IMG/VR virus record: IMGVR_UViG_3300012942_000057
Span: 1-52,774 of that record
Length of the DNA: 52,774 nt
Source of the DNA: a virus
Taxonomy: Duplodnaviria > Caudoviricetes
Strand: one strand, 5' to 3'
Part shown: piece after piece, positions 1 to 52,774 of the stretch
How the letters are laid out: each line of letters starts with the position of its first letter
Numbering within the stretch: position 1 is the stretch's first letter
Translations under genes and position numbers: made by a program
Notes under the pieces: model-generated
Seen by the model: the letters and a program-made list of their open reading frames with translations, nothing else
What the model was told of the DNA's origin: nothing
Databases searched by the model: none

Positions 1-18
1 ACGGCTTCGTCGTACATC

Positions 19-216
19 TCAAGCTCCTTCCAAGAGCCGAAACGGGCTGATCCGGTCCAGCCAGTCCGGCCAAATCAATTCTAGCTTCATGAACTCTCCG
101 CCGCGCAGCAGCCACAACACGGGCGCGGCCACGAACATCACGGGGCCGAACCACAGCAGATAGACCGCCACCGAGAACGGCACGAGGTACAGGGCGAACA
201 GCATGCGTCTAAGCAT
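19..216 (-). CDS. small membrane protein, hypothetical
   Basis: ATG at 216 abuts the upstream stop; hydrophobic stretch LFALYLVPFSVAVYLLWFGPVMFVAAPVLWLL. Confidence 0.6.
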   Translation of the reverse strand: MLRRMLFALYLVPFSVAVYLLWFGPVMFVAAPVLWLLRGGEFMKLELIWPDWLDRISPFRLLEGA

Positions 217-389
217 CACGCTTCCTCCAATATGGCGAAATAGTATTGCGCCGCCCAACTGCCGTCTTTCTCGTCAGCCGCTTGCTGGCACTCCTTGGCG
301 CTGCGCATGGCCACGCCGCTCTCGACGACTCTCAACTCCGTGTTGTCCTCGGGTCCGGAGCGGAGGACGCTGTAAGTCAGTTTGCTCAC
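216..389 (-). CDS. hypothetical early protein
   Basis: GTG start overlaps the upstream TGA (GTGA) and follows GGAGG. Confidence 0.55.
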   Translation of the reverse strand: MSKLTYSVLRSGPEDNTELRVVESGVAMRSAKECQQAADEKDGSWAAQYYFAILEEA

Positions 390-610
390 CGCGACCTCCA
401 CTTTCTGATAAGGGCGTCGGCCCTTTTCTTGGAAGAGTCTATCTCCAACAAGACGTGGCCAGAACCAGTGCTGAACCCGGCGCAGGGAACTGCGACGCCC
501 AGCTCGCTGGCGGCCTTGTTGAAATTTTCGAGCAGCAAGGACTCTTCCTCCGTGTCCGCCGTTATCTTGATGCTGAATCCGTCTTCCTCGAACTCCGCCC
601 TCATTGCCAT
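386..610 (-). CDS. hypothetical early protein
   Basis: ORF packed within the leftward operon; plausible protein composition. Confidence 0.6.
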   Translation of the reverse strand: MAMRAEFEEDGFSIKITADTEEESLLLENFNKAASELGVAVPCAGFSTGSGHVLLEIDSSKKRADALIRKWRSR

Positions 611-636
611 AGTTTGCGCGCCCCTTCAGCGCGTAG

Positions 637-996
637 CTAAATTATACCCTTGGCTGATTTCAGCTCGTAGGCCACAGGCGTGCGTGACGCCAGCATCCTA
701 CGCATCATCTCTTGATGCGCGAAGGCGTGATCAGCGATCACGCACAGTATTTGATAATTAGCCGTATCATACGAGAGGTCAGCGTCGACGAACATATTGC
801 GGTATTCTCGCGCTAACTGCGCCAATATCTCCTCGTACGTTGGCCAAAGTATTGGATATACATTCACGCTCAAGATTGCTTCAAGTGGAATTGACGCGCT
901 GTACTCACGTGGCAGCGCGTCGGCCAGCAATTCTGGCGCGACGACGGACGCTCCGGCCAGCAAGGCGACGTTCTTGAACAAGTTCCTGCGGTTCAT
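637..996 (-). CDS. Tat-signal protein with a baseplate-J N-terminal-like segment
   Basis: MNRRNLFKNVALLAGASVVA twin-arginine motif; PTYEEIL...YQIL...RTP aligns with the N-terminus of the 39832 protein; GGAGG RBS. Confidence 0.7.
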   Translation of the reverse strand: MNRRNLFKNVALLAGASVVAPELLADALPREYSASIPLEAILSVNVYPILWPTYEEILAQLAREYRNMFVDADLSYDTANYQILCVIADHAFAHQEMMRRMLASRTPVAYELKSAKGII

Positions 997-1205
997 TTGC
1001 CGCCCTCCATGCACCGCTTCGTGCCGTCCATCACCATGCAGAGGAAGCTGGCGTTCTCAAACTCCCGCAGAACGCGCTCCCTTATGGGGTCTTCCGGCGA
1101 CGGGCAAAAGTACGTCAGCGCGGCGTTCAGCGCGTTCATCCTCTGCGCCTGCGCCTCGAGCTCCTCGCAGGCGTTCAAATACAGCGGATCAAGCATTTGG
1201 CTCAT
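993..1205 (-). CDS. hypothetical protein
   Basis: ATGA overlaps at both ends; GAGG RBS. Confidence 0.65.
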   Translation of the reverse strand: MSQMLDPLYLNACEELEAQAQRMNALNAALTYFCPSPEDPIRERVLREFENASFLCMVMDGTKRCMEGGK

Positions 1206-1399
1206 GCGATCCCCTCAAGCTCCGCGGCGAACTCCTCGCGGGTCATGACCTTGCAGCCGCCGATGACGTCGGCCATGCATTGGCAGGCCTCCTTCGACTC
1301 GCCGCGCCAGTGAATTCCGGCGTCGCTCAAGAACACCACCACATGGCTGTGGGTATCCGCCTCCACCTGCTTGACCAGCTCCGAAAGATCCGCCCTCAT
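1202..1399 (-). CDS. hypothetical protein
   Basis: ATG at 1399 overlaps the phosphoesterase stop (MRADLSELVKQ...). Confidence 0.6.
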   Translation of the reverse strand: MRADLSELVKQVEADTHSHVVVFLSDAGIHWRGESKEACQCMADVIGGCKVMTREEFAAELEGIA

Positions 1400-2061
1400 A
1401 ACGCGCCGTCCGGGTTGTTGGCACGAAAGGGCCGTCCCCACACCGCGTAGCCTGGGGTAGCGGGGCGCACTCGCATGAACTCCGCGACCTTCTCCAGCGA
1501 CACCGGGGCGAAGCCGTTCGCGTCCACCCCGACGTCCATCTGCCTCAGGCCGACGTTGGACAGCACGCCGTGGCTGTGGCCGAACAGCTGCCAGCTGCCC
1601 CGGTGGCACCCGTTCCACACCCTCCCGGCGTAGTGGTCCAGCACGACGAGCTGCTCGGCCTTCTTGGGGCGCGGCTCGCCAGCCTTCCAGGCCATGAGCT
1701 CGGAACTGGCAAAGCGCAGCTCCTTGCGCTCGTACACCGCGCCGAACAGCTGGCGCACCCCGTACTCCGGCTCCATGGCCTCCTCGTGGTTGCCGCGCAC
1801 GTACCAGTGCCGCCCGTTCAGCCGCTTCACGATGTCGATACACTGCCGCGTGGTCAGCGTGCGCCAAAACATGTCGCCGATGTGCCATACGTCGTCTCCG
1901 TCCTTGACGACGGCGTTGTGGGCCGCGATCAGCCCGTCGATCATATCCTTTTGGCTGCCGAACGGTCGCGGCGTTGCCGATGGCGTTCCCGTGACCCTGT
2001 CCGGCCAGCCCGTCCTCGCGTTCTCGTGCCCGTAGTGCTCGTCCGCCGTGAACCAGATCAT
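1396..2061 (-). CDS. calcineurin-like metallophosphoesterase
   Basis: Motifs WFTADEHYGH, HIGD, RGNHE, DHY, FGHSHG, DVGVD; true start MIWF at 2061. Confidence 0.9.
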   Translation of the reverse strand: MIWFTADEHYGHENARTGWPDRVTGTPSATPRPFGSQKDMIDGLIAAHNAVVKDGDDVWHIGDMFWRTLTTRQCIDIVKRLNGRHWYVRGNHEEAMEPEYGVRQLFGAVYERKELRFASSELMAWKAGEPRPKKAEQLVVLDHYAGRVWNGCHRGSWQLFGHSHGVLSNVGLRQMDVGVDANGFAPVSLEKVAEFMRVRPATPGYAVWGRPFRANNPDGAL

Positions 2062-2357
2062 GACTTCTCCTCTTCTTTCGACATCTTCTCCGCAGCCGCC
2101 CTGAACGCGGCCAGCGTCTTGCTTCCCTCGATGGGAAACCTGCTTACGTCCCGGACGCGCTTGAACAGGCCCGCGCCCCTGCGCTTGAACGGCCATGCGC
2201 CGAGCATGATGCCGTCGATGTTCAGCCAACCGTTGCGGTAAAGCGTGACGGCCACCTCGCCAACGGCGGCGTAAGAGAAGGCATGGTAGAGCGGGTGCGT
2301 CCATGCCGACTCCGGCAGTCGTTCCAAGACATCCAACACTTCGCTGTACAGGCTCAT
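2058..2357 (-). CDS. hypothetical protein
   Basis: AGGAGG RBS; coupled to the downstream gene. Confidence 0.7.
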   Translation of the reverse strand: MSLYSEVLDVLERLPESAWTHPLYHAFSYAAVGEVAVTLYRNGWLNIDGIMLGAWPFKRRGAGLFKRVRDVSRFPIEGSKTLAAFRAAAEKMSKEEEKS

Positions 2358-2366
2358 CGTGTCCTC

Positions 2367-2651
2367 CTAAGCTCTGCCAGAGCCCTCGTCAGGTCCATAG
2401 ACGACCGCCTCTCCGTCCTCCGGCACGTCCAGCGTAACCCGCACCTCCGCGCGTGCCATCAGCGCGGCATGCAGCGCCTTGTCCGCCGCCGACCCGGACA
2501 CGACGCGCAACGGCACGTCGCCGCTCATCGCCGCCGCGACGGGGTCCAGGTCGTGGACCACGCTCAGCCTGTAGCTGCACAGATTCAGCGTAGAGTCGTA
2601 TTCCCTGTCCCACATCCGCTCGACCACGAACGCCCTCGCCTCGATCCTCAT
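2367..2651 (-). CDS. hypothetical protein
   Basis: GGAGG RBS; operon packing. Confidence 0.65.
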   Translation of the reverse strand: MRIEARAFVVERMWDREYDSTLNLCSYRLSVVHDLDPVAAAMSGDVPLRVVSGSAADKALHAALMARAEVRVTLDVPEDGEAVVYGPDEGSGRA

Positions 2652-2797
2652 GCCGCCTCCGATACCATGCGCGTAATACCGCCGTCACACCACAACCACG
2701 TGTAGGCGGCCCCGGTCGCCCGCGCCATCCCGCAGGCCGCCAAGTGCCGCGCATTGGCGCGCTTCCTCCCGCCGTCGCGCCTCGGTGCGTATCTCAT
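2648..2797 (-). CDS. small hypothetical protein
   Basis: GAGGAGG RBS; ATGA overlaps. Confidence 0.5.
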   Translation of the reverse strand: MRYAPRRDGGRKRANARHLAACGMARATGAAYTWLWCDGGITRMVSEAA

Positions 2798-2952
2798 TGC
2801 ACCCTCCTCGCCTTCTCGGCGCTCTCCGTCAACAACTTGGCCAGCCGCTCCGCGTCGTCCGGAGTGAATAGGCACGTGGATTCCTCTATATTGGTCAGAT
2901 ACACCTGTCCGTTGCGCCACCCCACCACTAGCTCGCCCTTGCGCTGCTCCAT
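2794..2952 (-). CDS. small hypothetical protein
   Basis: GGAGG RBS; start abuts the sigma-factor stop (MEQRKGELVVGW...). Confidence 0.55.
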   Translation of the reverse strand: MEQRKGELVVGWRNGQVYLTNIEESTCLFTPDDAERLAKLLTESAEKARRVQ

Positions 2953-3557
2953 CACAACCCTCCATTGCTCATCTTCCGCGCGGTTCCGATCGTGCCAGAC
3001 CGCATCCAACGCCGCAGCTTGGCCAACTCCGCCGTCACCACTTGCGACACGCGCGACTCCGTGCACCCCACGCGCGCCGCGACCTCCCTCATGGGCAGCT
3101 CCTCGATGAAGTACAGCCGCATCACCTCGCGGTGCCTCTCTCGCCTGGTATCGTACGCGCCGAGCAACTCCCTCGTCTCCGCCCGCTCCAACATCTCATG
3201 GGGCGAAGCGAAACGCGACGGCACGTCGGACATCTTGCCGCCCCACTCGAATTCAGTCTCGGCCTCGTCGTCGAATTGGCAGACCACTTGCGCGGACCCG
3301 ATCTTCTTGCGCTCATTGCGCGACACGGCGTCCCGCGCGCGCAGCCAATCGATCATGGCCCCGCGGCAGCGCAGCGCCGCCCACGTCTCCATCTTGGCCC
3401 CTCGGTCGCCCTTGTAAGTCTGCACGGCCTTCACCAGACCAACGTAACCCTCCGAAACGAGCTCCTCGAGGTCGGCCTTGCCGCCGATGCGCCGCCACAG
3501 CCGCCAAGCGACGCCTTGAACCAAGGGCATCAGTGCCACAATCTCCGCGTCGTCCAC
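2952..3557 (-). CDS. RNA polymerase sigma-70 family factor, FliA/WhiG-like
   Basis: Region 2 (DLEELVSEGYVGLVKAV, RGAMIDWLR) and region 4 HTH (LPMREVAARVGCTESRVSQ); start could extend to 3614. Confidence 0.88.
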   Translation of the reverse strand: MDDAEIVALMPLVQGVAWRLWRRIGGKADLEELVSEGYVGLVKAVQTYKGDRGAKMETWAALRCRGAMIDWLRARDAVSRNERKKIGSAQVVCQFDDEAETEFEWGGKMSDVPSRFASPHEMLERAETRELLGAYDTRRERHREVMRLYFIEELPMREVAARVGCTESRVSQVVTAELAKLRRWMRSGTIGTARKMSNGGL

Positions 3558-3649
3558 GCCTCCCGCCTTTCCGCCGCATTTTGAACCGATGACGCCGAGC
3601 GCCGCCCTCCCCAATCATACGCCGCCGGGCCCGAACCGCCCGCCGGGCC

Positions 3650-5695
3650 CTACTGCGGCCTGGCCCCCTGCTCGAACCTCCGCTTGGGCGCCGAGGCGGC
3701 CCGGCGCTCCGCCTCGTACCCCCGGGCGGCCTCGGCGGACGACGCGGAAGCCCACCGCGCCGGGTTCCGCACCGCCCACAGCGCGGTCCTCACCCCGCCG
3801 ACGACGGCGTTGTTCCTGCCCCGGTCCGCCTTCGCCACGCCGGCGGCGCCGAGGGCGCGCGCCAGGCCGACCGAGCGCACCTTGTCCCTGCCGTCGGGGT
3901 CGTAGGCGCGGAGCAGGTCCTGTGTGCGCCAGAGCTCCCACGGCTGCCTGTCGGGCGGCAGCAGCGAGTCAGGGTCGGCGCGGAGCTGCACCGCCCAGTC
4001 TTCGACGTCGCCCCGTCCCGCGGCGGCCATCTCGGCGCGCGCCGACGTGCGCGGCGCCGGGCCCTGCGGGTCGAAGTCGCCCATGTCGAACCCGCGGAGG
4101 AGGTGCCAGAACAGCGCGGGCCCGCCGCCGCCTCGCCTCAGCCAGTCGTCGCACTCCTTGTACGCGGCGCGCGGCATGGGGTCGACGTCCACGTGGTGCA
4201 CGAACACGCGGCGGTCGTGGGCCTCGAGGTAGACCGCGTCCTCGTGGTTGGAGGTCATCCAATAGTTGATGCGGTCCCTCACCTGGAACGTCTTGCGGTT
4301 CTTGATGTTCATCCTGAGCGTCGTCCGCGTGACCAGGTCCTTGATGGCGTCGGCCAGCTCCCGCTTGGAGCCGACCGCGAGCTCGTCGGCCACGATGAAC
4401 TGCTTGCACTCCGCCCATTCGGTGAACGACGAGCCCAGCTGGTCCGCGTTCACCGTGCCGTAGTTCTTGCCGTAGACGTACGCCATGGTCTCGCCGAGGA
4501 ACGTCTTGCCGGTGCCCTGCTGCCGGCCCCACAGCAGCACGGCCGTCGCCAGCTTCGCCCCGGGGTTCCGCACCGGCCAGGCCAGCCAGCGCCGCAGCCA
4601 CAGGCGCTCCTCCTCGGTCGCCCCGCCCGTCACGTGCCCGAACAACCGCTCCCACGGGCCGACGTCGCCCTCCCGCGGCGCGCAGCCCCACCCGAGCGGC
4701 GCCCAGGTGTTGTACGCCCCGTCGGCCGTGAAGAATCCGGCCGCGCCGGGGTCGTACTCCAGCCTCGGCACCTCGGTCCGCAGCGGCCAAGCGAGCCACT
4801 CCTTGGCGGTGAACCTGCGGACCATGCGCCCCGGCCTGTCCTCGTCCGCGGCCATGAACGACCTCGGCTTGTACAGGACGTCGGCGAACGCGGAGGCGGA
4901 GAACACGTGCCCGCTGGCCAGCTCCACCACCTCGCCCGTGGCCCTGACCATGGCCGCCTCGGAGTTCATCCGGTGCATGTCCACCCCGGGCCCCAGCTCC
5001 TCGGCCTGGGCGACGAGCGCGCCGAACGCCTCCGGCCCCTCTTGGACGAGGAAGTCGTCGAGCCCGCGCTTCGACCCGTCCGGGGCGGGCTCGAGCCGGA
5101 CCCACCTCACGGCGGCGCCGCGACGGGCGAGGGTGGAGGCCAGCTGGCCGGCCGCGAGCCGCACCATGGGGTTGTCCGCCAGGTCGGAGTCGAAGCAGAC
5201 GTACGCCGGGCGCCCCTCCCACCTGAACGCCTCGAGCGCCGGTATCAGCTCTTGCAGCTCGCGCGCGCTGCGCCAGTTGTAGACGCCGCCGAGCCCGACC
5301 GTGGGGAAGCCCTCCGCGCAGCCCTTGGCCGCCTTCAGCTCGCCCTCGGTCAGCACCACCGGCCAGCCGGGGTCGGCCTGGATCGCGGCCCACGACGCGC
5401 CGTCCCGGAGCGTCGGCGGCAGGTACGCGCCGCACGGCGTCCCGGCCGGCTGGCCGTAGCGCCTCGGCTTGTCCGGCGCGGCCATGGACCCCCAGCCCCT
5501 GCTCGGGCGGTCCTGCAGGTAGCGGAAGCGGAAGAAGCCGTCAGGGTCGGAGCCGCCGTCCGCGGCGAAGTACGGGATCTTGAACCCCGCCCAGTCGGGC
5601 GACACCCCGAGCCCGTGGCCCTCCTCGAACGGCTCCAGCCGCAGCTTTTTCACCGCCTTCGCGTCCAGCCCGCTCGCCCGGGCCCTCTCCATCAT
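3650..5695 (-). CDS. primase-helicase (DUF3854/TOPRIM-like primase + SF3/D5-like NTPase)
   Basis: LTEGELKA, GLGGVYNW, CFDSD, GLDDFL in the primase part; Walker A GRQQGTGKT, Walker B IVADE, motif C MTSN. Confidence 0.88.
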   Translation of the reverse strand: MMERARASGLDAKAVKKLRLEPFEEGHGLGVSPDWAGFKIPYFAADGGSDPDGFFRFRYLQDRPSRGWGSMAAPDKPRRYGQPAGTPCGAYLPPTLRDGASWAAIQADPGWPVVLTEGELKAAKGCAEGFPTVGLGGVYNWRSARELQELIPALEAFRWEGRPAYVCFDSDLADNPMVRLAAGQLASTLARRGAAVRWVRLEPAPDGSKRGLDDFLVQEGPEAFGALVAQAEELGPGVDMHRMNSEAAMVRATGEVVELASGHVFSASAFADVLYKPRSFMAADEDRPGRMVRRFTAKEWLAWPLRTEVPRLEYDPGAAGFFTADGAYNTWAPLGWGCAPREGDVGPWERLFGHVTGGATEEERLWLRRWLAWPVRNPGAKLATAVLLWGRQQGTGKTFLGETMAYVYGKNYGTVNADQLGSSFTEWAECKQFIVADELAVGSKRELADAIKDLVTRTTLRMNIKNRKTFQVRDRINYWMTSNHEDAVYLEAHDRRVFVHHVDVDPMPRAAYKECDDWLRRGGGGPALFWHLLRGFDMGDFDPQGPAPRTSARAEMAAAGRGDVEDWAVQLRADPDSLLPPDRQPWELWRTQDLLRAYDPDGRDKVRSVGLARALGAAGVAKADRGRNNAVVGGVRTALWAVRNPARWASASSAEAARGYEAERRAASAPKRRFEQGARPQ

Positions 5696-6209
5696 TCCGT
5701 CCCGCGCCGTCCTTGGTGCCTTCAAGTTCGATCCTCTTCCGCAGCTCTGCAAGCCCCATGTTGATGAGCGCGTCGGCGACGCGGCTCGCGTTCGGCGGCA
5801 TCGGGCCCCTGGACGGGGGCGGGTGCGCGTCCTTCGGCGGCCTCCCCAGCCTCGGGCCGCCGAGGTTGTTCGACGACAAGCGCCGCGCCTCCGCCAGCGC
5901 GGCGTTGGCGGCGTCCATGTCGAGGCGCTCCAGCGCCCTGGTCAGCAGGCGCCACGCCGGCTCCGGCGGCAGGGCGTGGCTTCCGATGCGCCGCGGCCCC
6001 GGCGTCTTGGCCGGAAGGCCGGCGAAGGTGTAGAGCGCCGCGTAGTCGGCCTTGGAGAGGCCCTTGTCGTCGCGGTCGGGCGCGGGGTCCTCGCGCGCGC
6101 TATCTATGGACGGCGGGAACAAAACTCCCAGCCCGGGGTATCCAAGGCCAGCGTCGACGATGGCGTCCAAGGCGGCCGAGGTCGCGGAATCGAGCGTAAA
6201 GGCGCGCAT
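5541..6209 (-). CDS. hypothetical protein, possible split ribbon-helix-helix regulator
   Basis: First gene left of the AT-rich region; RAFTLDSATSAALDAIV and NASRVADALINMGL resemble RHH elements; long overlap with the primase. Confidence 0.5.
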   Translation of the reverse strand: MRAFTLDSATSAALDAIVDAGLGYPGLGVLFPPSIDSAREDPAPDRDDKGLSKADYAALYTFAGLPAKTPGPRRIGSHALPPEPAWRLLTRALERLDMDAANAALAEARRLSSNNLGGPRLGRPPKDAHPPPSRGPMPPNASRVADALINMGLAELRKRIELEGTKDGAGRNDGEGPGERAGREGGEKAAAGAVRGGPRARGVARLGGVQDPVLRRGRRLRP

Positions 6210-6303
6210 GAAGCGTCCCAAATGAAACCTCCAAAACATATAGCGATAGGAGATAATCATATCGCAATGAGGCCTCCGAAACGCCCCGAAGAGCGTGAAA
6301 AGC

Positions 6304-6609
6304 CTAAGTCGTTGAAAAATAAGGAACTAGCCTGTTTCCAATGGAATCAACGACTTGCAGTCTACGAGTTTTTCAGGTCGTTGAAAACAAACCGACTACT
6401 ATTACTCATCGAAAAACGGCCAAACTCATATCTATTACCTATTAATTACTCAATATATATTACAGCATATATTAAATACATTTATAAAATAATTTCATAA
6501 ATAACTAACAGTAGTCAAGTAAATGTTGCGAACAAAGGACTTAGCGCAACTATATGCCTGCTAGATTACTGTACTTAGGTTAGTTATTCCTTTGTTTTCA
6601 ATAGCTTGG
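6304..6609. repeat. AT-rich putative replication origin flanked by five imperfect ~24-bp repeats (consensus AAGTCGTTGAAAACAAAGGA)
   Basis: Copies near 6304(+), 6335(-), 6374(+), 6520(+), 6584(-) around a very AT-rich core (~6420-6520), at the strand switch and near the primase. Confidence 0.65.
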
Positions 6610-6669
6610 ACCGAAAACCGCTCCGCGGCGGGAATTTTCCTCCACAAGGCGCGCGGAAACCTCCCGGCC

Positions 6670-6679
6670 GCGGTATGAT
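6670..6679 (+). promoter_or_regulatory. putative rightward -10 element GCGGTATGAT
   Basis: Near-identical to GCGGTATAAT at 7256; lies at the start of the rightward arm. Confidence 0.4.
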
Positions 6680-6776
6680 TGCGAAAGTATACGTTCACGG
6701 GTTGTAAGACCGCAAAGAAGATTCACAGCGCGACGGACCTAAGCTCTGACCGGCCAGGTCCGCTTGAAACCCTCCG

Positions 6777-7109
6777 GTGGTGGAACCGGATCGAACGGTC
6801 AGGGGCACGCCGGAGTTTTCCCACTTGAACATTTGCGTACTATCCCCAGAAGAGGCCGGGCGCCTGGAGCATTACGGCGTTTGGCCGTCCTGCAAGGCCC
6901 ACCGGCACATGAAGAAGACGGAGGCCGCCGAGGCAGTGTCGAAGGCCGAAACCCACAGGTTCGTGGGCGGCCCGGACACCGCCGTCGGCTTCGTCAGCGC
7001 CATAACGCCGGCCTCCGAGTCCAGGTTGTGGGAGCCGGTCGCCTGCCACGACATGAACGGCAGGGCGCTCCAAGGTTTCCGCACTTGGGGCAAGGCGCCG
7101 CAGCGGTGA
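6777..7109 (+). CDS. hypothetical protein
   Basis: First rightward ORF; GC3-rich codons; start uncertain. Confidence 0.6.
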   Translation: MVEPDRTVRGTPEFSHLNICVLSPEEAGRLEHYGVWPSCKAHRHMKKTEAAEAVSKAETHRFVGGPDTAVGFVSAITPASESRLWEPVACHDMNGRALQGFRTWGKAPQR

Positions 7110-7264
7110 GGGCCGGGACGCGCGTGAGGTTCTCCGCCGACTCCGGCAACGACGCCAGGCCGACGCACATCGTCGCCGGCACGGAGCGCCGCAACGGCCT
7201 TACGTTCTACAGGCTGGTCGGGATCGACGGATTGTTCCTCGCCCGCCACCTCGAGGCGGTATAA
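7106..7264 (+). CDS. small hypothetical protein
   Basis: GTG overlaps the upstream TGA; VRAGTRVRF...LFLARHLEAV. Confidence 0.5.
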   Translation: MRAGTRVRFSADSGNDARPTHIVAGTERRNGLTFYRLVGIDGLFLARHLEAV

Positions 7265-7265
7265 T
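7256..7265 (+). promoter_or_regulatory. putative -10 element (TATAAT 7260-7265)
   Basis: Perfect TATAAT 7 nt before the 5' end of a long RNA stem; no clear -35. Confidence 0.5.
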
Positions 7266-7271
7266 AACGAC

Positions 7272-7398
7272 AGGGCGCTCGCGGACGCGAGAGTCGTTGG
7301 CTGGTCCGCTCCGGTGTCACAACCTGTAGAGTGGTGTCCTAGATACCATATCGCTTGCTGCAGCAGTCGTTCTTTGAGGCGACATCTGCAAGCGCCCT
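7272..7398 (+). ncRNA. candidate structured ncRNA (~127 nt) closed by a long terminal stem
   Basis: AGGGCGCT(7272)/AGCGCCCT(7391) plus GCGGA/TCTGC pairing; no ORF. Confidence 0.5.
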
Positions 7399-7411
7399 AA
7401 AATTTGGCATT

Positions 7412-7592
7412 GCCCCGCCTGGAATCATGCGGGGCTGAGAACCAGGGCAGCCCGACGGCTCCCTGGAACTATGCGGGATGCACGTGACCGAGCTTCAGTG
7501 GAACGGTCCAGCCGCATCAGTATTGACGTTTGGGCAGCAGGTATGTGCACACCACGCTGATCACGGCGCTGGAAACGACCAGCGCGCTGCCC
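7412..7592 (+). ncRNA. candidate structured RNAs (several hairpins and a multi-stem element)
   Basis: Stems 7412/7435, 7442/7466, 7471/7517 and GGGCAGC/GCTGCCC 7532/7592. Confidence 0.4.
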
Positions 7593-7602
7593 TTACATGA
7601 AT

Positions 7603-7679
7603 CGGTGATTGGCGCAGTCTGGTAGCGCATCGCGTTTGGGACGCGAGGGTCGGAGGTTCGAATCCTTCATCACCGACCA
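7603..7679 (+). tRNA. tRNA-Pro (TGG)
   Basis: Acceptor CGGTGAT/ATCACCG, D arm GCGC/GCGC, anticodon loop TTTGGGA, T loop TTCGAAT, encoded CCA. Confidence 0.97.
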
Positions 7680-7832
7680 ATTTTGAATTCGTACGTGACG
7701 ACGAGCGGGCTTCCATTACACCCAATCCTTTGTGGAGCGAAACGCGAACAGTCACGGGCGCCGCAGCGACTCCCTTCAAGTCCGCGGCGCCTTTACCCAT
7801 TCAAGCAGCAATCCACAAGGAGACCCAACCGC

Positions 7833-8507
7833 ATGGCCACGAAGAAGAAGGCGACTAATGCGCCTGCTTCCAAGAAGCCGGCGGCGAAGAAACCAGCCAA
7901 AAAAGACGGTGGGCCCACTCGCGCACAAAAGAAAGTCATCAACAAAGCTACCAAGGCATCCGCCGATGCAATGGTGCGTGATATTGTGGTGCAGCATAAA
8001 GAAGCCGGTCGAACCGAGGTGCCACCACTTCCAACTTACAGCGGCTGGACAAGTGAGTTGGAAGACGCCTTATACACCTTGATAGCCACTGGCAACGGCA
8101 TGCGAGAGATTTCTAAAATGCACGGCATGCCACCTTTGGTGCAAATGTTGAGGTGGCTCAGCGATGAGACACATCCGTTCTCGCTCACCTACGCACGCGG
8201 AAAACAGGCCGTGGTTTCACTGTACGAAGAAGACATTCAAGCAATCTCGCTTGCCGCTAACATCGGTGAGATCCGCACCGAGAAGCAGGTCCTCACCAAG
8301 GACGGCGACGTCGTCGACGTGGTGGAGACAAAGTACGTGGACAACGTCGAGCGCAGCAAGCTGGCCGTCGCCACGATGCAGTGGACGCTCGGCCACCTCA
8401 GGCCGCGCAAGCACGGACGCGTTCCCGACCTGTCGAGCGACAAGCCGAACGAGCAGCTCGAGGGCCTGTTCGCGGCGCTGAAGGCGGGGCCGGCCGATGG
8501 CAAGTAG
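7833..8507 (+). CDS. terS: terminase small subunit (Sf6-like)
   Basis: AAGGAG RBS; HTH (MREISKMHGMPPLVQMLRWL), FSLTYARG, DNVERSKL...QWTLGHLRPRKHG; lies upstream of terL. Confidence 0.85.
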   Translation: MATKKKATNAPASKKPAAKKPAKKDGGPTRAQKKVINKATKASADAMVRDIVVQHKEAGRTEVPPLPTYSGWTSELEDALYTLIATGNGMREISKMHGMPPLVQMLRWLSDETHPFSLTYARGKQAVVSLYEEDIQAISLAANIGEIRTEKQVLTKDGDVVDVVETKYVDNVERSKLAVATMQWTLGHLRPRKHGRVPDLSSDKPNEQLEGLFAALKAGPADGK

Positions 8508-8883
8508 CCTCCGTAGGCCCATTGGCCGCAAGGCCGTGCTGGCCAAGACGGGCGGCCGCTGCGCGTATTGCGGCGCCGTCCTCGGCCGCCTCTGGCACCG
8601 CGACCACGTCGTCCCGCTCGTCCGCTTCAAGGGCGTCAGGTGGTCGTTCGGCGGCCGCAACGGCTGCGTCAACCCGGAGGCCCACGACTTCGACAACATC
8701 GTCGCGGCGTGCGTCGCGTGCAACAAGTCAAAGGGGTCCATGGACCTGGAGACATGGCGCGGCAGCTTGCGGTGGCCGGGATGGCGGGGCGGCGGCGTCG
8801 TGTTCTATTTCGAGCGCCGAGCGGCCGTTTCCAAGCCCGTGGACCCGAAAGCCCCGCACGGGCGGTCTGGGGGCCGCGAATGA
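8497..8883 (+). CDS. HNH endonuclease
   Basis: GRCAYCG...DHVVP...NIVAACVACNKSKG. Confidence 0.9.
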   Translation: MASSLRRPIGRKAVLAKTGGRCAYCGAVLGRLWHRDHVVPLVRFKGVRWSFGGRNGCVNPEAHDFDNIVAACVACNKSKGSMDLETWRGSLRWPGWRGGGVVFYFERRAAVSKPVDPKAPHGRSGGRE

Positions 8884-10184
8884 GCGTTTTAGAGCGGCCC
8901 CAGTCCGCGGAAATGATAATGAAGCCGTTCGGGCGCAAAAGCCATGATTTCATCATGCGCGACCCGGCGCGGGACAAGCGCTACACCGTCATCGTCGGGT
9001 CCGTGCGCTCCGCCAAGACGTTCACCCTGGACGCCAAGACCATCGTGCAACTTTCCCGCTACCCGCTGCCGCCCAACGCGAAGCGGCTGATGACCGGGGC
9101 CACGAAGCAGACGCTCTACCGCAACGTGCTCATCGACCTGTTCAACGTCGTGGGCCAGTCGAACTACAGCTACAACGGCCAGACCGGCGAGCTTTGGCTG
9201 TTCGGCAAGCAATGGTTCTGCCTGGGCGCGAAGGACGAGGCGTCCTACCGGCAGATCCTCGGCATGACCGTCGGCCTGACCGTCGGCGACGAGGTCGTCG
9301 AGTACCCCAAGAGCTTCCTCGCCCAGAACTTCCTCCGCATGTCCCCCGCCGGGGCGCGGTGGTACGGGTCCACCAACACGGGCAACCCCTACTGCTACCT
9401 CAAGGCCGAGGTGATCGACAAGTTCGACCCTGCGTCGCTCGAGGTCATGAACTTCGGCCTGGCCGACAACCCCAACATCGACGAGGACGCCAAGCGCGCC
9501 ATCGTCGCCTCGCAGACCGGAGTGTACTACAAGCGGTACATCCTTGCGCAATGGGTGGTAGCCGAGGGCAGTATCTATCGCGATTCGTTCAGCGAGGCGG
9601 ACAACCTGTTCGACGGTATCGTGAAGGTGGACGGCGTAGATATACTGCTGGACCCGGAGCCGATTGGACTAAGGGCGCAGGGCGGTCATATTGATCACTG
9701 GTTCAGCGTGGACGCTGGCGTAGACCACGTGCAATCGCACCTCGAGTACTACGACGACGGCGACACGGTGTGGGTGACCCGCGAGCAGCGCTGGGATAGC
9801 CGCGCCGAGATGCGACAAAAGACAGACGGCCAATACGCCGACGACCTCGTAGCATTCGGAGCGGAGAAGCACCAAATCATTGTGCCACCCGAAGCGCTGT
9901 CTCTGAAGAATGAGTTCATCCAGCGTGGCTTCTGGGTTACGGACGCCGACAACTCCGTCAAAGAAGGCATCCACACGGTTTCCACCATGTTCGCCCGCCG
10001 CAAGCTGCGCATAAGCAAGCGCGGCTGCCCCGAGCTGGCCAAGCGCGTGCCCAACTACTCGTGGGACGACAAGGCCGCCAAGCGCGGAGTGGAGCAGCCG
10101 CTCAAGATCGAGGACGACGACTGCGACTCGCTGCGGTACGGGGTGCACAGCAAGCTGCCGCCGTGGCGGATTACTGGCGTATAG
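8880..10184 (+). CDS. terL: terminase large subunit (PBSX-like)
   Basis: Walker A variant GSVRSAKT, Walker B TVGDE, STN motif C, nuclease VDAG and DDCDSLRY. Confidence 0.92.
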   Translation: MSVLERPQSAEMIMKPFGRKSHDFIMRDPARDKRYTVIVGSVRSAKTFTLDAKTIVQLSRYPLPPNAKRLMTGATKQTLYRNVLIDLFNVVGQSNYSYNGQTGELWLFGKQWFCLGAKDEASYRQILGMTVGLTVGDEVVEYPKSFLAQNFLRMSPAGARWYGSTNTGNPYCYLKAEVIDKFDPASLEVMNFGLADNPNIDEDAKRAIVASQTGVYYKRYILAQWVVAEGSIYRDSFSEADNLFDGIVKVDGVDILLDPEPIGLRAQGGHIDHWFSVDAGVDHVQSHLEYYDDGDTVWVTREQRWDSRAEMRQKTDGQYADDLVAFGAEKHQIIVPPEALSLKNEFIQRGFWVTDADNSVKEGIHTVSTMFARRKLRISKRGCPELAKRVPNYSWDDKAAKRGVEQPLKIEDDDCDSLRYGVHSKLPPWRITGV

Positions 10185-10202
10185 AATGCGGTTCTTGTCG
10201 CA

Positions 10203-10502
10203 TTGGAGGCGGTCCTTGTGTGCAAACAGATTGAATGCAGCCTAGCCGTCTGGCCCCGCGTCGTGGAGGCCGGACAGAACGTCAACGCCGTGGCGTCGTC
10301 GCCGAAGCGGGGGTGGTTCACGCCGCGCGTCTTCTACTTCAATGGCAATGGTGGTAGGGTGGTTAGAACTAACGCCTCCGATTCTTGCTTTGTGGATACC
10401 ACGGGATTACTTCCAGGCGTGTACAGGCTCTGGGTCTACGTCTACCAGGGCGCTGATCCCGGGCATCAAAACAGCGCGGAGGCGCGGTTCGAGGTGATAT
10501 AG
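10203..10502 (+). CDS. hypothetical beta-rich protein
   Basis: ORF fills the gap after terL; DTTGLLPGVYRLWV is Ig-like; start uncertain. Confidence 0.45.
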   Translation: MEAVLVCKQIECSLAVWPRVVEAGQNVNAVASSPKRGWFTPRVFYFNGNGGRVVRTNASDSCFVDTTGLLPGVYRLWVYVYQGADPGHQNSAEARFEVI

Positions 10503-10506
10503 GACT

Positions 10507-10584
10507 TCAAAGGATAGGGTGGCCGCCCGACAAGCTAGTCATCTCCGACTAGTTTCCTTTGAGTAACTACGGAGCGTGGGAGAT
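10507..10584 (+). promoter_or_regulatory. three-way-junction leader whose loop is complementary to the downstream RBS
   Basis: TCAAAGGA/TCCTTTGA, GGG/CCC and GCTAGTC/GACTAGT stems; loop ATCTCC pairs with GGAGAT at 10579. Confidence 0.55.
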
Positions 10585-10588
10585 CACG

Positions 10589-11368
10589 ATGAAGAAAGAA
10601 CATACGCACGGCTACATCTACGTGCTGACTTGCCTTGTTACCATGCGCGAATACGTAGGGCAAGCGGTCTGTTGGAAAACCAGATGGAAGCAGCATTGTG
10701 GAGCAGCCAAAGCTGGCAGCGCATGCGCCATTCACCGCGCTATTAAGAAGTATCCCGGCCAGTTCGCCTTGACCATTGTGCGCCGCTGTTCCATAGGTGA
10801 TTTGAACCGTTGGGAAGAATACTACATCGACAAGTTTGACACGCTGATGCCTAACGGTTACAACATGACCGAAGGCGGCGACGGCGTGCGCGGGCAGCGG
10901 TTCTCCAAGAAAACCCTCGCGCTACGGTCCATGCAAATGTTGGCCTACTATCAAAGTGAGGCCGGGCGCGCCAGAATTTTACGCACCACAGAGCTTACAC
11001 ATGCTAGACACGCGGATCCCAAGGAGCATGCAAGGCTGAAGTCCAGTGTTGGATGGAAGCATGCCAAAGCGGCGCGTAGAAAGATTGCCGAGGCGGCTAA
11101 GGCCCAGTGGGACGACCCAAGTAGGCGCGCCGTAATCGTCGCCTCCCTTCAAAATAGGAAACCACTATCGACAGCCGTGCGGGCGCGCATTGCCAATGCG
11201 TTGATTGGCAAGGTCCATTCCGCCGAGACGAAGGCCAAGATGGCCAAAACGCAGCAGACCAGGTACGCAGATCCCGCGGCGCGGGAGCGCCACAGTGCTG
11301 GAATACGGGCATGGTGGAAGATTCGAAAGGAGAACCTTCAAAGATGCGACAGTTCAGCTGGCAAATGA
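10589..11368 (+). CDS. GIY-YIG homing endonuclease with NUMOD3-like repeats
   Basis: GYIYVLT...EYVGQ, NGYNMTEGGDG, GKVHSAETKAKMA. Confidence 0.9.
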   Translation: MKKEHTHGYIYVLTCLVTMREYVGQAVCWKTRWKQHCGAAKAGSACAIHRAIKKYPGQFALTIVRRCSIGDLNRWEEYYIDKFDTLMPNGYNMTEGGDGVRGQRFSKKTLALRSMQMLAYYQSEAGRARILRTTELTHARHADPKEHARLKSSVGWKHAKAARRKIAEAAKAQWDDPSRRAVIVASLQNRKPLSTAVRARIANALIGKVHSAETKAKMAKTQQTRYADPAARERHSAGIRAWWKIRKENLQRCDSSAGK

Positions 11369-11679
11369 AGGCCGGATTGATCGTGGTGCTGTTCGGATTC
11401 TTCTTGACAGTGTATCTCTTCGCGGCGTCGCGCATGGACCCCAGCCTGCGCATCGCCGCCTTGGTGTCCGCCACGGGCTTTGTGCAAACATTGGCCGCCG
11501 TGGGTTCTGTGCTCCTTACCGGCAAAGACCTCAGTCATCACGATCCGCCAGACGCCGCAAGCCTTCCTCCGAACACGCAGCTCACACAAACATCAGTGCA
11601 GACGTCCACCGTGGCGGCTACGGATGATGCCCCCGCAAAGCAGCCGCAAGGCAGAGCTTACCAAAATCTAACCAAGTAG
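11344..11679 (+). CDS. two-TM membrane protein, holin-like
   Basis: Two hydrophobic segments followed by a polar tail. Confidence 0.55.
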   Translation: MRQFSWQMKAGLIVVLFGFFLTVYLFAASRMDPSLRIAALVSATGFVQTLAAVGSVLLTGKDLSHHDPPDAASLPPNTQLTQTSVQTSTVAATDDAPAKQPQGRAYQNLTK

Positions 11680-11694
11680 CAAGGAGAAAACACC

Positions 11695-12156
11695 ATGAGC
11701 TTCAAATCAATATTCACAGGCATCGACAAGGCCGCGCACTCAACAGTGGCGTGGCTGGAGAAGGAATTGGCGGCATTCGTAGGCGCGGCGCCGAAGATCG
11801 AGCAGGTAATCGACGCTGGCCTTGCTTACGTGGAGCCAGTATTGACGCTCGCCCTGGACGCCGTCGGAGACGAGGCCGCCGCGCAGGTCGTGGCCAAGGT
11901 CGTCGACGAGGCGCAGGCCGACCTCAAGGCCGCGAGCGCGCTGGTCACGGACTTCGGCCCCACTCCCACCGCCGCGAGCATCTTCGCCGCGGTCGCCGAG
12001 AACCTGCAGGCCTTGCTCACCGACGGCCATGTGAAGAGCGCGCAGTCCGTAGCCGCCGTCACCAAGGCCGTCACCGAGGTCGGAGTTATCGGCGCCGCCG
12101 TCAGCGCCGCCGTCGCCGGCATCGCGGCGGCCTCGACCACGCCTGCTGGTGCTTAG
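11695..12156 (+). CDS. Ala-rich helical hypothetical protein
   Basis: AAGGAG RBS; strong coding bias. Confidence 0.75.
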   Translation: MSFKSIFTGIDKAAHSTVAWLEKELAAFVGAAPKIEQVIDAGLAYVEPVLTLALDAVGDEAAAQVVAKVVDEAQADLKAASALVTDFGPTPTAASIFAAVAENLQALLTDGHVKSAQSVAAVTKAVTEVGVIGAAVSAAVAGIAAASTTPAGA

Positions 12157-12166
12157 GAGGCCGGAT

Positions 12167-12331
12167 ATGGTCAACCCATTCAAGCATGTAGCCACGAATG
12201 TGGCTGATTATTACCGCGAAGCTGCTGGCAGCGACTGCGCGCCTGGACCCGCAAAGGTGGGCGTAACACTCATCTTGCCAGTGGCTGTTCCAGCATTGTT
12301 CATCGCTGCTTTGTTCAAGAAGGCCTCATGA
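12167..12331 (+). CDS. small membrane protein
   Basis: AGGAGG RBS; C-terminal hydrophobic segment. Confidence 0.55.
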   Translation: MVNPFKHVATNVADYYREAAGSDCAPGPAKVGVTLILPVAVPALFIAALFKKAS

Positions 12332-13113
12332 CGACGTACGAGAAGTTCAAGGCGGGGGCGCTGGCGTGCCTCTGCTTCCTTCTCCTGTCCGTGGCCATGG
12401 ACGTCCACCACATCGAGCGCGACGCGGCGGACGGCATACTGGAAGCCAACGCCAAGCTGACGGCCACGCAGAACAAGGCGGGCGCCGTGCTGGATTCTTT
12501 CACTGGCGTGGGTCCGCAGCTTACGGCCACTTTGAAGACGCTGCAAGCCACGACGAACGCGGTGGGAAAACAAGCCACCGCGTCGCTCAAGGTCACCGAC
12601 AAGGTCGGCGGCGTGCTGGACGGGGCCGCGGCCACGCTGGACGCGGTGAACAGGCCGTGCGCCGCGGCTCAGGTGCCATACACGGTGGAAGCCACCCCGG
12701 TCGCAATCATCCACGACGCAAGCTCTACGCCGCGCGCGGCGGTGAAGCCCTGCGGCACGCTGGCCGACCTCAACCGCACGCTCGCCACGGTGCGCGGCAC
12801 GTTCGGCCGGATAGAGGTGGCCGCGAACCACGAGGACAGGAACCTCGCGAGCCTGGACGCGCAGGAGGCCCAGCTCTACGCCGACACGCATGCGTCCATC
12901 ACAAGCTTCAATTCATTGCTGTCCTCGACCGATGTCACCAGGTTCTTGAAATCGTCTGCCGATACGTCCGTTCAAATAAGCGGCATAGCCTCCGATGTGC
13001 GCAAGGAGGCGGACGCGCTGACAAAACCGCAACCATGGTACAAGAAAGTCTACACCTACGGCAATACGGGCGTGAACGTGGCTTGTCTAGTAACGCACTC
13101 GTGCCCGTTCTAA
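12328..13113 (+). CDS. membrane-anchored coiled-coil protein (spanin-like/MCE-stalk-like)
   Basis: N-terminal TM, long helical heptads, KPQPWYKK near the C-terminus. Confidence 0.55.
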   Translation: MTTYEKFKAGALACLCFLLLSVAMDVHHIERDAADGILEANAKLTATQNKAGAVLDSFTGVGPQLTATLKTLQATTNAVGKQATASLKVTDKVGGVLDGAAATLDAVNRPCAAAQVPYTVEATPVAIIHDASSTPRAAVKPCGTLADLNRTLATVRGTFGRIEVAANHEDRNLASLDAQEAQLYADTHASITSFNSLLSSTDVTRFLKSSADTSVQISGIASDVRKEADALTKPQPWYKKVYTYGNTGVNVACLVTHSCPF

Positions 13114-13130
13114 GCACGTCGGAGGCGTCA

Positions 13131-13592
13131 ATGCTTCTACAAGAACTTGTACGAGAACTGCATGAGCTCAACTACCTGCTGAAACAGGTGGTCCATCTCT
13201 TGCACACCAGGACGAAGTACAAAGTGACAGGCGGAATGATCTTTCGCCTAGGAGACCCAATGGTACCCATTTCACCAGGCAACGCGCCCAAGTTTCAGGT
13301 AAGCCCAACATTCAGCGGCGAGGCGTTCACCCTCGACGGCGCCAAGGCCGCGGTCGAGTCGTCCGACCCGGCCAACTTCCCGGTCGCGCTCGACCTCGCC
13401 GGCGACCCCACCGGCGCCACCTTCGTCGCCGACATCCCCGCCGACGCGCAGCCCACGGGCGGCAGCGAGGCCGTCACCGTGACCTGGTCCTACACGAACC
13501 TTGATGGCGTCGTCGCCACCGTGACCGGCACCGTGACCGAGGTCGGACTGACGGATGACGTGGTCGGCGGAACCTTCACTCAGGTTGCCTAA
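13131..13592 (+). CDS. hypothetical Ig-like protein (second in-frame start at 13260)
   Basis: GGAGG at 13121 and GGAG at 13251 each precede an in-frame ATG; beta-rich C-terminal part. Confidence 0.65.
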   Translation: MLLQELVRELHELNYLLKQVVHLLHTRTKYKVTGGMIFRLGDPMVPISPGNAPKFQVSPTFSGEAFTLDGAKAAVESSDPANFPVALDLAGDPTGATFVADIPADAQPTGGSEAVTVTWSYTNLDGVVATVTGTVTEVGLTDDVVGGTFTQVA

Positions 13593-13603
13593 GAGCTTTG
13601 CCA

Positions 13604-13641
13604 GGGCGCGCCGCAGACAGGTTCGCGGCGCGCCTCTTTTT
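13604..13641 (+). terminator. rho-independent terminator
   Basis: GGCGCGCCGC/GCGGCGCGCC stem followed by TCTTTTT. Confidence 0.75.
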
Positions 13642-13662
13642 ACGCCCTGCAAGGAGGGTGCG

Positions 13663-13968
13663 ATGAACATCGAAGAAGCCGGGCAAGCGGCGCTCGCCGG
13701 ACCCAAGCCCATCAGCGTCTCCGTGGCCACCAAAGACATCCAGATGCTCCACGCCTGCCGCACCAGCCCCGACCAGTACGCCCAGCTGCTGCTGGCCAAG
13801 CTGAAGGACGCGGGCGGCCCGGTGGAGGGCACGCTGAAGCTGCGCCTCGCCCACGGCAAGTTGTTCAAGTTGAAGGATTCACTGCTGGAAGAGCAGACGG
13901 AGTTTACTTATCTCTGGTTGCCTGAGACATATTGCGCTGCCATTGCGGCCGGGGCGGGACGGGCATGA
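13663..13968 (+). CDS. hypothetical protein
   Basis: AAGGAGG RBS. Confidence 0.75.
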   Translation: MNIEEAGQAALAGPKPISVSVATKDIQMLHACRTSPDQYAQLLLAKLKDAGGPVEGTLKLRLAHGKLFKLKDSLLEEQTEFTYLWLPETYCAAIAAGAGRA

Positions 13969-14123
13969 AGAACGAAGCCACGAAGGACACCGTCGTCAAC
14001 ACTACGTGCCGCGAGGCGGTAGAATTGAGCAAGCGGCCCGGCGCGCGCATTTTCTGGCGACCCGGCGGCGTGATAAACTGGATGCTGCCGGAGCTGGACC
14101 TGGCGCAAGTGTTGGAGGGGTGA
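13965..14123 (+). CDS. small hypothetical protein
   Basis: ATGA overlap with the upstream gene. Confidence 0.45.
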   Translation: MKNEATKDTVVNTTCREAVELSKRPGARIFWRPGGVINWMLPELDLAQVLEG

Positions 14124-14124
14124 G

Positions 14125-15060
14125 ATGGCAAGCAAGCTAGCGAAGGAAGAGACAAAGGGTTCACAGGCTGAGTACAGACGCAGCGTTGCTGAAATGAATG
14201 CACGCGCAGGGTTGAGCCGCAATCCGAGCTTTACAGGACCGAAAAAGGCCAAAGACGTCAAACCGGTGGGCGAGAAGCTCACGACCGTGACCATCCCTGG
14301 GCACAAGGGAAACATCCCGAACAAAGAGTTCAAGATTCCGCCGCCTCCTGCGAAGGGGAAGGACGAGACCTTCCGGGTGTTCGACTCGGGCGAGGTTGTT
14401 GAGGTGGGCGACGCCCAGGACCACCCCGACCCGGCCGTGCAGGCCAAGGTCGACAAGTACCGCGCGACCGCGCTGAAGCAGGGCTTCAAGCCGGAAAGAG
14501 TCGAGGAGTCGATCAAGCAGCTGCTTTCCGAGGGCCGCTTCAAGGCGACGTCCAAGGTGGCCGATGCGGCCTTCAAACCCGGCGACAAGGTGTGGGCGAA
14601 CCCCATCGGCAAGTCTGGCGGCACCGTCAAGGGGACCGTGGCGCGGATCAACGCGTCCGGCCAGGTGGTGATCGAGTCCGGCGGCCGGGAGCGCGAGTTC
14701 CACCCGTCCAACGTGCGCGCGTCCGACGTCGCGCCGGTGGGCGACGAGAGTTTGGAGCTCAAGAAGCTGCGCGAGCAGTACGTGAAGGCCGTGAAGAACG
14801 CGAGTCCCGCCACCAAGGCCCACCGCTTGGCGCTATACGAGCAGATCCAGAAGCTCGAGGCGGAGGAGAAGTCCAAGGCGAAAGACGCGGGCGACTCCAT
14901 GGCCGGACTGACCAAGTGGACCATATGGACCGACAAGGGCGTGGTGGTCGTCAAGGCTTCTTCTTCAAAAGAAGCCGTGGAAGCCGCATTGCGCGCCAAA
15001 CCGGGCGCCAAGGTGGACGAGTCCAAAGGCATCAACGGCGTGCGCAAAGGCCAGTGGTAG
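14125..15060 (+). CDS. basic modular protein, putative processed internal head protein
   Basis: GGAGG RBS; modules separated by AKD/GKD/VAD/ASD/AGD motifs; one SH3/KOW-like module FKPGDKVW. Confidence 0.75.
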   Translation: MASKLAKEETKGSQAEYRRSVAEMNARAGLSRNPSFTGPKKAKDVKPVGEKLTTVTIPGHKGNIPNKEFKIPPPPAKGKDETFRVFDSGEVVEVGDAQDHPDPAVQAKVDKYRATALKQGFKPERVEESIKQLLSEGRFKATSKVADAAFKPGDKVWANPIGKSGGTVKGTVARINASGQVVIESGGREREFHPSNVRASDVAPVGDESLELKKLREQYVKAVKNASPATKAHRLALYEQIQKLEAEEKSKAKDAGDSMAGLTKWTIWTDKGVVVVKASSSKEAVEAALRAKPGAKVDESKGINGVRKGQW

Positions 15061-15072
15061 GGGCTATAACCT

Positions 15073-15981
15073 ATGGCCGCGAAGAAACCGCCGGGCCCCA
15101 AGACCCCGCCAAAAAAGGGCGCCACGGAGTTTGGTCCCACGCAGCGCCTGCAGAAGGTGTACGAACGCGGCATCCGTGAAATAACGGGCCGCGTTTTATT
15201 GTCCTCAAAAAAGAAACCTGAGCAGTCATACACCGACTGGTTGGCCGATTTGGCCAGGCGTTCTCAAGAGAAGGACATCCAAGACGCCAGTGAGTTGCTG
15301 GCCAAGCGGATGATCTTCCAGACGCAGAAGACCAACTGGCGTACATGGCGCGAGGCCGCGTCGCGGTCCAGCCGCGCGCAGCACCTTTATCAGTTGTTAG
15401 AAGCTGAGATGCAAGGAGCCACGGGTGCGCGGGTCCGGCAGCTCGTGCGGGAGAACGCCAAACTCATCAGCTCGCTGCCGCTGGAGGCCGCGACAATGCT
15501 CACCGATGAGGTTCGCAAGGCGCAGCAATCCGGCGCCAGGCCGGGCACCGTGGCTAAGATGGCACAGAAGCGCTTCCCCACACTGCTTCGTTCCCGCACC
15601 CACCTCATCAGCCGGACGGAGACCGCGAAGGCAAGCACCGCGCTGACGCAGGCTCGGTGCGAACGGTTGAATGTGTCGTTTTACCAATGGGAGACGTCCA
15701 AGGACGGCGACCGCGTGCGCGAATCGCACCGCAACATGCATGGCGTTGTCGTGCCGTGGAGCCAGACCCCTGCCCCAGAGGCGCTCGTCGGGGAGAAGTC
15801 CACGCTCGGCCATTACAACGCTGGCGAGTGCCCGAATTGCCGCTGTCTCATCATCCCCATCCTGACGCTCGACGACATCCAATTCCCCGCGCGGGTCTAT
15901 TGGAACGGCGCGATCCAGCGTATGACGAAGCAAGCATTCAAACAAATCGCCGTCGGCCTGGAAGGGCGCGACGCCGCCTAG
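15073..15981 (+). CDS. head morphogenesis protein (MuF/SPP1 gp7 family)
   Basis: LISRTETAK, YQWETSKDGDRVRESH, GECPNCRC. Confidence 0.92.
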   Translation: MAAKKPPGPKTPPKKGATEFGPTQRLQKVYERGIREITGRVLLSSKKKPEQSYTDWLADLARRSQEKDIQDASELLAKRMIFQTQKTNWRTWREAASRSSRAQHLYQLLEAEMQGATGARVRQLVRENAKLISSLPLEAATMLTDEVRKAQQSGARPGTVAKMAQKRFPTLLRSRTHLISRTETAKASTALTQARCERLNVSFYQWETSKDGDRVRESHRNMHGVVVPWSQTPAPEALVGEKSTLGHYNAGECPNCRCLIIPILTLDDIQFPARVYWNGAIQRMTKQAFKQIAVGLEGRDAA

Positions 15982-15990
15982 GAGCCCACC

Positions 15991-16278
15991 ATGATCAACT
16001 GCGGAAACTTCAATCTCGATAACAACGCGCCGCTGAACCAGCCACTGGTGCTCAAGTCCAGCACCAACCTCGTAACCATCACGACCGCGACTGCCGGCCT
16101 CGCGCCTATCCTGGAAGTGCTGACCGTGGCGACACTTCCTGCCGCCACTCCCGCGCTCAAGGGTACGGTCGTAGCCGTCAGCGACGCCACCGACCCGGCT
16201 ATCGGCGTGGTGTTGGCTGGCGGCGGAGAGCTTTACTGCTTGGCGCTGTGCACTGGCGCTGCATGGGTGGCTGTCTAA
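15991..16278 (+). CDS. small structural/fibre-like protein
   Basis: TVATLPAA...GTVVAVSDA...CTGAAW motif; AGGAG RBS. Confidence 0.65.
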   Translation: MINCGNFNLDNNAPLNQPLVLKSSTNLVTITTATAGLAPILEVLTVATLPAATPALKGTVVAVSDATDPAIGVVLAGGGELYCLALCTGAAWVAV

Positions 16279-16343
16279 CCCGCCAAGACCGTCTCACGCC
16301 AGGTACGGCGCTGACTTACTTTGTTGGGACTTGGGAGCTGCGG

Positions 16344-16571
16344 ATGGCGCGCGGAATACGTGTCGAACTGGGTTGCAACGAAATACTTGTTTACAAGGGT
16401 CTAGAGATAGACCGTGAAATCCTGGACGCCGTCATCGACACCAACAAGCGCCTCTTGTGGGCGTTCGTGCGCGGCGACGGCGGGGACGTCCGGGCCGTGC
16501 CGTACAGTGAGGAGCAGGTAATCTGGATGGCCGATTCCGACGTGGTTAAAGAACGCGACGTGGAAGTGTAG
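16344..16571 (+). CDS. hypothetical protein
   Basis: GGGAG RBS. Confidence 0.65.
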   Translation: MARGIRVELGCNEILVYKGLEIDREILDAVIDTNKRLLWAFVRGDGGDVRAVPYSEEQVIWMADSDVVKERDVEV

Positions 16572-16582
16572 GGGAGGGAAGC

Positions 16583-16834
16583 ATGAAGGCATACATATTG
16601 GAACTAGGGCAGAAGCATTCACAGATCTGCGCGGACACGATCACGCAGGCCAACGATTTCGTCTCGTTCTACAGGGGCGAGACGGCCAATACGAGGGAGC
16701 TAGTGGCCCTGGTACGCATGTCACCGGGCGACTCCATCGTAGAGAAATCGGCAACTCCGGCAGAACAAAAATGCCCCGATTGCGGCCATGCGCCGTACGA
16801 ACGCGGCGGCAGCACCATCATAGCGAAGCGGTAG
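16583..16834 (+). CDS. hypothetical protein with C-terminal CPxCG
   Basis: GGAGG RBS; KCPDCGH. Confidence 0.6.
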   Translation: MKAYILELGQKHSQICADTITQANDFVSFYRGETANTRELVALVRMSPGDSIVEKSATPAEQKCPDCGHAPYERGGSTIIAKR

Positions 16835-16860
16835 CGAAGAACTAGAAAGGAAGTTGGCGG

Positions 16861-19302
16861 ATGCCGAAACCACGCAAGCGCAAAAACGCCAACGCCTTCG
16901 AGCAGCTCCTGGGCGTCCACGGCACCACCAGCGCGTTCGCCCAGGACGTGTTCACCAACGCCGCGGCGCGCACTGGCTATGGCACGCCATCGCTGGGGCA
17001 GGGCAGTGAGTACAGCCTCGTACGCTTGAGCTTCGATTATTGGCAGCTCATCACGCTGTTCCGCAACCACTGGATCAGCCGCCGCATCGTGGAGGTGCCG
17101 GCGCAGGACATGGTCAAGGCGTGGCCCAAGATGACCAGCGACGTGGAGCCCAAGGACCTCACGCGCATCGATCGCGCCCTGCGCAAGACCAATACCAAGA
17201 ACAACGTGCTCACCGGCCTGACATGGGGGCGCCTGTTCGGCGGCGCCGGCGGCCTCATCGTCATCGACGGCCAGGAGAACGAGCTCGACCAGCCGCTGGA
17301 CCTCGACTCCATCAAGATAGGCGCATACAAGGGAATCATCGCGTTCGACCGCTGGGCCGGGATCTCGCCTTCCGGAGACGTGTGCACGGACATCAACCGC
17401 CCGCTCGACTTCAACAAGCCAGAGATGTACGACTGCCGTGTCGCAGGAGGCGCGTCGTTCCAGGTCCACTCGTCTAGGCTGCTTCGGTTCCTCGGGCCGA
17501 CCGTACCCACTCCCGAAGTGGAGGCCCAGTCCTACTGGGGCATCTCGGTGCTGGAGCCGACGTACGAGTCCATCACGCGGCTCGACAACATGTACTTCAA
17601 CCTGCTCAACCTGTCGTTCCGCGCCAACCTCATCGGAATGAAGTTCCCCGAGCTGGCGCAGCTGCTCTCCGGACTGGGTTCGTCGCAGATGGCGACGCAG
17701 AAGTTCGAGCAGCGCATGTCATCGCTCAACCACCTCATGTCCAACCAGTCGCTCATCCCGCTGCCGGCGGACGGCTCCATCGAGCAGACGCAGTACAGCT
17801 TCGGCGGCATGAGCGACGTGCTGCAGCTCTTCCAGCTCGACCTGTCCGGCGCGGCGCAGATACCCATCACCCGCTTGTTCGGCCGCACGTACAATGGGCT
17901 TGGACAGGCGGGCGACGGCGACGAGCGCATCTACGAGGAGAAGATCTCCACCGACCAGTCGACCTACCTGTTGCCGCAGCTCGAGAAGCTCTACCCGGTG
18001 GTCTGTATGAGCGAGCTGGGCGAGGTGCCGGACGACCTCGACCTCGCCTGCCCCTCCATCCGCGTGCTGTCGGAGCAAGAGAAGTCGGACCTGGCCAAGA
18101 GCGTCGCCGACACCACCACCGTGTACCTCAACGGCGGCATCATGTCGCCGCGCAGGGTTGCCATGGAGGTCAAGCGTAATAGCGACGTTACAGGCATCGG
18201 CGCCACATTGGACGACGAGTACATACAAAAGCTCAGCGACGACGTCCAATCCGAGGGGGAGCTCGGCGAGGGCCTGTTCGGCGGGGAGGGCGGCGGTCTC
18301 AACGAGGCGTCGTCGCCGGCCAAGGCCATCAAGGGGGAGAACGAGAAGGAGAAGGAGAAGCAGGACGAGCCGGGCAAGGAAGACCCCAAGAAGGGCCTGG
18401 CCGAGAAGGCCGGCAAGGCCCAGGACGCCGCCCCGGCCATGGACGCGCTGCCGTCCGGGCTCGCCGTGGGGGAGTCGGTGCTCGTCGGGGGCCGGATGCT
18501 CGCCGTGAGGGCCATCGGGCCCGCCGTGGAGGACCTGGATGGCCGGGAGGCCGTTCCGGTGAGCTTCGACGACGGCTCCGTGGTGGCGTACGCGCCAGAC
18601 CGCAATAGGGCGGGCGATTCCTACACCGTGCGCGACTCGCTGAAGAGCCTTCTGCGCCGGCATATGACCGGCAAGGAGGGCAAGTCCAAGCGTGAGTTCT
18701 TCGACGAATGCGTTGAGTTCCTCTCCACCAGTGTCGCGAAAAGCAGCGCGGCGTATGCGGAGGTGGAACGCATGGACTCAGCCCTAACTCTCGGCCGGTT
18801 GTGCGAAAACGTGCGCACCGAGCTGAAGAAGGGACGTGCCACCGACGAGGACGGCGCCTCCAGCGTCACCCGCCGCGCCGCGGAGCTCATGGAGTACCAT
18901 GCGCTGCCGGTTCGGATCGAGAGCAGGCAGGGCGACGTCCGCGCCGGGACCACGCCGGACGGCCGGTCGTGGCGGACCGTCATGCCAGCCGATTACGGCT
19001 TCATTGACATGGGAATCAACGGCAGCGACGGAGATTCAATCGACTGCTATGTCGGCACGTCGCCGGAATCGAACAACGTCTACGTCGTCGACCAGTATGA
19101 CCTGGACGGCAAGCAGTTCGACGAGCACAAGGTGATGCTTGGCTATCATACGCGGGAGACCGCGGTGGAGGACTACATGCTGGGCCACCACCTGTCCGAC
19201 AAGACGTTCGCCGCCGTCACCCCGTTCACGATGCCGGTGTTCAGGAAGTGGCTGAGGACGCACGACATGACCCTGCCGTGCGACGCGGAAGTGGGCCGCT
19301 GA
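16861..19302 (+). CDS. portal protein (DUF1073-type) fused to a C-terminal inorganic-pyrophosphatase-like domain
   Basis: WISRRIVEVPAQDM, WGRLFGG, VHSSRLLRF, WGISVL, IPITRLFG; C-terminal DYGFI...DGDSIDCYVG...DEHKVMLGY. Confidence 0.9.
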   Translation: MPKPRKRKNANAFEQLLGVHGTTSAFAQDVFTNAAARTGYGTPSLGQGSEYSLVRLSFDYWQLITLFRNHWISRRIVEVPAQDMVKAWPKMTSDVEPKDLTRIDRALRKTNTKNNVLTGLTWGRLFGGAGGLIVIDGQENELDQPLDLDSIKIGAYKGIIAFDRWAGISPSGDVCTDINRPLDFNKPEMYDCRVAGGASFQVHSSRLLRFLGPTVPTPEVEAQSYWGISVLEPTYESITRLDNMYFNLLNLSFRANLIGMKFPELAQLLSGLGSSQMATQKFEQRMSSLNHLMSNQSLIPLPADGSIEQTQYSFGGMSDVLQLFQLDLSGAAQIPITRLFGRTYNGLGQAGDGDERIYEEKISTDQSTYLLPQLEKLYPVVCMSELGEVPDDLDLACPSIRVLSEQEKSDLAKSVADTTTVYLNGGIMSPRRVAMEVKRNSDVTGIGATLDDEYIQKLSDDVQSEGELGEGLFGGEGGGLNEASSPAKAIKGENEKEKEKQDEPGKEDPKKGLAEKAGKAQDAAPAMDALPSGLAVGESVLVGGRMLAVRAIGPAVEDLDGREAVPVSFDDGSVVAYAPDRNRAGDSYTVRDSLKSLLRRHMTGKEGKSKREFFDECVEFLSTSVAKSSAAYAEVERMDSALTLGRLCENVRTELKKGRATDEDGASSVTRRAAELMEYHALPVRIESRQGDVRAGTTPDGRSWRTVMPADYGFIDMGINGSDGDSIDCYVGTSPESNNVYVVDQYDLDGKQFDEHKVMLGYHTRETAVEDYMLGHHLSDKTFAAVTPFTMPVFRKWLRTHDMTLPCDAEVGR

Positions 19303-19532
19303 TGGCCGCCACTTTCGTAGCCATCGCCGCCGCATTCGGTCAGATACACCTTGTGGGCGTGGGTTCCGTGTTCCTGCTGCCCGCGCAGCCGCTGGCCGGC
19401 AGCCTGCTGCTGTTCCTCAACGGCCTGTTCATGACCACCGGCGTCGACTACACGCTCGTCAACGACAAAGTCACGCTCATCCACAAGGAGCTGACCGCGA
19501 AAGACGTGCTGACCGCGTACTACCTGCATTGA
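19302..19532 (+). CDS. small protein consisting of one NGxxxxxGxDY beta module
   Basis: LFLNGLFMTTGVDYTL; same module in three other structural genes. Confidence 0.7.
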   Translation: MAATFVAIAAAFGQIHLVGVGSVFLLPAQPLAGSLLLFLNGLFMTTGVDYTLVNDKVTLIHKELTAKDVLTAYYLH

Positions 19533-19551
19533 TCGAAAGGTTGACACCGCC

Positions 19552-19737
19552 ATGGAGCGATTCAGCATGCAAGAGCGCGCGCGGCTGTTCGAGCATTACA
19601 TGAGCATGGATCCGACGCAGGCCGCCGACCGTCGCTTTATGGAGGGAAGGTGCATGAGCATGGCCCAGAACCTGTTCGTGGAGGCGCAGCACCTTGAGCT
19701 GCTGAGCGCGCGCCTGCGGGAGGGCGAGCGTGGCTAA
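19552..19737 (+). CDS. hypothetical protein
   Basis: ORF coupled to the next gene. Confidence 0.55.
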   Translation: MERFSMQERARLFEHYMSMDPTQAADRRFMEGRCMSMAQNLFVEAQHLELLSARLREGERG

Positions 19738-20029
19738 ACTATGCGAATACGTCAACGAAGGCGAACGAAGGTTGTTCGTGTTCCATTGCCCTGGCTGCGG
19801 TTACGACCATCCGTTCCACGTCGGTTACACGGAGAGGCCCTCTTGGTCCTGGAACGGCGACATGGACAAGCCCACGTTCAGTCCTTCTCTTTTGGTTTTC
19901 AAGGACGTGCCTGCGCGGCGCTGCCACTCGTTCGTCGCCGACGGCAGTATTCAATTTCTTTCCGATTGCTTTCATGAACTGAAGAATCAAACTGTGGAGA
20001 TACCGGAATGGGACGATCCTACCTGGTGA
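19730..20029 (+). CDS. DUF6527-like Cys/His metal-binding protein
   Basis: CPGCG..H, WSWNG..KPTFSPSL, CHSFV.DG.IQFLSDC.H. Confidence 0.7.
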   Translation: MAKLCEYVNEGERRLFVFHCPGCGYDHPFHVGYTERPSWSWNGDMDKPTFSPSLLVFKDVPARRCHSFVADGSIQFLSDCFHELKNQTVEIPEWDDPTW

Positions 20030-20132
20030 AATTTTACTGGCGCAAGCGTCCAGCATTCAGACTCGGACTAATGCTTAGAAAAGACGGCTTGCTTGTCGAC
20101 TTCGGCTGGCGGTACTTTGCATTGGTGCTGCC

Positions 20133-21170
20133 GTGAAGCGCGTGGTGCAGACCCGCACCGGCGACGACGGCAACTGCCTCAACGCGTGCATCGCGTCAAT
20201 CCTGGAACTGCCGTTGAAGGCGGTGCCGGAGTTCGGAGAGGATTGGCAGGGGGACCTGAACGACTTCCTGGCGACCAAGGGACTGCGCTACCGCCGCGTC
20301 CCCATGCACTCGAGGCCGTCCGGCTGGAGCACCATAGAGGGCGTATCGCCGCGCGGAGGACTGCACGCGTGCGTGGCTCTGGACGGCGAGCTGGCGTGGG
20401 ACCCGCATCCAATCGAGGACGGCACTGGTCAAGGTTTGGTCGAGCCGCGCTATTACGGGTTGCTGGAGCCGTTGAGCGGCAGGGCGGGGGATGCCAATCA
20501 ACCTTTGGCAGAAGTCCGCGGAATCATACGTGGTTGGTCATTCGCAGACGCTACCGGCGTGCAAAGAAGGCTTACAAAGGCCGAAGATTTTGTGCGCATA
20601 GCAGATCTATCTACGCGGCAAAAGAAGGCTGTAGAAGATCTACTACGCCCACTGCGATCTGCCCTGGAAGAAATGGAAGCCGACGGGCAGTTTCCGAAGA
20701 AAGCCACCGACCGCGCCGACATGCGGCAGCTTCGTGCCAAGACTGAGCAGCAGGGCGGCCCGTTCTTCATGCAAGAGACCACCAAGTCCGGCGCGGAGCG
20801 CACCATTCCGGTGCGAGAGCTGGCCAAGGGCGCCGACGCATACGACGGCCCTCTGATTGATACAAAAGCCGGGCGGCGCAACTTCTTAATGCCTCTGGCC
20901 AAAGGCGCGGATTCCAAAACTTCGGAGGTCGTCTTGCTGCTGCTGGCCATCTACGCGTGGTACAAGAGCCGGGAGAAACCGCCGCTACCCACGTACGACC
21001 TGGCCAAGTACGCGCCCAAGAAGCGCGCGCTCGACGCGCCCATCGACCGCTGGCGCATGTCCGACATACTGGACGCGCTCGGCATCGACATCAAGGAATA
21101 CATGCGCCGCACCGAGCCGCAAAAGAAAGCGCTGCTGAAAACTGCGCTGGAGAAACTCAGTTCGAAGTGA
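20133..21170 (+). CDS. modular protein: N-terminal C39/papain-like peptidase-like domain plus small modules
   Basis: Q...GNCLNACIAS, HACV, WDP; then RAGD/KATD/KGAD/KGAD/RALD-delimited segments. Confidence 0.7.
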   Translation: MKRVVQTRTGDDGNCLNACIASILELPLKAVPEFGEDWQGDLNDFLATKGLRYRRVPMHSRPSGWSTIEGVSPRGGLHACVALDGELAWDPHPIEDGTGQGLVEPRYYGLLEPLSGRAGDANQPLAEVRGIIRGWSFADATGVQRRLTKAEDFVRIADLSTRQKKAVEDLLRPLRSALEEMEADGQFPKKATDRADMRQLRAKTEQQGGPFFMQETTKSGAERTIPVRELAKGADAYDGPLIDTKAGRRNFLMPLAKGADSKTSEVVLLLLAIYAWYKSREKPPLPTYDLAKYAPKKRALDAPIDRWRMSDILDALGIDIKEYMRRTEPQKKALLKTALEKLSSK

Positions 21171-21231
21171 CACGCCACCACAAACAACCGCGCGTTGCAG
21201 GTCTAGGCAGCGCACCATCAAGGAGCTAACA

Positions 21232-21369
21232 ATGACAATCTCGTTCATCTTCCTCGTACTGGCCTTCCTCTGCTTCATCGCCGCGGCCGTGAACCCGCCG
21301 TGGCCGCGCGTCAACCTCATCGGGCTTGGGCTGGCGTTCTGGGTGCTTACGCTGCTCATCCACGCATGA
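21232..21369 (+). CDS. 45-aa two-TM protein, probable holin
   Basis: Not in the ORF track; AAGGAG RBS; MTISFIFLVLAFLCFIAAAVNPPWPRVNLIGLGLAFWVLTLLIHA; overlaps the endolysin start. Confidence 0.65.
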   Translation: MTISFIFLVLAFLCFIAAAVNPPWPRVNLIGLGLAFWVLTLLIHA

Positions 21370-21854
21370 CAGCGTTGCAGAAATTCCTAGCACTCATCGC
21401 ATGGTCGGAAGGAACAGCCACCAGCCCTATAACAGCCAACGATGGCTACGACGTCATCGTCAGCGGGCTGGGCGGCCCAGAAGTGTTCACCGACTACGCC
21501 GACCATCCGTTTGCCAATCGGACGCCGAAGCTCGTGCGGGCCGAACCGCCGCTGTATTCCACCGCCTCTGGCCGGTACCAGCTGCTCTACCGCTACTGGC
21601 ATGTCTACAAGGCGCAGCTGCACCTGTCGGACTTCTCGCCCGCATCGCAAGACGCCGTCGCTCTGCAGCAGATGAAGGAACGCGGTGCCGTGGATATGGT
21701 TTCTGTAGGCAATATTGCCAACGCTATTCATGCGTGCTCCAACATCTGGGCCAGCTTCCCCGGCAACGACTACGGACAGAACGCCCACCCGCTAGAGAAG
21801 TTGCTGGCGCGGTGGGAAGCGATCGACACAACACCGACGCAATTAGAAGCATGA
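21366..21854 (+). CDS. endolysin, lambda R-like lytic transglycosylase
   Basis: FLALIAWSEGT, GYDVIV, DHP, STASGRYQLL, DFSPASQD, IWASFPG. Confidence 0.93.
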   Translation: MTALQKFLALIAWSEGTATSPITANDGYDVIVSGLGGPEVFTDYADHPFANRTPKLVRAEPPLYSTASGRYQLLYRYWHVYKAQLHLSDFSPASQDAVALQQMKERGAVDMVSVGNIANAIHACSNIWASFPGNDYGQNAHPLEKLLARWEAIDTTPTQLEA

Positions 21855-21908
21855 ACGCACCAAGCGGCTGGAAGCCTCGAAGGCCGCATCTAAGCAAGGA
21901 GTACCACA

Positions 21909-22220
21909 ATGGCATCAGGATCATTCGCAGTAACGGCGGCGCAGGGCACCAGTTTTGGATTCGCATCCACCAACGTGGCAATCCCGGGCGGTGGCACCAC
22001 CGGGGTGCTTCGCGTGGCGAACCTCGGGCCATGCCACATCACCGTGAAGCTAGGCGACGGCACCACCACGGTTTCGCAGGCGACCGGGCTGACCATCCTG
22101 GCCGGGCAGACGGAGTGGCTCACCATCGGCGCCGCCACCAACATCGCCGGAGTCGCGGCGGGCGGCCCGGGCAACTCATCCACCGTCAACCTGGCGGCGG
22201 GAACACTTACAGCAGCTTAA
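21909..22220 (+). CDS. small beta-rich structural protein
   Basis: AAGGAG RBS; G/A/T-rich, LRVANLG. Confidence 0.7.
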   Translation: MASGSFAVTAAQGTSFGFASTNVAIPGGGTTGVLRVANLGPCHITVKLGDGTTTVSQATGLTILAGQTEWLTIGAATNIAGVAAGGPGNSSTVNLAAGTLTAA

Positions 22221-22261
22221 TCCAGCGGGGGCCGAAACACCGCTGAGAAAGTAGGATAGTG

Positions 22262-24145
22262 ATGCCGCTCGAACCGGGCAAGAGTCAGAACGTCATATCG
22301 CGCAACATCGCAGTCGAGCGGCACCACGGCAAGCCCGAGAAGCAGGCCATCGCCATCGCGGAGTCCAACGCGCGGAGGACGGGCGACACTGGCAATCTAG
22401 ACGCCCAGCTCGCTAAGGCAAAACGCAATTTAGCTCTGGCCGAGACTCATAAAGAAGAAGCCAAGTATAGGTCCGAAGTCGATGAGCTGCTGCACGCTAT
22501 GCGAAGCGCAAAGAAAACAGCAACAGACGACCTCGCGCCGGTCGGAGCCGAGGACCCGGAGCGCGCCGTCGCGCTGAAGAGGCACGAGGAAGGCCTCACC
22601 AAGTCGCAGGACAGGCGCAATGCGCGGGACGGCGTCAAGTGCCAGTGCGAATCCTCCGTCGGATGCGGCCACGGCGGCGGGCCGTGCGGCAACACCGCCA
22701 CGCGGGACGTGCCGACCATCTATGGCGGCTACAAGATGTGCCGGACCTGCGCCGAGGCGCTTCCGGCCGAGTACAAGAAGGGAAGCGACATGAAGCGTGC
22801 GCGCGACATACAGGGCAGCGAGATCCGCGAGAAGCTGGGAATCTCCGAGGCGGAGTGGGCGAAGCTGGACAAGTCGGCCCGGCAGGACAAGGCGCGTGAG
22901 GCGCTCCGGCGGGGCAAGGACGAGGTCATGCCGGTGGGGGACCTTGAACCGCGCGAGGAGCTCAGACAACTTAAAGAGGACCTAAAAAAGCGCGGGCACC
23001 TGACCAGTTACGAATCGCAGCGCAAGCGCGAATTGGAGGCGCAATTGAAGCGCTCCAAAGACGAACTCCCCACCGCCATAAAGACCAGCAACCTCGTGCC
23101 CATGCCGTCGGGCGAGCACAACGAGGTGAGCTACGCGCCGCGCCGCATCGCCGCGCGCGACCGTGGGCGCTTCAAGAAGGTGGGGGACTCCAAGGAGTTG
23201 CGCGAGCATATCGAGCGGTTGAAGAAGGAACCGCAATCTGCGATGCGCGATCGCCTCATCAAAACGGCCGAATTGGCGGTAAAGAAAGGCATTCCAAGAG
23301 ATGAGGCCGCGAGAGAGATTGCAAGGGCCACCGACGCCATAGCCAATCTGCCGCTGCAGACGTCCGGCTCCGAACCCGCCGACCACATGCAGCGCGCCAA
23401 CGAGTACGAGGTCGCGGGCGATCGCGCTCGTGCGCTGGACAGCTACCGCGCTGCTGCATCTGGCTACCGCAAGGCTAACGACCGAGCCAACGAGGCCAAG
23501 GCGCGCGATGGCGTCGAGGCTTGCCAGGCCAAGTTCTCCACTCAGTACCAGCACCCCGGCGCGGGCCGCGTCAAGGTGTGCGACTCCGCGGAGCAGGCCA
23601 TGCGCACCGCCGTCGAGCGCACAAGGGCTGGAGAATCTGTGTGCGTAGTCGGCAAGACGGTGAGGCCGGAAAGAAGTAGGGTGGGGGACAAGCTGGTGCA
23701 GTGTGCCGGGTGTGGCACGGTATTCACTACCAATGGCAAGGACATGCAGCGACACCTTGACAAGCATCCTAAGTGCGCAGCGCTGTACAAGAATGGCAAA
23801 GCTAAGGACGAACACGAAGGCTTCAAGAAGCTGGAAGGCAAGCTCAGCCACGAGAAGGGCGTCACCAACCCCGCCGCGCTGGCCGCGTCCATCGGGCGCA
23901 AGAAGTACGGCGCGGAGGGCATGGCGAAGAAGTCCGCCTCCGCGAGGGACGACGGCCCCGATGAGGAGGCCGAAGCGCGCCTCGACGCCTATACGAAATT
24001 TAGGCATTCGCTCAACCGAATGAAGCCCAGTCCAGCCGAGCAAAGCAAATTGGACGCGCTTTGGAGGGCGTACAAAGAGGTCAAAGCGCGCGTCAATCGG
24101 TTCGCGGTCCGCGCGCGCGACGGCAAGGAGGTCCGACCCGTATGA
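22262..24145 (+). CDS. mosaic polyprotein-like protein, putative processed internal head protein
   Basis: Starts with the small-phage-protein-like MPLEPGKSQNVISRNI...QAIAIA; two Zn-finger modules; FKKL...ALAASIGRKKYG module; many xxD junctions. Confidence 0.75.
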   Translation: MPLEPGKSQNVISRNIAVERHHGKPEKQAIAIAESNARRTGDTGNLDAQLAKAKRNLALAETHKEEAKYRSEVDELLHAMRSAKKTATDDLAPVGAEDPERAVALKRHEEGLTKSQDRRNARDGVKCQCESSVGCGHGGGPCGNTATRDVPTIYGGYKMCRTCAEALPAEYKKGSDMKRARDIQGSEIREKLGISEAEWAKLDKSARQDKAREALRRGKDEVMPVGDLEPREELRQLKEDLKKRGHLTSYESQRKRELEAQLKRSKDELPTAIKTSNLVPMPSGEHNEVSYAPRRIAARDRGRFKKVGDSKELREHIERLKKEPQSAMRDRLIKTAELAVKKGIPRDEAAREIARATDAIANLPLQTSGSEPADHMQRANEYEVAGDRARALDSYRAAASGYRKANDRANEAKARDGVEACQAKFSTQYQHPGAGRVKVCDSAEQAMRTAVERTRAGESVCVVGKTVRPERSRVGDKLVQCAGCGTVFTTNGKDMQRHLDKHPKCAALYKNGKAKDEHEGFKKLEGKLSHEKGVTNPAALAASIGRKKYGAEGMAKKSASARDDGPDEEAEARLDAYTKFRHSLNRMKPSPAEQSKLDALWRAYKEVKARVNRFAVRARDGKEVRPV

Positions 24146-25872
24146 CAGAGGAGGAACTGGAAATAATTCCGGCGACGCGGAGCCCGCACGGCTACCTGGC
24201 CAGCCAGCTGAGCGACAACATCTTCGAGAAGGACGACGGCACGCTCATCGTCGTGGGCTGCCCCATCGCCCGCACCGGCTGGCAGAAGTACGCCGTCAAG
24301 GACCTTCCGCAGGCGCGCGCCGACGCGCTGGGCGTGGACGTCTCCAACCCGGAGGCGTCCATCGACCTCTACCGGCCGGCCAAGGAGGTGTTCCACCCGG
24401 AGTTCCTCGCGTCGCTCAACGGGTGCACCATCACCGACGGACACCCGCCCGGCGGTGAGTTTGTTGATCCTAAGAACTTCAACAAGTACTCCCAAGGGCA
24501 TATCCAGAACGTGCGCAAGGGCACGGAGCCCATGGAGGACGGCGAGTGGCCCATCATCGCCGACCTGGTCATCAGCGCGGAACCGCTCATCGGCAAGGTG
24601 CGCAGCAAGGCGGCGCGGGAGATCAGCCTTGGTTACGACTTCAGCATCGACCGCGACGGCGACAAGATCATCCAGTGCTCCATGCTGGGCAACCACAACG
24701 CGGTGGTGCCAAAGGGCCGCGCCGGCCCGTCGGTCCGTATCGAGGACGCCATGCCAGAAGATCTGCAGGCATCTATCGCCTTGCCACCAAGTTTACCAAC
24801 AGAAGTCCAACCTGCGCCGTCGGCGGAAGTCATCGAAGCCATCGCGTATCCACCCATCATAGTGTCAATAACCAACAAGGAGAAGCGACCCGTGGCTCAA
24901 AAGAAAAACTGGCTTCGTTCTTTGATGGGAAAGCATCTTATCGAAATGGCGAGAGCCGCGGATGCTGACCCTGAGAAGATCATGGATGCGGCGGAGGAGA
25001 TGCACGCCGACGACGACGCGGAACCGCCGAAGAATACCGGCGCAAACGAGTTCAAATCAGAGGACAAGAAGAAGGGCAAAGACGGCGAGCTTCCGGAGGC
25101 GCTGAAAGAGCACGAGTTCAAGTCTGAGGACAAACGAGGCAAAGATCGCAGGTCCAAGGACGAGGATCCTGACGAAGACGAGGTGGAAGTGAGCGCAGAC
25201 CGCAAGAAGGCGCACGACGCGCTGGATCGCATCATGGACAAGCGCAAGGCCAAGGACGCCAAGGCCAAGGACGCCAACATCGACGCGCTGAAGACGCTCC
25301 TCGACGAGTTCCTCTCCGAGGAGGAGAAGGAGCCCGAGCATTCCGAAGACGAGGCCGCCGATCCCTCCGAACTGGAGGCCGTCCTGGCCGGCGAGGCGGA
25401 GGACGCGGAGGAGTGCCCTGAGTGCGGCGAAGTCGGCGAAGACTGCGCGTGCGCCGACGCCGAAGAAGAGGAAGTCGAGAGCGGCGAGGAAGTCCTGGAC
25501 GCGGAAGAGGGCGAAAGTCCCGATCCCGATTCGGACGATGACCAAGAAGACGTGGAGGACAAGCGCAAGGGCAAGGATCGCGCCCGCGCCGCCGACGCCG
25601 CCACCGCCGTGTTGCGCATGATCCGCCCGTTCGCCGCGCGCTCCAACGACAAGGCGTTCCAGGCCACGTTCAACCGCGCCCTGGACTCTGTCAAGAAGAC
25701 CAGCCGAGTGTCCAACGGCGGCTACGGCAAGTTTGCTTCCTCGGCGCGCGCCCGCGACAAGGCTCCGCGTAACCCCAACCCAGACCGTGCTCGTGCTGGT
25801 GACGGAGCCGGCAAGGATCCCATCAGCAAGATGCAGGAGTTCTACAACACTGCCCATAAAGGAGGCAAATAA
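24142..25872 (+). CDS. prohead protease (DUF2213-type) with C-terminal acidic scaffold
   Basis: CPIARTG.Q.Y, RPAKEVF, TITDGHP, EISLGY, NHNAVVPKGRAG; acidic tail; directly upstream of the capsid genes. Confidence 0.9.
   Translation: MTEEELEIIPATRSPHGYLASQLSDNIFEKDDGTLIVVGCPIARTGWQKYAVKDLPQARADALGVDVSNPEASIDLYRPAKEVFHPEFLASLNGCTITDGHPPGGEFVDPKNFNKYSQGHIQNVRKGTEPMEDGEWPIIADLVISAEPLIGKVRSKAAREISLGYDFSIDRDGDKIIQCSMLGNHNAVVPKGRAGPSVRIEDAMPEDLQASIALPPSLPTEVQPAPSAEVIEAIAYPPIIVSITNKEKRPVAQKKNWLRSLMGKHLIEMARAADADPEKIMDAAEEMHADDDAEPPKNTGANEFKSEDKKKGKDGELPEALKEHEFKSEDKRGKDRRSKDEDPDEDEVEVSADRKKAHDALDRIMDKRKAKDAKAKDANIDALKTLLDEFLSEEEKEPEHSEDEAADPSELEAVLAGEAEDAEECPECGEVGEDCACADAEEEEVESGEEVLDAEEGESPDPDSDDDQEDVEDKRKGKDRARAADAATAVLRMIRPFAARSNDKAFQATFNRALDSVKKTSRVSNGGYGKFASSARARDKAPRNPNPDRARAGDGAGKDPISKMQEFYNTAHKGGK
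24892..25872 (+). CDS. probable nested in-frame scaffolding protein
   Basis: AAGGAG at 24877 followed by an in-frame GTG at 24892, after the protease domain. Confidence 0.55.
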   Translation: MAQKKNWLRSLMGKHLIEMARAADADPEKIMDAAEEMHADDDAEPPKNTGANEFKSEDKKKGKDGELPEALKEHEFKSEDKRGKDRRSKDEDPDEDEVEVSADRKKAHDALDRIMDKRKAKDAKAKDANIDALKTLLDEFLSEEEKEPEHSEDEAADPSELEAVLAGEAEDAEECPECGEVGEDCACADAEEEEVESGEEVLDAEEGESPDPDSDDDQEDVEDKRKGKDRARAADAATAVLRMIRPFAARSNDKAFQATFNRALDSVKKTSRVSNGGYGKFASSARARDKAPRNPNPDRARAGDGAGKDPISKMQEFYNTAHKGGK

Positions 25873-26675
25873 TGCCACAGTACAGTTTCGGCCAAGTCAT
25901 CGGTGTGACCGGGCCGGGTAATGGCTTCCAGGGCACGGTCAGCCGGTTCGGTGAACGTGTCATCATGGCGCGCGAGTTTATTCCATACAACGCCGTCAAC
26001 AACCTCTATTTCGGCGACCCCACGCTCATCCTGCCCGGAGTCGGCAGCGGTGGCGGGGCGGTCACGTCCGTGGCCGACGCGGTGGCCGCCTCGGCAGCCA
26101 ACATCGCCCTCATCGCGTCGGCGTTCGCCGGTATGGCCGTGCGCGAGGTCAAGACGCAGCTCTCCTACCCGGCGGGTCAGGCTCCTGGCATTCAGTTGGT
26201 CGGTTACTACGCCAACCAGCAGATGGCCGAGGTATTGGAGCGCGGCAACGGCACCATCCTGCTTTCCGTCGGCGCTCCGCTGGCCGAGGATCAGGTGTAC
26301 ACCCGCGTAGTGGCCAACACGGCCGTTCCCGCCGGACTTGTCGGCGACTGGGAGACCAACCCCGCCGCCACCGACCTGTTCAGTACCACGGCCACCGCGG
26401 CTGCCATTGGCACCGCCGTCACCGTGGCATCGGCGACCAATACCAAGAACGGCCAGGTCGTCACCGGCTTCGGTATCGCACCTGGAACATACGTCGCTTC
26501 CGGCGGCGGCACCACCGCCATCGTCCTCAACAAGGCGACCAACGCCATCATCCCGGCTGGCACGCCCATCACCTTCAGCAACCTCGTGGCGCTGCCCAAC
26601 GTTGTCGCGCGTACCGGCAACCTGGACAGCAACAACATCCTCGAAATCACCATCAAGGTCCGTAACGCGGCCTAA
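25872..26675 (+). CDS. capsid decoration/cement protein
   Basis: GFQGTVSR, FAGMAVREVK, EVLERG; lies between the scaffold and capsid genes. Confidence 0.8.
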   Translation: MPQYSFGQVIGVTGPGNGFQGTVSRFGERVIMAREFIPYNAVNNLYFGDPTLILPGVGSGGGAVTSVADAVAASAANIALIASAFAGMAVREVKTQLSYPAGQAPGIQLVGYYANQQMAEVLERGNGTILLSVGAPLAEDQVYTRVVANTAVPAGLVGDWETNPAATDLFSTTATAAAIGTAVTVASATNTKNGQVVTGFGIAPGTYVASGGGTTAIVLNKATNAIIPAGTPITFSNLVALPNVVARTGNLDSNNILEITIKVRNAA

Positions 26676-26689
26676 GGAGCAAGCAGACA

Positions 26690-27736
26690 ATGAAGCGTAC
26701 TATTCCAAATCGCGTGCGGGCGTTCGACGCTGCGGGCGCTACTGGTTTTGCATTCCTCCAGAGCCAGCTGGAACTCATCGATACGGACCTTGTTCGTCCG
26801 TTGCAGGCTGTCACGCACAAACGCGACATCGCTGTCGAGGTAGGCGGAGGCTTCCCCGAGTTCATCTCGGCGTTCGCTTCTAACTACGGCTCTACCGGCA
26901 CCCAGTTCTACGGGCTGCAAGGTACAAACAACACGGAAATCCCCGAAGCACAGGCCGACATCCAGAAGGGCATCTGGCGCACGTACAACTGGGCGATGGG
27001 AATGACCATCACCTGGATCGACCTGCGCCGCATGGAGACCGCCCTGCGCACCGGGCAGGCGCCCCCGTTCAGCTTGCAAGAGCTGTACGAGGAGTCGGTC
27101 GAGACCACATGGGGCAAGGCGCTTGACTTCGTCGTTTACGCCGGTTTCCTCGGCGATCCCGGCCTCATCAACAACCCGAATATCTTTGAGTCGGTCGCCG
27201 CGGCCGGCGCGGCCGGATCCACCACATGGGCGAAGAAGACCCCGCAGGAAATTCTTGCGGACGTCAACTTCGCGCTCAACCAGACGGTGGAGAACTCCGG
27301 CTACTCGGCCGAGGAGGGCATGGCGGACCGCATGCTCATCCCGTACACCCAGTTCGCCTACCTCACCCAGCCCATCGCAATCGGCGGCGCCCCGGTGGCG
27401 GTGAGCACGATCAAGTACATCGAGGAGAACTGCGTCGCGGCCCACCACGGCATCGACTTCAAGATCAACTTCCTCCCCAACCCGTGGATCAGCGGCACGG
27501 GCAGCGGCAACACGCTGCCTCCCGGCTCGGCCAACGGCGGCAACGGGCTCGACCGCGCGTTCTTCTACAAGAACTCAAAGAAGAGCGTGTACTTGAAGAT
27601 CCCGCAGCCGATGATCCAGGCGCTCAGCGTCCCGACGACCCGTTCCGGCGGTGCATATGAGACGATGTTCGCTGGATGTGTCAGCCAGGTCATCTATAAG
27701 CGGACAACCACGGCGTACTACTTAGACGGAGTGTAA
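26690..27736 (+). CDS. major capsid protein (DUF2184-type)
   Basis: FDAAG.GFAFLQSQLELID, GLINNP, WAKKTPQEILADVN; AAGGAG RBS. Confidence 0.9.
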   Translation: MKRTIPNRVRAFDAAGATGFAFLQSQLELIDTDLVRPLQAVTHKRDIAVEVGGGFPEFISAFASNYGSTGTQFYGLQGTNNTEIPEAQADIQKGIWRTYNWAMGMTITWIDLRRMETALRTGQAPPFSLQELYEESVETTWGKALDFVVYAGFLGDPGLINNPNIFESVAAAGAAGSTTWAKKTPQEILADVNFALNQTVENSGYSAEEGMADRMLIPYTQFAYLTQPIAIGGAPVAVSTIKYIEENCVAAHHGIDFKINFLPNPWISGTGSGNTLPPGSANGGNGLDRAFFYKNSKKSVYLKIPQPMIQALSVPTTRSGGAYETMFAGCVSQVIYKRTTTAYYLDGV

Positions 27737-27782
27737 TGCAAAGAACGCACACTTAGGCGCCTTTTTTCGATATAATTGACGT

Positions 27783-28307
27783 ATGGGAAAATCATCCTCT
27801 ACGGCAGTCGAACTGAGGCGCCTGCGTGGCGTCCTTAGATACCAGCCTCGAACAGGTAAGTTTATCTGGATCGTAAGGCGAAGCGCCACAGTACCAAAAG
27901 GCATGGTGGCTGGCACGGTAAAGAAAAGCGGTCATATACAACTCATGGTTTTTGGCAAGATGTACTATGCGCATCGCCTTGCCTGGTTGTTTATGAAGGG
28001 TGAATGGCCGCCTGATGGTCTTGACATTGACCATGAGGACGGTGTGCGTGCCAACAATAAGTGGAAGAACCTCCGTCTGGCCACGAATGGTCAGAACAAC
28101 TGGAACACCCGCAAGTTGTACAAAAGCAATACTAGCGGCAAGCGCGGCGTTTCTTGGGAGACGTTTCGACAGGCATGGATAGCGCGTGTCACCGTCGACG
28201 GTCATCAAATAAACCTCGGCGTATTTCCGAAGAATAAGTTGAAGGACGCCATCGCCGCGCGCAAAGCCGGCGAGCTGAAGTACTTCGGCGAGTACGCGCC
28301 AAAATAG
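27783..28307 (+). CDS. HNH homing endonuclease with AP2-like domain
   Basis: YYAHRLAW, IDHEDG..NN...NLR, NTSGKRGVSW, INLG.F; lower GC than its neighbours. Confidence 0.92.
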   Translation: MGKSSSTAVELRRLRGVLRYQPRTGKFIWIVRRSATVPKGMVAGTVKKSGHIQLMVFGKMYYAHRLAWLFMKGEWPPDGLDIDHEDGVRANNKWKNLRLATNGQNNWNTRKLYKSNTSGKRGVSWETFRQAWIARVTVDGHQINLGVFPKNKLKDAIAARKAGELKYFGEYAPK

Positions 28308-28324
28308 CGCGCCGCAAAATTTTC

Positions 28325-28366
28325 GCAAAGGAAAAGCCCCGCCCGACCGCGGGGCTTTTCCTTTGC
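28325..28366. terminator. bidirectional rho-independent terminator
   Basis: Perfect 18-bp inverted repeat GCAAAGGAAAAGCCCCGC with a 6-nt loop. Confidence 0.85.
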
Positions 28367-28481
28367 TCACCAGGTTGCGCGGGCGGTTCGAAGGCGATCG
28401 TCGCCGCTCCTTGCCGGCGTCCGTAACCGGACCGCCGCCCGCGCGACACACCAACCACGGAAGCAAGGAGATCACACAGCC

Positions 28482-28859
28482 ATGCCAATGACACTGTACT
28501 TCAAGCGCGCCAAGAACTTCGTGCAAAGCGACGACGCCGGGACAAAGAAATTCCTGGCTCAGCCAGGACCCACGCCGCAGAATGTTCCATTCTGGGTTGC
28601 CAATACGCCCACATTCAAGCAAGGCATCAAGGATGGAAGCATCGTCAACCTCACCCCGCCAGAGCAGATGCCCGGCTACAAGCCCGCACCGGCAGCCGTC
28701 CTCGTCGAGGAGGAACCAGAAGCTCCCGTCGCTCCCGATGAAGGGGAACAGACGGCGGTGCCTCAGGCTCCGTTCGGTGGCCAACCCATGACACCTGTAC
28801 AGCCTGCCCCGAAGGTTGGCAACGTGCGCGCGGCTGGTGGTCGTGGCGGCAATAAGTAA
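28482..28859 (+). CDS. hypothetical head/neck-associated protein
   Basis: AAGGAG RBS; VPFWVANTPTF..GIKDG; follows the capsid gene. Confidence 0.75.
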   Translation: MPMTLYFKRAKNFVQSDDAGTKKFLAQPGPTPQNVPFWVANTPTFKQGIKDGSIVNLTPPEQMPGYKPAPAAVLVEEEPEAPVAPDEGEQTAVPQAPFGGQPMTPVQPAPKVGNVRAAGGRGGNK

Positions 28860-28924
28860 CTAGTGAGTGTCGCTGGCCGTATTGAATTCACGGTCGGCCA
28901 GCGACGCAGTAAGAAGGAGACACG

Positions 28925-29923
28925 ATGGGCGGCTACGGCGGATATTTGCAGAATACACCGAATTTCGACGCGTGGCTGCAAACAGCATGGGGTTCTGGTG
29001 CCTCTTATGAAGTGGTTTGCAGTTGGTTTTACGGCGCGTCCAACTTCGTGTACGGGCAGAATCCACCGTACTACCTTGACGACTTCAAGGCCATCTACCC
29101 AAAATTCTTCGGTCTGCCAACCGCGCTCAGCGGCTGCGCGACCGTGCTCGGGACCAACACGGTTACGGTGCCGTCAGTGGTCGGCCTGGACTACGGCCAG
29201 TTTGTGCAGGCCTTCGGTGTGTTCCCCAAGGGTACGATCATCACGGGCATTTCCGCCGACACCATCACGCTCAACAATCCCGCCATTATCACCAACGCGA
29301 ATGCGACGCTCATGGTGTACGAATCGTCGCCAATTCCCATCGGCGTAATCCTGATGTACCTGCGGCTCGCGTACGATTCGCTCGTGCAGGCGCGCTGGCA
29401 AGAGGAGTGGTGCGTGGCCATGGGCTGGTTCACAGCACATTACTGCACACTGTACGCGAAATCTGACGCTAGCGAGGTATTCGAGACACTGCAGACGTCC
29501 ATGCATTCCGAAGTGCCTTCTGGCGTCAAACCAGGAACGGTCTACACGCTTAGCAGCACTCCGCCCGGCGGAGCCCTGCAGTCGCTCACCAAGAATGGTC
29601 TGTTCCAGACGCCGGGAATCGATTACGTGCTGGTCGGCTCCACCATCACCATGACCGACGCGACGACGGCGCGCGACGCCCTGTACGCGGTCTGGCCGGT
29701 GCAGACACAAGCAATAACGCCCGCCGTATTGAACGGAGCGCAGATAGCGGCGCAAGGTTTGGCGGGCGGCATACAGACATCCAAGTCCGTGGGCGACGTC
29801 AGCGTCGGCTATCAAGCATTGACTGCGTTGGAGGACTGGGGCGCGTGGAATCTTACGAGTTACGGCCAGCAATTGGCCACGATGGCCCGCGTGATCGGCA
29901 GCGGTCCGGCGCTTATATGGTAG
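28925..29923 (+). CDS. head-tail adaptor (DUF4054-type) with two inserted beta domains
   Basis: DFKAIYPKF, WFTAHYCTL, SKSVGDVSVGY, WNLTSYGQQL. Confidence 0.85.
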   Translation: MGGYGGYLQNTPNFDAWLQTAWGSGASYEVVCSWFYGASNFVYGQNPPYYLDDFKAIYPKFFGLPTALSGCATVLGTNTVTVPSVVGLDYGQFVQAFGVFPKGTIITGISADTITLNNPAIITNANATLMVYESSPIPIGVILMYLRLAYDSLVQARWQEEWCVAMGWFTAHYCTLYAKSDASEVFETLQTSMHSEVPSGVKPGTVYTLSSTPPGGALQSLTKNGLFQTPGIDYVLVGSTITMTDATTARDALYAVWPVQTQAITPAVLNGAQIAAQGLAGGIQTSKSVGDVSVGYQALTALEDWGAWNLTSYGQQLATMARVIGSGPALIW

Positions 29924-29944
29924 TGGAAAAGGGGCCGAGAAATA

Positions 29945-30349
29945 ATGTCTGACGATGAAGTGTCAAGTTTGCGGCGCGAGATAAGGGCGCTGTCCGATAA
30001 GTCAGACAATCAGCACGCCGCGAATCAAGCCAGTCAAGAGCGCGATCGCACCGCGTTCCAACAGGCCATTATTACACAGCAACAGACATTCGCCGCCGCA
30101 ATGAATGCCCAGCGCGACGTATTCCAGGAGGCGCTGAACAAGCAGTTCACGCTGCATGTCGACTTGGACAAGAAAGTTGACCGCCATACCATGCTTCTGG
30201 AGAACACGGTCGGAAGCGGTCAGCCAGGAGAGGGCAGGCTGGGCGTAGTAGAGGCCGGGATGGAGACCATGAAAAAGTTTCGTTGGCAGGCACTTGCCGT
30301 GGTTTCTCTGATGATGTGGGCCATAGAAGTGTGGCGCCATGGCCACTAA
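29945..30349 (+). CDS. coiled-coil protein with C-terminal TM (holin/XhlA-like)
   Basis: Gln-rich heptads, G.G.GRL.VVE, then a hydrophobic end. Confidence 0.6.
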   Translation: MSDDEVSSLRREIRALSDKSDNQHAANQASQERDRTAFQQAIITQQQTFAAAMNAQRDVFQEALNKQFTLHVDLDKKVDRHTMLLENTVGSGQPGEGRLGVVEAGMETMKKFRWQALAVVSLMMWAIEVWRHGH

Positions 30350-30905
30350 CACCGGGCCGCAAATCACCATCGCGCGAAAATCTGGCTCGGCGGCGTTGTT
30401 CAAGCGCATGGCTGGTTTGACAAAGACAGCGGCGTACGTGGGAATCCCGGCTTCTGGCAAAGACGCACGCACCCAGCAACTGCTGGAGCTGGCTGGCAAG
30501 ACTAACAGCAAGAAGAAAAAGGCGCGACTTACGAAGTCCGCTAAGACTGACATCAACAACGCCGAGCTGCTTTTCATCCAGGAGCACGGCAGCCCCATCA
30601 ACAAGATTCCGGCGCGCCGTGTGCTTGGTCCATCCGTAGAGGCAGACGGCAACAAGCAGGCCATAGCGCACGAGCTCTCCGCGTCTGTAAAGGCCTCGTT
30701 GGAAGGCGACACGGAGAAGTCAGAGCAGAAGATGCTAAGGGCTGCGCTAGCCGGACAGAATGCGGCTAGACGCTGGTTCACCGACGGACGCAATGGCTGG
30801 ACTCCGAATGCGCCTTCTACTGTAAAGCGCAAGGGCAGCGACAGGCCGTTGATCGACACCGGAGCGATGCGCGCGGCCATCGTAGGCGTCGTGCGAGAGG
30901 AATAG
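30339..30905 (+). CDS. neck/virion morphogenesis protein
   Basis: NAELLFIQEHGSP..IPAR, PNAPST..RKGS.RPLIDTG. Confidence 0.85.
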   Translation: MATNTGPQITIARKSGSAALFKRMAGLTKTAAYVGIPASGKDARTQQLLELAGKTNSKKKKARLTKSAKTDINNAELLFIQEHGSPINKIPARRVLGPSVEADGNKQAIAHELSASVKASLEGDTEKSEQKMLRAALAGQNAARRWFTDGRNGWTPNAPSTVKRKGSDRPLIDTGAMRAAIVGVVREE

Positions 30906-30963
30906 AAATGCCGCAAGATTCTGCGGCATTCGCAAAGGCCGTGTTCTTGTTCAGAGGCAAAGA

Positions 30964-31542
30964 ATGATATCAGTCAGAGAAGTAGTGGTAGACCCGGACA
31001 TGATCGCGCCCAAGCCTTTCACGATACTGCGCTCGGTCGGCAAGTTCGTGCCAGGAGGCTTCGAGTCTACGGTCATGCCGATTCCAATGTTCGGCCCGGT
31101 GCAGCAGGCCAGCAACAAAGAGTTGCAGATGCTGGCTGAGGCCGACCGCATTGGCAGTATACGCTCGTTCTGGAGTACGCAGCCCATCTACACCACGCGC
31201 GGATACGCTCCGGTGCCGGGAGTGCACGGCGAGGTGCCGCAAGGTTCTGGAACGACGTATACCTTGAGCGTAGCGCCTCCGGGCGGCGTGGTAGACGTCT
31301 ATTCCAATGGCCTGCTGCTGCAGCCGAACGGATACGACTACACCCTAGAAGGCGACGTTATCCAATTCAGGTTCGCGCCGCAGTACGCGCCCTACGTCGT
31401 ATGGCAGCAAAAGGTCAACGCAGCCACCAATGCCAGCGACATTATTCAATACGAGGCAGAGCAGTACCGCGTGCTCAATGTTTACTGGGATCCGGGCGGC
31501 GGATACCACAAGGCATTGGGAACCAGATTGGCGGCTGCGTAA
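30964..31542 (+). CDS. head closure protein with an inserted NG..DY module
   Basis: VVDPD, G.VQQAS.KELQML.E, SDIIQY...YRV. Confidence 0.75.
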   Translation: MISVREVVVDPDMIAPKPFTILRSVGKFVPGGFESTVMPIPMFGPVQQASNKELQMLAEADRIGSIRSFWSTQPIYTTRGYAPVPGVHGEVPQGSGTTYTLSVAPPGGVVDVYSNGLLLQPNGYDYTLEGDVIQFRFAPQYAPYVVWQQKVNAATNASDIIQYEAEQYRVLNVYWDPGGGYHKALGTRLAAA

Positions 31543-32147
31543 TGGCTAGCATAACCTACCCCAACGGTCAGACGCTTACGTCCACGGCGCTGACAACGCA
31601 GCAGGTCAATATTCTGGTGCAAGCTATCACGTGCGGCATGCTTGGTATCAATCCGGTGGATGTCTCGGCGGTGCGCGTCGACTGGCAGGCGCAAGGGCAG
31701 CCAGACGTGGCGCTGCCGAGCCAGGATAGCTGCTACGTCAGCTGCGTGCTGCAAGATGTGGAATACAGCCGCGTACGCGACCATACGCTGGCAGGAGAAG
31801 GCAGCGTAGACGAGACGTGGGTGTATACGCGTGGATGGCGCTTCGAATGGGTGGCGTACGGACCGAACAGCTTCGACCGCATGCGCGCTGTGCATTCCGC
31901 GCTGTTCCAAGACTACTTCAACGACGCGTTCGCCGCCAGCAATCTCTATCCTGTCCTCGAGCCTTCCGAGCCGGTGCGCCTTCCCATTAAGCACAATGCC
32001 CAATGGTACGACAGCACTCAATTTCATTGCGTATTCTACGAGCAAGTAACGGAGACAATCCAGACGCCAGCAGTTTCCAGCGTTGAAATCAAAGTCTACG
32101 ACGGGTCTCCCAACGATCCAATCGCTGACGTAACGATCACCTCATAG
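31542..32147 (+). CDS. neck/tail terminator protein
   Basis: VRVDWQ..GQP, YTR, YGPNS; precedes the sheath gene. Confidence 0.75.
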   Translation: MASITYPNGQTLTSTALTTQQVNILVQAITCGMLGINPVDVSAVRVDWQAQGQPDVALPSQDSCYVSCVLQDVEYSRVRDHTLAGEGSVDETWVYTRGWRFEWVAYGPNSFDRMRAVHSALFQDYFNDAFAASNLYPVLEPSEPVRLPIKHNAQWYDSTQFHCVFYEQVTETIQTPAVSSVEIKVYDGSPNDPIADVTITS

Positions 32148-32161
32148 GAGCCTAATCCATC

Positions 32162-33562
32162 ATGGCGCAAACACCGCCTCTTTCGCTTTCCAATATCGTA
32201 GACATCACGGTGCAGGTGTCGCCCGCGTCGCCTACCACCAATTCTTTCAACGTTGGCTTGTTCATCGGACCCAGTCCGGTCATCCCGTCCTACGGCGCTG
32301 ATTCGCGCGTACGGCTCTACACAAGCACATCGGCCATGCTCACCGACGGTTTCACGGTCGATGACCCGGAATACCTGGCCGCGCAGATATACTTCTCGCA
32401 GACGCCTCCGGCATTCCAGGTCGCGATCGGGTGCCAGGATTTGACGGCGCTACAGACGATCACGATCGACACCGCCGGAACTGACTGGGCCGTGGGCGAC
32501 CAATTCAACGTGGTACAAGGCAGCGCCAACTATGGCATCGGCGTGGTGCTGGCCGAGACTGCCGGAGTACCGACGTCCATTGGAGTGCTTACCGGCAATC
32601 AGGGCACTGGTTACAGCATAGCCACCGGACTGGCCACGACTGCCGTCAGTCCCTCCACTGGCACCGGTCTGACTGTGGACGTAACGGCCATAGGGGAGAC
32701 GCTGTTGCAGGCAGCCACTGCATGCCGCGCAGCCAGCGGCGACTGGTATGGGCTCACGGTTAACGCTCCGGTAGACGCGGACAATCTGGCCATTTCCGAA
32801 TGGGCCGACCCGCTTTGGGAGAGCACGCGCTACTACCCGTACTTCAACGACGCGTCAATCCCCGCCGGAACAGCCAACAATGTGGCGTTGCAACTGCAGG
32901 CCATGAAACTGCGCGTACTCGGACAGTACGCTACGACGCAGAACGACCTTTATCCCAACAACGTCTATGCGGCGGTCGCATTGATGGGCGTGGAGATGGG
33001 TCTGAACACTGGGCTGGCTGGCAGCTTCTTCACGGTGGCGCACAAAACCTTGGCTGGGATTGCGCCAGAGCCGCTTACGCAGACGCAGTACACCAATTTG
33101 AAGACCGCTGGCGTGAACGTGTACGGGACATTCCAATCGTACCAATTGGAAGAGCCGGGGTTCATGTCCGACGGCTCGCCTTCCTACTTGTGGCTAAATC
33201 TGGCACGCTACGTGGCTCTGCTACAGAGCGAGACTTTGGCCGTGTTGCAAGACAATCCCGCTGTGCAGCAAAACAACGCCGGGGAGCAGCTGCTGTTGCA
33301 CGGCGCTAACAACGCCGGAACCACGATGGCGAACATCGGATTTTTGTCCGGCGGAGTTTGGAACGGCGCGTCCATTAACATCACTGGCCTGTCTATCACG
33401 AACGGACAGGCGATTCCTTCTGGGTTTTTGAACATGGCGCAGCCATACACGCAACAGTCGCCTTCCGACAGGGCGGCGGGCAAGGCGATGCCCATCTACT
33501 CGTTCATCACCACGGCTGGCGCGGTTCAGTCTCTCGTAATCGGAGTTTACACCCAGCTGTAA
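32162..33562 (+). CDS. tail sheath protein (DUF3383-type)
   Basis: LSNIVDITV, RVRLY, PEYLAAQIYFSQTP, C-terminal AGAVQS.VIGV. Confidence 0.9.
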   Translation: MAQTPPLSLSNIVDITVQVSPASPTTNSFNVGLFIGPSPVIPSYGADSRVRLYTSTSAMLTDGFTVDDPEYLAAQIYFSQTPPAFQVAIGCQDLTALQTITIDTAGTDWAVGDQFNVVQGSANYGIGVVLAETAGVPTSIGVLTGNQGTGYSIATGLATTAVSPSTGTGLTVDVTAIGETLLQAATACRAASGDWYGLTVNAPVDADNLAISEWADPLWESTRYYPYFNDASIPAGTANNVALQLQAMKLRVLGQYATTQNDLYPNNVYAAVALMGVEMGLNTGLAGSFFTVAHKTLAGIAPEPLTQTQYTNLKTAGVNVYGTFQSYQLEEPGFMSDGSPSYLWLNLARYVALLQSETLAVLQDNPAVQQNNAGEQLLLHGANNAGTTMANIGFLSGGVWNGASINITGLSITNGQAIPSGFLNMAQPYTQQSPSDRAAGKAMPIYSFITTAGAVQSLVIGVYTQL

Positions 33563-33577
33563 TTTTGGAGGAAATAG

Positions 33578-34033
33578 ATGGCAACGGGAAGGACTTACTC
33601 TTTCAAATCTTTGACGGGTGTTCTCACGAACACCGTCTTCGGAGTCACCATTCCGCTTACGGGCGGCAACATCGGTGTCGGCAGTATCACAGTGCGCATG
33701 AACATGACGCGTACCACGCACGACGTGGCGGCGGACGGCACGGTCATGCCTTCGTACGTAGCTGGCGACAACGGCGAGGTGGACATACAGGTGCAAGAGA
33801 CGTCAGCCGTGCACTCCGAGCTACTGGCACTCTACAACCTGTGCGTATTGGCGGCTGACAACGAGGACGTAAGCGGCTGGGCTGCCACGGCCATTTCGTT
33901 TACGCTGCTCATCGACGGCTCTACGCATACGCTCACCGGCGTGAGCTTCGACAAGATACCGGACAAGCCGTACGAGGCCAATGGCCAGAAGATGATCTGG
34001 AAGCTGCTAGCGGCCAACATCATTAACCAGTAG
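33578..34033 (+). CDS. tail tube protein
   Basis: TYSFK, DVAADG.VM.S, QETS; follows the sheath gene. Confidence 0.85.
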   Translation: MATGRTYSFKSLTGVLTNTVFGVTIPLTGGNIGVGSITVRMNMTRTTHDVAADGTVMPSYVAGDNGEVDIQVQETSAVHSELLALYNLCVLAADNEDVSGWAATAISFTLLIDGSTHTLTGVSFDKIPDKPYEANGQKMIWKLLAANIINQ

Positions 34034-34060
34034 TACAGCGCTGCAAGGAGCGCGTTTATC

Positions 34061-34531
34061 ATGCAAGCAAGGACAAAGACAGTAGAACTTTCCGGTCAGC
34101 GCTTTCAAATCCGCAGACTGTCGCCAGAAGTAGGTAGTTTCGTCTTCATGCGAATGCTTGGCGTAAGCATGCGCGACCGCGTTGCTGCCCCGGAGCCTTC
34201 TTCGGAGCGTAAGGAGGAATCAGCAGCGGAGGAGCAAGTTGTAACCGGCGAGATGCGCGTGCGTGCGCTGTCGTTCGGGGTGTTTTCTGGCGGCATGAAC
34301 TTCGCAGACTTCAAGTTCATACAAGATAACTGCATGCGCTCTGTGGCAATCATTTCAGAACGCGGCGGCAGTGAATTTCCAATGCCGCTTGTTACTGGCG
34401 ACGGTGTGTGGACACCTGAGGGCCAGCCCATTGCAGACGACATAGGACTCGTCATGAGGCTTACCACCGAGGTCTTGGTGTTCTGCTTCTCCGATTTTTT
34501 CGCCGAGGGCGGCCATGGTATGCAAGTCTAG
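34061..34531 (+). CDS. tail assembly chaperone
   Basis: Lies between tube and tape measure; ends FSDFF at a slippery T TTT TTC. Confidence 0.8.
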   Translation: MQARTKTVELSGQRFQIRRLSPEVGSFVFMRMLGVSMRDRVAAPEPSSERKEESAAEEQVVTGEMRVRALSFGVFSGGMNFADFKFIQDNCMRSVAIISERGGSEFPMPLVTGDGVWTPEGQPIADDIGLVMRLTTEVLVFCFSDFFAEGGHGMQV

Positions 34532-34743
34532 ATGATGAAGGCGCGACAGGCTTCGAGGCGGCGCAGTTCCCTACCTTGAACGCACTATTGTGGCGTCCCA
34601 TTGCCGCCGGGCTTTGGAGGCAGCACGAAATTTTTGACGGCACGTACGACATTGGTGACTTGCTGGATGTGCTGGAATTCCTGGACGTCAAAGAGGAAAA
34701 CGAGCGCAGACAACGCGCCGCAGCAGCGACAGATAGGAGTTGA
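34495..34743 (+). CDS. -1 frameshift extension of the tail assembly chaperone
   Basis: Heptamer TTTTTTC at 34495-34501; -1 frame is open to TGA 34743 (LLWRP...DGTYDIGDLLD...DVKEEN) and has no ATG. Confidence 0.8.
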   Translation, partial: FFRRGRPWYASLDDEGATGFEAAQFPTLNALLWRPIAAGLWRQHEIFDGTYDIGDLLDVLEFLDVKEENERRQRAAAATDRS

Positions 34744-34746
34744 CGA

Positions 34747-36393
34747 GTGTCTACAAATTACATCGACGAATATCTGATCAAGCTGGGCGCGAGCGTTGAC
34801 AACAGCGGCATGAACCGCTTTCACCAAGCACTGCGCGAGGCCACCGTCGTGGCTGACAGCAGCGCGGCTTCCATAGCCGGGGCGTTCTTCAAGGCGCAGA
34901 CCGAAGTAGTCAGCGGCTTCGCAGCCATCGGTACAGCCGCGCTGGGCATGGTGGATAAGGTCGCCATGGCCGACCAAAGCTACCGTCTGTTCGCTCTGCA
35001 CATGTACATGAGCAAGGAGAACGCGCGCGGCTTGAAGGTGGCCATGGACGCGCTGGATGCCTCTTTGGAGGACATGACTTGGGACAAGGAGCTGCGCGAG
35101 CGTACCCATCAACTTTTGGTGGACCAGCGTGTCATGGCTCCGAACGGCGATTTCGACGCGCAGATGCGCAAGATACGCGACATCCGCTTTGAATTTACGC
35201 GTTTGGAGGTGGAGTCGCAGTACCTCGCCATGCACGTTGTCACCGACTTCATGAATGCGTTGGGCTTCGGTCCGGACGAGCTGCTTAACAAGTTGCGCGG
35301 TATCAATGACTGGATAACTCACAACCTGCCGCGCATATCTGGTGCGATAGTTCACGATTTTCTTCCGGTGTGGAAGGACGTGAAGGAGGTGTTCTTTGCT
35401 ACCGCTGAAGCGGCCGAAGCTGCTGGGTTGGCGTTCACCAACGTCGTCGGACTGCTCACCGACGACCACGCCATTGAGGGCACCACGTTCAACCTAGAGA
35501 AGTTTGCCGGAGCAGTTGAGCACATCGTACACGGATTTGCGGTGTTCGCCGAGGCGGTGGCCAATGTCGAGGGGATGTTGGCGCACCTCGTAAGCGCGCT
35601 GGCTATGGTGGCCAGCGGAAACTTTTCTGGTGCGGCGGCAGAGCTTGGTGCAGCCTTCCATGACGTAACGGCCAAGGCTGTTGGCGGCGTCATTGGAGGC
35701 GTGGCGGGTGGTGTGCTCGGCAGTTTTGGCGGCCCGCTGGGTACTGCCGCTGGCGCCATGGGAGGCACCGCGCTTGGCGCCAACATCATGGACAAGGCGT
35801 TCGGCGGTAGCGGAACCGCCAGTGCGGGAAGCTCTGATGTAGCGGCATTGGTGCAGAAGTACGCCACACAATACGGCGTAGATCCGCGTCTAGCAGCCGC
35901 GCTGGCTACGCAAGAAAGCGGCATGCGGCAGTTCGGACCCAACGGCTCTGTGGTTACGTCGCGCACAGGTGCCATGGGGACTATGCAACTGACGCGCGCC
36001 ACCGCTTCCGCCTTGGGCGTTGACCGCTCCAACGCGGAGCAGAACGTGCAGGGCGGCATGGCGTTGTTTGCACATCTCTTGCAACGCTACCATGGAGACG
36101 TACCCACGGCCATAGCTGCTTACCACGAAGGCGAATCCAAGATGAGCGCCATACTCGCAGGCAGGGCAACTTTGTCTTCGGAGGCGCGTGGCGAGGTGGC
36201 TAGCGTGATGCGCAGGTCTGGCGCGCACGGTGACGTGCAGGTCGGCTCGATCATCATCCACATCGACAAGCCTGGCGCCGTCAATGCAGATGTTGGTAAG
36301 GCGGTGGTGGCGCACTTGCAGGACGCGCAGAACAAGCGCATCCAGCGCAATTTGGCAGAATTTCAAGACACCAGTTGGAGCTACGGAGGGTAG
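34747..36393 (+). CDS. tape measure protein with C-terminal lytic transglycosylase (SLT)
   Basis: IDEYLIKLG start, helical Ala-rich body, QESG, GAMGTMQL, AAYHEG. Confidence 0.9.
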   Translation: MSTNYIDEYLIKLGASVDNSGMNRFHQALREATVVADSSAASIAGAFFKAQTEVVSGFAAIGTAALGMVDKVAMADQSYRLFALHMYMSKENARGLKVAMDALDASLEDMTWDKELRERTHQLLVDQRVMAPNGDFDAQMRKIRDIRFEFTRLEVESQYLAMHVVTDFMNALGFGPDELLNKLRGINDWITHNLPRISGAIVHDFLPVWKDVKEVFFATAEAAEAAGLAFTNVVGLLTDDHAIEGTTFNLEKFAGAVEHIVHGFAVFAEAVANVEGMLAHLVSALAMVASGNFSGAAAELGAAFHDVTAKAVGGVIGGVAGGVLGSFGGPLGTAAGAMGGTALGANIMDKAFGGSGTASAGSSDVAALVQKYATQYGVDPRLAAALATQESGMRQFGPNGSVVTSRTGAMGTMQLTRATASALGVDRSNAEQNVQGGMALFAHLLQRYHGDVPTAIAAYHEGESKMSAILAGRATLSSEARGEVASVMRRSGAHGDVQVGSIIIHIDKPGAVNADVGKAVVAHLQDAQNKRIQRNLAEFQDTSWSYGG

Positions 36394-36401
36394 AGAGTAC
36401 A

Positions 36402-37310
36402 ATGTCAACTTCGCCTTCTGGATGGAGACCGCCGCAGTGGGCGAAGCCAGCCATGATCTCCATCACGGTTCCTGCCGGGTACACCACCGACACGCCCAAC
36501 AACACCCCGGTCAACGTCGACTCTAGCGGCGTTGGGCTGATCAACACGCAGCCTACCGCCGCTACTTCATACGTGTTCGACGCCGTTCTTTCTGCGGAGC
36601 ATGAACAAGCGCTGACAAAAACCAACCATCCTGTGCAAACCGGAGCCTCTGTCTCCAGCCATGCCTACATCGAACCGGCGCAGCTGGTGCTGTACGTGCT
36701 GATGTCGGACGTCACGCCGCAGTACGCATCCAGCAACCAATCGGCACCGCCCTACATGCAGCAGTGGACCGGCAATCCTTCCAAGAGCGTAGCTGCGTAC
36801 CAGCAGATGCTGGCGTTGCAGGCGGCGCGCATTCCGCTCACGGTGACGACAAGACTGCGCACCTACAACAACATGCTCATCCTCAAGATATCGCCGCGCG
36901 AGGACGAGAAGACCATTACCGGCGCGCGCTTCAGGGTGGAATTTGAACAGGTGTTCGTGGCGAACATACAGCTCAATCCACTGAGTGCACGCCCCAACGA
37001 CACGCAAACCACCGGTCTCGGCGCGGTGAACCCGACACCGGTTCCTGTCTCGGTGCAGAATCAATTCGGAGTCATGCCGTTCGGTCCTGGCGGTCCGAAT
37101 CCAGATCCGCCGCTGCCGCCAGACCTCAACAACGGCTCCACTCCGGTAGTGGATAACGGCATACCTGGCTATTTGTACAATACGCAGCCGGGTTTTCCGC
37201 CCACGTTCGTGCCACAGTACCCCAATTCCGTGACGGCTGTAGACGTACCGGGAGCTGGGGATTACTCGTCCAGCAATTACAACAGCTTACAGCAAACAGC
37301 GGGGCAGTAG
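36402..37310 (+). CDS. baseplate/tube initiator (Dit-like)
   Basis: FDAVLS.EH, T.HPVQTGA.VS.HAY..P, TRLRTYNNMLI. Confidence 0.8.
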   Translation: MSTSPSGWRPPQWAKPAMISITVPAGYTTDTPNNTPVNVDSSGVGLINTQPTAATSYVFDAVLSAEHEQALTKTNHPVQTGASVSSHAYIEPAQLVLYVLMSDVTPQYASSNQSAPPYMQQWTGNPSKSVAAYQQMLALQAARIPLTVTTRLRTYNNMLILKISPREDEKTITGARFRVEFEQVFVANIQLNPLSARPNDTQTTGLGAVNPTPVPVSVQNQFGVMPFGPGGPNPDPPLPPDLNNGSTPVVDNGIPGYLYNTQPGFPPTFVPQYPNSVTAVDVPGAGDYSSSNYNSLQQTAGQ

Positions 37311-37316
37311 CCATAT

Positions 37317-37652
37317 ATGGCGCAGCAAATCGTACCTCTGGCGCAGGCGCCAAACCAGACGTTCACAACACAGTTGACAGTGGACGGATCCCCACTCACG
37401 CTCAACCTAACGCTGGGCTACTCGGTGATGTCCGGCTGGTGGCAACTCAGCATCGCGGACGCGCAAAACAACATGCTCGTCTCTTCCTTGCCTCTCATCA
37501 CCGGCTACTACCCAGCCGCCAACATGCTGGCGCAGTACGGCTACTTGCAGATAGGAAGCGCCTACCTGCTCAATACCGGCGTAAGCACCAATGACTACCC
37601 CGGCCCAAATGATTTGGCTAACTTCTCGCTGCTTTGGAGCGACACGGTATGA
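37317..37652 (+). CDS. small baseplate protein
   Basis: IVPL...PNQTF, PLITG, LAQYGYL.IG. Confidence 0.75.
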   Translation: MAQQIVPLAQAPNQTFTTQLTVDGSPLTLNLTLGYSVMSGWWQLSIADAQNNMLVSSLPLITGYYPAANMLAQYGYLQIGSAYLLNTGVSTNDYPGPNDLANFSLLWSDTV

Positions 37653-38698
37653 GCGCTTCCACGATACCGTTGTTCGGACAGGCTTGGGAGCTCACCGTGC
37701 AATACCAGACCAGTGCTGGTACGCAGACGGCGGTGATTTCGGCTAACAAATGGGAGCCGGAGGCGCTGCGCATAACGTTCGACGTGGTGCAGTCCATGCT
37801 GCCTTCTCCTTGGTGGTACGCCGACATCGCCGTTTACAATCTAGACACGCCCACCACGCAGAACATCTTATTGAACGCTACGTGGGTGACTTTGAAAGCT
37901 GGGTTCCAGACTGGTCCAACGCTTTCATCCATCATATGGGACGGTCCTATTTTGCAGGTGCTGTTCGACCGCGAGCAGGTCGTAGACGCGCGCGTTACGC
38001 TGCACTGCGTGGCCAATCCGCTCGTCATGGACGACATCATCGGGTTCTCCATGGGACCGTACGCGTCGCAGGCGCAGCTGGTTGCGAAGATGGCCGCGGA
38101 AACCGGCTTGCCGGGAATTTCTCAGGCCAACGGCACGCTCAGTAGCTACGCATCGCAGGCGCTGAGCGCCAAGCAGTATCCGCGCGGCAACACCGTGTTC
38201 GGAAAGACGGGCAAATACCTGCACCAAATTGCGGACGATCAATTCATGACCACATGGCGCGATGGCAGCAAGGCGTACATATCGCAAGTTTCCAATGGAG
38301 ACGTCAACCCTACTCCGAATTACGTTTATAGTCCGCCGTTTCCACCCAATAGCACTCCTGCCGGACTGCCGGCAGGCACTACGCAGAGCATAACTGGCAC
38401 GCCGCGACAGACTCCGTTCGGTGTCATCTTCACTGTGCTGCTGGATCCGCGTCTAAGCGTGCAGCTTCCCCCGCTCGTCGTGCAGCTCGTACGCACGCTC
38501 ATCACGCAAATCGCCGTGCAGCCGGGGCAGACAGCCGCTTCGCCTTACAGCGCCAACCTTAGTTTCTTCGTCGCGCAGGTGCGTCACACTGGTGACTCGC
38601 GCGGAAACGATTGGTACACCGAAGTAACCGGCTATGGCACGACGTACGCCTCCAATCTTTTGGACGGCGTATTCGCGGCGTCTTCGTCAGGAGCATAG
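37649..38698 (+). CDS. baseplate hub protein
   Basis: LRITFDV, IAVYNL, LKAGF, HTGDSRGNDWY. Confidence 0.8.
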   Translation: MSASTIPLFGQAWELTVQYQTSAGTQTAVISANKWEPEALRITFDVVQSMLPSPWWYADIAVYNLDTPTTQNILLNATWVTLKAGFQTGPTLSSIIWDGPILQVLFDREQVVDARVTLHCVANPLVMDDIIGFSMGPYASQAQLVAKMAAETGLPGISQANGTLSSYASQALSAKQYPRGNTVFGKTGKYLHQIADDQFMTTWRDGSKAYISQVSNGDVNPTPNYVYSPPFPPNSTPAGLPAGTTQSITGTPRQTPFGVIFTVLLDPRLSVQLPPLVVQLVRTLITQIAVQPGQTAASPYSANLSFFVAQVRHTGDSRGNDWYTEVTGYGTTYASNLLDGVFAASSSGA

Positions 38699-38703
38699 AA
38701 TAC

Positions 38704-39432
38704 ATGGCAACATTCGCGCCGGGTCTAACACCATCTCAGATAAACTACGCTGAGCCTTCGCAGTGGCGGCAAATCGTGAAGCAAGCGCTGGATGATACCC
38801 GCTGTGCTACGCCAGCCTTCCTTGCGGAGGACTTGAACGCATCACAGCAGACCGTTACCGTGCAGATAGCCATACAGGAGCGCGTGCGACCGGCAAATGG
38901 AGCCGCGCAGTGGTGGGACGTGCCACCGATCGTGAACGTGCCCATCGTGGTGCCGCGCGGCGGAGGCTACAGCATAACGTTGCCACTCAAGAAGGGCGAC
39001 CAAGGATTGCTCGTGTTTTGCGATACGTGCTTCGACAACTGGTGGGTTAACGGTCAGCAGAACGCGCCACCGGCCTACAATGTTTCATCTCCGTCCGGCT
39101 CGCAGCGTCAGCTAGAGGTGCGTCGCCACCACGTCCATGACTGCGGCTTCTTGCCCGGCATGTGGAGCCAGAACAACCTGCTCAGCGACTACGCCACAGA
39201 TTCCTTGCAAATACGCTCCGACGACGGCGCGACGAGCATAGACGTGTCGGCCTCCGGCGTCCGCGTAAAGGGAACGTCCATTACGGCTGCGAACGGCGGA
39301 ACGGCACTGGCGCTCGTCAACGACAATTTCTATCAATGGTTTGTTGACGTTTACATGCCTTCCGTGCAGTACAAGACGACGCAACCGCCAGTACCGACAA
39401 ATCCAGAAACAACCATACTGAAAGGTCAGTGA
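38704..39432 (+). CDS. baseplate spike (Gp138-like)
   Basis: NVPIVVPRGGG..ITLPLKKGDQGLLVF.D, RRHHVHD. Confidence 0.85.
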   Translation: MATFAPGLTPSQINYAEPSQWRQIVKQALDDTRCATPAFLAEDLNASQQTVTVQIAIQERVRPANGAAQWWDVPPIVNVPIVVPRGGGYSITLPLKKGDQGLLVFCDTCFDNWWVNGQQNAPPAYNVSSPSGSQRQLEVRRHHVHDCGFLPGMWSQNNLLSDYATDSLQIRSDDGATSIDVSASGVRVKGTSITAANGGTALALVNDNFYQWFVDVYMPSVQYKTTQPPVPTNPETTILKGQ

Positions 39433-39827
39433 TGTCGACCGCGCCTACGATTCAATATCTTCGACTAGACGACCAAAACGATCCGACGTTCGACCCGACC
39501 GCGAACTTGACAGACGCGGAAGCCGTCAACCAGGCCATTCTCACGCGGTTGCGCCTGTTTCTCGGTGAATGGTGGGAGGACGCCAACCTTGGCTTGCCGG
39601 TATTCCAGTCCATACTGGGCCAGCTCGCCTCGTCGCAGGGCATCGCGGCTATGACCTTAGCCGTGCAGCAGAACGTGGAAGACGCTCCGTACGTCACGAG
39701 CGTCAGTCCGTTGAACGTCAACTTCAGCGACGGAATTCTAACTATCACCGGAACCGCTTACACGCAGTTCGGTCCGGTAGCTATCAATACCGCGCCCGCA
39801 CTAAGCGTGGCCGGGATAGGTACTTAA
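39432..39827 (+). CDS. baseplate wedge subunit (gp25/W-like)
   Basis: AVNQAILTRLRLFLGEWW.D...GLP. Confidence 0.8.
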   Translation: MSTAPTIQYLRLDDQNDPTFDPTANLTDAEAVNQAILTRLRLFLGEWWEDANLGLPVFQSILGQLASSQGIAAMTLAVQQNVEDAPYVTSVSPLNVNFSDGILTITGTAYTQFGPVAINTAPALSVAGIGT

Positions 39828-39831
39828 GTAT

Positions 39832-41058
39832 ATGAGCACACCAGCGTATTTTCCACCCTCTATCGGACCGTCCGGTCTGCAGGTGCCCTCTTACCAGGCC
39901 ATCATGGCCGACAATTTGCAGTCGTTCCTGAACATATACGGCGCGAACCAGTATGTGGCGCCAGACTCAGCCATCTACCAGCTGCTGAGCGCGCTCTCCA
40001 TAAAGCAGGCCGACGTAAATTTGGCGTTGCAATTGGCATACAACCAGTCATCGCCGCAAACCGCCGTAGGCGCTGGTTTGGACCGGCAGGTGAAAATGAA
40101 CGGGCTGGCGCGCGAGCCTTTCACGTTCTCCACTGCACTACTTACTGTAACGGGCGTGGTAGGCACCGTAATTGTCAACGGGTTTGCGCAGGACCAGCAA
40201 GGCAACCTTTGGTCGCTTCCAAGCTCGGTTACAATTCCTGGCGGCGGCTCTATCAGTGTGATATCCACTTGCACCACGCCCGGAGCGGTCACTGCAGAGC
40301 CTGGAACCATCAACATCGTCAACACGCCTACTGCCGGCTGGCAGTCCGTGACCAACGCCACAGCCGCTACAGCCGGTGAGCCGATAGAACCAGATTCGCA
40401 GCTGCGCGCGCGGCAAGCGGTATCGGTGGCGCTACCGTCGGTAACGCCTTTGGCGTCTACAATAGCCGCCGTATTGGCGGCCAAGGGCGTTATCAGGGTG
40501 GCACCGGGTTATCCTACGCCAGGCGGAGGCCCTGGGTCTTCCATTGAGAATCCGACCGGTGCCGTAGACAGCTGGGGGAATCCGCCGCATTCTATTTCCA
40601 TCGTGGCCGAGTGCACCAACACGCAAACGGTCGCCGAGGCGATTTACACCAAGAAAACAATAGGCTGCTTCACCAACGGTACTACAACGGTTCCTGTGGT
40701 CGACTCGACTACGGGGGTTACGGAGGACATCAGCTTCTACCAGCCAACCAACGTGCCGATCTACATCAGTGTTACACTTGTCGGGTACGGCAACACGGTA
40801 ACTTCCGCCACCATCGCGGCTGTTCAAACTGCCTTGGTCAATTATCTCAATGGACTCGCCATCGGCGAGACAGTGTCGGTGGGAGCGCTCTACTTCGAGG
40901 TGATGAAGGTGAACTCCAACATAAACGCTCCGACGTTCGGCACTTCTTCGCTGTTCGTGGGAACGGCTCCTTCGCCTGCCGGTACGGTGGATGTTCCGAT
41001 GCCAAATTTTTACTACAGCGCGCAAGGCATAGCGGCCAACGTGGTGGTGCTGACTTGA
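39832..41058 (+). CDS. baseplate J/gp47-like wedge protein
   Basis: P.TAVG.GLD, GW.SVTN, E.DSQLRAR, PPHSI. Confidence 0.88.
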   Translation: MSTPAYFPPSIGPSGLQVPSYQAIMADNLQSFLNIYGANQYVAPDSAIYQLLSALSIKQADVNLALQLAYNQSSPQTAVGAGLDRQVKMNGLAREPFTFSTALLTVTGVVGTVIVNGFAQDQQGNLWSLPSSVTIPGGGSISVISTCTTPGAVTAEPGTINIVNTPTAGWQSVTNATAATAGEPIEPDSQLRARQAVSVALPSVTPLASTIAAVLAAKGVIRVAPGYPTPGGGPGSSIENPTGAVDSWGNPPHSISIVAECTNTQTVAEAIYTKKTIGCFTNGTTTVPVVDSTTGVTEDISFYQPTNVPIYISVTLVGYGNTVTSATIAAVQTALVNYLNGLAIGETVSVGALYFEVMKVNSNINAPTFGTSSLFVGTAPSPAGTVDVPMPNFYYSAQGIAANVVVLT

Positions 41059-41693
41059 GTGCTAACCCGTACTACGGAGTACAAGGCTACGGCACGGGTG
41101 GTTACGGCAACGAGCCGATTGAGAACCTGCCGTTTGGGTACTATCTCTCCATACTAACGCACCAGTATGCGCCGCCGTCCTCGCCCAAGCTCAACGCCCT
41201 GCTGCAAGTATTGCTGCGAAAATTCGACGATGTTTCGCAGGTTTTGGTCAAGATGGACACCGCGCTGGATCTAGATGTGGCGGAAGGCGCGCAGTTAGAC
41301 ATGCTTGGCGCGACCGTAGGAGCGAGCAGGACTGTCGAATTTCAGCCGAGCGGCGGCGTAAGCCCGGTTCTGGACGATTCCACCTACCGTATCTACATTA
41401 AGGCCAAGATAGCTCAAAATCAATGGGACGGCACGATCAGCAGTCTGTACGGGATTTGGCAGGCGCTGTTTCCCGGCGGCTCCATTATCATCATTGACAA
41501 CCAAAACATGACGGCTGACATAACGCTCAAAGGTACGTTCACTTCCATAATCCAAGACCTTATCACCAACGGCTACATTGTACCAAGGCCGGAGGGGGTT
41601 CTCTATACGTATCTGTTCGGCACACTGCCGTTCTTCGGATTTGGCACGTCGCCCGGATTCATAGCCGGATTCGGCGAAGGGCATTGGGTGTAA
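41055..41693 (+). CDS. baseplate wedge protein (DUF2612-type)
   Basis: LDLDVAEGAQLD.LG..VG.SR, QNQWDGT, DNQNMT, PRPEGV; TTG start. Confidence 0.85.
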   Translation: MSANPYYGVQGYGTGGYGNEPIENLPFGYYLSILTHQYAPPSSPKLNALLQVLLRKFDDVSQVLVKMDTALDLDVAEGAQLDMLGATVGASRTVEFQPSGGVSPVLDDSTYRIYIKAKIAQNQWDGTISSLYGIWQALFPGGSIIIIDNQNMTADITLKGTFTSIIQDLITNGYIVPRPEGVLYTYLFGTLPFFGFGTSPGFIAGFGEGHWV

Positions 41694-41720
41694 CTCAAGC
41701 AATGAAAGGTGGCAGTACAA

Positions 41721-42671
41721 ATGGCTGGAACCACAAACGCGCTTCAGTGGAATCCCACTGCGGCCAACCAAGAAACAGACGCGCAGTACGCGGCGGATTC
41801 GCAGAGAGCCGGAGGGGCAACGAACCCCTCCGTCTTCGAAGCCGAGCTGGCCAATAAATTGTTCTACCAAACAACGACGTACGTCACAGCGCTGTTTCAA
41901 GCATTCGCGGCCAAGGGATTCACCACTTCTGACTCCAATCTGTCGACGCTGACCGCGCAATGCGCCAACTTCCTGACAACGGCGGACACCAAGCCGCTGC
42001 AGACCAATGTGGCGTTCTCTTCCACGCCAGTGTTCAACGGCAGTGCCGCGCAAAGCATCCGATTCGTGCTGAGCGGAAACGTGACCAGCTCTACGTTGAT
42101 CAATGTGCCTCCTGCCGGCACCTTGCTTACGTTCTTCATCGTGAGCACCAGTCCAGGCAATTTTAGCTTTGCGTGGCCTAGCAATGTAATAGATGCTAGG
42201 AATGTCAAGACGCAGAGCGATGGCGATCTATTCACACAGCAATTTATATCGGACGGATCCAATTTCTACGCCGCCGAGACGTTCTTGGCGGTATCCAATG
42301 CGCTGATAAACAACGCGCAAAATTCGGCCAACACCGCGCTGGCGCAAATAGCCGCCTTGAACTTTACCGCCACAAAGGCGGCTAACGGTTCGCAGAGTCT
42401 GCCGAGCGGCCTGATCATCAAATGGATGCAAGGAGGCGCGCTCAGCGGTAGCCAGAACGGCGTGGTGTTCTCTTCTAGCTTCGCTTCTGCGTTTCCCAGC
42501 ACTTGCTTGTGGGCGCATACTGGTGGGTTCGCCTCTGGCTCTGATTACGGTGAGATGCCGGTGTGGAGCACAGTGGGCTGGAATGCCAGCTCCGTATCGT
42601 ACTACTACCAACGCAACGCAGACCATGGCGGCATGACGGTGTCTCCGCTCATCATAGCGATTGGATTTTAG
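41721..42671 (+). CDS. short tail fibre with gp53-like C-terminal domain
   Basis: LANKLFYQ anchor; NGSQSLPSGLIIKW, F..AFP, ends IIAIGF. Confidence 0.8.
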   Translation: MAGTTNALQWNPTAANQETDAQYAADSQRAGGATNPSVFEAELANKLFYQTTTYVTALFQAFAAKGFTTSDSNLSTLTAQCANFLTTADTKPLQTNVAFSSTPVFNGSAAQSIRFVLSGNVTSSTLINVPPAGTLLTFFIVSTSPGNFSFAWPSNVIDARNVKTQSDGDLFTQQFISDGSNFYAAETFLAVSNALINNAQNSANTALAQIAALNFTATKAANGSQSLPSGLIIKWMQGGALSGSQNGVVFSSSFASAFPSTCLWAHTGGFASGSDYGEMPVWSTVGWNASSVSYYYQRNADHGGMTVSPLIIAIGF

Positions 42672-42685
42672 GGAGGCGTAGAAGC

Positions 42686-43075
42686 ATGGCCAGCGAAACT
42701 TCCACGCCCAATATCGGGCTTCAGATACCAGCATTCAATCAGGCAAATTGGCAGGTTCCCACAAACTTTAACTGGAATTTGCTGGACCAGATATTCGGAG
42801 GAGAGATAACGGTTCCGGCCTTGTCCGTAGCCAACTTCATCATCACCAATATCGGGCTTCAGATGGCCAACTCCTTCACGGTAGAGGTGCCTACCGGGGT
42901 GGTGCCGGGCAATGTGTACACTCTGGCCAACGTGCCGTCGGTTCTGTTTGGATTCTACTGGAACGGCGTGTTCCAGCGACCAGGCGTTGACTACACAAGG
43001 TCAGGAGCAGTCATAACATTCATTTCCTCCGCCACATCGGCGGGAGACAACGTTTACGCGGTCTACATGAAGTAG
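42686..43075 (+). CDS. tail fibre adaptor-like protein with NG..DY module
   Basis: TPNIGLQIP...W...N.NW.LLD anchor plus [12 protein letters not shown]. Confidence 0.7.
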
Positions 43076-43089
43076 ACGAAGAGGGCGCA

Positions 43090-45846
43090 ATGAAACTGCT
43101 GTATACGATGCTGCTTTTCCTAAGCTTCATTAGAATTGGCGGCTGCCAGACACGGATAGACCCGGCCAGCCAGATTTGGTGGCCCGGAGTCACTGGCACC
43201 GCCGATCCCGCGCTTCCGTGCACCGCCGCCAACTACGGCCAGCCGTACACCAACACGGCGGACAGCACGCAATTTATTTGCTCTACAGGCGGTTGGGAGC
43301 AGATTTCTGGCGGCGCAGTAAGCAGTGTATTCGGGCGCACCGGCAGCGTGATCGCCGCCACTGGCGACTATTCCTTTGCGCAGCTAGCAGGCAAGATGAA
43401 TTTCGCCACACAAGGTGTTGGCCTAGTGTCTGTACTCAACGGCGGTACTGGTACTTCCACGCCTTCGCTGGTGCAGGGCGCTAATATAACCATTACTGGT
43501 ACGTGGCCTAACCAGACTATCAATTCCACCGCGAGCGGTATGGTGTTCCCCTCCGCCGGTGTTGCGGTGTCTTCTGGAACTGCTTGGCTAACCTCTCTGA
43601 GCACGCCGTCAGGAGACTTGGTAGGCACAACTGGCACGCAGGCGCTTACGAACAAAACTTTGGACGGCGTATCGCCAACCACCATGAGCTTCTTGGACGC
43701 CACTAGCTCCGTACAGACGCAACTGAACGGAAAGCAGGCTGCTGGCAGCTACATCACTGGACTGTCCGTTGTTTCTGCCAATGGTTTTACTGGAACAGCT
43801 ACATCCTCAACCACTCCTGCAATTACTCTTGACGTGGACGGTGCGCACTATCTGCCGCTTCTCACCGACGAGGTCAATTGGAACGCCAAAGCCTCGCTTT
43901 CCTCTCCTTCGTTCACAGGCACGCCAACTGCGCCAACCGCGCCGCTCGGCACCAATACCACGCAAGTAGCCTCCACCGCGTTCGTGCTGGCCAATCTCCC
44001 AACCATAACCTTTCCGGCTAGCGGCGTCGCCGTATCGAGCGGAACCGGCTGGGGCGCATCACTGGTCGCCCCGAGCGGAGCCTTGGTCGGTACCACCGAT
44101 TCGCAGACACTGTCCAATAAGACACTGGTGGCGCCCGCGCTTGGAACTCCTTCTTCTGGTACGCTCACGAACGTCACCGGACTGCCTCTTACTACCGGGG
44201 TCGTAGGTTTGCTGCCAATTGCGAACGGTGGAACCGGCACCTCCACGCCTTCGCTGGTGCAGGGTGAGAACATCACCATCACAGGTTCCTGGCCGAACCA
44301 AACGATAACCGCCAGCGCCACGGCGGCTACGGCTTTCTCCGCCATAACTGGTGCCACTAATACGGCAGCTGCCATGGTGGTTGGCACCGGGGCCAGCCTA
44401 ACCGCCGCAGGTTCAGGCACCATCGCGGCCACTTCAGCGCCATACAGCGGCCTTACCGGCGACGTGCCAACGTGGAATCAAAACACCACCGGCACCGCCA
44501 CCAATCTTTCTGGGACTCCTGCGTTGCCCAACGGTACGACCGCCACCACGCAGACCACCGGAGACGACACAACCAAGCTGGCCACTGACGCGTTCGTGCT
44601 GGCCAACGCCTACATACTGCCGCAAGCCACTACATCCGTGCTTGGAGGCGTCAAATGCGATGGCACCACGATCGCCTGTGCTTCTGGCGTAATCAGCGCC
44701 ATTGGCGGAGGGGCGGTGTATCCCAGCGGTTCGGGCATTCCTGTGGTTGTCTCTGGCAGCTCGTGGGGCACGACGGTTGCAGCTCCTACAGGAACAATTG
44801 TGGGCACGACCGATACGCAGGCGCTGACCAACAAGACGCTAGACGGCGTGACGCCGACTACGATGGGGTATCTGGATGCTACCAGTTCGATTCAGACGCA
44901 GCTGAATGCCAAACAGGCAACGCTAGCCTTGACCACGACAGGAACCAGTGGATCATCCACGCTCACTGGAGCGACGCTGAATATTCCGAATTATACCTAC
45001 ACGCTGCCGCAGGCCACCACATCCGTGCTTGGAGGAGTGAAGCCGGACGGTACCACATGCACGACGACCGCAGGCGTACTGACTTGCCCTGGAAGCGGCG
45101 GAATTTCCGGACTAACGACCGGATATATCCCGGTCGCCAGTTCGGCTACCGCCATTGGCAACTCGCACATCGACGATGGTGCGACCGCAACAGGAGTCGT
45201 CACCTCTACTGAGCCTATTATCGCTCCAGGCTTCGGAACATCAGGGACAACGCCAGGCAAACTCAGCCTCGTGGCTGGTACGGGTAGCATACCGTCGCTG
45301 GCAGCTAACTCGGCTGGTTTCGCCGGACCTGCAACAGGCGGTACGGCCTATCTCTACAAACTACCGGCAACGGCGGTAGCTGGGATACTTCATGCCGCCG
45401 CGCCAGGCACGGTGGACGGAGTAAACGAATCGGCCATCACATCTTCACTGGTATCATTGACGGCAGACGTAACCGGTGCGCTGCCAAACGCAAACCTCGC
45501 CAATCCTTCCACAACCGTAAACGGCGTGACCTGCACCCTCGGCAGCACCTGCACGGTTACGACGAGCGGCATTGCCAACACGACAACCACGGTGGGAACG
45601 ACGGCTATCGCGGCTGGCGCCTGCACCAGCGCGACGACGGCGACCATGACGGGCGTCATGACCACCTCGGTGTTCATCTTCACTCCGAATGCGGACGTCT
45701 CGGGCGTGACGGGCTGGGGATCTACGGGAGGCCTGGCGATTGTGGCATGGCCTACTGCGAACACGCTGAACTACAAGGTGTGCAACCAAACGGCAGGCTC
45801 AATCACGCCGTCTGCCTCGGTGACGTTCAATGTGGGGGCACGATGA
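43090..45846 (+). CDS. repetitive fibre-like protein with N-terminal signal peptide
   Basis: [20 protein letters not shown]; fibre motifs [61 protein letters not shown]. Confidence 0.8.
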
Positions 45847-46565
45847 TTCGGATTCTCGCAGTTCTGTCGCTGATGCTGCTCTATGGGCAGGAGGGAGCTT
45901 TTGCGCAGTTCACCGTGCCGATGCACACTGGCGCGCTAGCCGCAGCTCCGGCAACCGGCATCGCCTACGTCACGACCTGCGACTCGGGCGGAAGCGGCGT
46001 AACCAGCGATTCTTGTACTGTCACAGGGGTTCCTGCCGGTAGCGTCATTCTGTTCATGGCGAACGGTAGCGGCGCGGCTATATCTGGGACCGACTCCGCA
46101 GGCGGAACTGTCAGCCAGATCGGGACAAATCAAACATGGGATGCGGGCAGCGCAGTCGCCAATCTTTGGTATGTTGCCAATGCCTCTGCCGGTACCCACA
46201 CACTGACAGCCCATTTTGCCGGATCTGTCAACTTTACCCGCTTTCAGGTGATGGTGTTTTCGGGAGCGAATACATCGTCTCCCATTGACACTTCGGCGAT
46301 CGCAGCCGGCAGCGGCACGGCGGCCAGCAGCGGAAACATGACGACCGCCAATGCGAATGAGATGCTGGTCGGATTTATCGTCGGCACGTCCGCGACAGGA
46401 ATTACGCCTGGTTCGCCGCCGACCTTCACTCTTGTCCAGGCCGGCACTGGCGTTTATTTTGCTGCGGAATATGCCATTGCGGGCACGACCGGAAGCTATG
46501 CGGCGACGGCTGGACTTACGCCCTCAGTGCAGTGGGTGGTATTAGCGGCGGCACTCAAACAATGA
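45843..46565 (+). CDS. beta-sandwich protein with signal peptide
   Basis: [22 protein letters not shown]; ATGA coupling; ends AAALKQ. Confidence 0.75.
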
Positions 46566-49195
46566 AGAAACTACTTCTCGCTCTTATTCTTTTCCCCCAC
46601 TGTTTGCTGTACGCGCAGACACTCGTAAGCCTGACTGTTTCGCCTACGGGGGCTTCGTTGCAAACTGGAAGCACGATAACGATCACGCCGACGTGTACCT
46701 ACTCCGATAATTCAACGGACAACTGCGCCAACGCGGGCGGCGCGACCTTTACTTCGTCGCGCTTTACCTCCTTGACAGTATCCAGCGGCGGGGTAGCGAC
46801 ACAGGTGAGCGACCCCGGAGCCGGAGCGTCGACCAGCGGCGTGGTGGTTACACAGGCAGGCTCGCTGAAGGCGACGACCTATATCTTCGGCCAGCACCCC
46901 GGAGATACGTGGTATCAGTTTCCCACTCCCGATCTAAATAACTACATCTTCAAGTGGATGATATCGCCGCCAGCGCCCTCTTTGAATGTGGTCGTCGGTT
47001 CCACAGTAACGGTTGGGTCGGCAATTCTCGTCAACAACGCTACGACCGGAACCGGCTCGCAGTTTTCCAAGAGTTGCAACTATAGCTCGTCTGACCCAAC
47101 CAAGGCCACGGTGACGCAGTATGGAATGGTGACGGCGGTAGGCGTCGGGTCGGTGACTATCACATGCGGTCGCGCAGGCGATGCGGTCTTCGGCAACTCA
47201 ACCGACGCAGGGTGGGTTGCCCCAGGCACGACCGTCACGCTAAATGTCGTGAACGGGGGCACGAGTAATCAGACATGGTATGTGCGCCCTGACGGCGGAA
47301 CTCCGTATACGGCAACCAGTACGAATGGGCAATGCACTGGGCTTTCCGATGCGCCTTATCCTGGTACGGTATCTGCGGAGTGGCGTCCGGCGACTGCGTA
47401 CGCTCTTGGCGCTACCATCACTCCGACGAACAGTCTTTACTATCAGACCGTGACCACTGCAGGCACCAGTGGTACCACAACCTATCAACCTACGTGGGGA
47501 ACGACGACGACCGATGGAACCGTTGTCTGGACGCAGGGAGCGGTTTATCCAAAGGATCAGGCTTGCGCATTGGGAAACATTCGCTATTTGTGGTCAGACG
47601 AAACCACGTACCTGCAACATCAATGGATGATCTCGGGAGGAGACACAGTCATTGTGCGGCAGAACCCGAACGGATACGATACGGGAGCCTACGCCCCAGC
47701 ATCGACGCCGTACGCTACGCCGGTCAACTGCGTGGGCAATGAAGGCGAATGCTATATGCCGACAGTGCCGTCCGGAACTGCGGCACAGCACACGCGCATT
47801 CTCGGGGAGAACTATGCGAGCTGCCACTCCGATTCCGCGAAGACCCTGCTGGACGGGACCTGGGGCGCGAGCTTTGTCTTCAATGTAAAGGATTCGCAGT
47901 ATGTCGATATCGCTTGTTTTGAAGTTACGGATCGGGCGGCCTGCGGGGGGAACAGCTTTTTTACCAATACCTGCCATTCTTCGATGAGCTATGCGGCGAA
48001 CGGAATTGTGCAAAGCGCGCTGACATCAAACGTCAACTATACCGATCTTTATATCCATGGACTGAGCAACGGCGGCATTTACGGAGCTACGGGGAAAGAC
48101 ATTGTGGCGGACCATATCACGCTCAGCGGATTGCCGTCGGGCGGCGGCGTCATCGACATGGATGACGACACCTGGAACTCCGGAAATATGTCGGTCGCGG
48201 GCGGTTTTACGATGACCAATTCGCTGACGCAGTTTGGCGGATGCGTCGAGCAATACCCGATTACCCTGGCCTATCCTTTCATTGAGTGCCGTGACCAATC
48301 GACGGCCAACATCAGCCCGGATGGTCTTGGAACTGCCGCGACGACGGGCGATTGGGACTTCGACCACGATATATGGTTCTTTAATTTTCAGGATGGGTTG
48401 GATCTGCTCCACTCCGGAATGCAGTCCTTGACCGTGACCAATTCGCAGAGCATCGCGAACGACGGGCAGGCGTACAAGATCGGATCGGCGGCAAATGTGA
48501 CGATGCGAAACGATTTCGCAGAGGTCAACTGCAATCGCGTCTTGTACGTTATCGGAGACATGCCTGCGAGCGCGATTGTACCCGGCGTGACGCCGTGCCG
48601 AGCTGAAGCGGACGGCATCCCAATGTCGATGACAGATATCGGAGCGTACTACTTCCAGTCCAACACTTATGTAGGGTACAACTCCACACCGTTCGACCTG
48701 ATGTGCGATGGCAACTATGACTATTGCAACCACGCGACTGCGGCGTTTCAGGACGATACTGTGCTTGGCTACTCAGATCCGTTGTGGACGGTAGGCGGCG
48801 GACAGTTGCCTGCATTGTTTTATCTCAACAATGCGAGTTCTGCAAATATGCCTCCATTGACGGGATGGAGCGTACGCGACCACAACAATTTCTACAACCT
48901 GCGGACGGGGGCTTGCCCGAGTACGCTGAACGCAGGCGAGACCTGCACGACGAACCCGGCGTTCACCGGCCAACCCGCTTCTCCTATCTCTGCCGAATCG
49001 CAGTTGGACAACTACAACATTGTGCCGAGCACAGGAAGCCCGCTGCTGGGGGCGGGAACCGGGTATACGGGCATTCCAGCAACCGACATCTTCGGTGTAG
49101 CCCGGCCAGACCCGCCGAGCATTGGGGCTGCCGAGAACCCGTCAACGACGGTGATCTTTAGCGGCGGAGCAATGCTCAGTGGAAAGACGCAATGA
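46562..49195 (+). CDS. secreted-type Ig-like + CBM-like + parallel beta-helix protein (possible depolymerase)
   Basis: [19 protein letters not shown]; Big_2-like YSSSDPTKATV..G.VTAVGVG; TWYVRPDGG; WRPATAY..G; DGLDLLH; SPLLGAG...DIFG..RP. Confidence 0.8.
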   Translation: MKKLLLALILFPHCLLYAQTLVSLTVSPTGASLQTGSTITITPTCTYSDNSTDNCANAGGATFTSSRFTSLTVSSGGVATQVSDPGAGASTSGVVVTQAGSLKATTYIFGQHPGDTWYQFPTPDLNNYIFKWMISPPAPSLNVVVGSTVTVGSAILVNNATTGTGSQFSKSCNYSSSDPTKATVTQYGMVTAVGVGSVTITCGRAGDAVFGNSTDAGWVAPGTTVTLNVVNGGTSNQTWYVRPDGGTPYTATSTNGQCTGLSDAPYPGTVSAEWRPATAYALGATITPTNSLYYQTVTTAGTSGTTTYQPTWGTTTTDGTVVWTQGAVYPKDQACALGNIRYLWSDETTYLQHQWMISGGDTVIVRQNPNGYDTGAYAPASTPYATPVNCVGNEGECYMPTVPSGTAAQHTRILGENYASCHSDSAKTLLDGTWGASFVFNVKDSQYVDIACFEVTDRAACGGNSFFTNTCHSSMSYAANGIVQSALTSNVNYTDLYIHGLSNGGIYGATGKDIVADHITLSGLPSGGGVIDMDDDTWNSGNMSVAGGFTMTNSLTQFGGCVEQYPITLAYPFIECRDQSTANISPDGLGTAATTGDWDFDHDIWFFNFQDGLDLLHSGMQSLTVTNSQSIANDGQAYKIGSAANVTMRNDFAEVNCNRVLYVIGDMPASAIVPGVTPCRAEADGIPMSMTDIGAYYFQSNTYVGYNSTPFDLMCDGNYDYCNHATAAFQDDTVLGYSDPLWTVGGGQLPALFYLNNASSANMPPLTGWSVRDHNNFYNLRTGACPSTLNAGETCTTNPAFTGQPASPISAESQLDNYNIVPSTGSPLLGAGTGYTGIPATDIFGVARPDPPSIGAAENPSTTVIFSGGAMLSGKTQ

Positions 49196-49221
49196 ATCTA
49201 GCGACACAAAAGGAATGGTAA

Positions 49222-52200
49222 ATGAAGAAAATTTTAGCGCTGCTGTGCTTTATCGTAGCCGTAACCGCGCCTTGCGTCGGGCAGAACCAGGTGAACCCGG
49301 CCTCGCAGGTGCGCTGGCCGGCAGTCACCGGAGTCGTCGATCCCGCGCCTCCGACATGGGCATGCGCGCCCGCCAACTACGGACAGCCGTACACCAACAC
49401 CGCCAGTGGCGACAATTTCGTGTGCGCGGCGGCTGGGTGGGTGAAGGTGTCCAGCAGCGGCGAGGGAACTGTGATCGCCTCCCCGCAGTTTCGCATGTTC
49501 CTTCAGCCAAGTGCCGGAACTCAGGCGACGGCGCAGGGGGCGGCGATAGGCCAAAACGGCGTCGCCCCCATGATGCAAGGGCAGATAAACAGTGACCTCT
49601 ACGCCACCGGCAGCGGCGGAAACGGCGTCAGCAACGCGCTCGCCAGCAGCGATTGCACCGTAGTGGGCTGCCTTCTCAACCGTCCGCAGACTTCGACCGA
49701 CACCGAGAATATCTGGAGTTTGTTGAATAGCGCATCCGAGTATACCCATGCGACCGACTCGAAATACGGTGCTTTCAGCAACTACTTCTGGAACGCGGGA
49801 CTGAACCAGAGCGGCGTGGTAGAGCGCGACGCGAACCCCAATGTCTGCTTCTGGAAGGACCAGTTACAGCAACTGCAAAGCAATATGAACTGCCGCCCGA
49901 CCTACAGCACCTATTCGAGCTTCGGAAGATACGGGCAGGGATCGATCCCCGTCAGCGAGGCAGAAGACAGCATCTACGGCATGTTCGGTCGCGGCATCGG
50001 GCAGCTTCACGGCGGCAGGTTCTATGCCTACAGCGTCGGTGACAAGGCGCTCCAGGAACAGTATATGTACTACCGGGGCGGCACGATCCAAGGCTCCGAT
50101 GAGGGCGACGAGGGCGTCTACATCGGCATGGTGGAGGACACCCCGCCGAGCGGGGTGGTGACGACCGGAGGAACGGGAACGACCGACATCACGGTCAACT
50201 TCACGGCAAGTGCCGGGCACCAGGCCGACGGCCATATACTGATGGACACGCAAAGTCCTGAAACGTCGGGGTTGATCGTATCGCAGACGGTTGGATCGGC
50301 CAACCTGCCCAACACCGCGACCACCAGCGACACCCATGCGGTCAATACGGGCTATGCCGTGACCACGGCGAGTTGCGGCACCTATACGGCGCGGAACAAT
50401 CCGACCGTTTCGACATGCGCCATCACCGGGCTTGTGGGCGCGTTTACGGCCGGGCCTGCGTGCGTCGCCGACTGGAAAAACCCGGAGCAGATCAGGATCA
50501 CGGCCACCGCGTCCGGCACGATTACTGCCGGATTCACGCTGGTCCATCCTGCCGGAACCGCGATCGAGCAGGGAGGGCTTTGCGGCGACTACGTCGTGAT
50601 GGGCAACGGCAGCAGCACGCCGCTGGCCGCGCCGATCACTGCCGTGACCAGTTACGCGATCGTCGGCTCGCCGACCGCGACCACCTTCGACTATGTTGTG
50701 GTGTACAAGTCCGGGCAGGACGGAAAGCTGCAAATCCGCGTGCCGTCGCTGCCGACCGAGACGATTCGCGGCACAATCACGCGCAACTCGAACGTCGTCA
50801 GCATCACGAACCCGGGCGGCAATACGGCGTTTGCTTACAACGGCTACGTCGCTCCTTCGGCGGCGGCGATCACCGTATCGGGCGCGACGCCTTCGGACCT
50901 GAACGGGACCGTGACGGGAACGGTGGTGACCCCCAGCACGATGACGTGGAACCAGACCGGAGCGAATGAAACCGGCAGCGGCGGCACGATCAGCGTGGCC
51001 GGGCTGAACAACTACTTCGCCTATTGCGGAGCTGAGACGGTCGGAGATCCGGGCGTACTGTTGAGCAGCACATCGCAGACCGCGCAGACGGGAGAGCTTT
51101 ACCTGGAGCCGAACCATTGTTCGTGGGCGGCCAATGACAGCGTGGTGCAGCCTAATTTCTACTCGCAGTCGCTCACGGCGCAGCGGACGATTTTGAGCGG
51201 ATTCACCCCTGATATTCAAGGCGGCGGATCAATGGCCCCGTCCCTGCTGGAGGTGAGCGGAGCCGCCTACAGCGGACAGACATTGAACTATGTTCAGGAT
51301 TTAGACCTCCCCGCCCAGTATCAGGGCTACGGCGGAACCTTTGTGCCCCACAAATACTTCAACAGCACGGACATATATGACAACCTGTTCAACCTGAGAT
51401 ACGCGCCGGCGAACGGGAAGACGCTTTTCACGATCGGATGCGATCCGGGAGGGTGCAGCTCCAACAACTATGATTGGACTGTCTTTCAGCTTACCGGGAC
51501 CAGCGGGTCTAACTACTTCGATTTCAGTCCCGCGAACAACTACTTCTACGTCGCGAACTCCGGCCTTTTGAGCGGCACCTACATGGGGGCGCAGTCAGCC
51601 ATCGGTGTAAGCGGGCAAGTGAGCCACGGCTTCGTGCTGCCCGGAACGGCGGCACCCTACACCTTCTACTTCACCGCAGTGGGGCAGTCGAACACGACGG
51701 CGGTGCTTGGCACTGGAACGCCCGGCGATTCGAGCGGCACGCTGGGCATGAAGACGCTGGATTCGGCCAACATCGTGGCCGGAGCGCCCGCGCCCGCCAA
51801 CTTCACGGTCTTCAACGGCGGGACCAGCGGCTCGACGACCTACACGTATGCCTGCACCGCAGTGACTGCCAACGGCGAGTCGACGGCGGGGACGGGTACG
51901 ACGGCGACCGGCAATGCCACGCTGAGCGCGACGAACTACAACTCAATTGCGTGCGCGGGCGTGCCCGGAGCGCAGAGCCTGAACATCTACCGCACGTCCG
52001 GAGGCGCGACGCAGGGCAAGATCGGGAGCGCGCCCAATGGAAACACAAACAACAATGCGGTGGTTCAATTTCAGGATACGGGGCTGGCGGGGGACGGGAC
52101 TTCACCGCCGGGAGCGAATACGACGGGCAGATTTACGGGATACGGTTCGACGGCGAACTTTACCATCGGCGGGTCGCCGATCTGCACCGTGGCCAGCGGC

Positions 52201-52774
52201 TGCGGGGGTTCGATGGTCTATCCGGGCGCGGGCGTCGCGGTGTCGACGGGAAGCGGATGGGGGACGTCGATTGCGGCGGCGAATATACCGCTGCTGAACG
52301 CAAGCAATACGTTTACTGGGACGGCGAATACCTTTAATGGGATTTTGAATATAAATTACGGCTCTTCCCTTGTGATGTTGTCAACCCCCGCAACCTCGGC
52401 ATCCCCTCTTGTCGATAGCGACATCTTCAACATTCATGGAAGCTATTGGGATGGAATCTCGGCACAGGATACCTTCTGGACAATTCAGAACGTAATGTCC
52501 AATTCGTCCAATCCGACCAGTACGCTTACATTCTCTCCACCGACCTCTAATCCGCCAGGAGGATTCTCTGTAGCCGTTCCAGCGTTGCAGATCACTAAAA
52601 ATCTCGTCAACAATGTCGGTATGCAGATGGCCAGCGGGGCGGGCTGCGCGATCACGGCTGGCGCCGTCGGCAACACTTGCACAGGCTCGATCACGCTGCC
52701 CGTGGCGGAACCGGATACGTCGTACTCGATCACCGGATGCTCGGTGGTGAACCCTTCCGACGGCGCTGTGACGG
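49222..52774 (+). CDS. large fibre/receptor-binding-like protein with signal peptide, truncated by the window end
   Basis: Absent from the ORF track because no stop falls in the window; MKKILALLCFIVAVTAPCVG-QNQVNPASQVRWP; shares its N-terminal module and a repeat with 43090; ends TLPVAEPDTSYSI. Confidence 0.8.
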   Translation, partial: MKKILALLCFIVAVTAPCVGQNQVNPASQVRWPAVTGVVDPAPPTWACAPANYGQPYTNTASGDNFVCAAAGWVKVSSSGEGTVIASPQFRMFLQPSAGTQATAQGAAIGQNGVAPMMQGQINSDLYATGSGGNGVSNALASSDCTVVGCLLNRPQTSTDTENIWSLLNSASEYTHATDSKYGAFSNYFWNAGLNQSGVVERDANPNVCFWKDQLQQLQSNMNCRPTYSTYSSFGRYGQGSIPVSEAEDSIYGMFGRGIGQLHGGRFYAYSVGDKALQEQYMYYRGGTIQGSDEGDEGVYIGMVEDTPPSGVVTTGGTGTTDITVNFTASAGHQADGHILMDTQSPETSGLIVSQTVGSANLPNTATTSDTHAVNTGYAVTTASCGTYTARNNPTVSTCAITGLVGAFTAGPACVADWKNPEQIRITATASGTITAGFTLVHPAGTAIEQGGLCGDYVVMGNGSSTPLAAPITAVTSYAIVGSPTATTFDYVVVYKSGQDGKLQIRVPSLPTETIRGTITRNSNVVSITNPGGNTAFAYNGYVAPSAAAITVSGATPSDLNGTVTGTVVTPSTMTWNQTGANETGSGGTISVAGLNNYFAYCGAETVGDPGVLLSSTSQTAQTGELYLEPNHCSWAANDSVVQPNFYSQSLTAQRTILSGFTPDIQGGGSMAPSLLEVSGAAYSGQTLNYVQDLDLPAQYQGYGGTFVPHKYFNSTDIYDNLFNLRYAPANGKTLFTIGCDPGGCSSNNYDWTVFQLTGTSGSNYFDFSPANNYFYVANSGLLSGTYMGAQSAIGVSGQVSHGFVLPGTAAPYTFYFTAVGQSNTTAVLGTGTPGDSSGTLGMKTLDSANIVAGAPAPANFTVFNGGTSGSTTYTYACTAVTANGESTAGTGTTATGNATLSATNYNSIACAGVPGAQSLNIYRTSGGATQGKIGSAPNGNTNNNAVVQFQDTGLAGDGTSPPGANTTGRFTGYGSTANFTIGGSPICTVASGCGGSMVYPGAGVAVSTGSGWGTSIAAANIPLLNASNTFTGTANTFNGILNINYGSSLVMLSTPATSASPLVDSDIFNIHGSYWDGISAQDTFWTIQNVMSNSSNPTSTLTFSPPTSNPPGGFSVAVPALQITKNLVNNVGMQMASGAGCAITAGAVGNTCTGSITLPVAEPDTSYSITGCSVVNPSDGAVT

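Follow-up and report, generated by a model that had tools for sequence, protein, structure and literature searches.

A small phage gene joining a Tat-type leader to a divergent derivative of the baseplate J N-terminal hairpin

Results

Gene content of the locus

The DNA analysed here (the window), from an uncultured phage of soil, was a stretch of 52,774 nucleotides, being the whole of a linear IMG/VR record (IMGVR_UViG_3300012942_000057) that is rated 52% complete. A minus-strand block at positions 1–6260 contained small open reading frames (ORFs), a calcineurin-like phosphoesterase, a sigma-70-family factor and, at its head, a primase/helicase with DUF3854 and DUF5906 domains (3650–5752, minus strand; identified through Pfam); the portal, capsid, sheath, tape measure and baseplate genes were on the plus strand. 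Within the block, the ORF at 637–996 on the minus strand (P0001, hereafter mini-J) encoded 119 amino acids and a stop codon, with its ATG at 994–996 and its stop at 637–639. A ribosome-binding site, GGAGG, was evident in the sequence at 1004–1008 on the same strand, 7 nt before the ATG, and the ATG overlapped the stop codon of an upstream 70-codon ORF (993–1205) in the arrangement ATGA. A GTG at 1014 would add six residues but lacks such a ribosome-binding site, and the ATG was preferred to it as the start codon.

Three regions could be delimited in the product: a Tat-type leader (residues 1–27; 916–996, minus strand), evident from the sequence and from an alignment of 14 members; a variable linker (residues 28–48; 853–915, minus strand), which was modelled at pLDDT 62–67 and was gapped and variable in alignments; and a J-derived helical hairpin (residues 49–105; 682–852, minus strand), defined by AlphaFold and hhalign, with helices at 54–68 and 79–105. 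Mini-J is an intact gene, and its product couples a Tat-type leader to a divergent version of the J N-terminal hairpin. The RRNLFK motif, the hydrophobic segment and the peptide quoted in the preliminary description of this DNA were all found in the translation of 637–996. That description had also called the gene locally AT-richer, which was borne out: its G-C content was 52.8%, against 60.9% for the window and 57–73% for its neighbours, and its third-position G-C (GC3) was 0.63, against 0.76–0.97 in the neighbours.

The baseplate J gene itself (P0002; 39832–41058, plus strand) encoded 408 amino acids and matched both Pfam PF04865 (1.2e-13) and phrog_6 (4.1e-54). It was followed by a gene for a gpI/gp48-like wedge partner of J (41055–41693, plus strand; phrog_587, 2.1e-47; phrog_1160, 4.3e-9), which starts with TTG, overlaps the J stop codon and served as a negative control below. 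Mini-J was situated outside this tail module, in which J lies between W-like (39429–39827) and I-like genes and a hub gene was assigned at 37634–38698; mini-J was on the other strand and 38.8 kb away, in agreement with the separation of about 39 kb given earlier, and its companions were the primase, sigma factor and phosphoesterase. Its place among 'early genes' is inferred from gene content, the primase/helicase, sigma factor and phosphoesterase being on the same strand.

Other features of the window were recorded in passing. The sigma-70-family factor (2952–3614, minus strand) possessed regions 2 and 4 (Pfam, 4.6e-13 and 2.2e-9), and was not found in the 20-kb and 14-kb loci that were compared from two complete relatives, G001 and G002 respectively. 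The primase/helicase was a compositional outlier, with 73.3% G-C and a GC3 of 0.97, where the window as a whole has 60.9% G-C. The ORF at 19–258 (minus strand), three genes downstream of mini-J, encoded 79 amino acids from a TTG start and matched no family; within the product, an internal Met15 precedes Leu-Arg-Arg and an extended hydrophobic segment, and a small membrane protein is the probable identity. The portal protein (16861–19302, plus strand) was an unusual fusion of Phage_portal_3 (2.6e-85) with a C-terminal inorganic pyrophosphatase domain (InPase, residues 677–798, 5.9e-34), and the tape-measure-like protein (34747–36393, plus strand) included a lytic transglycosylase-type domain at residues ~330–493 (PHROG, 1e-16). 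The J protein of the window, at 408 amino acids, was shorter than that of most close relatives (about 470); the J open frame of G001 spanned 477 amino acids and was matched twice by the C-terminal part of the query, which suggests an extra C-terminal module in the J proteins of relatives. Finally, an ORF of more than 1183 codons (49222–52773, plus strand) ran off the end of the record and was preceded by ORFs of 918 and 887 codons. The ORF at 43090–45846, the only one of the large ORFs scanned, matched phrog_7032 (tail fiber protein, 1.1e-9). The record ends within a set of very large, probable tail-fibre genes.

The twin-arginine leader

The translation of mini-J begins MNRRNLFKN-VALLAGASVVAP-ELLADALP. 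The consensus of Tat signals is S/T-R-R-x-F-L-K. In P0001, paired arginines lie near the N-terminus and an h-region of moderate hydrophobicity comes next. The leader consisted of the twin-arginine motif, a short, Gly/Ala-rich h-region (VALLAGASVVA), a helix-breaking proline (Pro21) and the sequence Ala25-Asp26-Ala27. When the 14 leader-bearing members were aligned, N2, R3, R4 and P21 were invariant (14/14); RRx was followed by two hydrophobic residues in every member and then by K or R in 12 of them, while the h-region varied in sequence and kept its hydrophobicity. Ala25-Asp26-Ala27 is a possible signal-peptidase site as predicted by the -3/-1 rule; this AxA motif was absent from several members (e.g., P0006, P0010 and P0015) and was not conserved across the family. 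The c-region, P-x-LL-x-x-ALP, was conserved beyond what is normal for signal peptides, and so a reader other than Tat, or additional to it, may recognise the leader.

Comparison with existing signal models produced matches to some members. Pfam TAT_signal (PF10518) matched 4 of the 17 rows of the family alignment (best E = 0.0035) and NCBIfam TIGR01409 matched one of 17 (best E = 0.0037), P0001 not being among them in either case. A search of the protein database with the leader alone returned two family members and nothing else. In a metagenome scan, the sole look-alike was the leader of a Tat-type aldo/keto reductase, to which residues 1–31 of mini-J were 55% identical. ESM Atlas returned feature matches below 0.9 only, to proteins with Tat leaders, and its model of mini-J was poor (pLDDT 0.47). 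The leader was also found on a different cargo: P0017 (122 amino acids) began with a mini-J-type leader, MNRRQLFRN..LAGA..V.P.IL.EALP, on an unrelated body that matched neither J, nor PHROGs, nor any ORF in the window.

Family members and their anatomy

Four close relatives of mini-J were present in the protein database. A profile search of 1.84 billion representatives identified 16 proteins at E = 0.001 or better, comprising ten leader-bearing mini-proteins, two proteins that share the leader (P0017 and P0018), two J fragments and two long repeat proteins. In all, 14 intact leader-bearing members were assembled, which were 31–66% identical to P0001 and had no internal stop codons. Given these 14 members, the invariant N2-R3-R4 and P21, and a copy in a complete sister phage, the fusion was conserved as a family and was not a one-off, decaying fragment, the outcome that would have refuted the preliminary description.

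The core of the hairpin was conserved in the motifs PxY..ILA and D[ST].DYQ.LS. The alignment of the family to J was co-linear through these motifs and SP.TA.G..LD, and extended in five members to E[TS]DEELR.R; between the last two, approximately 90 residues corresponding to the J wing domain were missing. Thus, as far as these alignments indicate, the longer relatives have kept both J helices that follow the hairpin (TAxGxxLD and ETDEELRxR), and the wing domain has been cleanly excised from between them. The model of P0010 accordingly had additional helices at 108–122 and 130–138, and its top 12 structural rows were baseplates. The subgroup to which P0001 belongs lacked the C-terminal helices that other members keep.

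Some members departed from this plan. P0013, P0015, P0016 and P0019 had three conserved cysteines, one in GCPG and two in a C-x3-C motif of the second helix; J has none of the three, and a disulfide or metal site is conceivable. P0018 (89 amino acids) consisted of the leader and the SPVTATG..LD and ETDAELRAR helices, the hairpin being lost, and matched phrog_6 (7e-4). The two long repeat proteins, P0012 (938 amino acids) and P0014 (2093 amino acids), were matched at profile positions 60–108 in 9 and 6 stretches respectively, the repeat in P0012 reading like '..DVEIDSDTHAHSLLSGV..'; each match is composed of many weak stretches and may be a repeat artefact, and both were treated as unrelated to mini-J.

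Sequence evidence for homology to baseplate J

The preliminary description had aligned mini-J to the J protein of this phage with a single gap. BLASTP reproduced the alignment, with 10 of 38 residues identical and 22.3 bits (E = 0.004 for one pairwise comparison). At the scale of the window (295 ORFs of at least 60 amino acids) the E value was 0.49, and J was only the second-best foreign match; the best was a gappy match to a DUF2213 protein (E = 0.34). Taken alone, therefore, the pairwise comparison of mini-J and J by BLASTP was not above chance at window scale. When residues 30–119 of mini-J were shuffled, none of 1000 permutations scored as high against J alone as the real sequence.

Stronger evidence came from a profile that was built from the 14 leader-bearing proteins and contained no J sequence. 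It matched residues 17–88 of J (39880–40095, plus strand), which is the segment copied in mini-J according to hhalign (probability 96.9%, E = 1.7e-10, 71 columns); against the J of the window alone the values were 96.1% and 3.7e-9. Profile similarity to baseplate J, the lack of which would have refuted the preliminary description, was therefore present. In the controls, the same profile scored 0.3% against the I-like protein, 0.2% against the portal and 0.1% against the DUF2213 protein; mini-J therefore derives, by this evidence, from J and not from I. The portal and the DUF2213 protein were likewise rejected as sources of the mini-J body on these values, the latter although it was the best raw BLAST match. 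When the profile was applied to five related phage records, the N-terminus of J was matched in all five (E = 6.5e-12 to 3.6e-9).

Direct matches bridged the two families. Family member P0016 was 36% identical to the window's J over 87 amino acids (E = 4e-16), P0001 was 35% identical to the J fragment P0020 over 57 amino acids (E = 1e-8), and the profile reached two J N-terminal fragments among the 1.84 billion representatives (5.0e-4 and 6.8e-4). Six of the seven members that were scanned matched phrog_6 (baseplate wedge subunit), four of them below 1e-3. P0001 did not match PF04865, which J matches at 1.2e-13; the Pfam Baseplate_J region corresponds to J residues 83–350 and is absent from mini-J, which ends at residue 119. 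Because profile, bridging-sequence and fold evidence coincide, the homology of the predicted mini-J hairpin to the J N-terminus is considered secure.

Predicted fold

AlphaFold2, supplied with the family alignment, predicted helices at residues 54–68 and 79–105, with pLDDT of 94–98 across residues 51–100; the leader and linker were modelled at pLDDT 62–71. Foldseek produced no match against the PDB at E = 0.001 or better; its weak matches, when realigned by VIA, were baseplate or injection-system chains at ranks 1–17, and involved chain residues ~1–80 throughout. In an exhaustive alignment to 48,161 PDB chains, which is independent of Foldseek, the first 7 rows were all contractile baseplate entries, as were 15 of the first 20, always matched at the N-terminus of the chain. 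Individual comparisons included Pam3 (Z = 7.8, rmsd 1.2 Å, 56 residues aligned), XM1 (Z = 7.8, 1.3 Å, 57 residues), Mu (Z = 7.6, 3.9 Å, 66 residues), pyocin R2 (Z = 7.2, 1.5 Å, 60 residues) and T4 gp6 (Z = 5.9, 2.4 Å, 59 residues). The mini-J hairpin superimposed on residues ~10–67 of J/gp6-type chains with rmsd 1.2–1.5 Å over 56–60 residues (Z = 7.2–7.8). Z-scores of 5–8 are in a range that is common for helical models, and for this reason the fold only corroborates the sequence result.

The corresponding part of J has a known structural setting. According to the account of diffocin (PMC10996793), two J-type chains and one I-type chain build the core bundle and trifurcation unit with their N-terminal regions, the wing domain sits between core bundle and trifurcation unit, and the sheath initiator docks on the core bundle. 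Complex prediction with residues 45–119 of mini-J gave scores of 0.01 with J and 0.00 with the I-like protein; no controls were folded, and these scores are no verdict either way.

Distribution among related phages

The primase/helicase was 46% identical to its counterpart in G001 and 43% identical to that in G002, and was the sole gene of the block conserved in both of these complete relatives. In G001 (100,317 bp) a copy of mini-J, P0010, occurred 1.25 kb downstream of the primase, and the J gene, 76% identical to that of the window (G000), was on the strand opposite P0010. The mini-J proteins of G000 and G001 were 38% identical, where their J proteins were 76% identical, and, primase aside, the two phages had almost no small flanking genes in common. 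G002 (101 kb), with a J protein about 72% identical, contained neither mini-J nor the leader. Overall, mini-J was present in 2 of the 7 related records examined, 5 of which are fragments, and the lineage of the window had one leader-bearing gene per genome. J residues 1–100 were 70–93% identical among relatives. A search for this J lineage yielded 205 proteins, of which many are encoded on contigs of about 100 kb. A tyrosine integrase was found in neither of the two complete relatives, while the control search was positive in 14 of 14 cases.

Contigs from four DNA runs also indicated a mosaic block, and speak to the presence of pieces only. An 8.3-kb contig of run X2 matched the window at 904–1001; in it, 1001 was connected to 2354, and 2796 to 3593, by sequence different from that of the window. 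Two scans of viral contigs with mini-J family queries produced no match. Of two queries used in genome scans, one returned nothing and the other returned residues 1–50 only, i.e., the leader part, on a Bacteroidales contig. The closest J proteins from cultured phages (39–41% identity) belonged to phages of Burkholderia, Yersinia, Citrobacter, Salmonella and E. coli, which are proteobacterial, and a Gram-negative host is therefore likely. Mini-J is thus a patchily distributed accessory gene. It belongs to a mosaic group of small genes that follows the primase in contractile-tailed phages of ~100 kb lacking a tyrosine integrase.

Discussion

Interpretation of mini-J

The preferred reading, which is held at a little below even confidence, is that mini-J is a Tat-targeted mimic of the J docking surface with a role in conflict, either between phages or between phage and host. 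Mini-J would be made together with the replication and take-over genes; the leader would deliver it, already folded, to the Tat translocase, through which it would cross the inner membrane or be placed on it, on the assumption that the host has a Tat system. Mini-J would then either be cleaved after Ala27 or remain tethered to the membrane, where the hairpin would present a stand-alone protein-binding surface imitating the docking face of J. Its role would lie in conflict and not in virion assembly, and the candidates are the exclusion of other phages, or the trapping or elimination of a host factor able to recognise the J-type fold. The preliminary description had proposed a decoy for a baseplate-sensing defence, a superinfection-exclusion factor or a poison for competing assembly; its view of a repurposed J fragment behind a Tat-type leader is supported, and its three roles stand as candidates. 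Several observations support parts of this reading. The GGAGG site, the ATGA coupling and an intact homologue at the matching relative position in G001 indicate a real gene; the rate at which mini-J has diverged between G000 and G001 relative to J, and its absence from G002, are consistent with evolution of the conflict type; and the block has turned over to the extent that only the primase is common to all three phages. In virions, the wedge encloses the J core bundle, which remains extracellular, such that a periplasmic copy has no obvious partner from an incoming phage. Since that bundle is never in the periplasm, a simple role in periplasmic exclusion is non-obvious.

The most substantial alternative, although it too is judged unlikely, is that the mimic acts in the cytoplasm, prior to export or in place of it, where the hairpin would compete with full-length J for its partners and so poison the wedge assembly of a co-infecting phage, or occupy a host immune sensor of the J N-terminus. 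The piece that has been copied is exactly the docking module of J, the neighbouring genes are of early type such that mini-J would precede the late proteins, and its rapid evolution and patchy distribution resemble those of arms-race genes. However, a twin-arginine leader that is invariant in 14 of 14 members would be costly baggage in the cytoplasm, and a hairpin that enters the bundle should poison the phage's own J also, given how similar the first 100 residues of J are among relatives. Nor did searches reveal a system of the required kind: PADLOC matched none of ten proteins (P0001, P0010, P0016 and seven neighbours) at E values up to 0.1, and no J-sensing defence system was found in the literature searched.

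It is rather improbable that mini-J is a carrier or plug coupled to Tat, in which the hairpin would bind a cytoplasmic partner and the leader drag the complex to or through the translocase, or mini-J would simply occupy the translocase. The Tat pathway exports folded proteins and complexes, and a lone hairpin taken from a multi-chain bundle might be expected to seek partner helices; moreover, the occurrence of the leader on the unrelated body of P0017 suggests a modular design of 'leader plus bait'. Against such a design, each genome in the lineage of the window has a single leader-bearing gene.

The same modularity can be extended into a general strategy, which is offered speculatively and at low probability. 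In this strategy, of which mini-J would be one example, a portable Tat leader would be placed on bait-sized segments taken from late proteins of the same phage; these baits would capture whatever recognises the fold, be it a host immune sensor or the assembly partner of a rival, and Tat would sequester or expel the captives before the late proteins appear. Compatible with this are the copying of a pure docking module, the greater constraint on the leader, including its c-region, than on the cargo, the attachment of the leader to P0017 and the location of mini-J in an accessory block with fast turnover.

A functionless remnant, i.e., a partial duplication of J that came to lie behind a captured leader and is now decaying, is very improbable. 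Mini-J does have the lowest G-C and GC3 in its neighbourhood, its subgroup has lost the C-terminal helices, and a complete relative (G002) lacks it. Yet decay is difficult to reconcile with 14 intact members that, at 31–66% identity to P0001, retain the paired arginines without exception, a conserved hairpin core and frames uninterrupted by stops, with a strong ribosome-binding site and translational coupling, or with the retention of mini-J in G001 while every flanking small gene differs. Last, a chance or convergent likeness of two amphipathic helices, without descent from J, would accommodate the weak pairwise alignment at window scale (E = 0.49) and fold Z-scores below 8, but is scarcely credible and is refuted as far as sequence statistics go by the profile matches, the direct matches of P0016 and P0020, the phrog_6 matches and an alignment that stays co-linear across four consecutive J motifs and lacks only the wing between them.

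Significance

Genes for structural proteins are generally regarded as invariable virion components; in mini-J, the docking module of a baseplate protein has been cut out precisely and kept, with an export-type leader, as a separate and fast-evolving accessory. If mini-J is exported, this would be a rare use by a phage of the host's export of folded proteins for a virion-derived domain; if the Tat-targeted mimicry preferred above is correct, it points to a host or phage partner that reads the N-terminus of J. Independently of function, the family offers a minimal, well-folding wedge core-bundle hairpin, as predicted, for structural and binding studies. No description of a Tat leader on a baseplate fragment was found in the literature (open-access papers and bioRxiv), and the terms 'twin-arginine' and 'baseplate J' occurred together, in the text that these sources made available, only in an Acinetobacter pan-genome study.

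Comparison with known systems

Among known small phage proteins, T4 Imm, an early superinfection-exclusion protein located in the envelope, offers an analogy. [quoted passage not shown] Imm is not known to derive from a virion protein or to possess a Tat leader, and the two have no relation in sequence or fold. Imm is reported to bind the tape measure protein (bioRxiv 10.64898/2026.03.06.709160). An exclusion activity of mini-J is pure conjecture.

With bacterial Tat signals (PF10518, TIGR01409), mini-J shares the arrangement RR-x-hydrophobic-hydrophobic-K/R, the short Gly/Ala-rich h-region and the helix-breaking proline. It differs from Tat substrates in that its cargo is a cofactor-less phage fragment of 90 residues, its export is a prediction and its c-region is unusually conserved.

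Within the baseplate, the gpI class (gpI, Mu gp48, T4 gp7 and Tri1) supplies the third chain, which adds N-terminal helices to the core bundle as set out for diffocin (PMC10996793); the mini-J profile was unmatched by the I-like member of this class in the window (hhalign, 0.3%). It is with the J class (P2 gpJ, Mu gp47, T4 gp6 and pyocin/diffocin Tri2; PF04865, phrog_6) that mini-J shares the N-terminal core-bundle hairpin, and its longer relatives also keep the two J helices that follow. Unlike these proteins, mini-J has no wing, trifurcation or dimerisation domains, measuring 119 amino acids against 408; it carries a Tat-type leader, is encoded on the other strand and outside the tail module, and evolves about twice as fast. 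As read from its sequence, mini-J is a known domain in a new architecture, one that stands alone and is tagged for export.

Follow-up and report, generated by a model that had tools for sequence, protein, structure and literature searches.

Asp-bordered modules in a probable capsid-interior polyprotein encoded next to the DUF2213 prohead protease of a tailed phage

What does a tailed phage make from a single reading frame in which short modules follow one another, separated by a recurring motif ending in Asp, immediately upstream of the gene for a prohead protease? The question is raised by a 52,774-nucleotide stretch of the genome of an uncultured Caudoviricetes phage (IMG/VR record IMGVR_UViG_3300012942_000057, positions 1–52,774; hereafter the window), in which the gene at 22262..24145 (+ strand, as are all features below) encodes 628 aa counted from the GTG at 22259, with an ATG at 22262, the stop codon at 24143–24145 and a GC3 of 0.80. 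An initial annotation made from the letters alone had read it as a mosaic built around a [KR]-small-x-D motif, abutting the DUF2213 protease, and had inferred packaging into the prohead and cuts after Asp into small effectors. The motif is borne out by its statistics, with 15 copies of [KR][GASTVC]xD against 2.95 ± 1.63 expected, a count reached in 0 of 1000 shuffles; both controls, the E-ending version (5 against 4.46 expected) and the reversed motif (4 against 2.94), are flat. The two genes indeed abut, overlapping in an ATGA at 24142–24145.

To delimit the modules, we combined profile searches with each module against the homologues of the protein and the breaks in an AlphaFold model. Homologues numbered 54 in one search and 432 in another, and the set used for module mapping comprises at least 64 metagenomic proteins that are mosaics of the same modules. 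This places true borders at 14 of the 15 junctions listed by the initial annotation (D43, D90, D124, D177, D183, D221, D268, D301, D310, D359, D477, D517, D564 and D621); the remaining one, KVCD442, is no border and lies in a confidently folded part of a conserved 118-aa core (aa 360–477), which holds four more internal copies of the motif (D388, D394, D408 and D417). Two further junctions, SQD118 and PVGD228, were absent from that list and bring the junction Asp to 16. The latter represents a second class of site, P-V-G-D, with 51 instances of P[VI]GD in the 64 homologous proteins.

Read from its N-terminus, the chain opens with module A (22262..22387; aa 2–43, ending RTGD43), a homologue of phrog_2423 and PB1 gp20. 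Then come module X, a rare helical hairpin found in 3 of the 64 homologues (22388..22528; aa 44–90, ending TATD90), module B, which starts DLAPVG and is present in 47 (22529..22612; aa 91–118, ending SQD118), and a 6-residue linker peptide delimited by the module searches and the AlphaFold model (22613..22630, ending NARD124). The Cys-rich, Zn-ribbon-like module C (22631..22789; aa 125–177, ending KGSD177; 4/64) also exists as a 93-aa standalone protein (P0098), and is followed by a linker ending RARD183 and module D (together 22790..22921; D at aa 184–221, ending RGKD221; 11/64). A 7-residue xxxPVGD junction cassette (22922..22942; aa 222–228), recognized from the P[VI]GD counts, precedes module Y, a helical hairpin which this protein alone carries when set beside the 64 homologues (22943..23062; aa 229–268, ending RSKD268; GC3 0.68). 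Module E, predicted to be disordered in the AlphaFold model and found in 47/64, occupies 23063..23188 together with a 9-residue peptide ending KVGD310 (E at aa 269–301, ending AARD301), and the three-helix module Z (4/64; GC3 0.67) spans 23189..23335 (aa 311–359, ending RATD359). The core, module F (23336..23689; aa 360–477, ending RVGD477), consists of helical hairpins and a small beta unit and is shared by 57/64; none of its five internal motif copies is a junction. After the core come module G, a C2H2-like Zn finger (23690..23809; aa 478–517, ending KAKD517; 3/64; GC3 0.68), module H (23810..23950; aa 518–564, ending SARD564), which is found in 39/64 and in many small standalone proteins, the helical module I (23951..24121; aa 565–621, ending RARD621; 2/64), and a heptapeptide, GKEVRPV, with the stop codon (24122..24145). 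By sequence comparison, modules B, E and F, often with A and H, form a conserved backbone, and the Asp sites are the exact points at which accessory modules enter or replace one another.

The likeness of two segments to standalone phage proteins, noticed from the letters, holds on comparison: residues 2–41 match phrog_2423 at E 6.4e-13 and are 50% identical to PB1 gp20 over 38 aa, and residues ~515–563 recur in many proteins of 58–200 aa. The structural labels given to other segments fare less evenly. The two Cys/His Zn fingers are present as patterns (aa 125–177 and 478–517), but Pfam gives just zf-C2H2_4 at a sub-cut-off E of 0.068; the “TPR-like” block is doubtful, with Foldseek E ≥ 0.2 and a PDB profile E of 0.42.

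Several observations tie the mosaic structure to Asp. In the module-by-module search for shuffling at the motifs, 179 of 189 internal modules have an Asp among the seven residues that precede their first one, where 40% would be expected, and the neighbours mostly differ. On the C-side it is found at 214 of 228 borders, a count that is partly circular because the module definitions themselves end in Asp. The right ends of BLAST alignments in the 64 mosaic homologues peak exactly at the motif Asp, on which 163 of them fall, and 639 of 2340 lie within ±3 of it against a null of 314 ± 17; these ends are noisy, just 15% falling on Asp at all versus a 7% background. The AlphaFold model (pTM 0.27) resembles a string of beads that is interrupted at the junction Asp: 14 of the 16 lie within 3 residues of a segment with pLDDT below 50 (about 30% by chance) and the other two at helix breaks, versus 0 of the 5 motif Asp internal to the core.

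Base composition adds a narrower point. The more AT-rich stretch pointed out by the initial annotation is real and module-exact, since module X (22388–22528) has a GC3 of 0.49 where the modules on either side reach 0.91 and 0.93, and GC3 steps coincide with module borders. The gene-wide scatter of GC3 (sd 0.133) is not above that of TerL (0.166) or MCP (0.133), and GC heterogeneity by itself was accordingly discarded as evidence; just the coincidence of steps with borders counts. No capsid-targeting signal could be recognized in the chain. The N-termini of the homologues are conserved, with either MPL... or a short basic leader that runs up to R-A-x-D. The C-terminal ...EVxPV, present in 37/64 homologues, was considered as a pure targeting peptide. 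This reading is weakened because the codons of GKEVRPV contain the Shine-Dalgarno sequence of the protease gene, AAGGAGGT (24125–24132), and run into the ATGA start/stop overlap (24142–24145), but we keep it in play because lower-GC relatives retain ...LPLPVKVTK even without the overlap. As for a polyprotein–protease fusion by frameshifting or readthrough, no slippery sequence was seen by eye at the overlap.

The downstream gene (24142..25872) encodes a DUF2213 protein with a gp21-like fold at aa 1 to ~210 and an acidic, motif-bearing, scaffold-like tail. Pfam DUF2213 (PF09979) matches aa 30–202 at E 1.8e-32 (113.1 bits, cut-off 22), and the PHROG families that it matches carry the annotation “head maturation protease”. 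With its AlphaFold model (pTM 0.76) as query, T4 gp21 is the sole Foldseek match at E ≤ 1e-3, and VIA-align superposes the N-domain on gp21 (5jbl_B) with Z 13.3 and an rmsd of 3.3 Å over 143 residues, the next best being the HCMV protease at Z 5.3. The modelled N-domain thus has the gp21/assemblin prohead protease fold. The candidate catalytic residues H101, H120, S162 and H185 do not vary among 35 sequences and occur in the order expected for His-Ser-His. The tail's 15 motif copies lie without exception beyond aa 270. Across the scaffold tails of 120 orthologues the motif is 4.6-fold enriched (1173 observed vs 254 expected) and the E-ending pattern is depleted (46 vs 275), with several sites conserved in position, whereas the protease domains of the same orthologues hold about one site each.

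The motif also extends to other head genes. The order portal – ORF345 – (ORF103) – polyprotein – DUF2213 – ORF267 – MCP holds in those IMG/VR loci that are long enough, across which the MCP is 77–93% identical. The MCP leaders differ in length and sequence but end in R/Q-x-F-D before an invariant N-arm; by this comparison, and by analogy with TLS and KPP12 (see below), a 13-residue leader ending RAFD13 is predicted at 26690..26728. The linker between the portal body and its C-terminal InPase domain (18424..18846) contains KAQD522, RAGD586 and RATD662. ORF345 (20133..21170), which has a phrog_5845 N-domain, bears 7 motif copies in its tail against 1.39 expected, and its aa 236–256 form a mini-module that reappears, flanked by Asp, in another polyprotein (P0010). 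At the level of sequence, one predicted cleavage consensus is common to the polyprotein, the scaffold tail, ORF345 and the MCP leader.

Cultured phages with DUF2213 proteins provide an anchor for Asp as the residue before the cut. The mature MCP of the PB1-like phage KPP12 was reported to start SNFTAP... by Edman degradation (PMC3474789); this is residue 65 of the PB1 MCP, right after AMD64, and PB1 gp22 is a DUF2213 protein (E 5.5e-29). In the related Pa193, as described in PMC11456595, the MCP model begins at residue 66 and the first 93 portal residues are unseen; AMD-S also occurs in the PB1 portal (D76) and in gp22 (D400). For TLS, whose gp33 is DUF2213 (E 4.4e-23), the reported Edman N-terminus of the capsid protein, ASDMGIW (PMC11447400), corresponds to residue 33, right after KND32. 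In the accessible parts of the KPP12 and TLS papers, the cut is not ascribed to the DUF2213 protein, nor is the Asp commented on. The scaffold tails of SEN34, BgManors32 and EKP1 contain x-T-G-D repeats. The sites thus read AMD in PB1, KND in TLS, TGD in SEN34-like phages and [KR]-small-x-D in the polyprotein phage; only P1 = Asp transfers from the Edman anchors, because P4–P2 preferences vary among clades. Judged by titles and abstracts, topical literature searches listed nothing that deals with the specificity of DUF2213 or with Asp-joined polyproteins of this kind.

Taken with the gp21 fold, the 4.6-fold enrichment in the tails and the MCP leader, these comparisons support the earlier proposal of cuts after Asp, with the adjacent protease as the likely enzyme: judged from sequence statistics, models and analogy, the junction motifs are very probably processing sites of the DUF2213 protein. 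The reading that we consider likely is that the 628-aa ORF specifies a polyprotein of the capsid interior, which the downstream prohead protease cleaves after Asp. It would be translated as a single chain and enter the prohead together with scaffold and protease. The protease, with its translationally coupled start, would then cut the chain after Asp, mostly at [KR]-small-x-D and at the second class P-V-G-D, and would also strip the 13-residue MCP leader, chop its own scaffold-like tail and cut the portal–InPase linker and the ORF345 tail. Cuts at the 16 junction Asp would release ~12 units of 28–118 aa and five peptides of 6–9 aa, of which the folded, net-basic units would stay in the head and exit with the DNA. 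We infer all of these steps, namely cleavage, packaging, retention and ejection, for the polyprotein phage; packaging of the chain into the head is plausible by analogy with a small PB1-type homologue of module A that carries a virion-protein annotation (see below). If the junction Asp are cut sites, as is very probable, the phage likely packs its head with mini-proteins whose set can change.

The nature of these mini-proteins is where the alternatives begin. Searches of Pfam, NCBIfam and PHROGs placed neither the query nor its small standalone relatives nor any of 33 homologues in a family of known function. In Pfam at E ≤ 0.01 there was no match in the query, and the 33 homologues gave scattered single weak matches, with no LPD or peptidase among them. 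In a PDB sequence search neither the polyprotein nor its core module had a significant match, a fold search with the full-length model had no match at E ≤ 1e-3 and weak TPR-like rows alone, a whole-protein tblastn of a phage database matched the N-terminal 40 aa alone (3 records), and the core module is absent from the species-representative genomes searched. The suggestion of effectors, possibly anti-defence proteins, hence finds no support: no module matches a known-function family, and the presence of B, E and F in 47, 47 and 57 of the 64 homologues suggests that part of the chain has a conserved function in assembly or structure and is not a free collection of effectors.

The same facts favour an auxiliary scaffold or core protein, cut in the prohead into pieces that help assembly, then undergo degradation and leave the particle with no delivery to the host, as do the density of motifs, which at 15 copies equals that in the tail of the DUF2213 protein, and the predicted disorder of module E, which resembles a binding peptide. 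We nevertheless regard this as unlikely, since most units are predicted to be folded, many blocks reaching pLDDT 80–96, units of 28–118 aa would be large for escape through capsid pores, and the fast turnover of accessory modules and their GC3 differences are unusual in scaffolds. The relatives of module A bear on this as well. The PB1-type homologue, a 68-aa protein located between MuF and DUF2213, carries the annotation “virion protein” in both KPP22 and Ab28, which speaks against a purely transient role. Of the 33 homologues, 14 match phrog_2423 as module A does. The favoured polyprotein reading gains from one locus (L044) in which the module is fused directly to the DUF2213 protease, and is weakened by its occurrence outside DUF2213 head modules in 8 of 14 loci examined. 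It also has a sub-threshold similarity to DUF6496 (E 0.008).

Improbable, in our assessment, is an uncleaved multidomain head or internal protein in which K/R-A-x-D would form flexible linkers or helix caps and the Asp would be structural. Model helices do end at D90, D222, D268, D563 and D621, where Asp could act as a C-cap, and cleavage in the polyprotein phage is itself inferred; such a role would leave unexplained the enrichment of the motif in the scaffold tail beside a strong depletion of its E-ending version, its position at the end of the MCP leader, the start of the mature capsid protein right after Asp in two DUF2213 phages, and the standalone forms of module H, whose own C-terminus falls where the polyprotein reads ...RAKD. 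Least probable, if by little, is cutting after Asp by another enzyme, be it a host protease, the MuF-like protein or the N-domain of ORF345. That domain recurs in the same head modules and has a Gln...Cys...His pattern of a possible papain/C39-like thiol peptidase, with a weak Atlas lead (Peptidase_C39 on 11% of rank-30 cluster members, score 0.93), and MuF is common to the polyprotein phage, PB1 and TLS, but C39 peptidases cut after Gly-Gly, the PB1 and TLS head regions have no annotated ORF345 homologue and yet both show the Asp cut, and it is DUF2213 that has the gp21 protease fold and the motif in its own tail.

The favoured reading, a capsid-interior polyprotein processed by the DUF2213 protease, has partial precedents. 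In T4, gp21 trims the capsid protein, the scaffold and the packaged internal proteins (IPI–III, Alt) at one short consensus, cutting after Glu, and the internal proteins remain inside the head until they pass into the host along with the DNA. The polyprotein phage shares the gp21-fold protease (5jbl being the fold match of DUF2213) but differs in P1, Asp instead of Glu. Moreover, every T4 cargo protein has a gene of its own, an N-terminal targeting peptide and a single cleavage site, whereas here about a dozen units, shuffled between phages, are strung in one ORF with ~16 predicted cuts. The cleavage motif of phiKZ and SPN3US likewise ends in Glu. In these phages the prohead protease is reported to process many head-internal proteins at a common motif, some of them at several sites as proposed here (PMC5694885, PMC10052503, PMC7411985); the protease is of another lineage, and it acts on large dedicated proteins rather than on strings of swappable mini-modules.

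Polyvalent proteins, as described by Iyer et al. 2017 (PMC5512222), combine unrelated domains in a DNA-delivered polypeptide for which release by proteolysis was proposed, and the InPase domain on the portal of the polyprotein phage belongs to their repertoire. They are large and enzyme-rich with an embedded zincin-like peptidase, in contrast to the polyprotein, which has no LPD, MPTase or enzyme domain, consists of 28–118 aa units and has its predicted protease in a separate gene. The closest comparison is with the Pbunavirus head module (portal–InPase, MuF, the 68-aa gp20, DUF2213 gp22, decoration protein and MCP in PB1, KPP12, KPP22 and Pa193). Both have the same Phage_portal_3 + InPase architecture and DUF2213 protease-scaffold, and the Pbunaviruses have a module A homologue, then KAKD, just upstream of DUF2213 and a mature MCP that begins after Asp. 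PB1 differs in having a single small module A protein in place of the 628-aa chain, a site resembling A-M-D|S rather than [KR]-small-x-D, and MuF after the portal, while that of the polyprotein phage precedes it. Eukaryotic RNA virus polyproteins are similar in that a viral protease divides one translation product at short sites recurring along it; there is no homology, and the present case concerns a dsDNA tailed phage with predicted cutting inside the procapsid and mini-protein units.

A further-reaching possibility, which we offer tentatively, is that the chain serves as a plug-and-play cargo rack: any mini-protein lying between two Asp sites would be co-packaged, released and injected ahead of gene expression, early effectors such as counter-defence proteins might be traded between phages as cassettes, and P1 = Asp might be a general, predictive packaging code across the very large family of DUF2213 phages, therapeutic Pbunaviruses included. 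Should the Asp rule hold, it would be the first usable cleavage specificity for DUF2213, a very common prohead-protease family that has received hardly any study and has members in T1-like coliphages, therapy Pbunaviruses and many temperate phages, and head-loaded proteins and their mature forms would become predictable from sequence alone. It would also point to an RNA-virus-like polyprotein strategy in tailed dsDNA phages, in which module exchange at cut sites would provide a natural scaffold for packaging foreign mini-proteins in capsids.

We find that the motif [KR][GASTVC]xD in the polyprotein is real and that its excess extends beyond the polyprotein gene. Against composition-preserving shuffles (n=1000), the 628-aa polyprotein (22259/22262-24145) carries 15 copies where 2.95 +/- 1.63 are expected, a count reached by 0/1000 shuffles; neither a Glu-ending control pattern (5 versus 4.46 expected) nor a reversed one (4 versus 2.94) is enriched in it. 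The DUF2213 protein (24142-25872; 15 copies versus 2.75 expected) and ORF345 (20133-21170; 7 versus 1.39) likewise exceed every one of the 1000 shuffles, and the same test gives no significant excess in the portal (16861-19302; 4 versus 2.65), the lysozyme-like ORF (21300-21854), ORF267 (25872-26675) or the major capsid protein (26690-27736).

A word-indexed search recovered 54 relatives of the polyprotein (371-1049 aa, covering 6-100% of the query), and an exhaustive profile-free search 432 at E <= 1e-3; small proteins that match one module only make up many of the latter. The 64 polyprotein-like members contain 705 motif copies, which account for 26% of all their Asp. When these were compared all-against-all, the right ends of BLAST alignments peaked exactly on the motif Asp (163 at distance 0), with 639 of 2340 unique right ends within +/-3 residues of one (null 314 +/- 17), and the left ends peaked 4-5 residues before the Asp, i.e., they start at the K/R; no comparable excess was seen for the control sites, namely KxxE, other Asp and any Glu. 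In a motif-free count 15% of right ends stop on an Asp versus a 7% background, a signal that is modest because BLAST ends are blurred. Module content was obtained from per-module iterative profile searches, which are sharper: among the 64 proteins the core module F occurs in 57, B and E in 47 each, H in 39, A in 28 and D in 11, followed by the rarer C and Z (4 each), G and X (3 each), I (2) and Y (1). An Asp is present in the 7-residue window directly upstream of internal modules in 179/189 instances (40% expected); these N-side positions lie outside the module definitions used, and the upstream 10-mers are mostly unlike one another. The C-side count of 214/228 is partly circular, the modules having been defined as ending in Asp. 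Averaging 2457 unique Asp contexts places the information at P4 (K/R 34% versus 18%), P3 (Ala 27%) and P2 (Lys), with almost none on the prime side; a second junction class is the short cassette x-x-x-P-V-G-D, and the 64 proteins contain 51 P[VI]GD. Fourteen of the 15 junctions listed in the initial annotation proved to be module borders by the profile searches and the border analysis; the other, KVCD442, falls inside core module F, which has four more internal motif copies (D388, 394, 408 and 417) conserved within the fold. The junctions D118 and D228 were absent from that list.

The AlphaFold2 model of the polyprotein (33-sequence alignment; mean pLDDT 72, pTM 0.27) depicts confident local units without a fixed mutual arrangement. 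Segments with pLDDT < 50 comprise residues 1-6, 92-96, 116-128, 133-137, 175-181, 223-227, 269-285 and 287-311 in the N-terminal half, and 361-364, 473-477, 514-523 and 621-628 in the C-terminal half. By manual count, 14/16 junction Asp lie <=3 residues from such a segment (~30% of positions by chance), the remaining two, D43 and D564, are at helix breaks, and 0/5 core-internal motif Asp are within 3 residues of one. Module E (269-301) is disordered by prediction. GC3 also steps at module borders: the common modules have values of 0.91 (A, C and D), 0.93 (B), 0.94 (E and H) and 0.80 (F), and the rare ones 0.49 (X), 0.68 (Y and G), 0.67 (Z) and 0.74 (I). This pattern is consistent with accessory modules having been acquired recently from relatives of lower GC, and the clade does include such members; the amount of GC3 scatter is by itself nothing unusual for the contig.

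The 52.8-kb contig belongs to a contractile-tailed phage encoding TerL (8568-10184), a MuF-like protein (15073-15981), a tail sheath (32162-33562) and baseplate proteins. A profile search with the core module found 24 loci in IMG/VR and gave no matches in species-representative genomes. Every IMG/VR locus of sufficient length has the order portal with C-terminal inorganic pyrophosphatase-like (InPase) domain, ORF345-like gene, ORF103 (21909-22220 in the window; optional elsewhere), polyprotein, DUF2213 protein, ORF267 and major capsid protein (PF09950 in the window); capsid protein identity is 77-93% across these loci, and polyprotein module content varies. The lysozyme-like ORF between ORF345 and ORF103 (phrog_17029, E 3e-56; phrog_90 'endolysin', E 5e-49) is devoid of the Asp motif and was not found at the equivalent position in the related loci examined. 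A ~99-aa Cys-rich ORF (CxxC ... C-H; 19730-20029) follows the portal and precedes ORF345; by eye it is similar to a 97-aa ORF that lies ahead of the DUF2213 gene in Burkholderia phage BgManors32 (locus L027, 2404-2697), and its product is possibly a small protein conserved in head modules. Directly 3' of the capsid gene is a 174-aa ORF (27783-28307), which by eye resembles an HNH/AP2-type homing endonuclease.

The polyprotein's neighbor matches DUF2213 (E 1.8e-32) and PHROG families annotated 'head maturation protease'. The sole significant Foldseek match of its modeled N-domain (pTM 0.76) is T4 gp21 (E 6.8e-4), which aligns over 143 residues with a Z of 13.3 and an rmsd of 3.3 A; the HCMV protease is next (Z 5.3). 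H101, H120, S162 and H185 are invariant in the DUF2213 domain, and from these we infer the catalytic triad to be drawn. One viral contig (L044, 6001-6864) encodes a DUF2213 protease domain with module A joined in frame at its N-terminus.

Cultured DUF2213 phages provide anchors for the cleavage site. PB1 has a Phage_portal_3 + InPase portal as in the window, a MuF protein and a DUF2213 protein, gp22 (E 5.5e-29). For the PB1-like phage KPP12, Edman sequencing showed that ORF23, the major structural protein, starts SNFTAP (PMC3474789), which is residue 65 of the PB1 capsid protein, directly after ...AMD64. A PDB sequence search matched gp24 of the PB1-like phage Pa193 (9b40_G, E 1.3e-4), whose deposited name is 'scaffolding protein'; the Pa193 study describes a capsid protein modeled from residue 66, a portal whose first 93 residues are unseen and undetected by LC-MS, and gp24 with only residues 286-326 visible (PMC11456595). 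In PB1 (locus L031), A-M-D-S recurs at capsid protein D64, the maturation site (gene at 7218-8366), portal D76, close to the N-terminus (1112-3421), and gp22 D400 (5172-6569), which suggests, at the level of sequence, a PB1-clade cleavage consensus. In TLS, gp33 is a DUF2213 protein (E 4.4e-23) and the capsid protein belongs to PF09950 (E 1e-52); the mature capsid protein has the Edman sequence ASDMGIW (PMC11447400), corresponding to residue 33 of the RefSeq ORF, after ...KND32. The available parts of these two Edman studies (PMC3474789, PMC11447400) do not name the cleaving enzyme. When capsid protein N-termini are aligned, only a few columns separate the anchor Asp of the PB1 type and of TLS from the window's D13. 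The DUF2213 proteins of SEN34 (L026, 4361-5593), BgManors32 (L027, 3393-4847) and EKP1 (L029, 3492-4760) repeat x-T-G-D in their scaffold tails (TGD count ~8 in SEN34 and 5 in BgManors32), and in BgManors32 the capsid protein begins with an extension of ~40 residues that ends in R-T-Q-D. The DUF2213 family shows P1 = Asp repeatedly, and P4-P2 vary from clade to clade; by analogy, only P1 would transfer from these anchors to the window phage.

Several other head proteins are predicted substrates. DUF2213 proteins from 13 distinct loci have 0-2 motif copies in the first 210 residues and 8-17 at full length, nearly all in a scaffold-like tail and several positionally conserved. The tails of 120 orthologues hold 1173 copies, 4.6x the 254 expected; the pattern ending in Glu is depleted (46 versus 275 expected), and any other last-position residue reaches <=1.6x. 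Capsid protein N-termini vary in sequence and length (9-18 residues before the site), and the leaders share the ending R/Q-x-F-D, after which an invariant N-arm begins. The portal has three motif copies (D522, D586 and D662) in the linker preceding the InPase domain, and cuts there could free that domain and two intermediate ~65-75-aa units inside the head. The InPase domain itself spans aa 677-798, a C-terminal arrangement common to the PB1 portal. ORF345 has a 21-residue mini-module flanked by two KGAD sites, of which an Asp-flanked copy is also found in one polyprotein homologue (P0010). The N-terminal domain of ORF345 (aa 1-118; 20133-20480; phrog_5845) has a conserved Gln6...Cys14...His78 pattern that recalls papain/C39-like thiol peptidases. 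It could be a second head-associated peptidase; an Atlas search points only weakly in this direction, with 11% of members in its rank-30 cluster carrying Peptidase_C39.

The polyproteins also share a C-terminal tail: 37/64 terminate in ...PV, 4-7 residues past the last motif Asp. In the window the tail codons are also the protease gene's AAGGAGGT (24125-24132) and ATGA overlap, and in high-GC loci they likewise coincide with AAGGAGGT and the overlap. Since they double as start signals of the protease gene, tail conservation at least partly reflects a constraint on translation initiation. In lower-GC relatives a ...LPLPVKVTK tail is retained also in the absence of the gene overlap.

As for the pieces themselves, PB1 gp20 (68 aa), encoded between MuF and DUF2213, shares 50% identity with module A across 38 residues, after which comes ...KAKD47; its homologues in KPP22 and Ab28 are 'virion protein' by depositors' annotation. 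Small A+H proteins are common, with module H stopping at the protein's own C-terminus; of 14 viral loci with one, 6 place it in a DUF2213/PF09950 head module and 8 have no such module within 6 kb. Family and profile searches placed the polyprotein, its homologues and small relatives in no family of known function, and sequence searches of PDB and a fold search gave the polyprotein no significant structural neighbor. It is net basic (127 K+R versus 97 D+E). The near-universal occurrence of modules B, E and F hints at a role in assembly or anchoring, and the rare modules of foreign composition have the look of exchangeable cargo; that the pieces are anti-defence effectors, which the initial annotation raised as possible, is speculative. 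Prohead-protease processing of packaged proteins is classical in T4. Such processing is also described for phiKZ/SPN3US (PMC5694885, PMC10052503 and PMC7411985), and multi-domain delivered proteins are described by Iyer et al. (PMC5512222). A literature search by titles and abstracts found no paper on DUF2213 specificity or such mini-protein chains. The window contributes a large mosaic family whose borders lie precisely at Asp, the GC3 steps, the link to PB1 gp20 and a second experimental anchor, KPP12.
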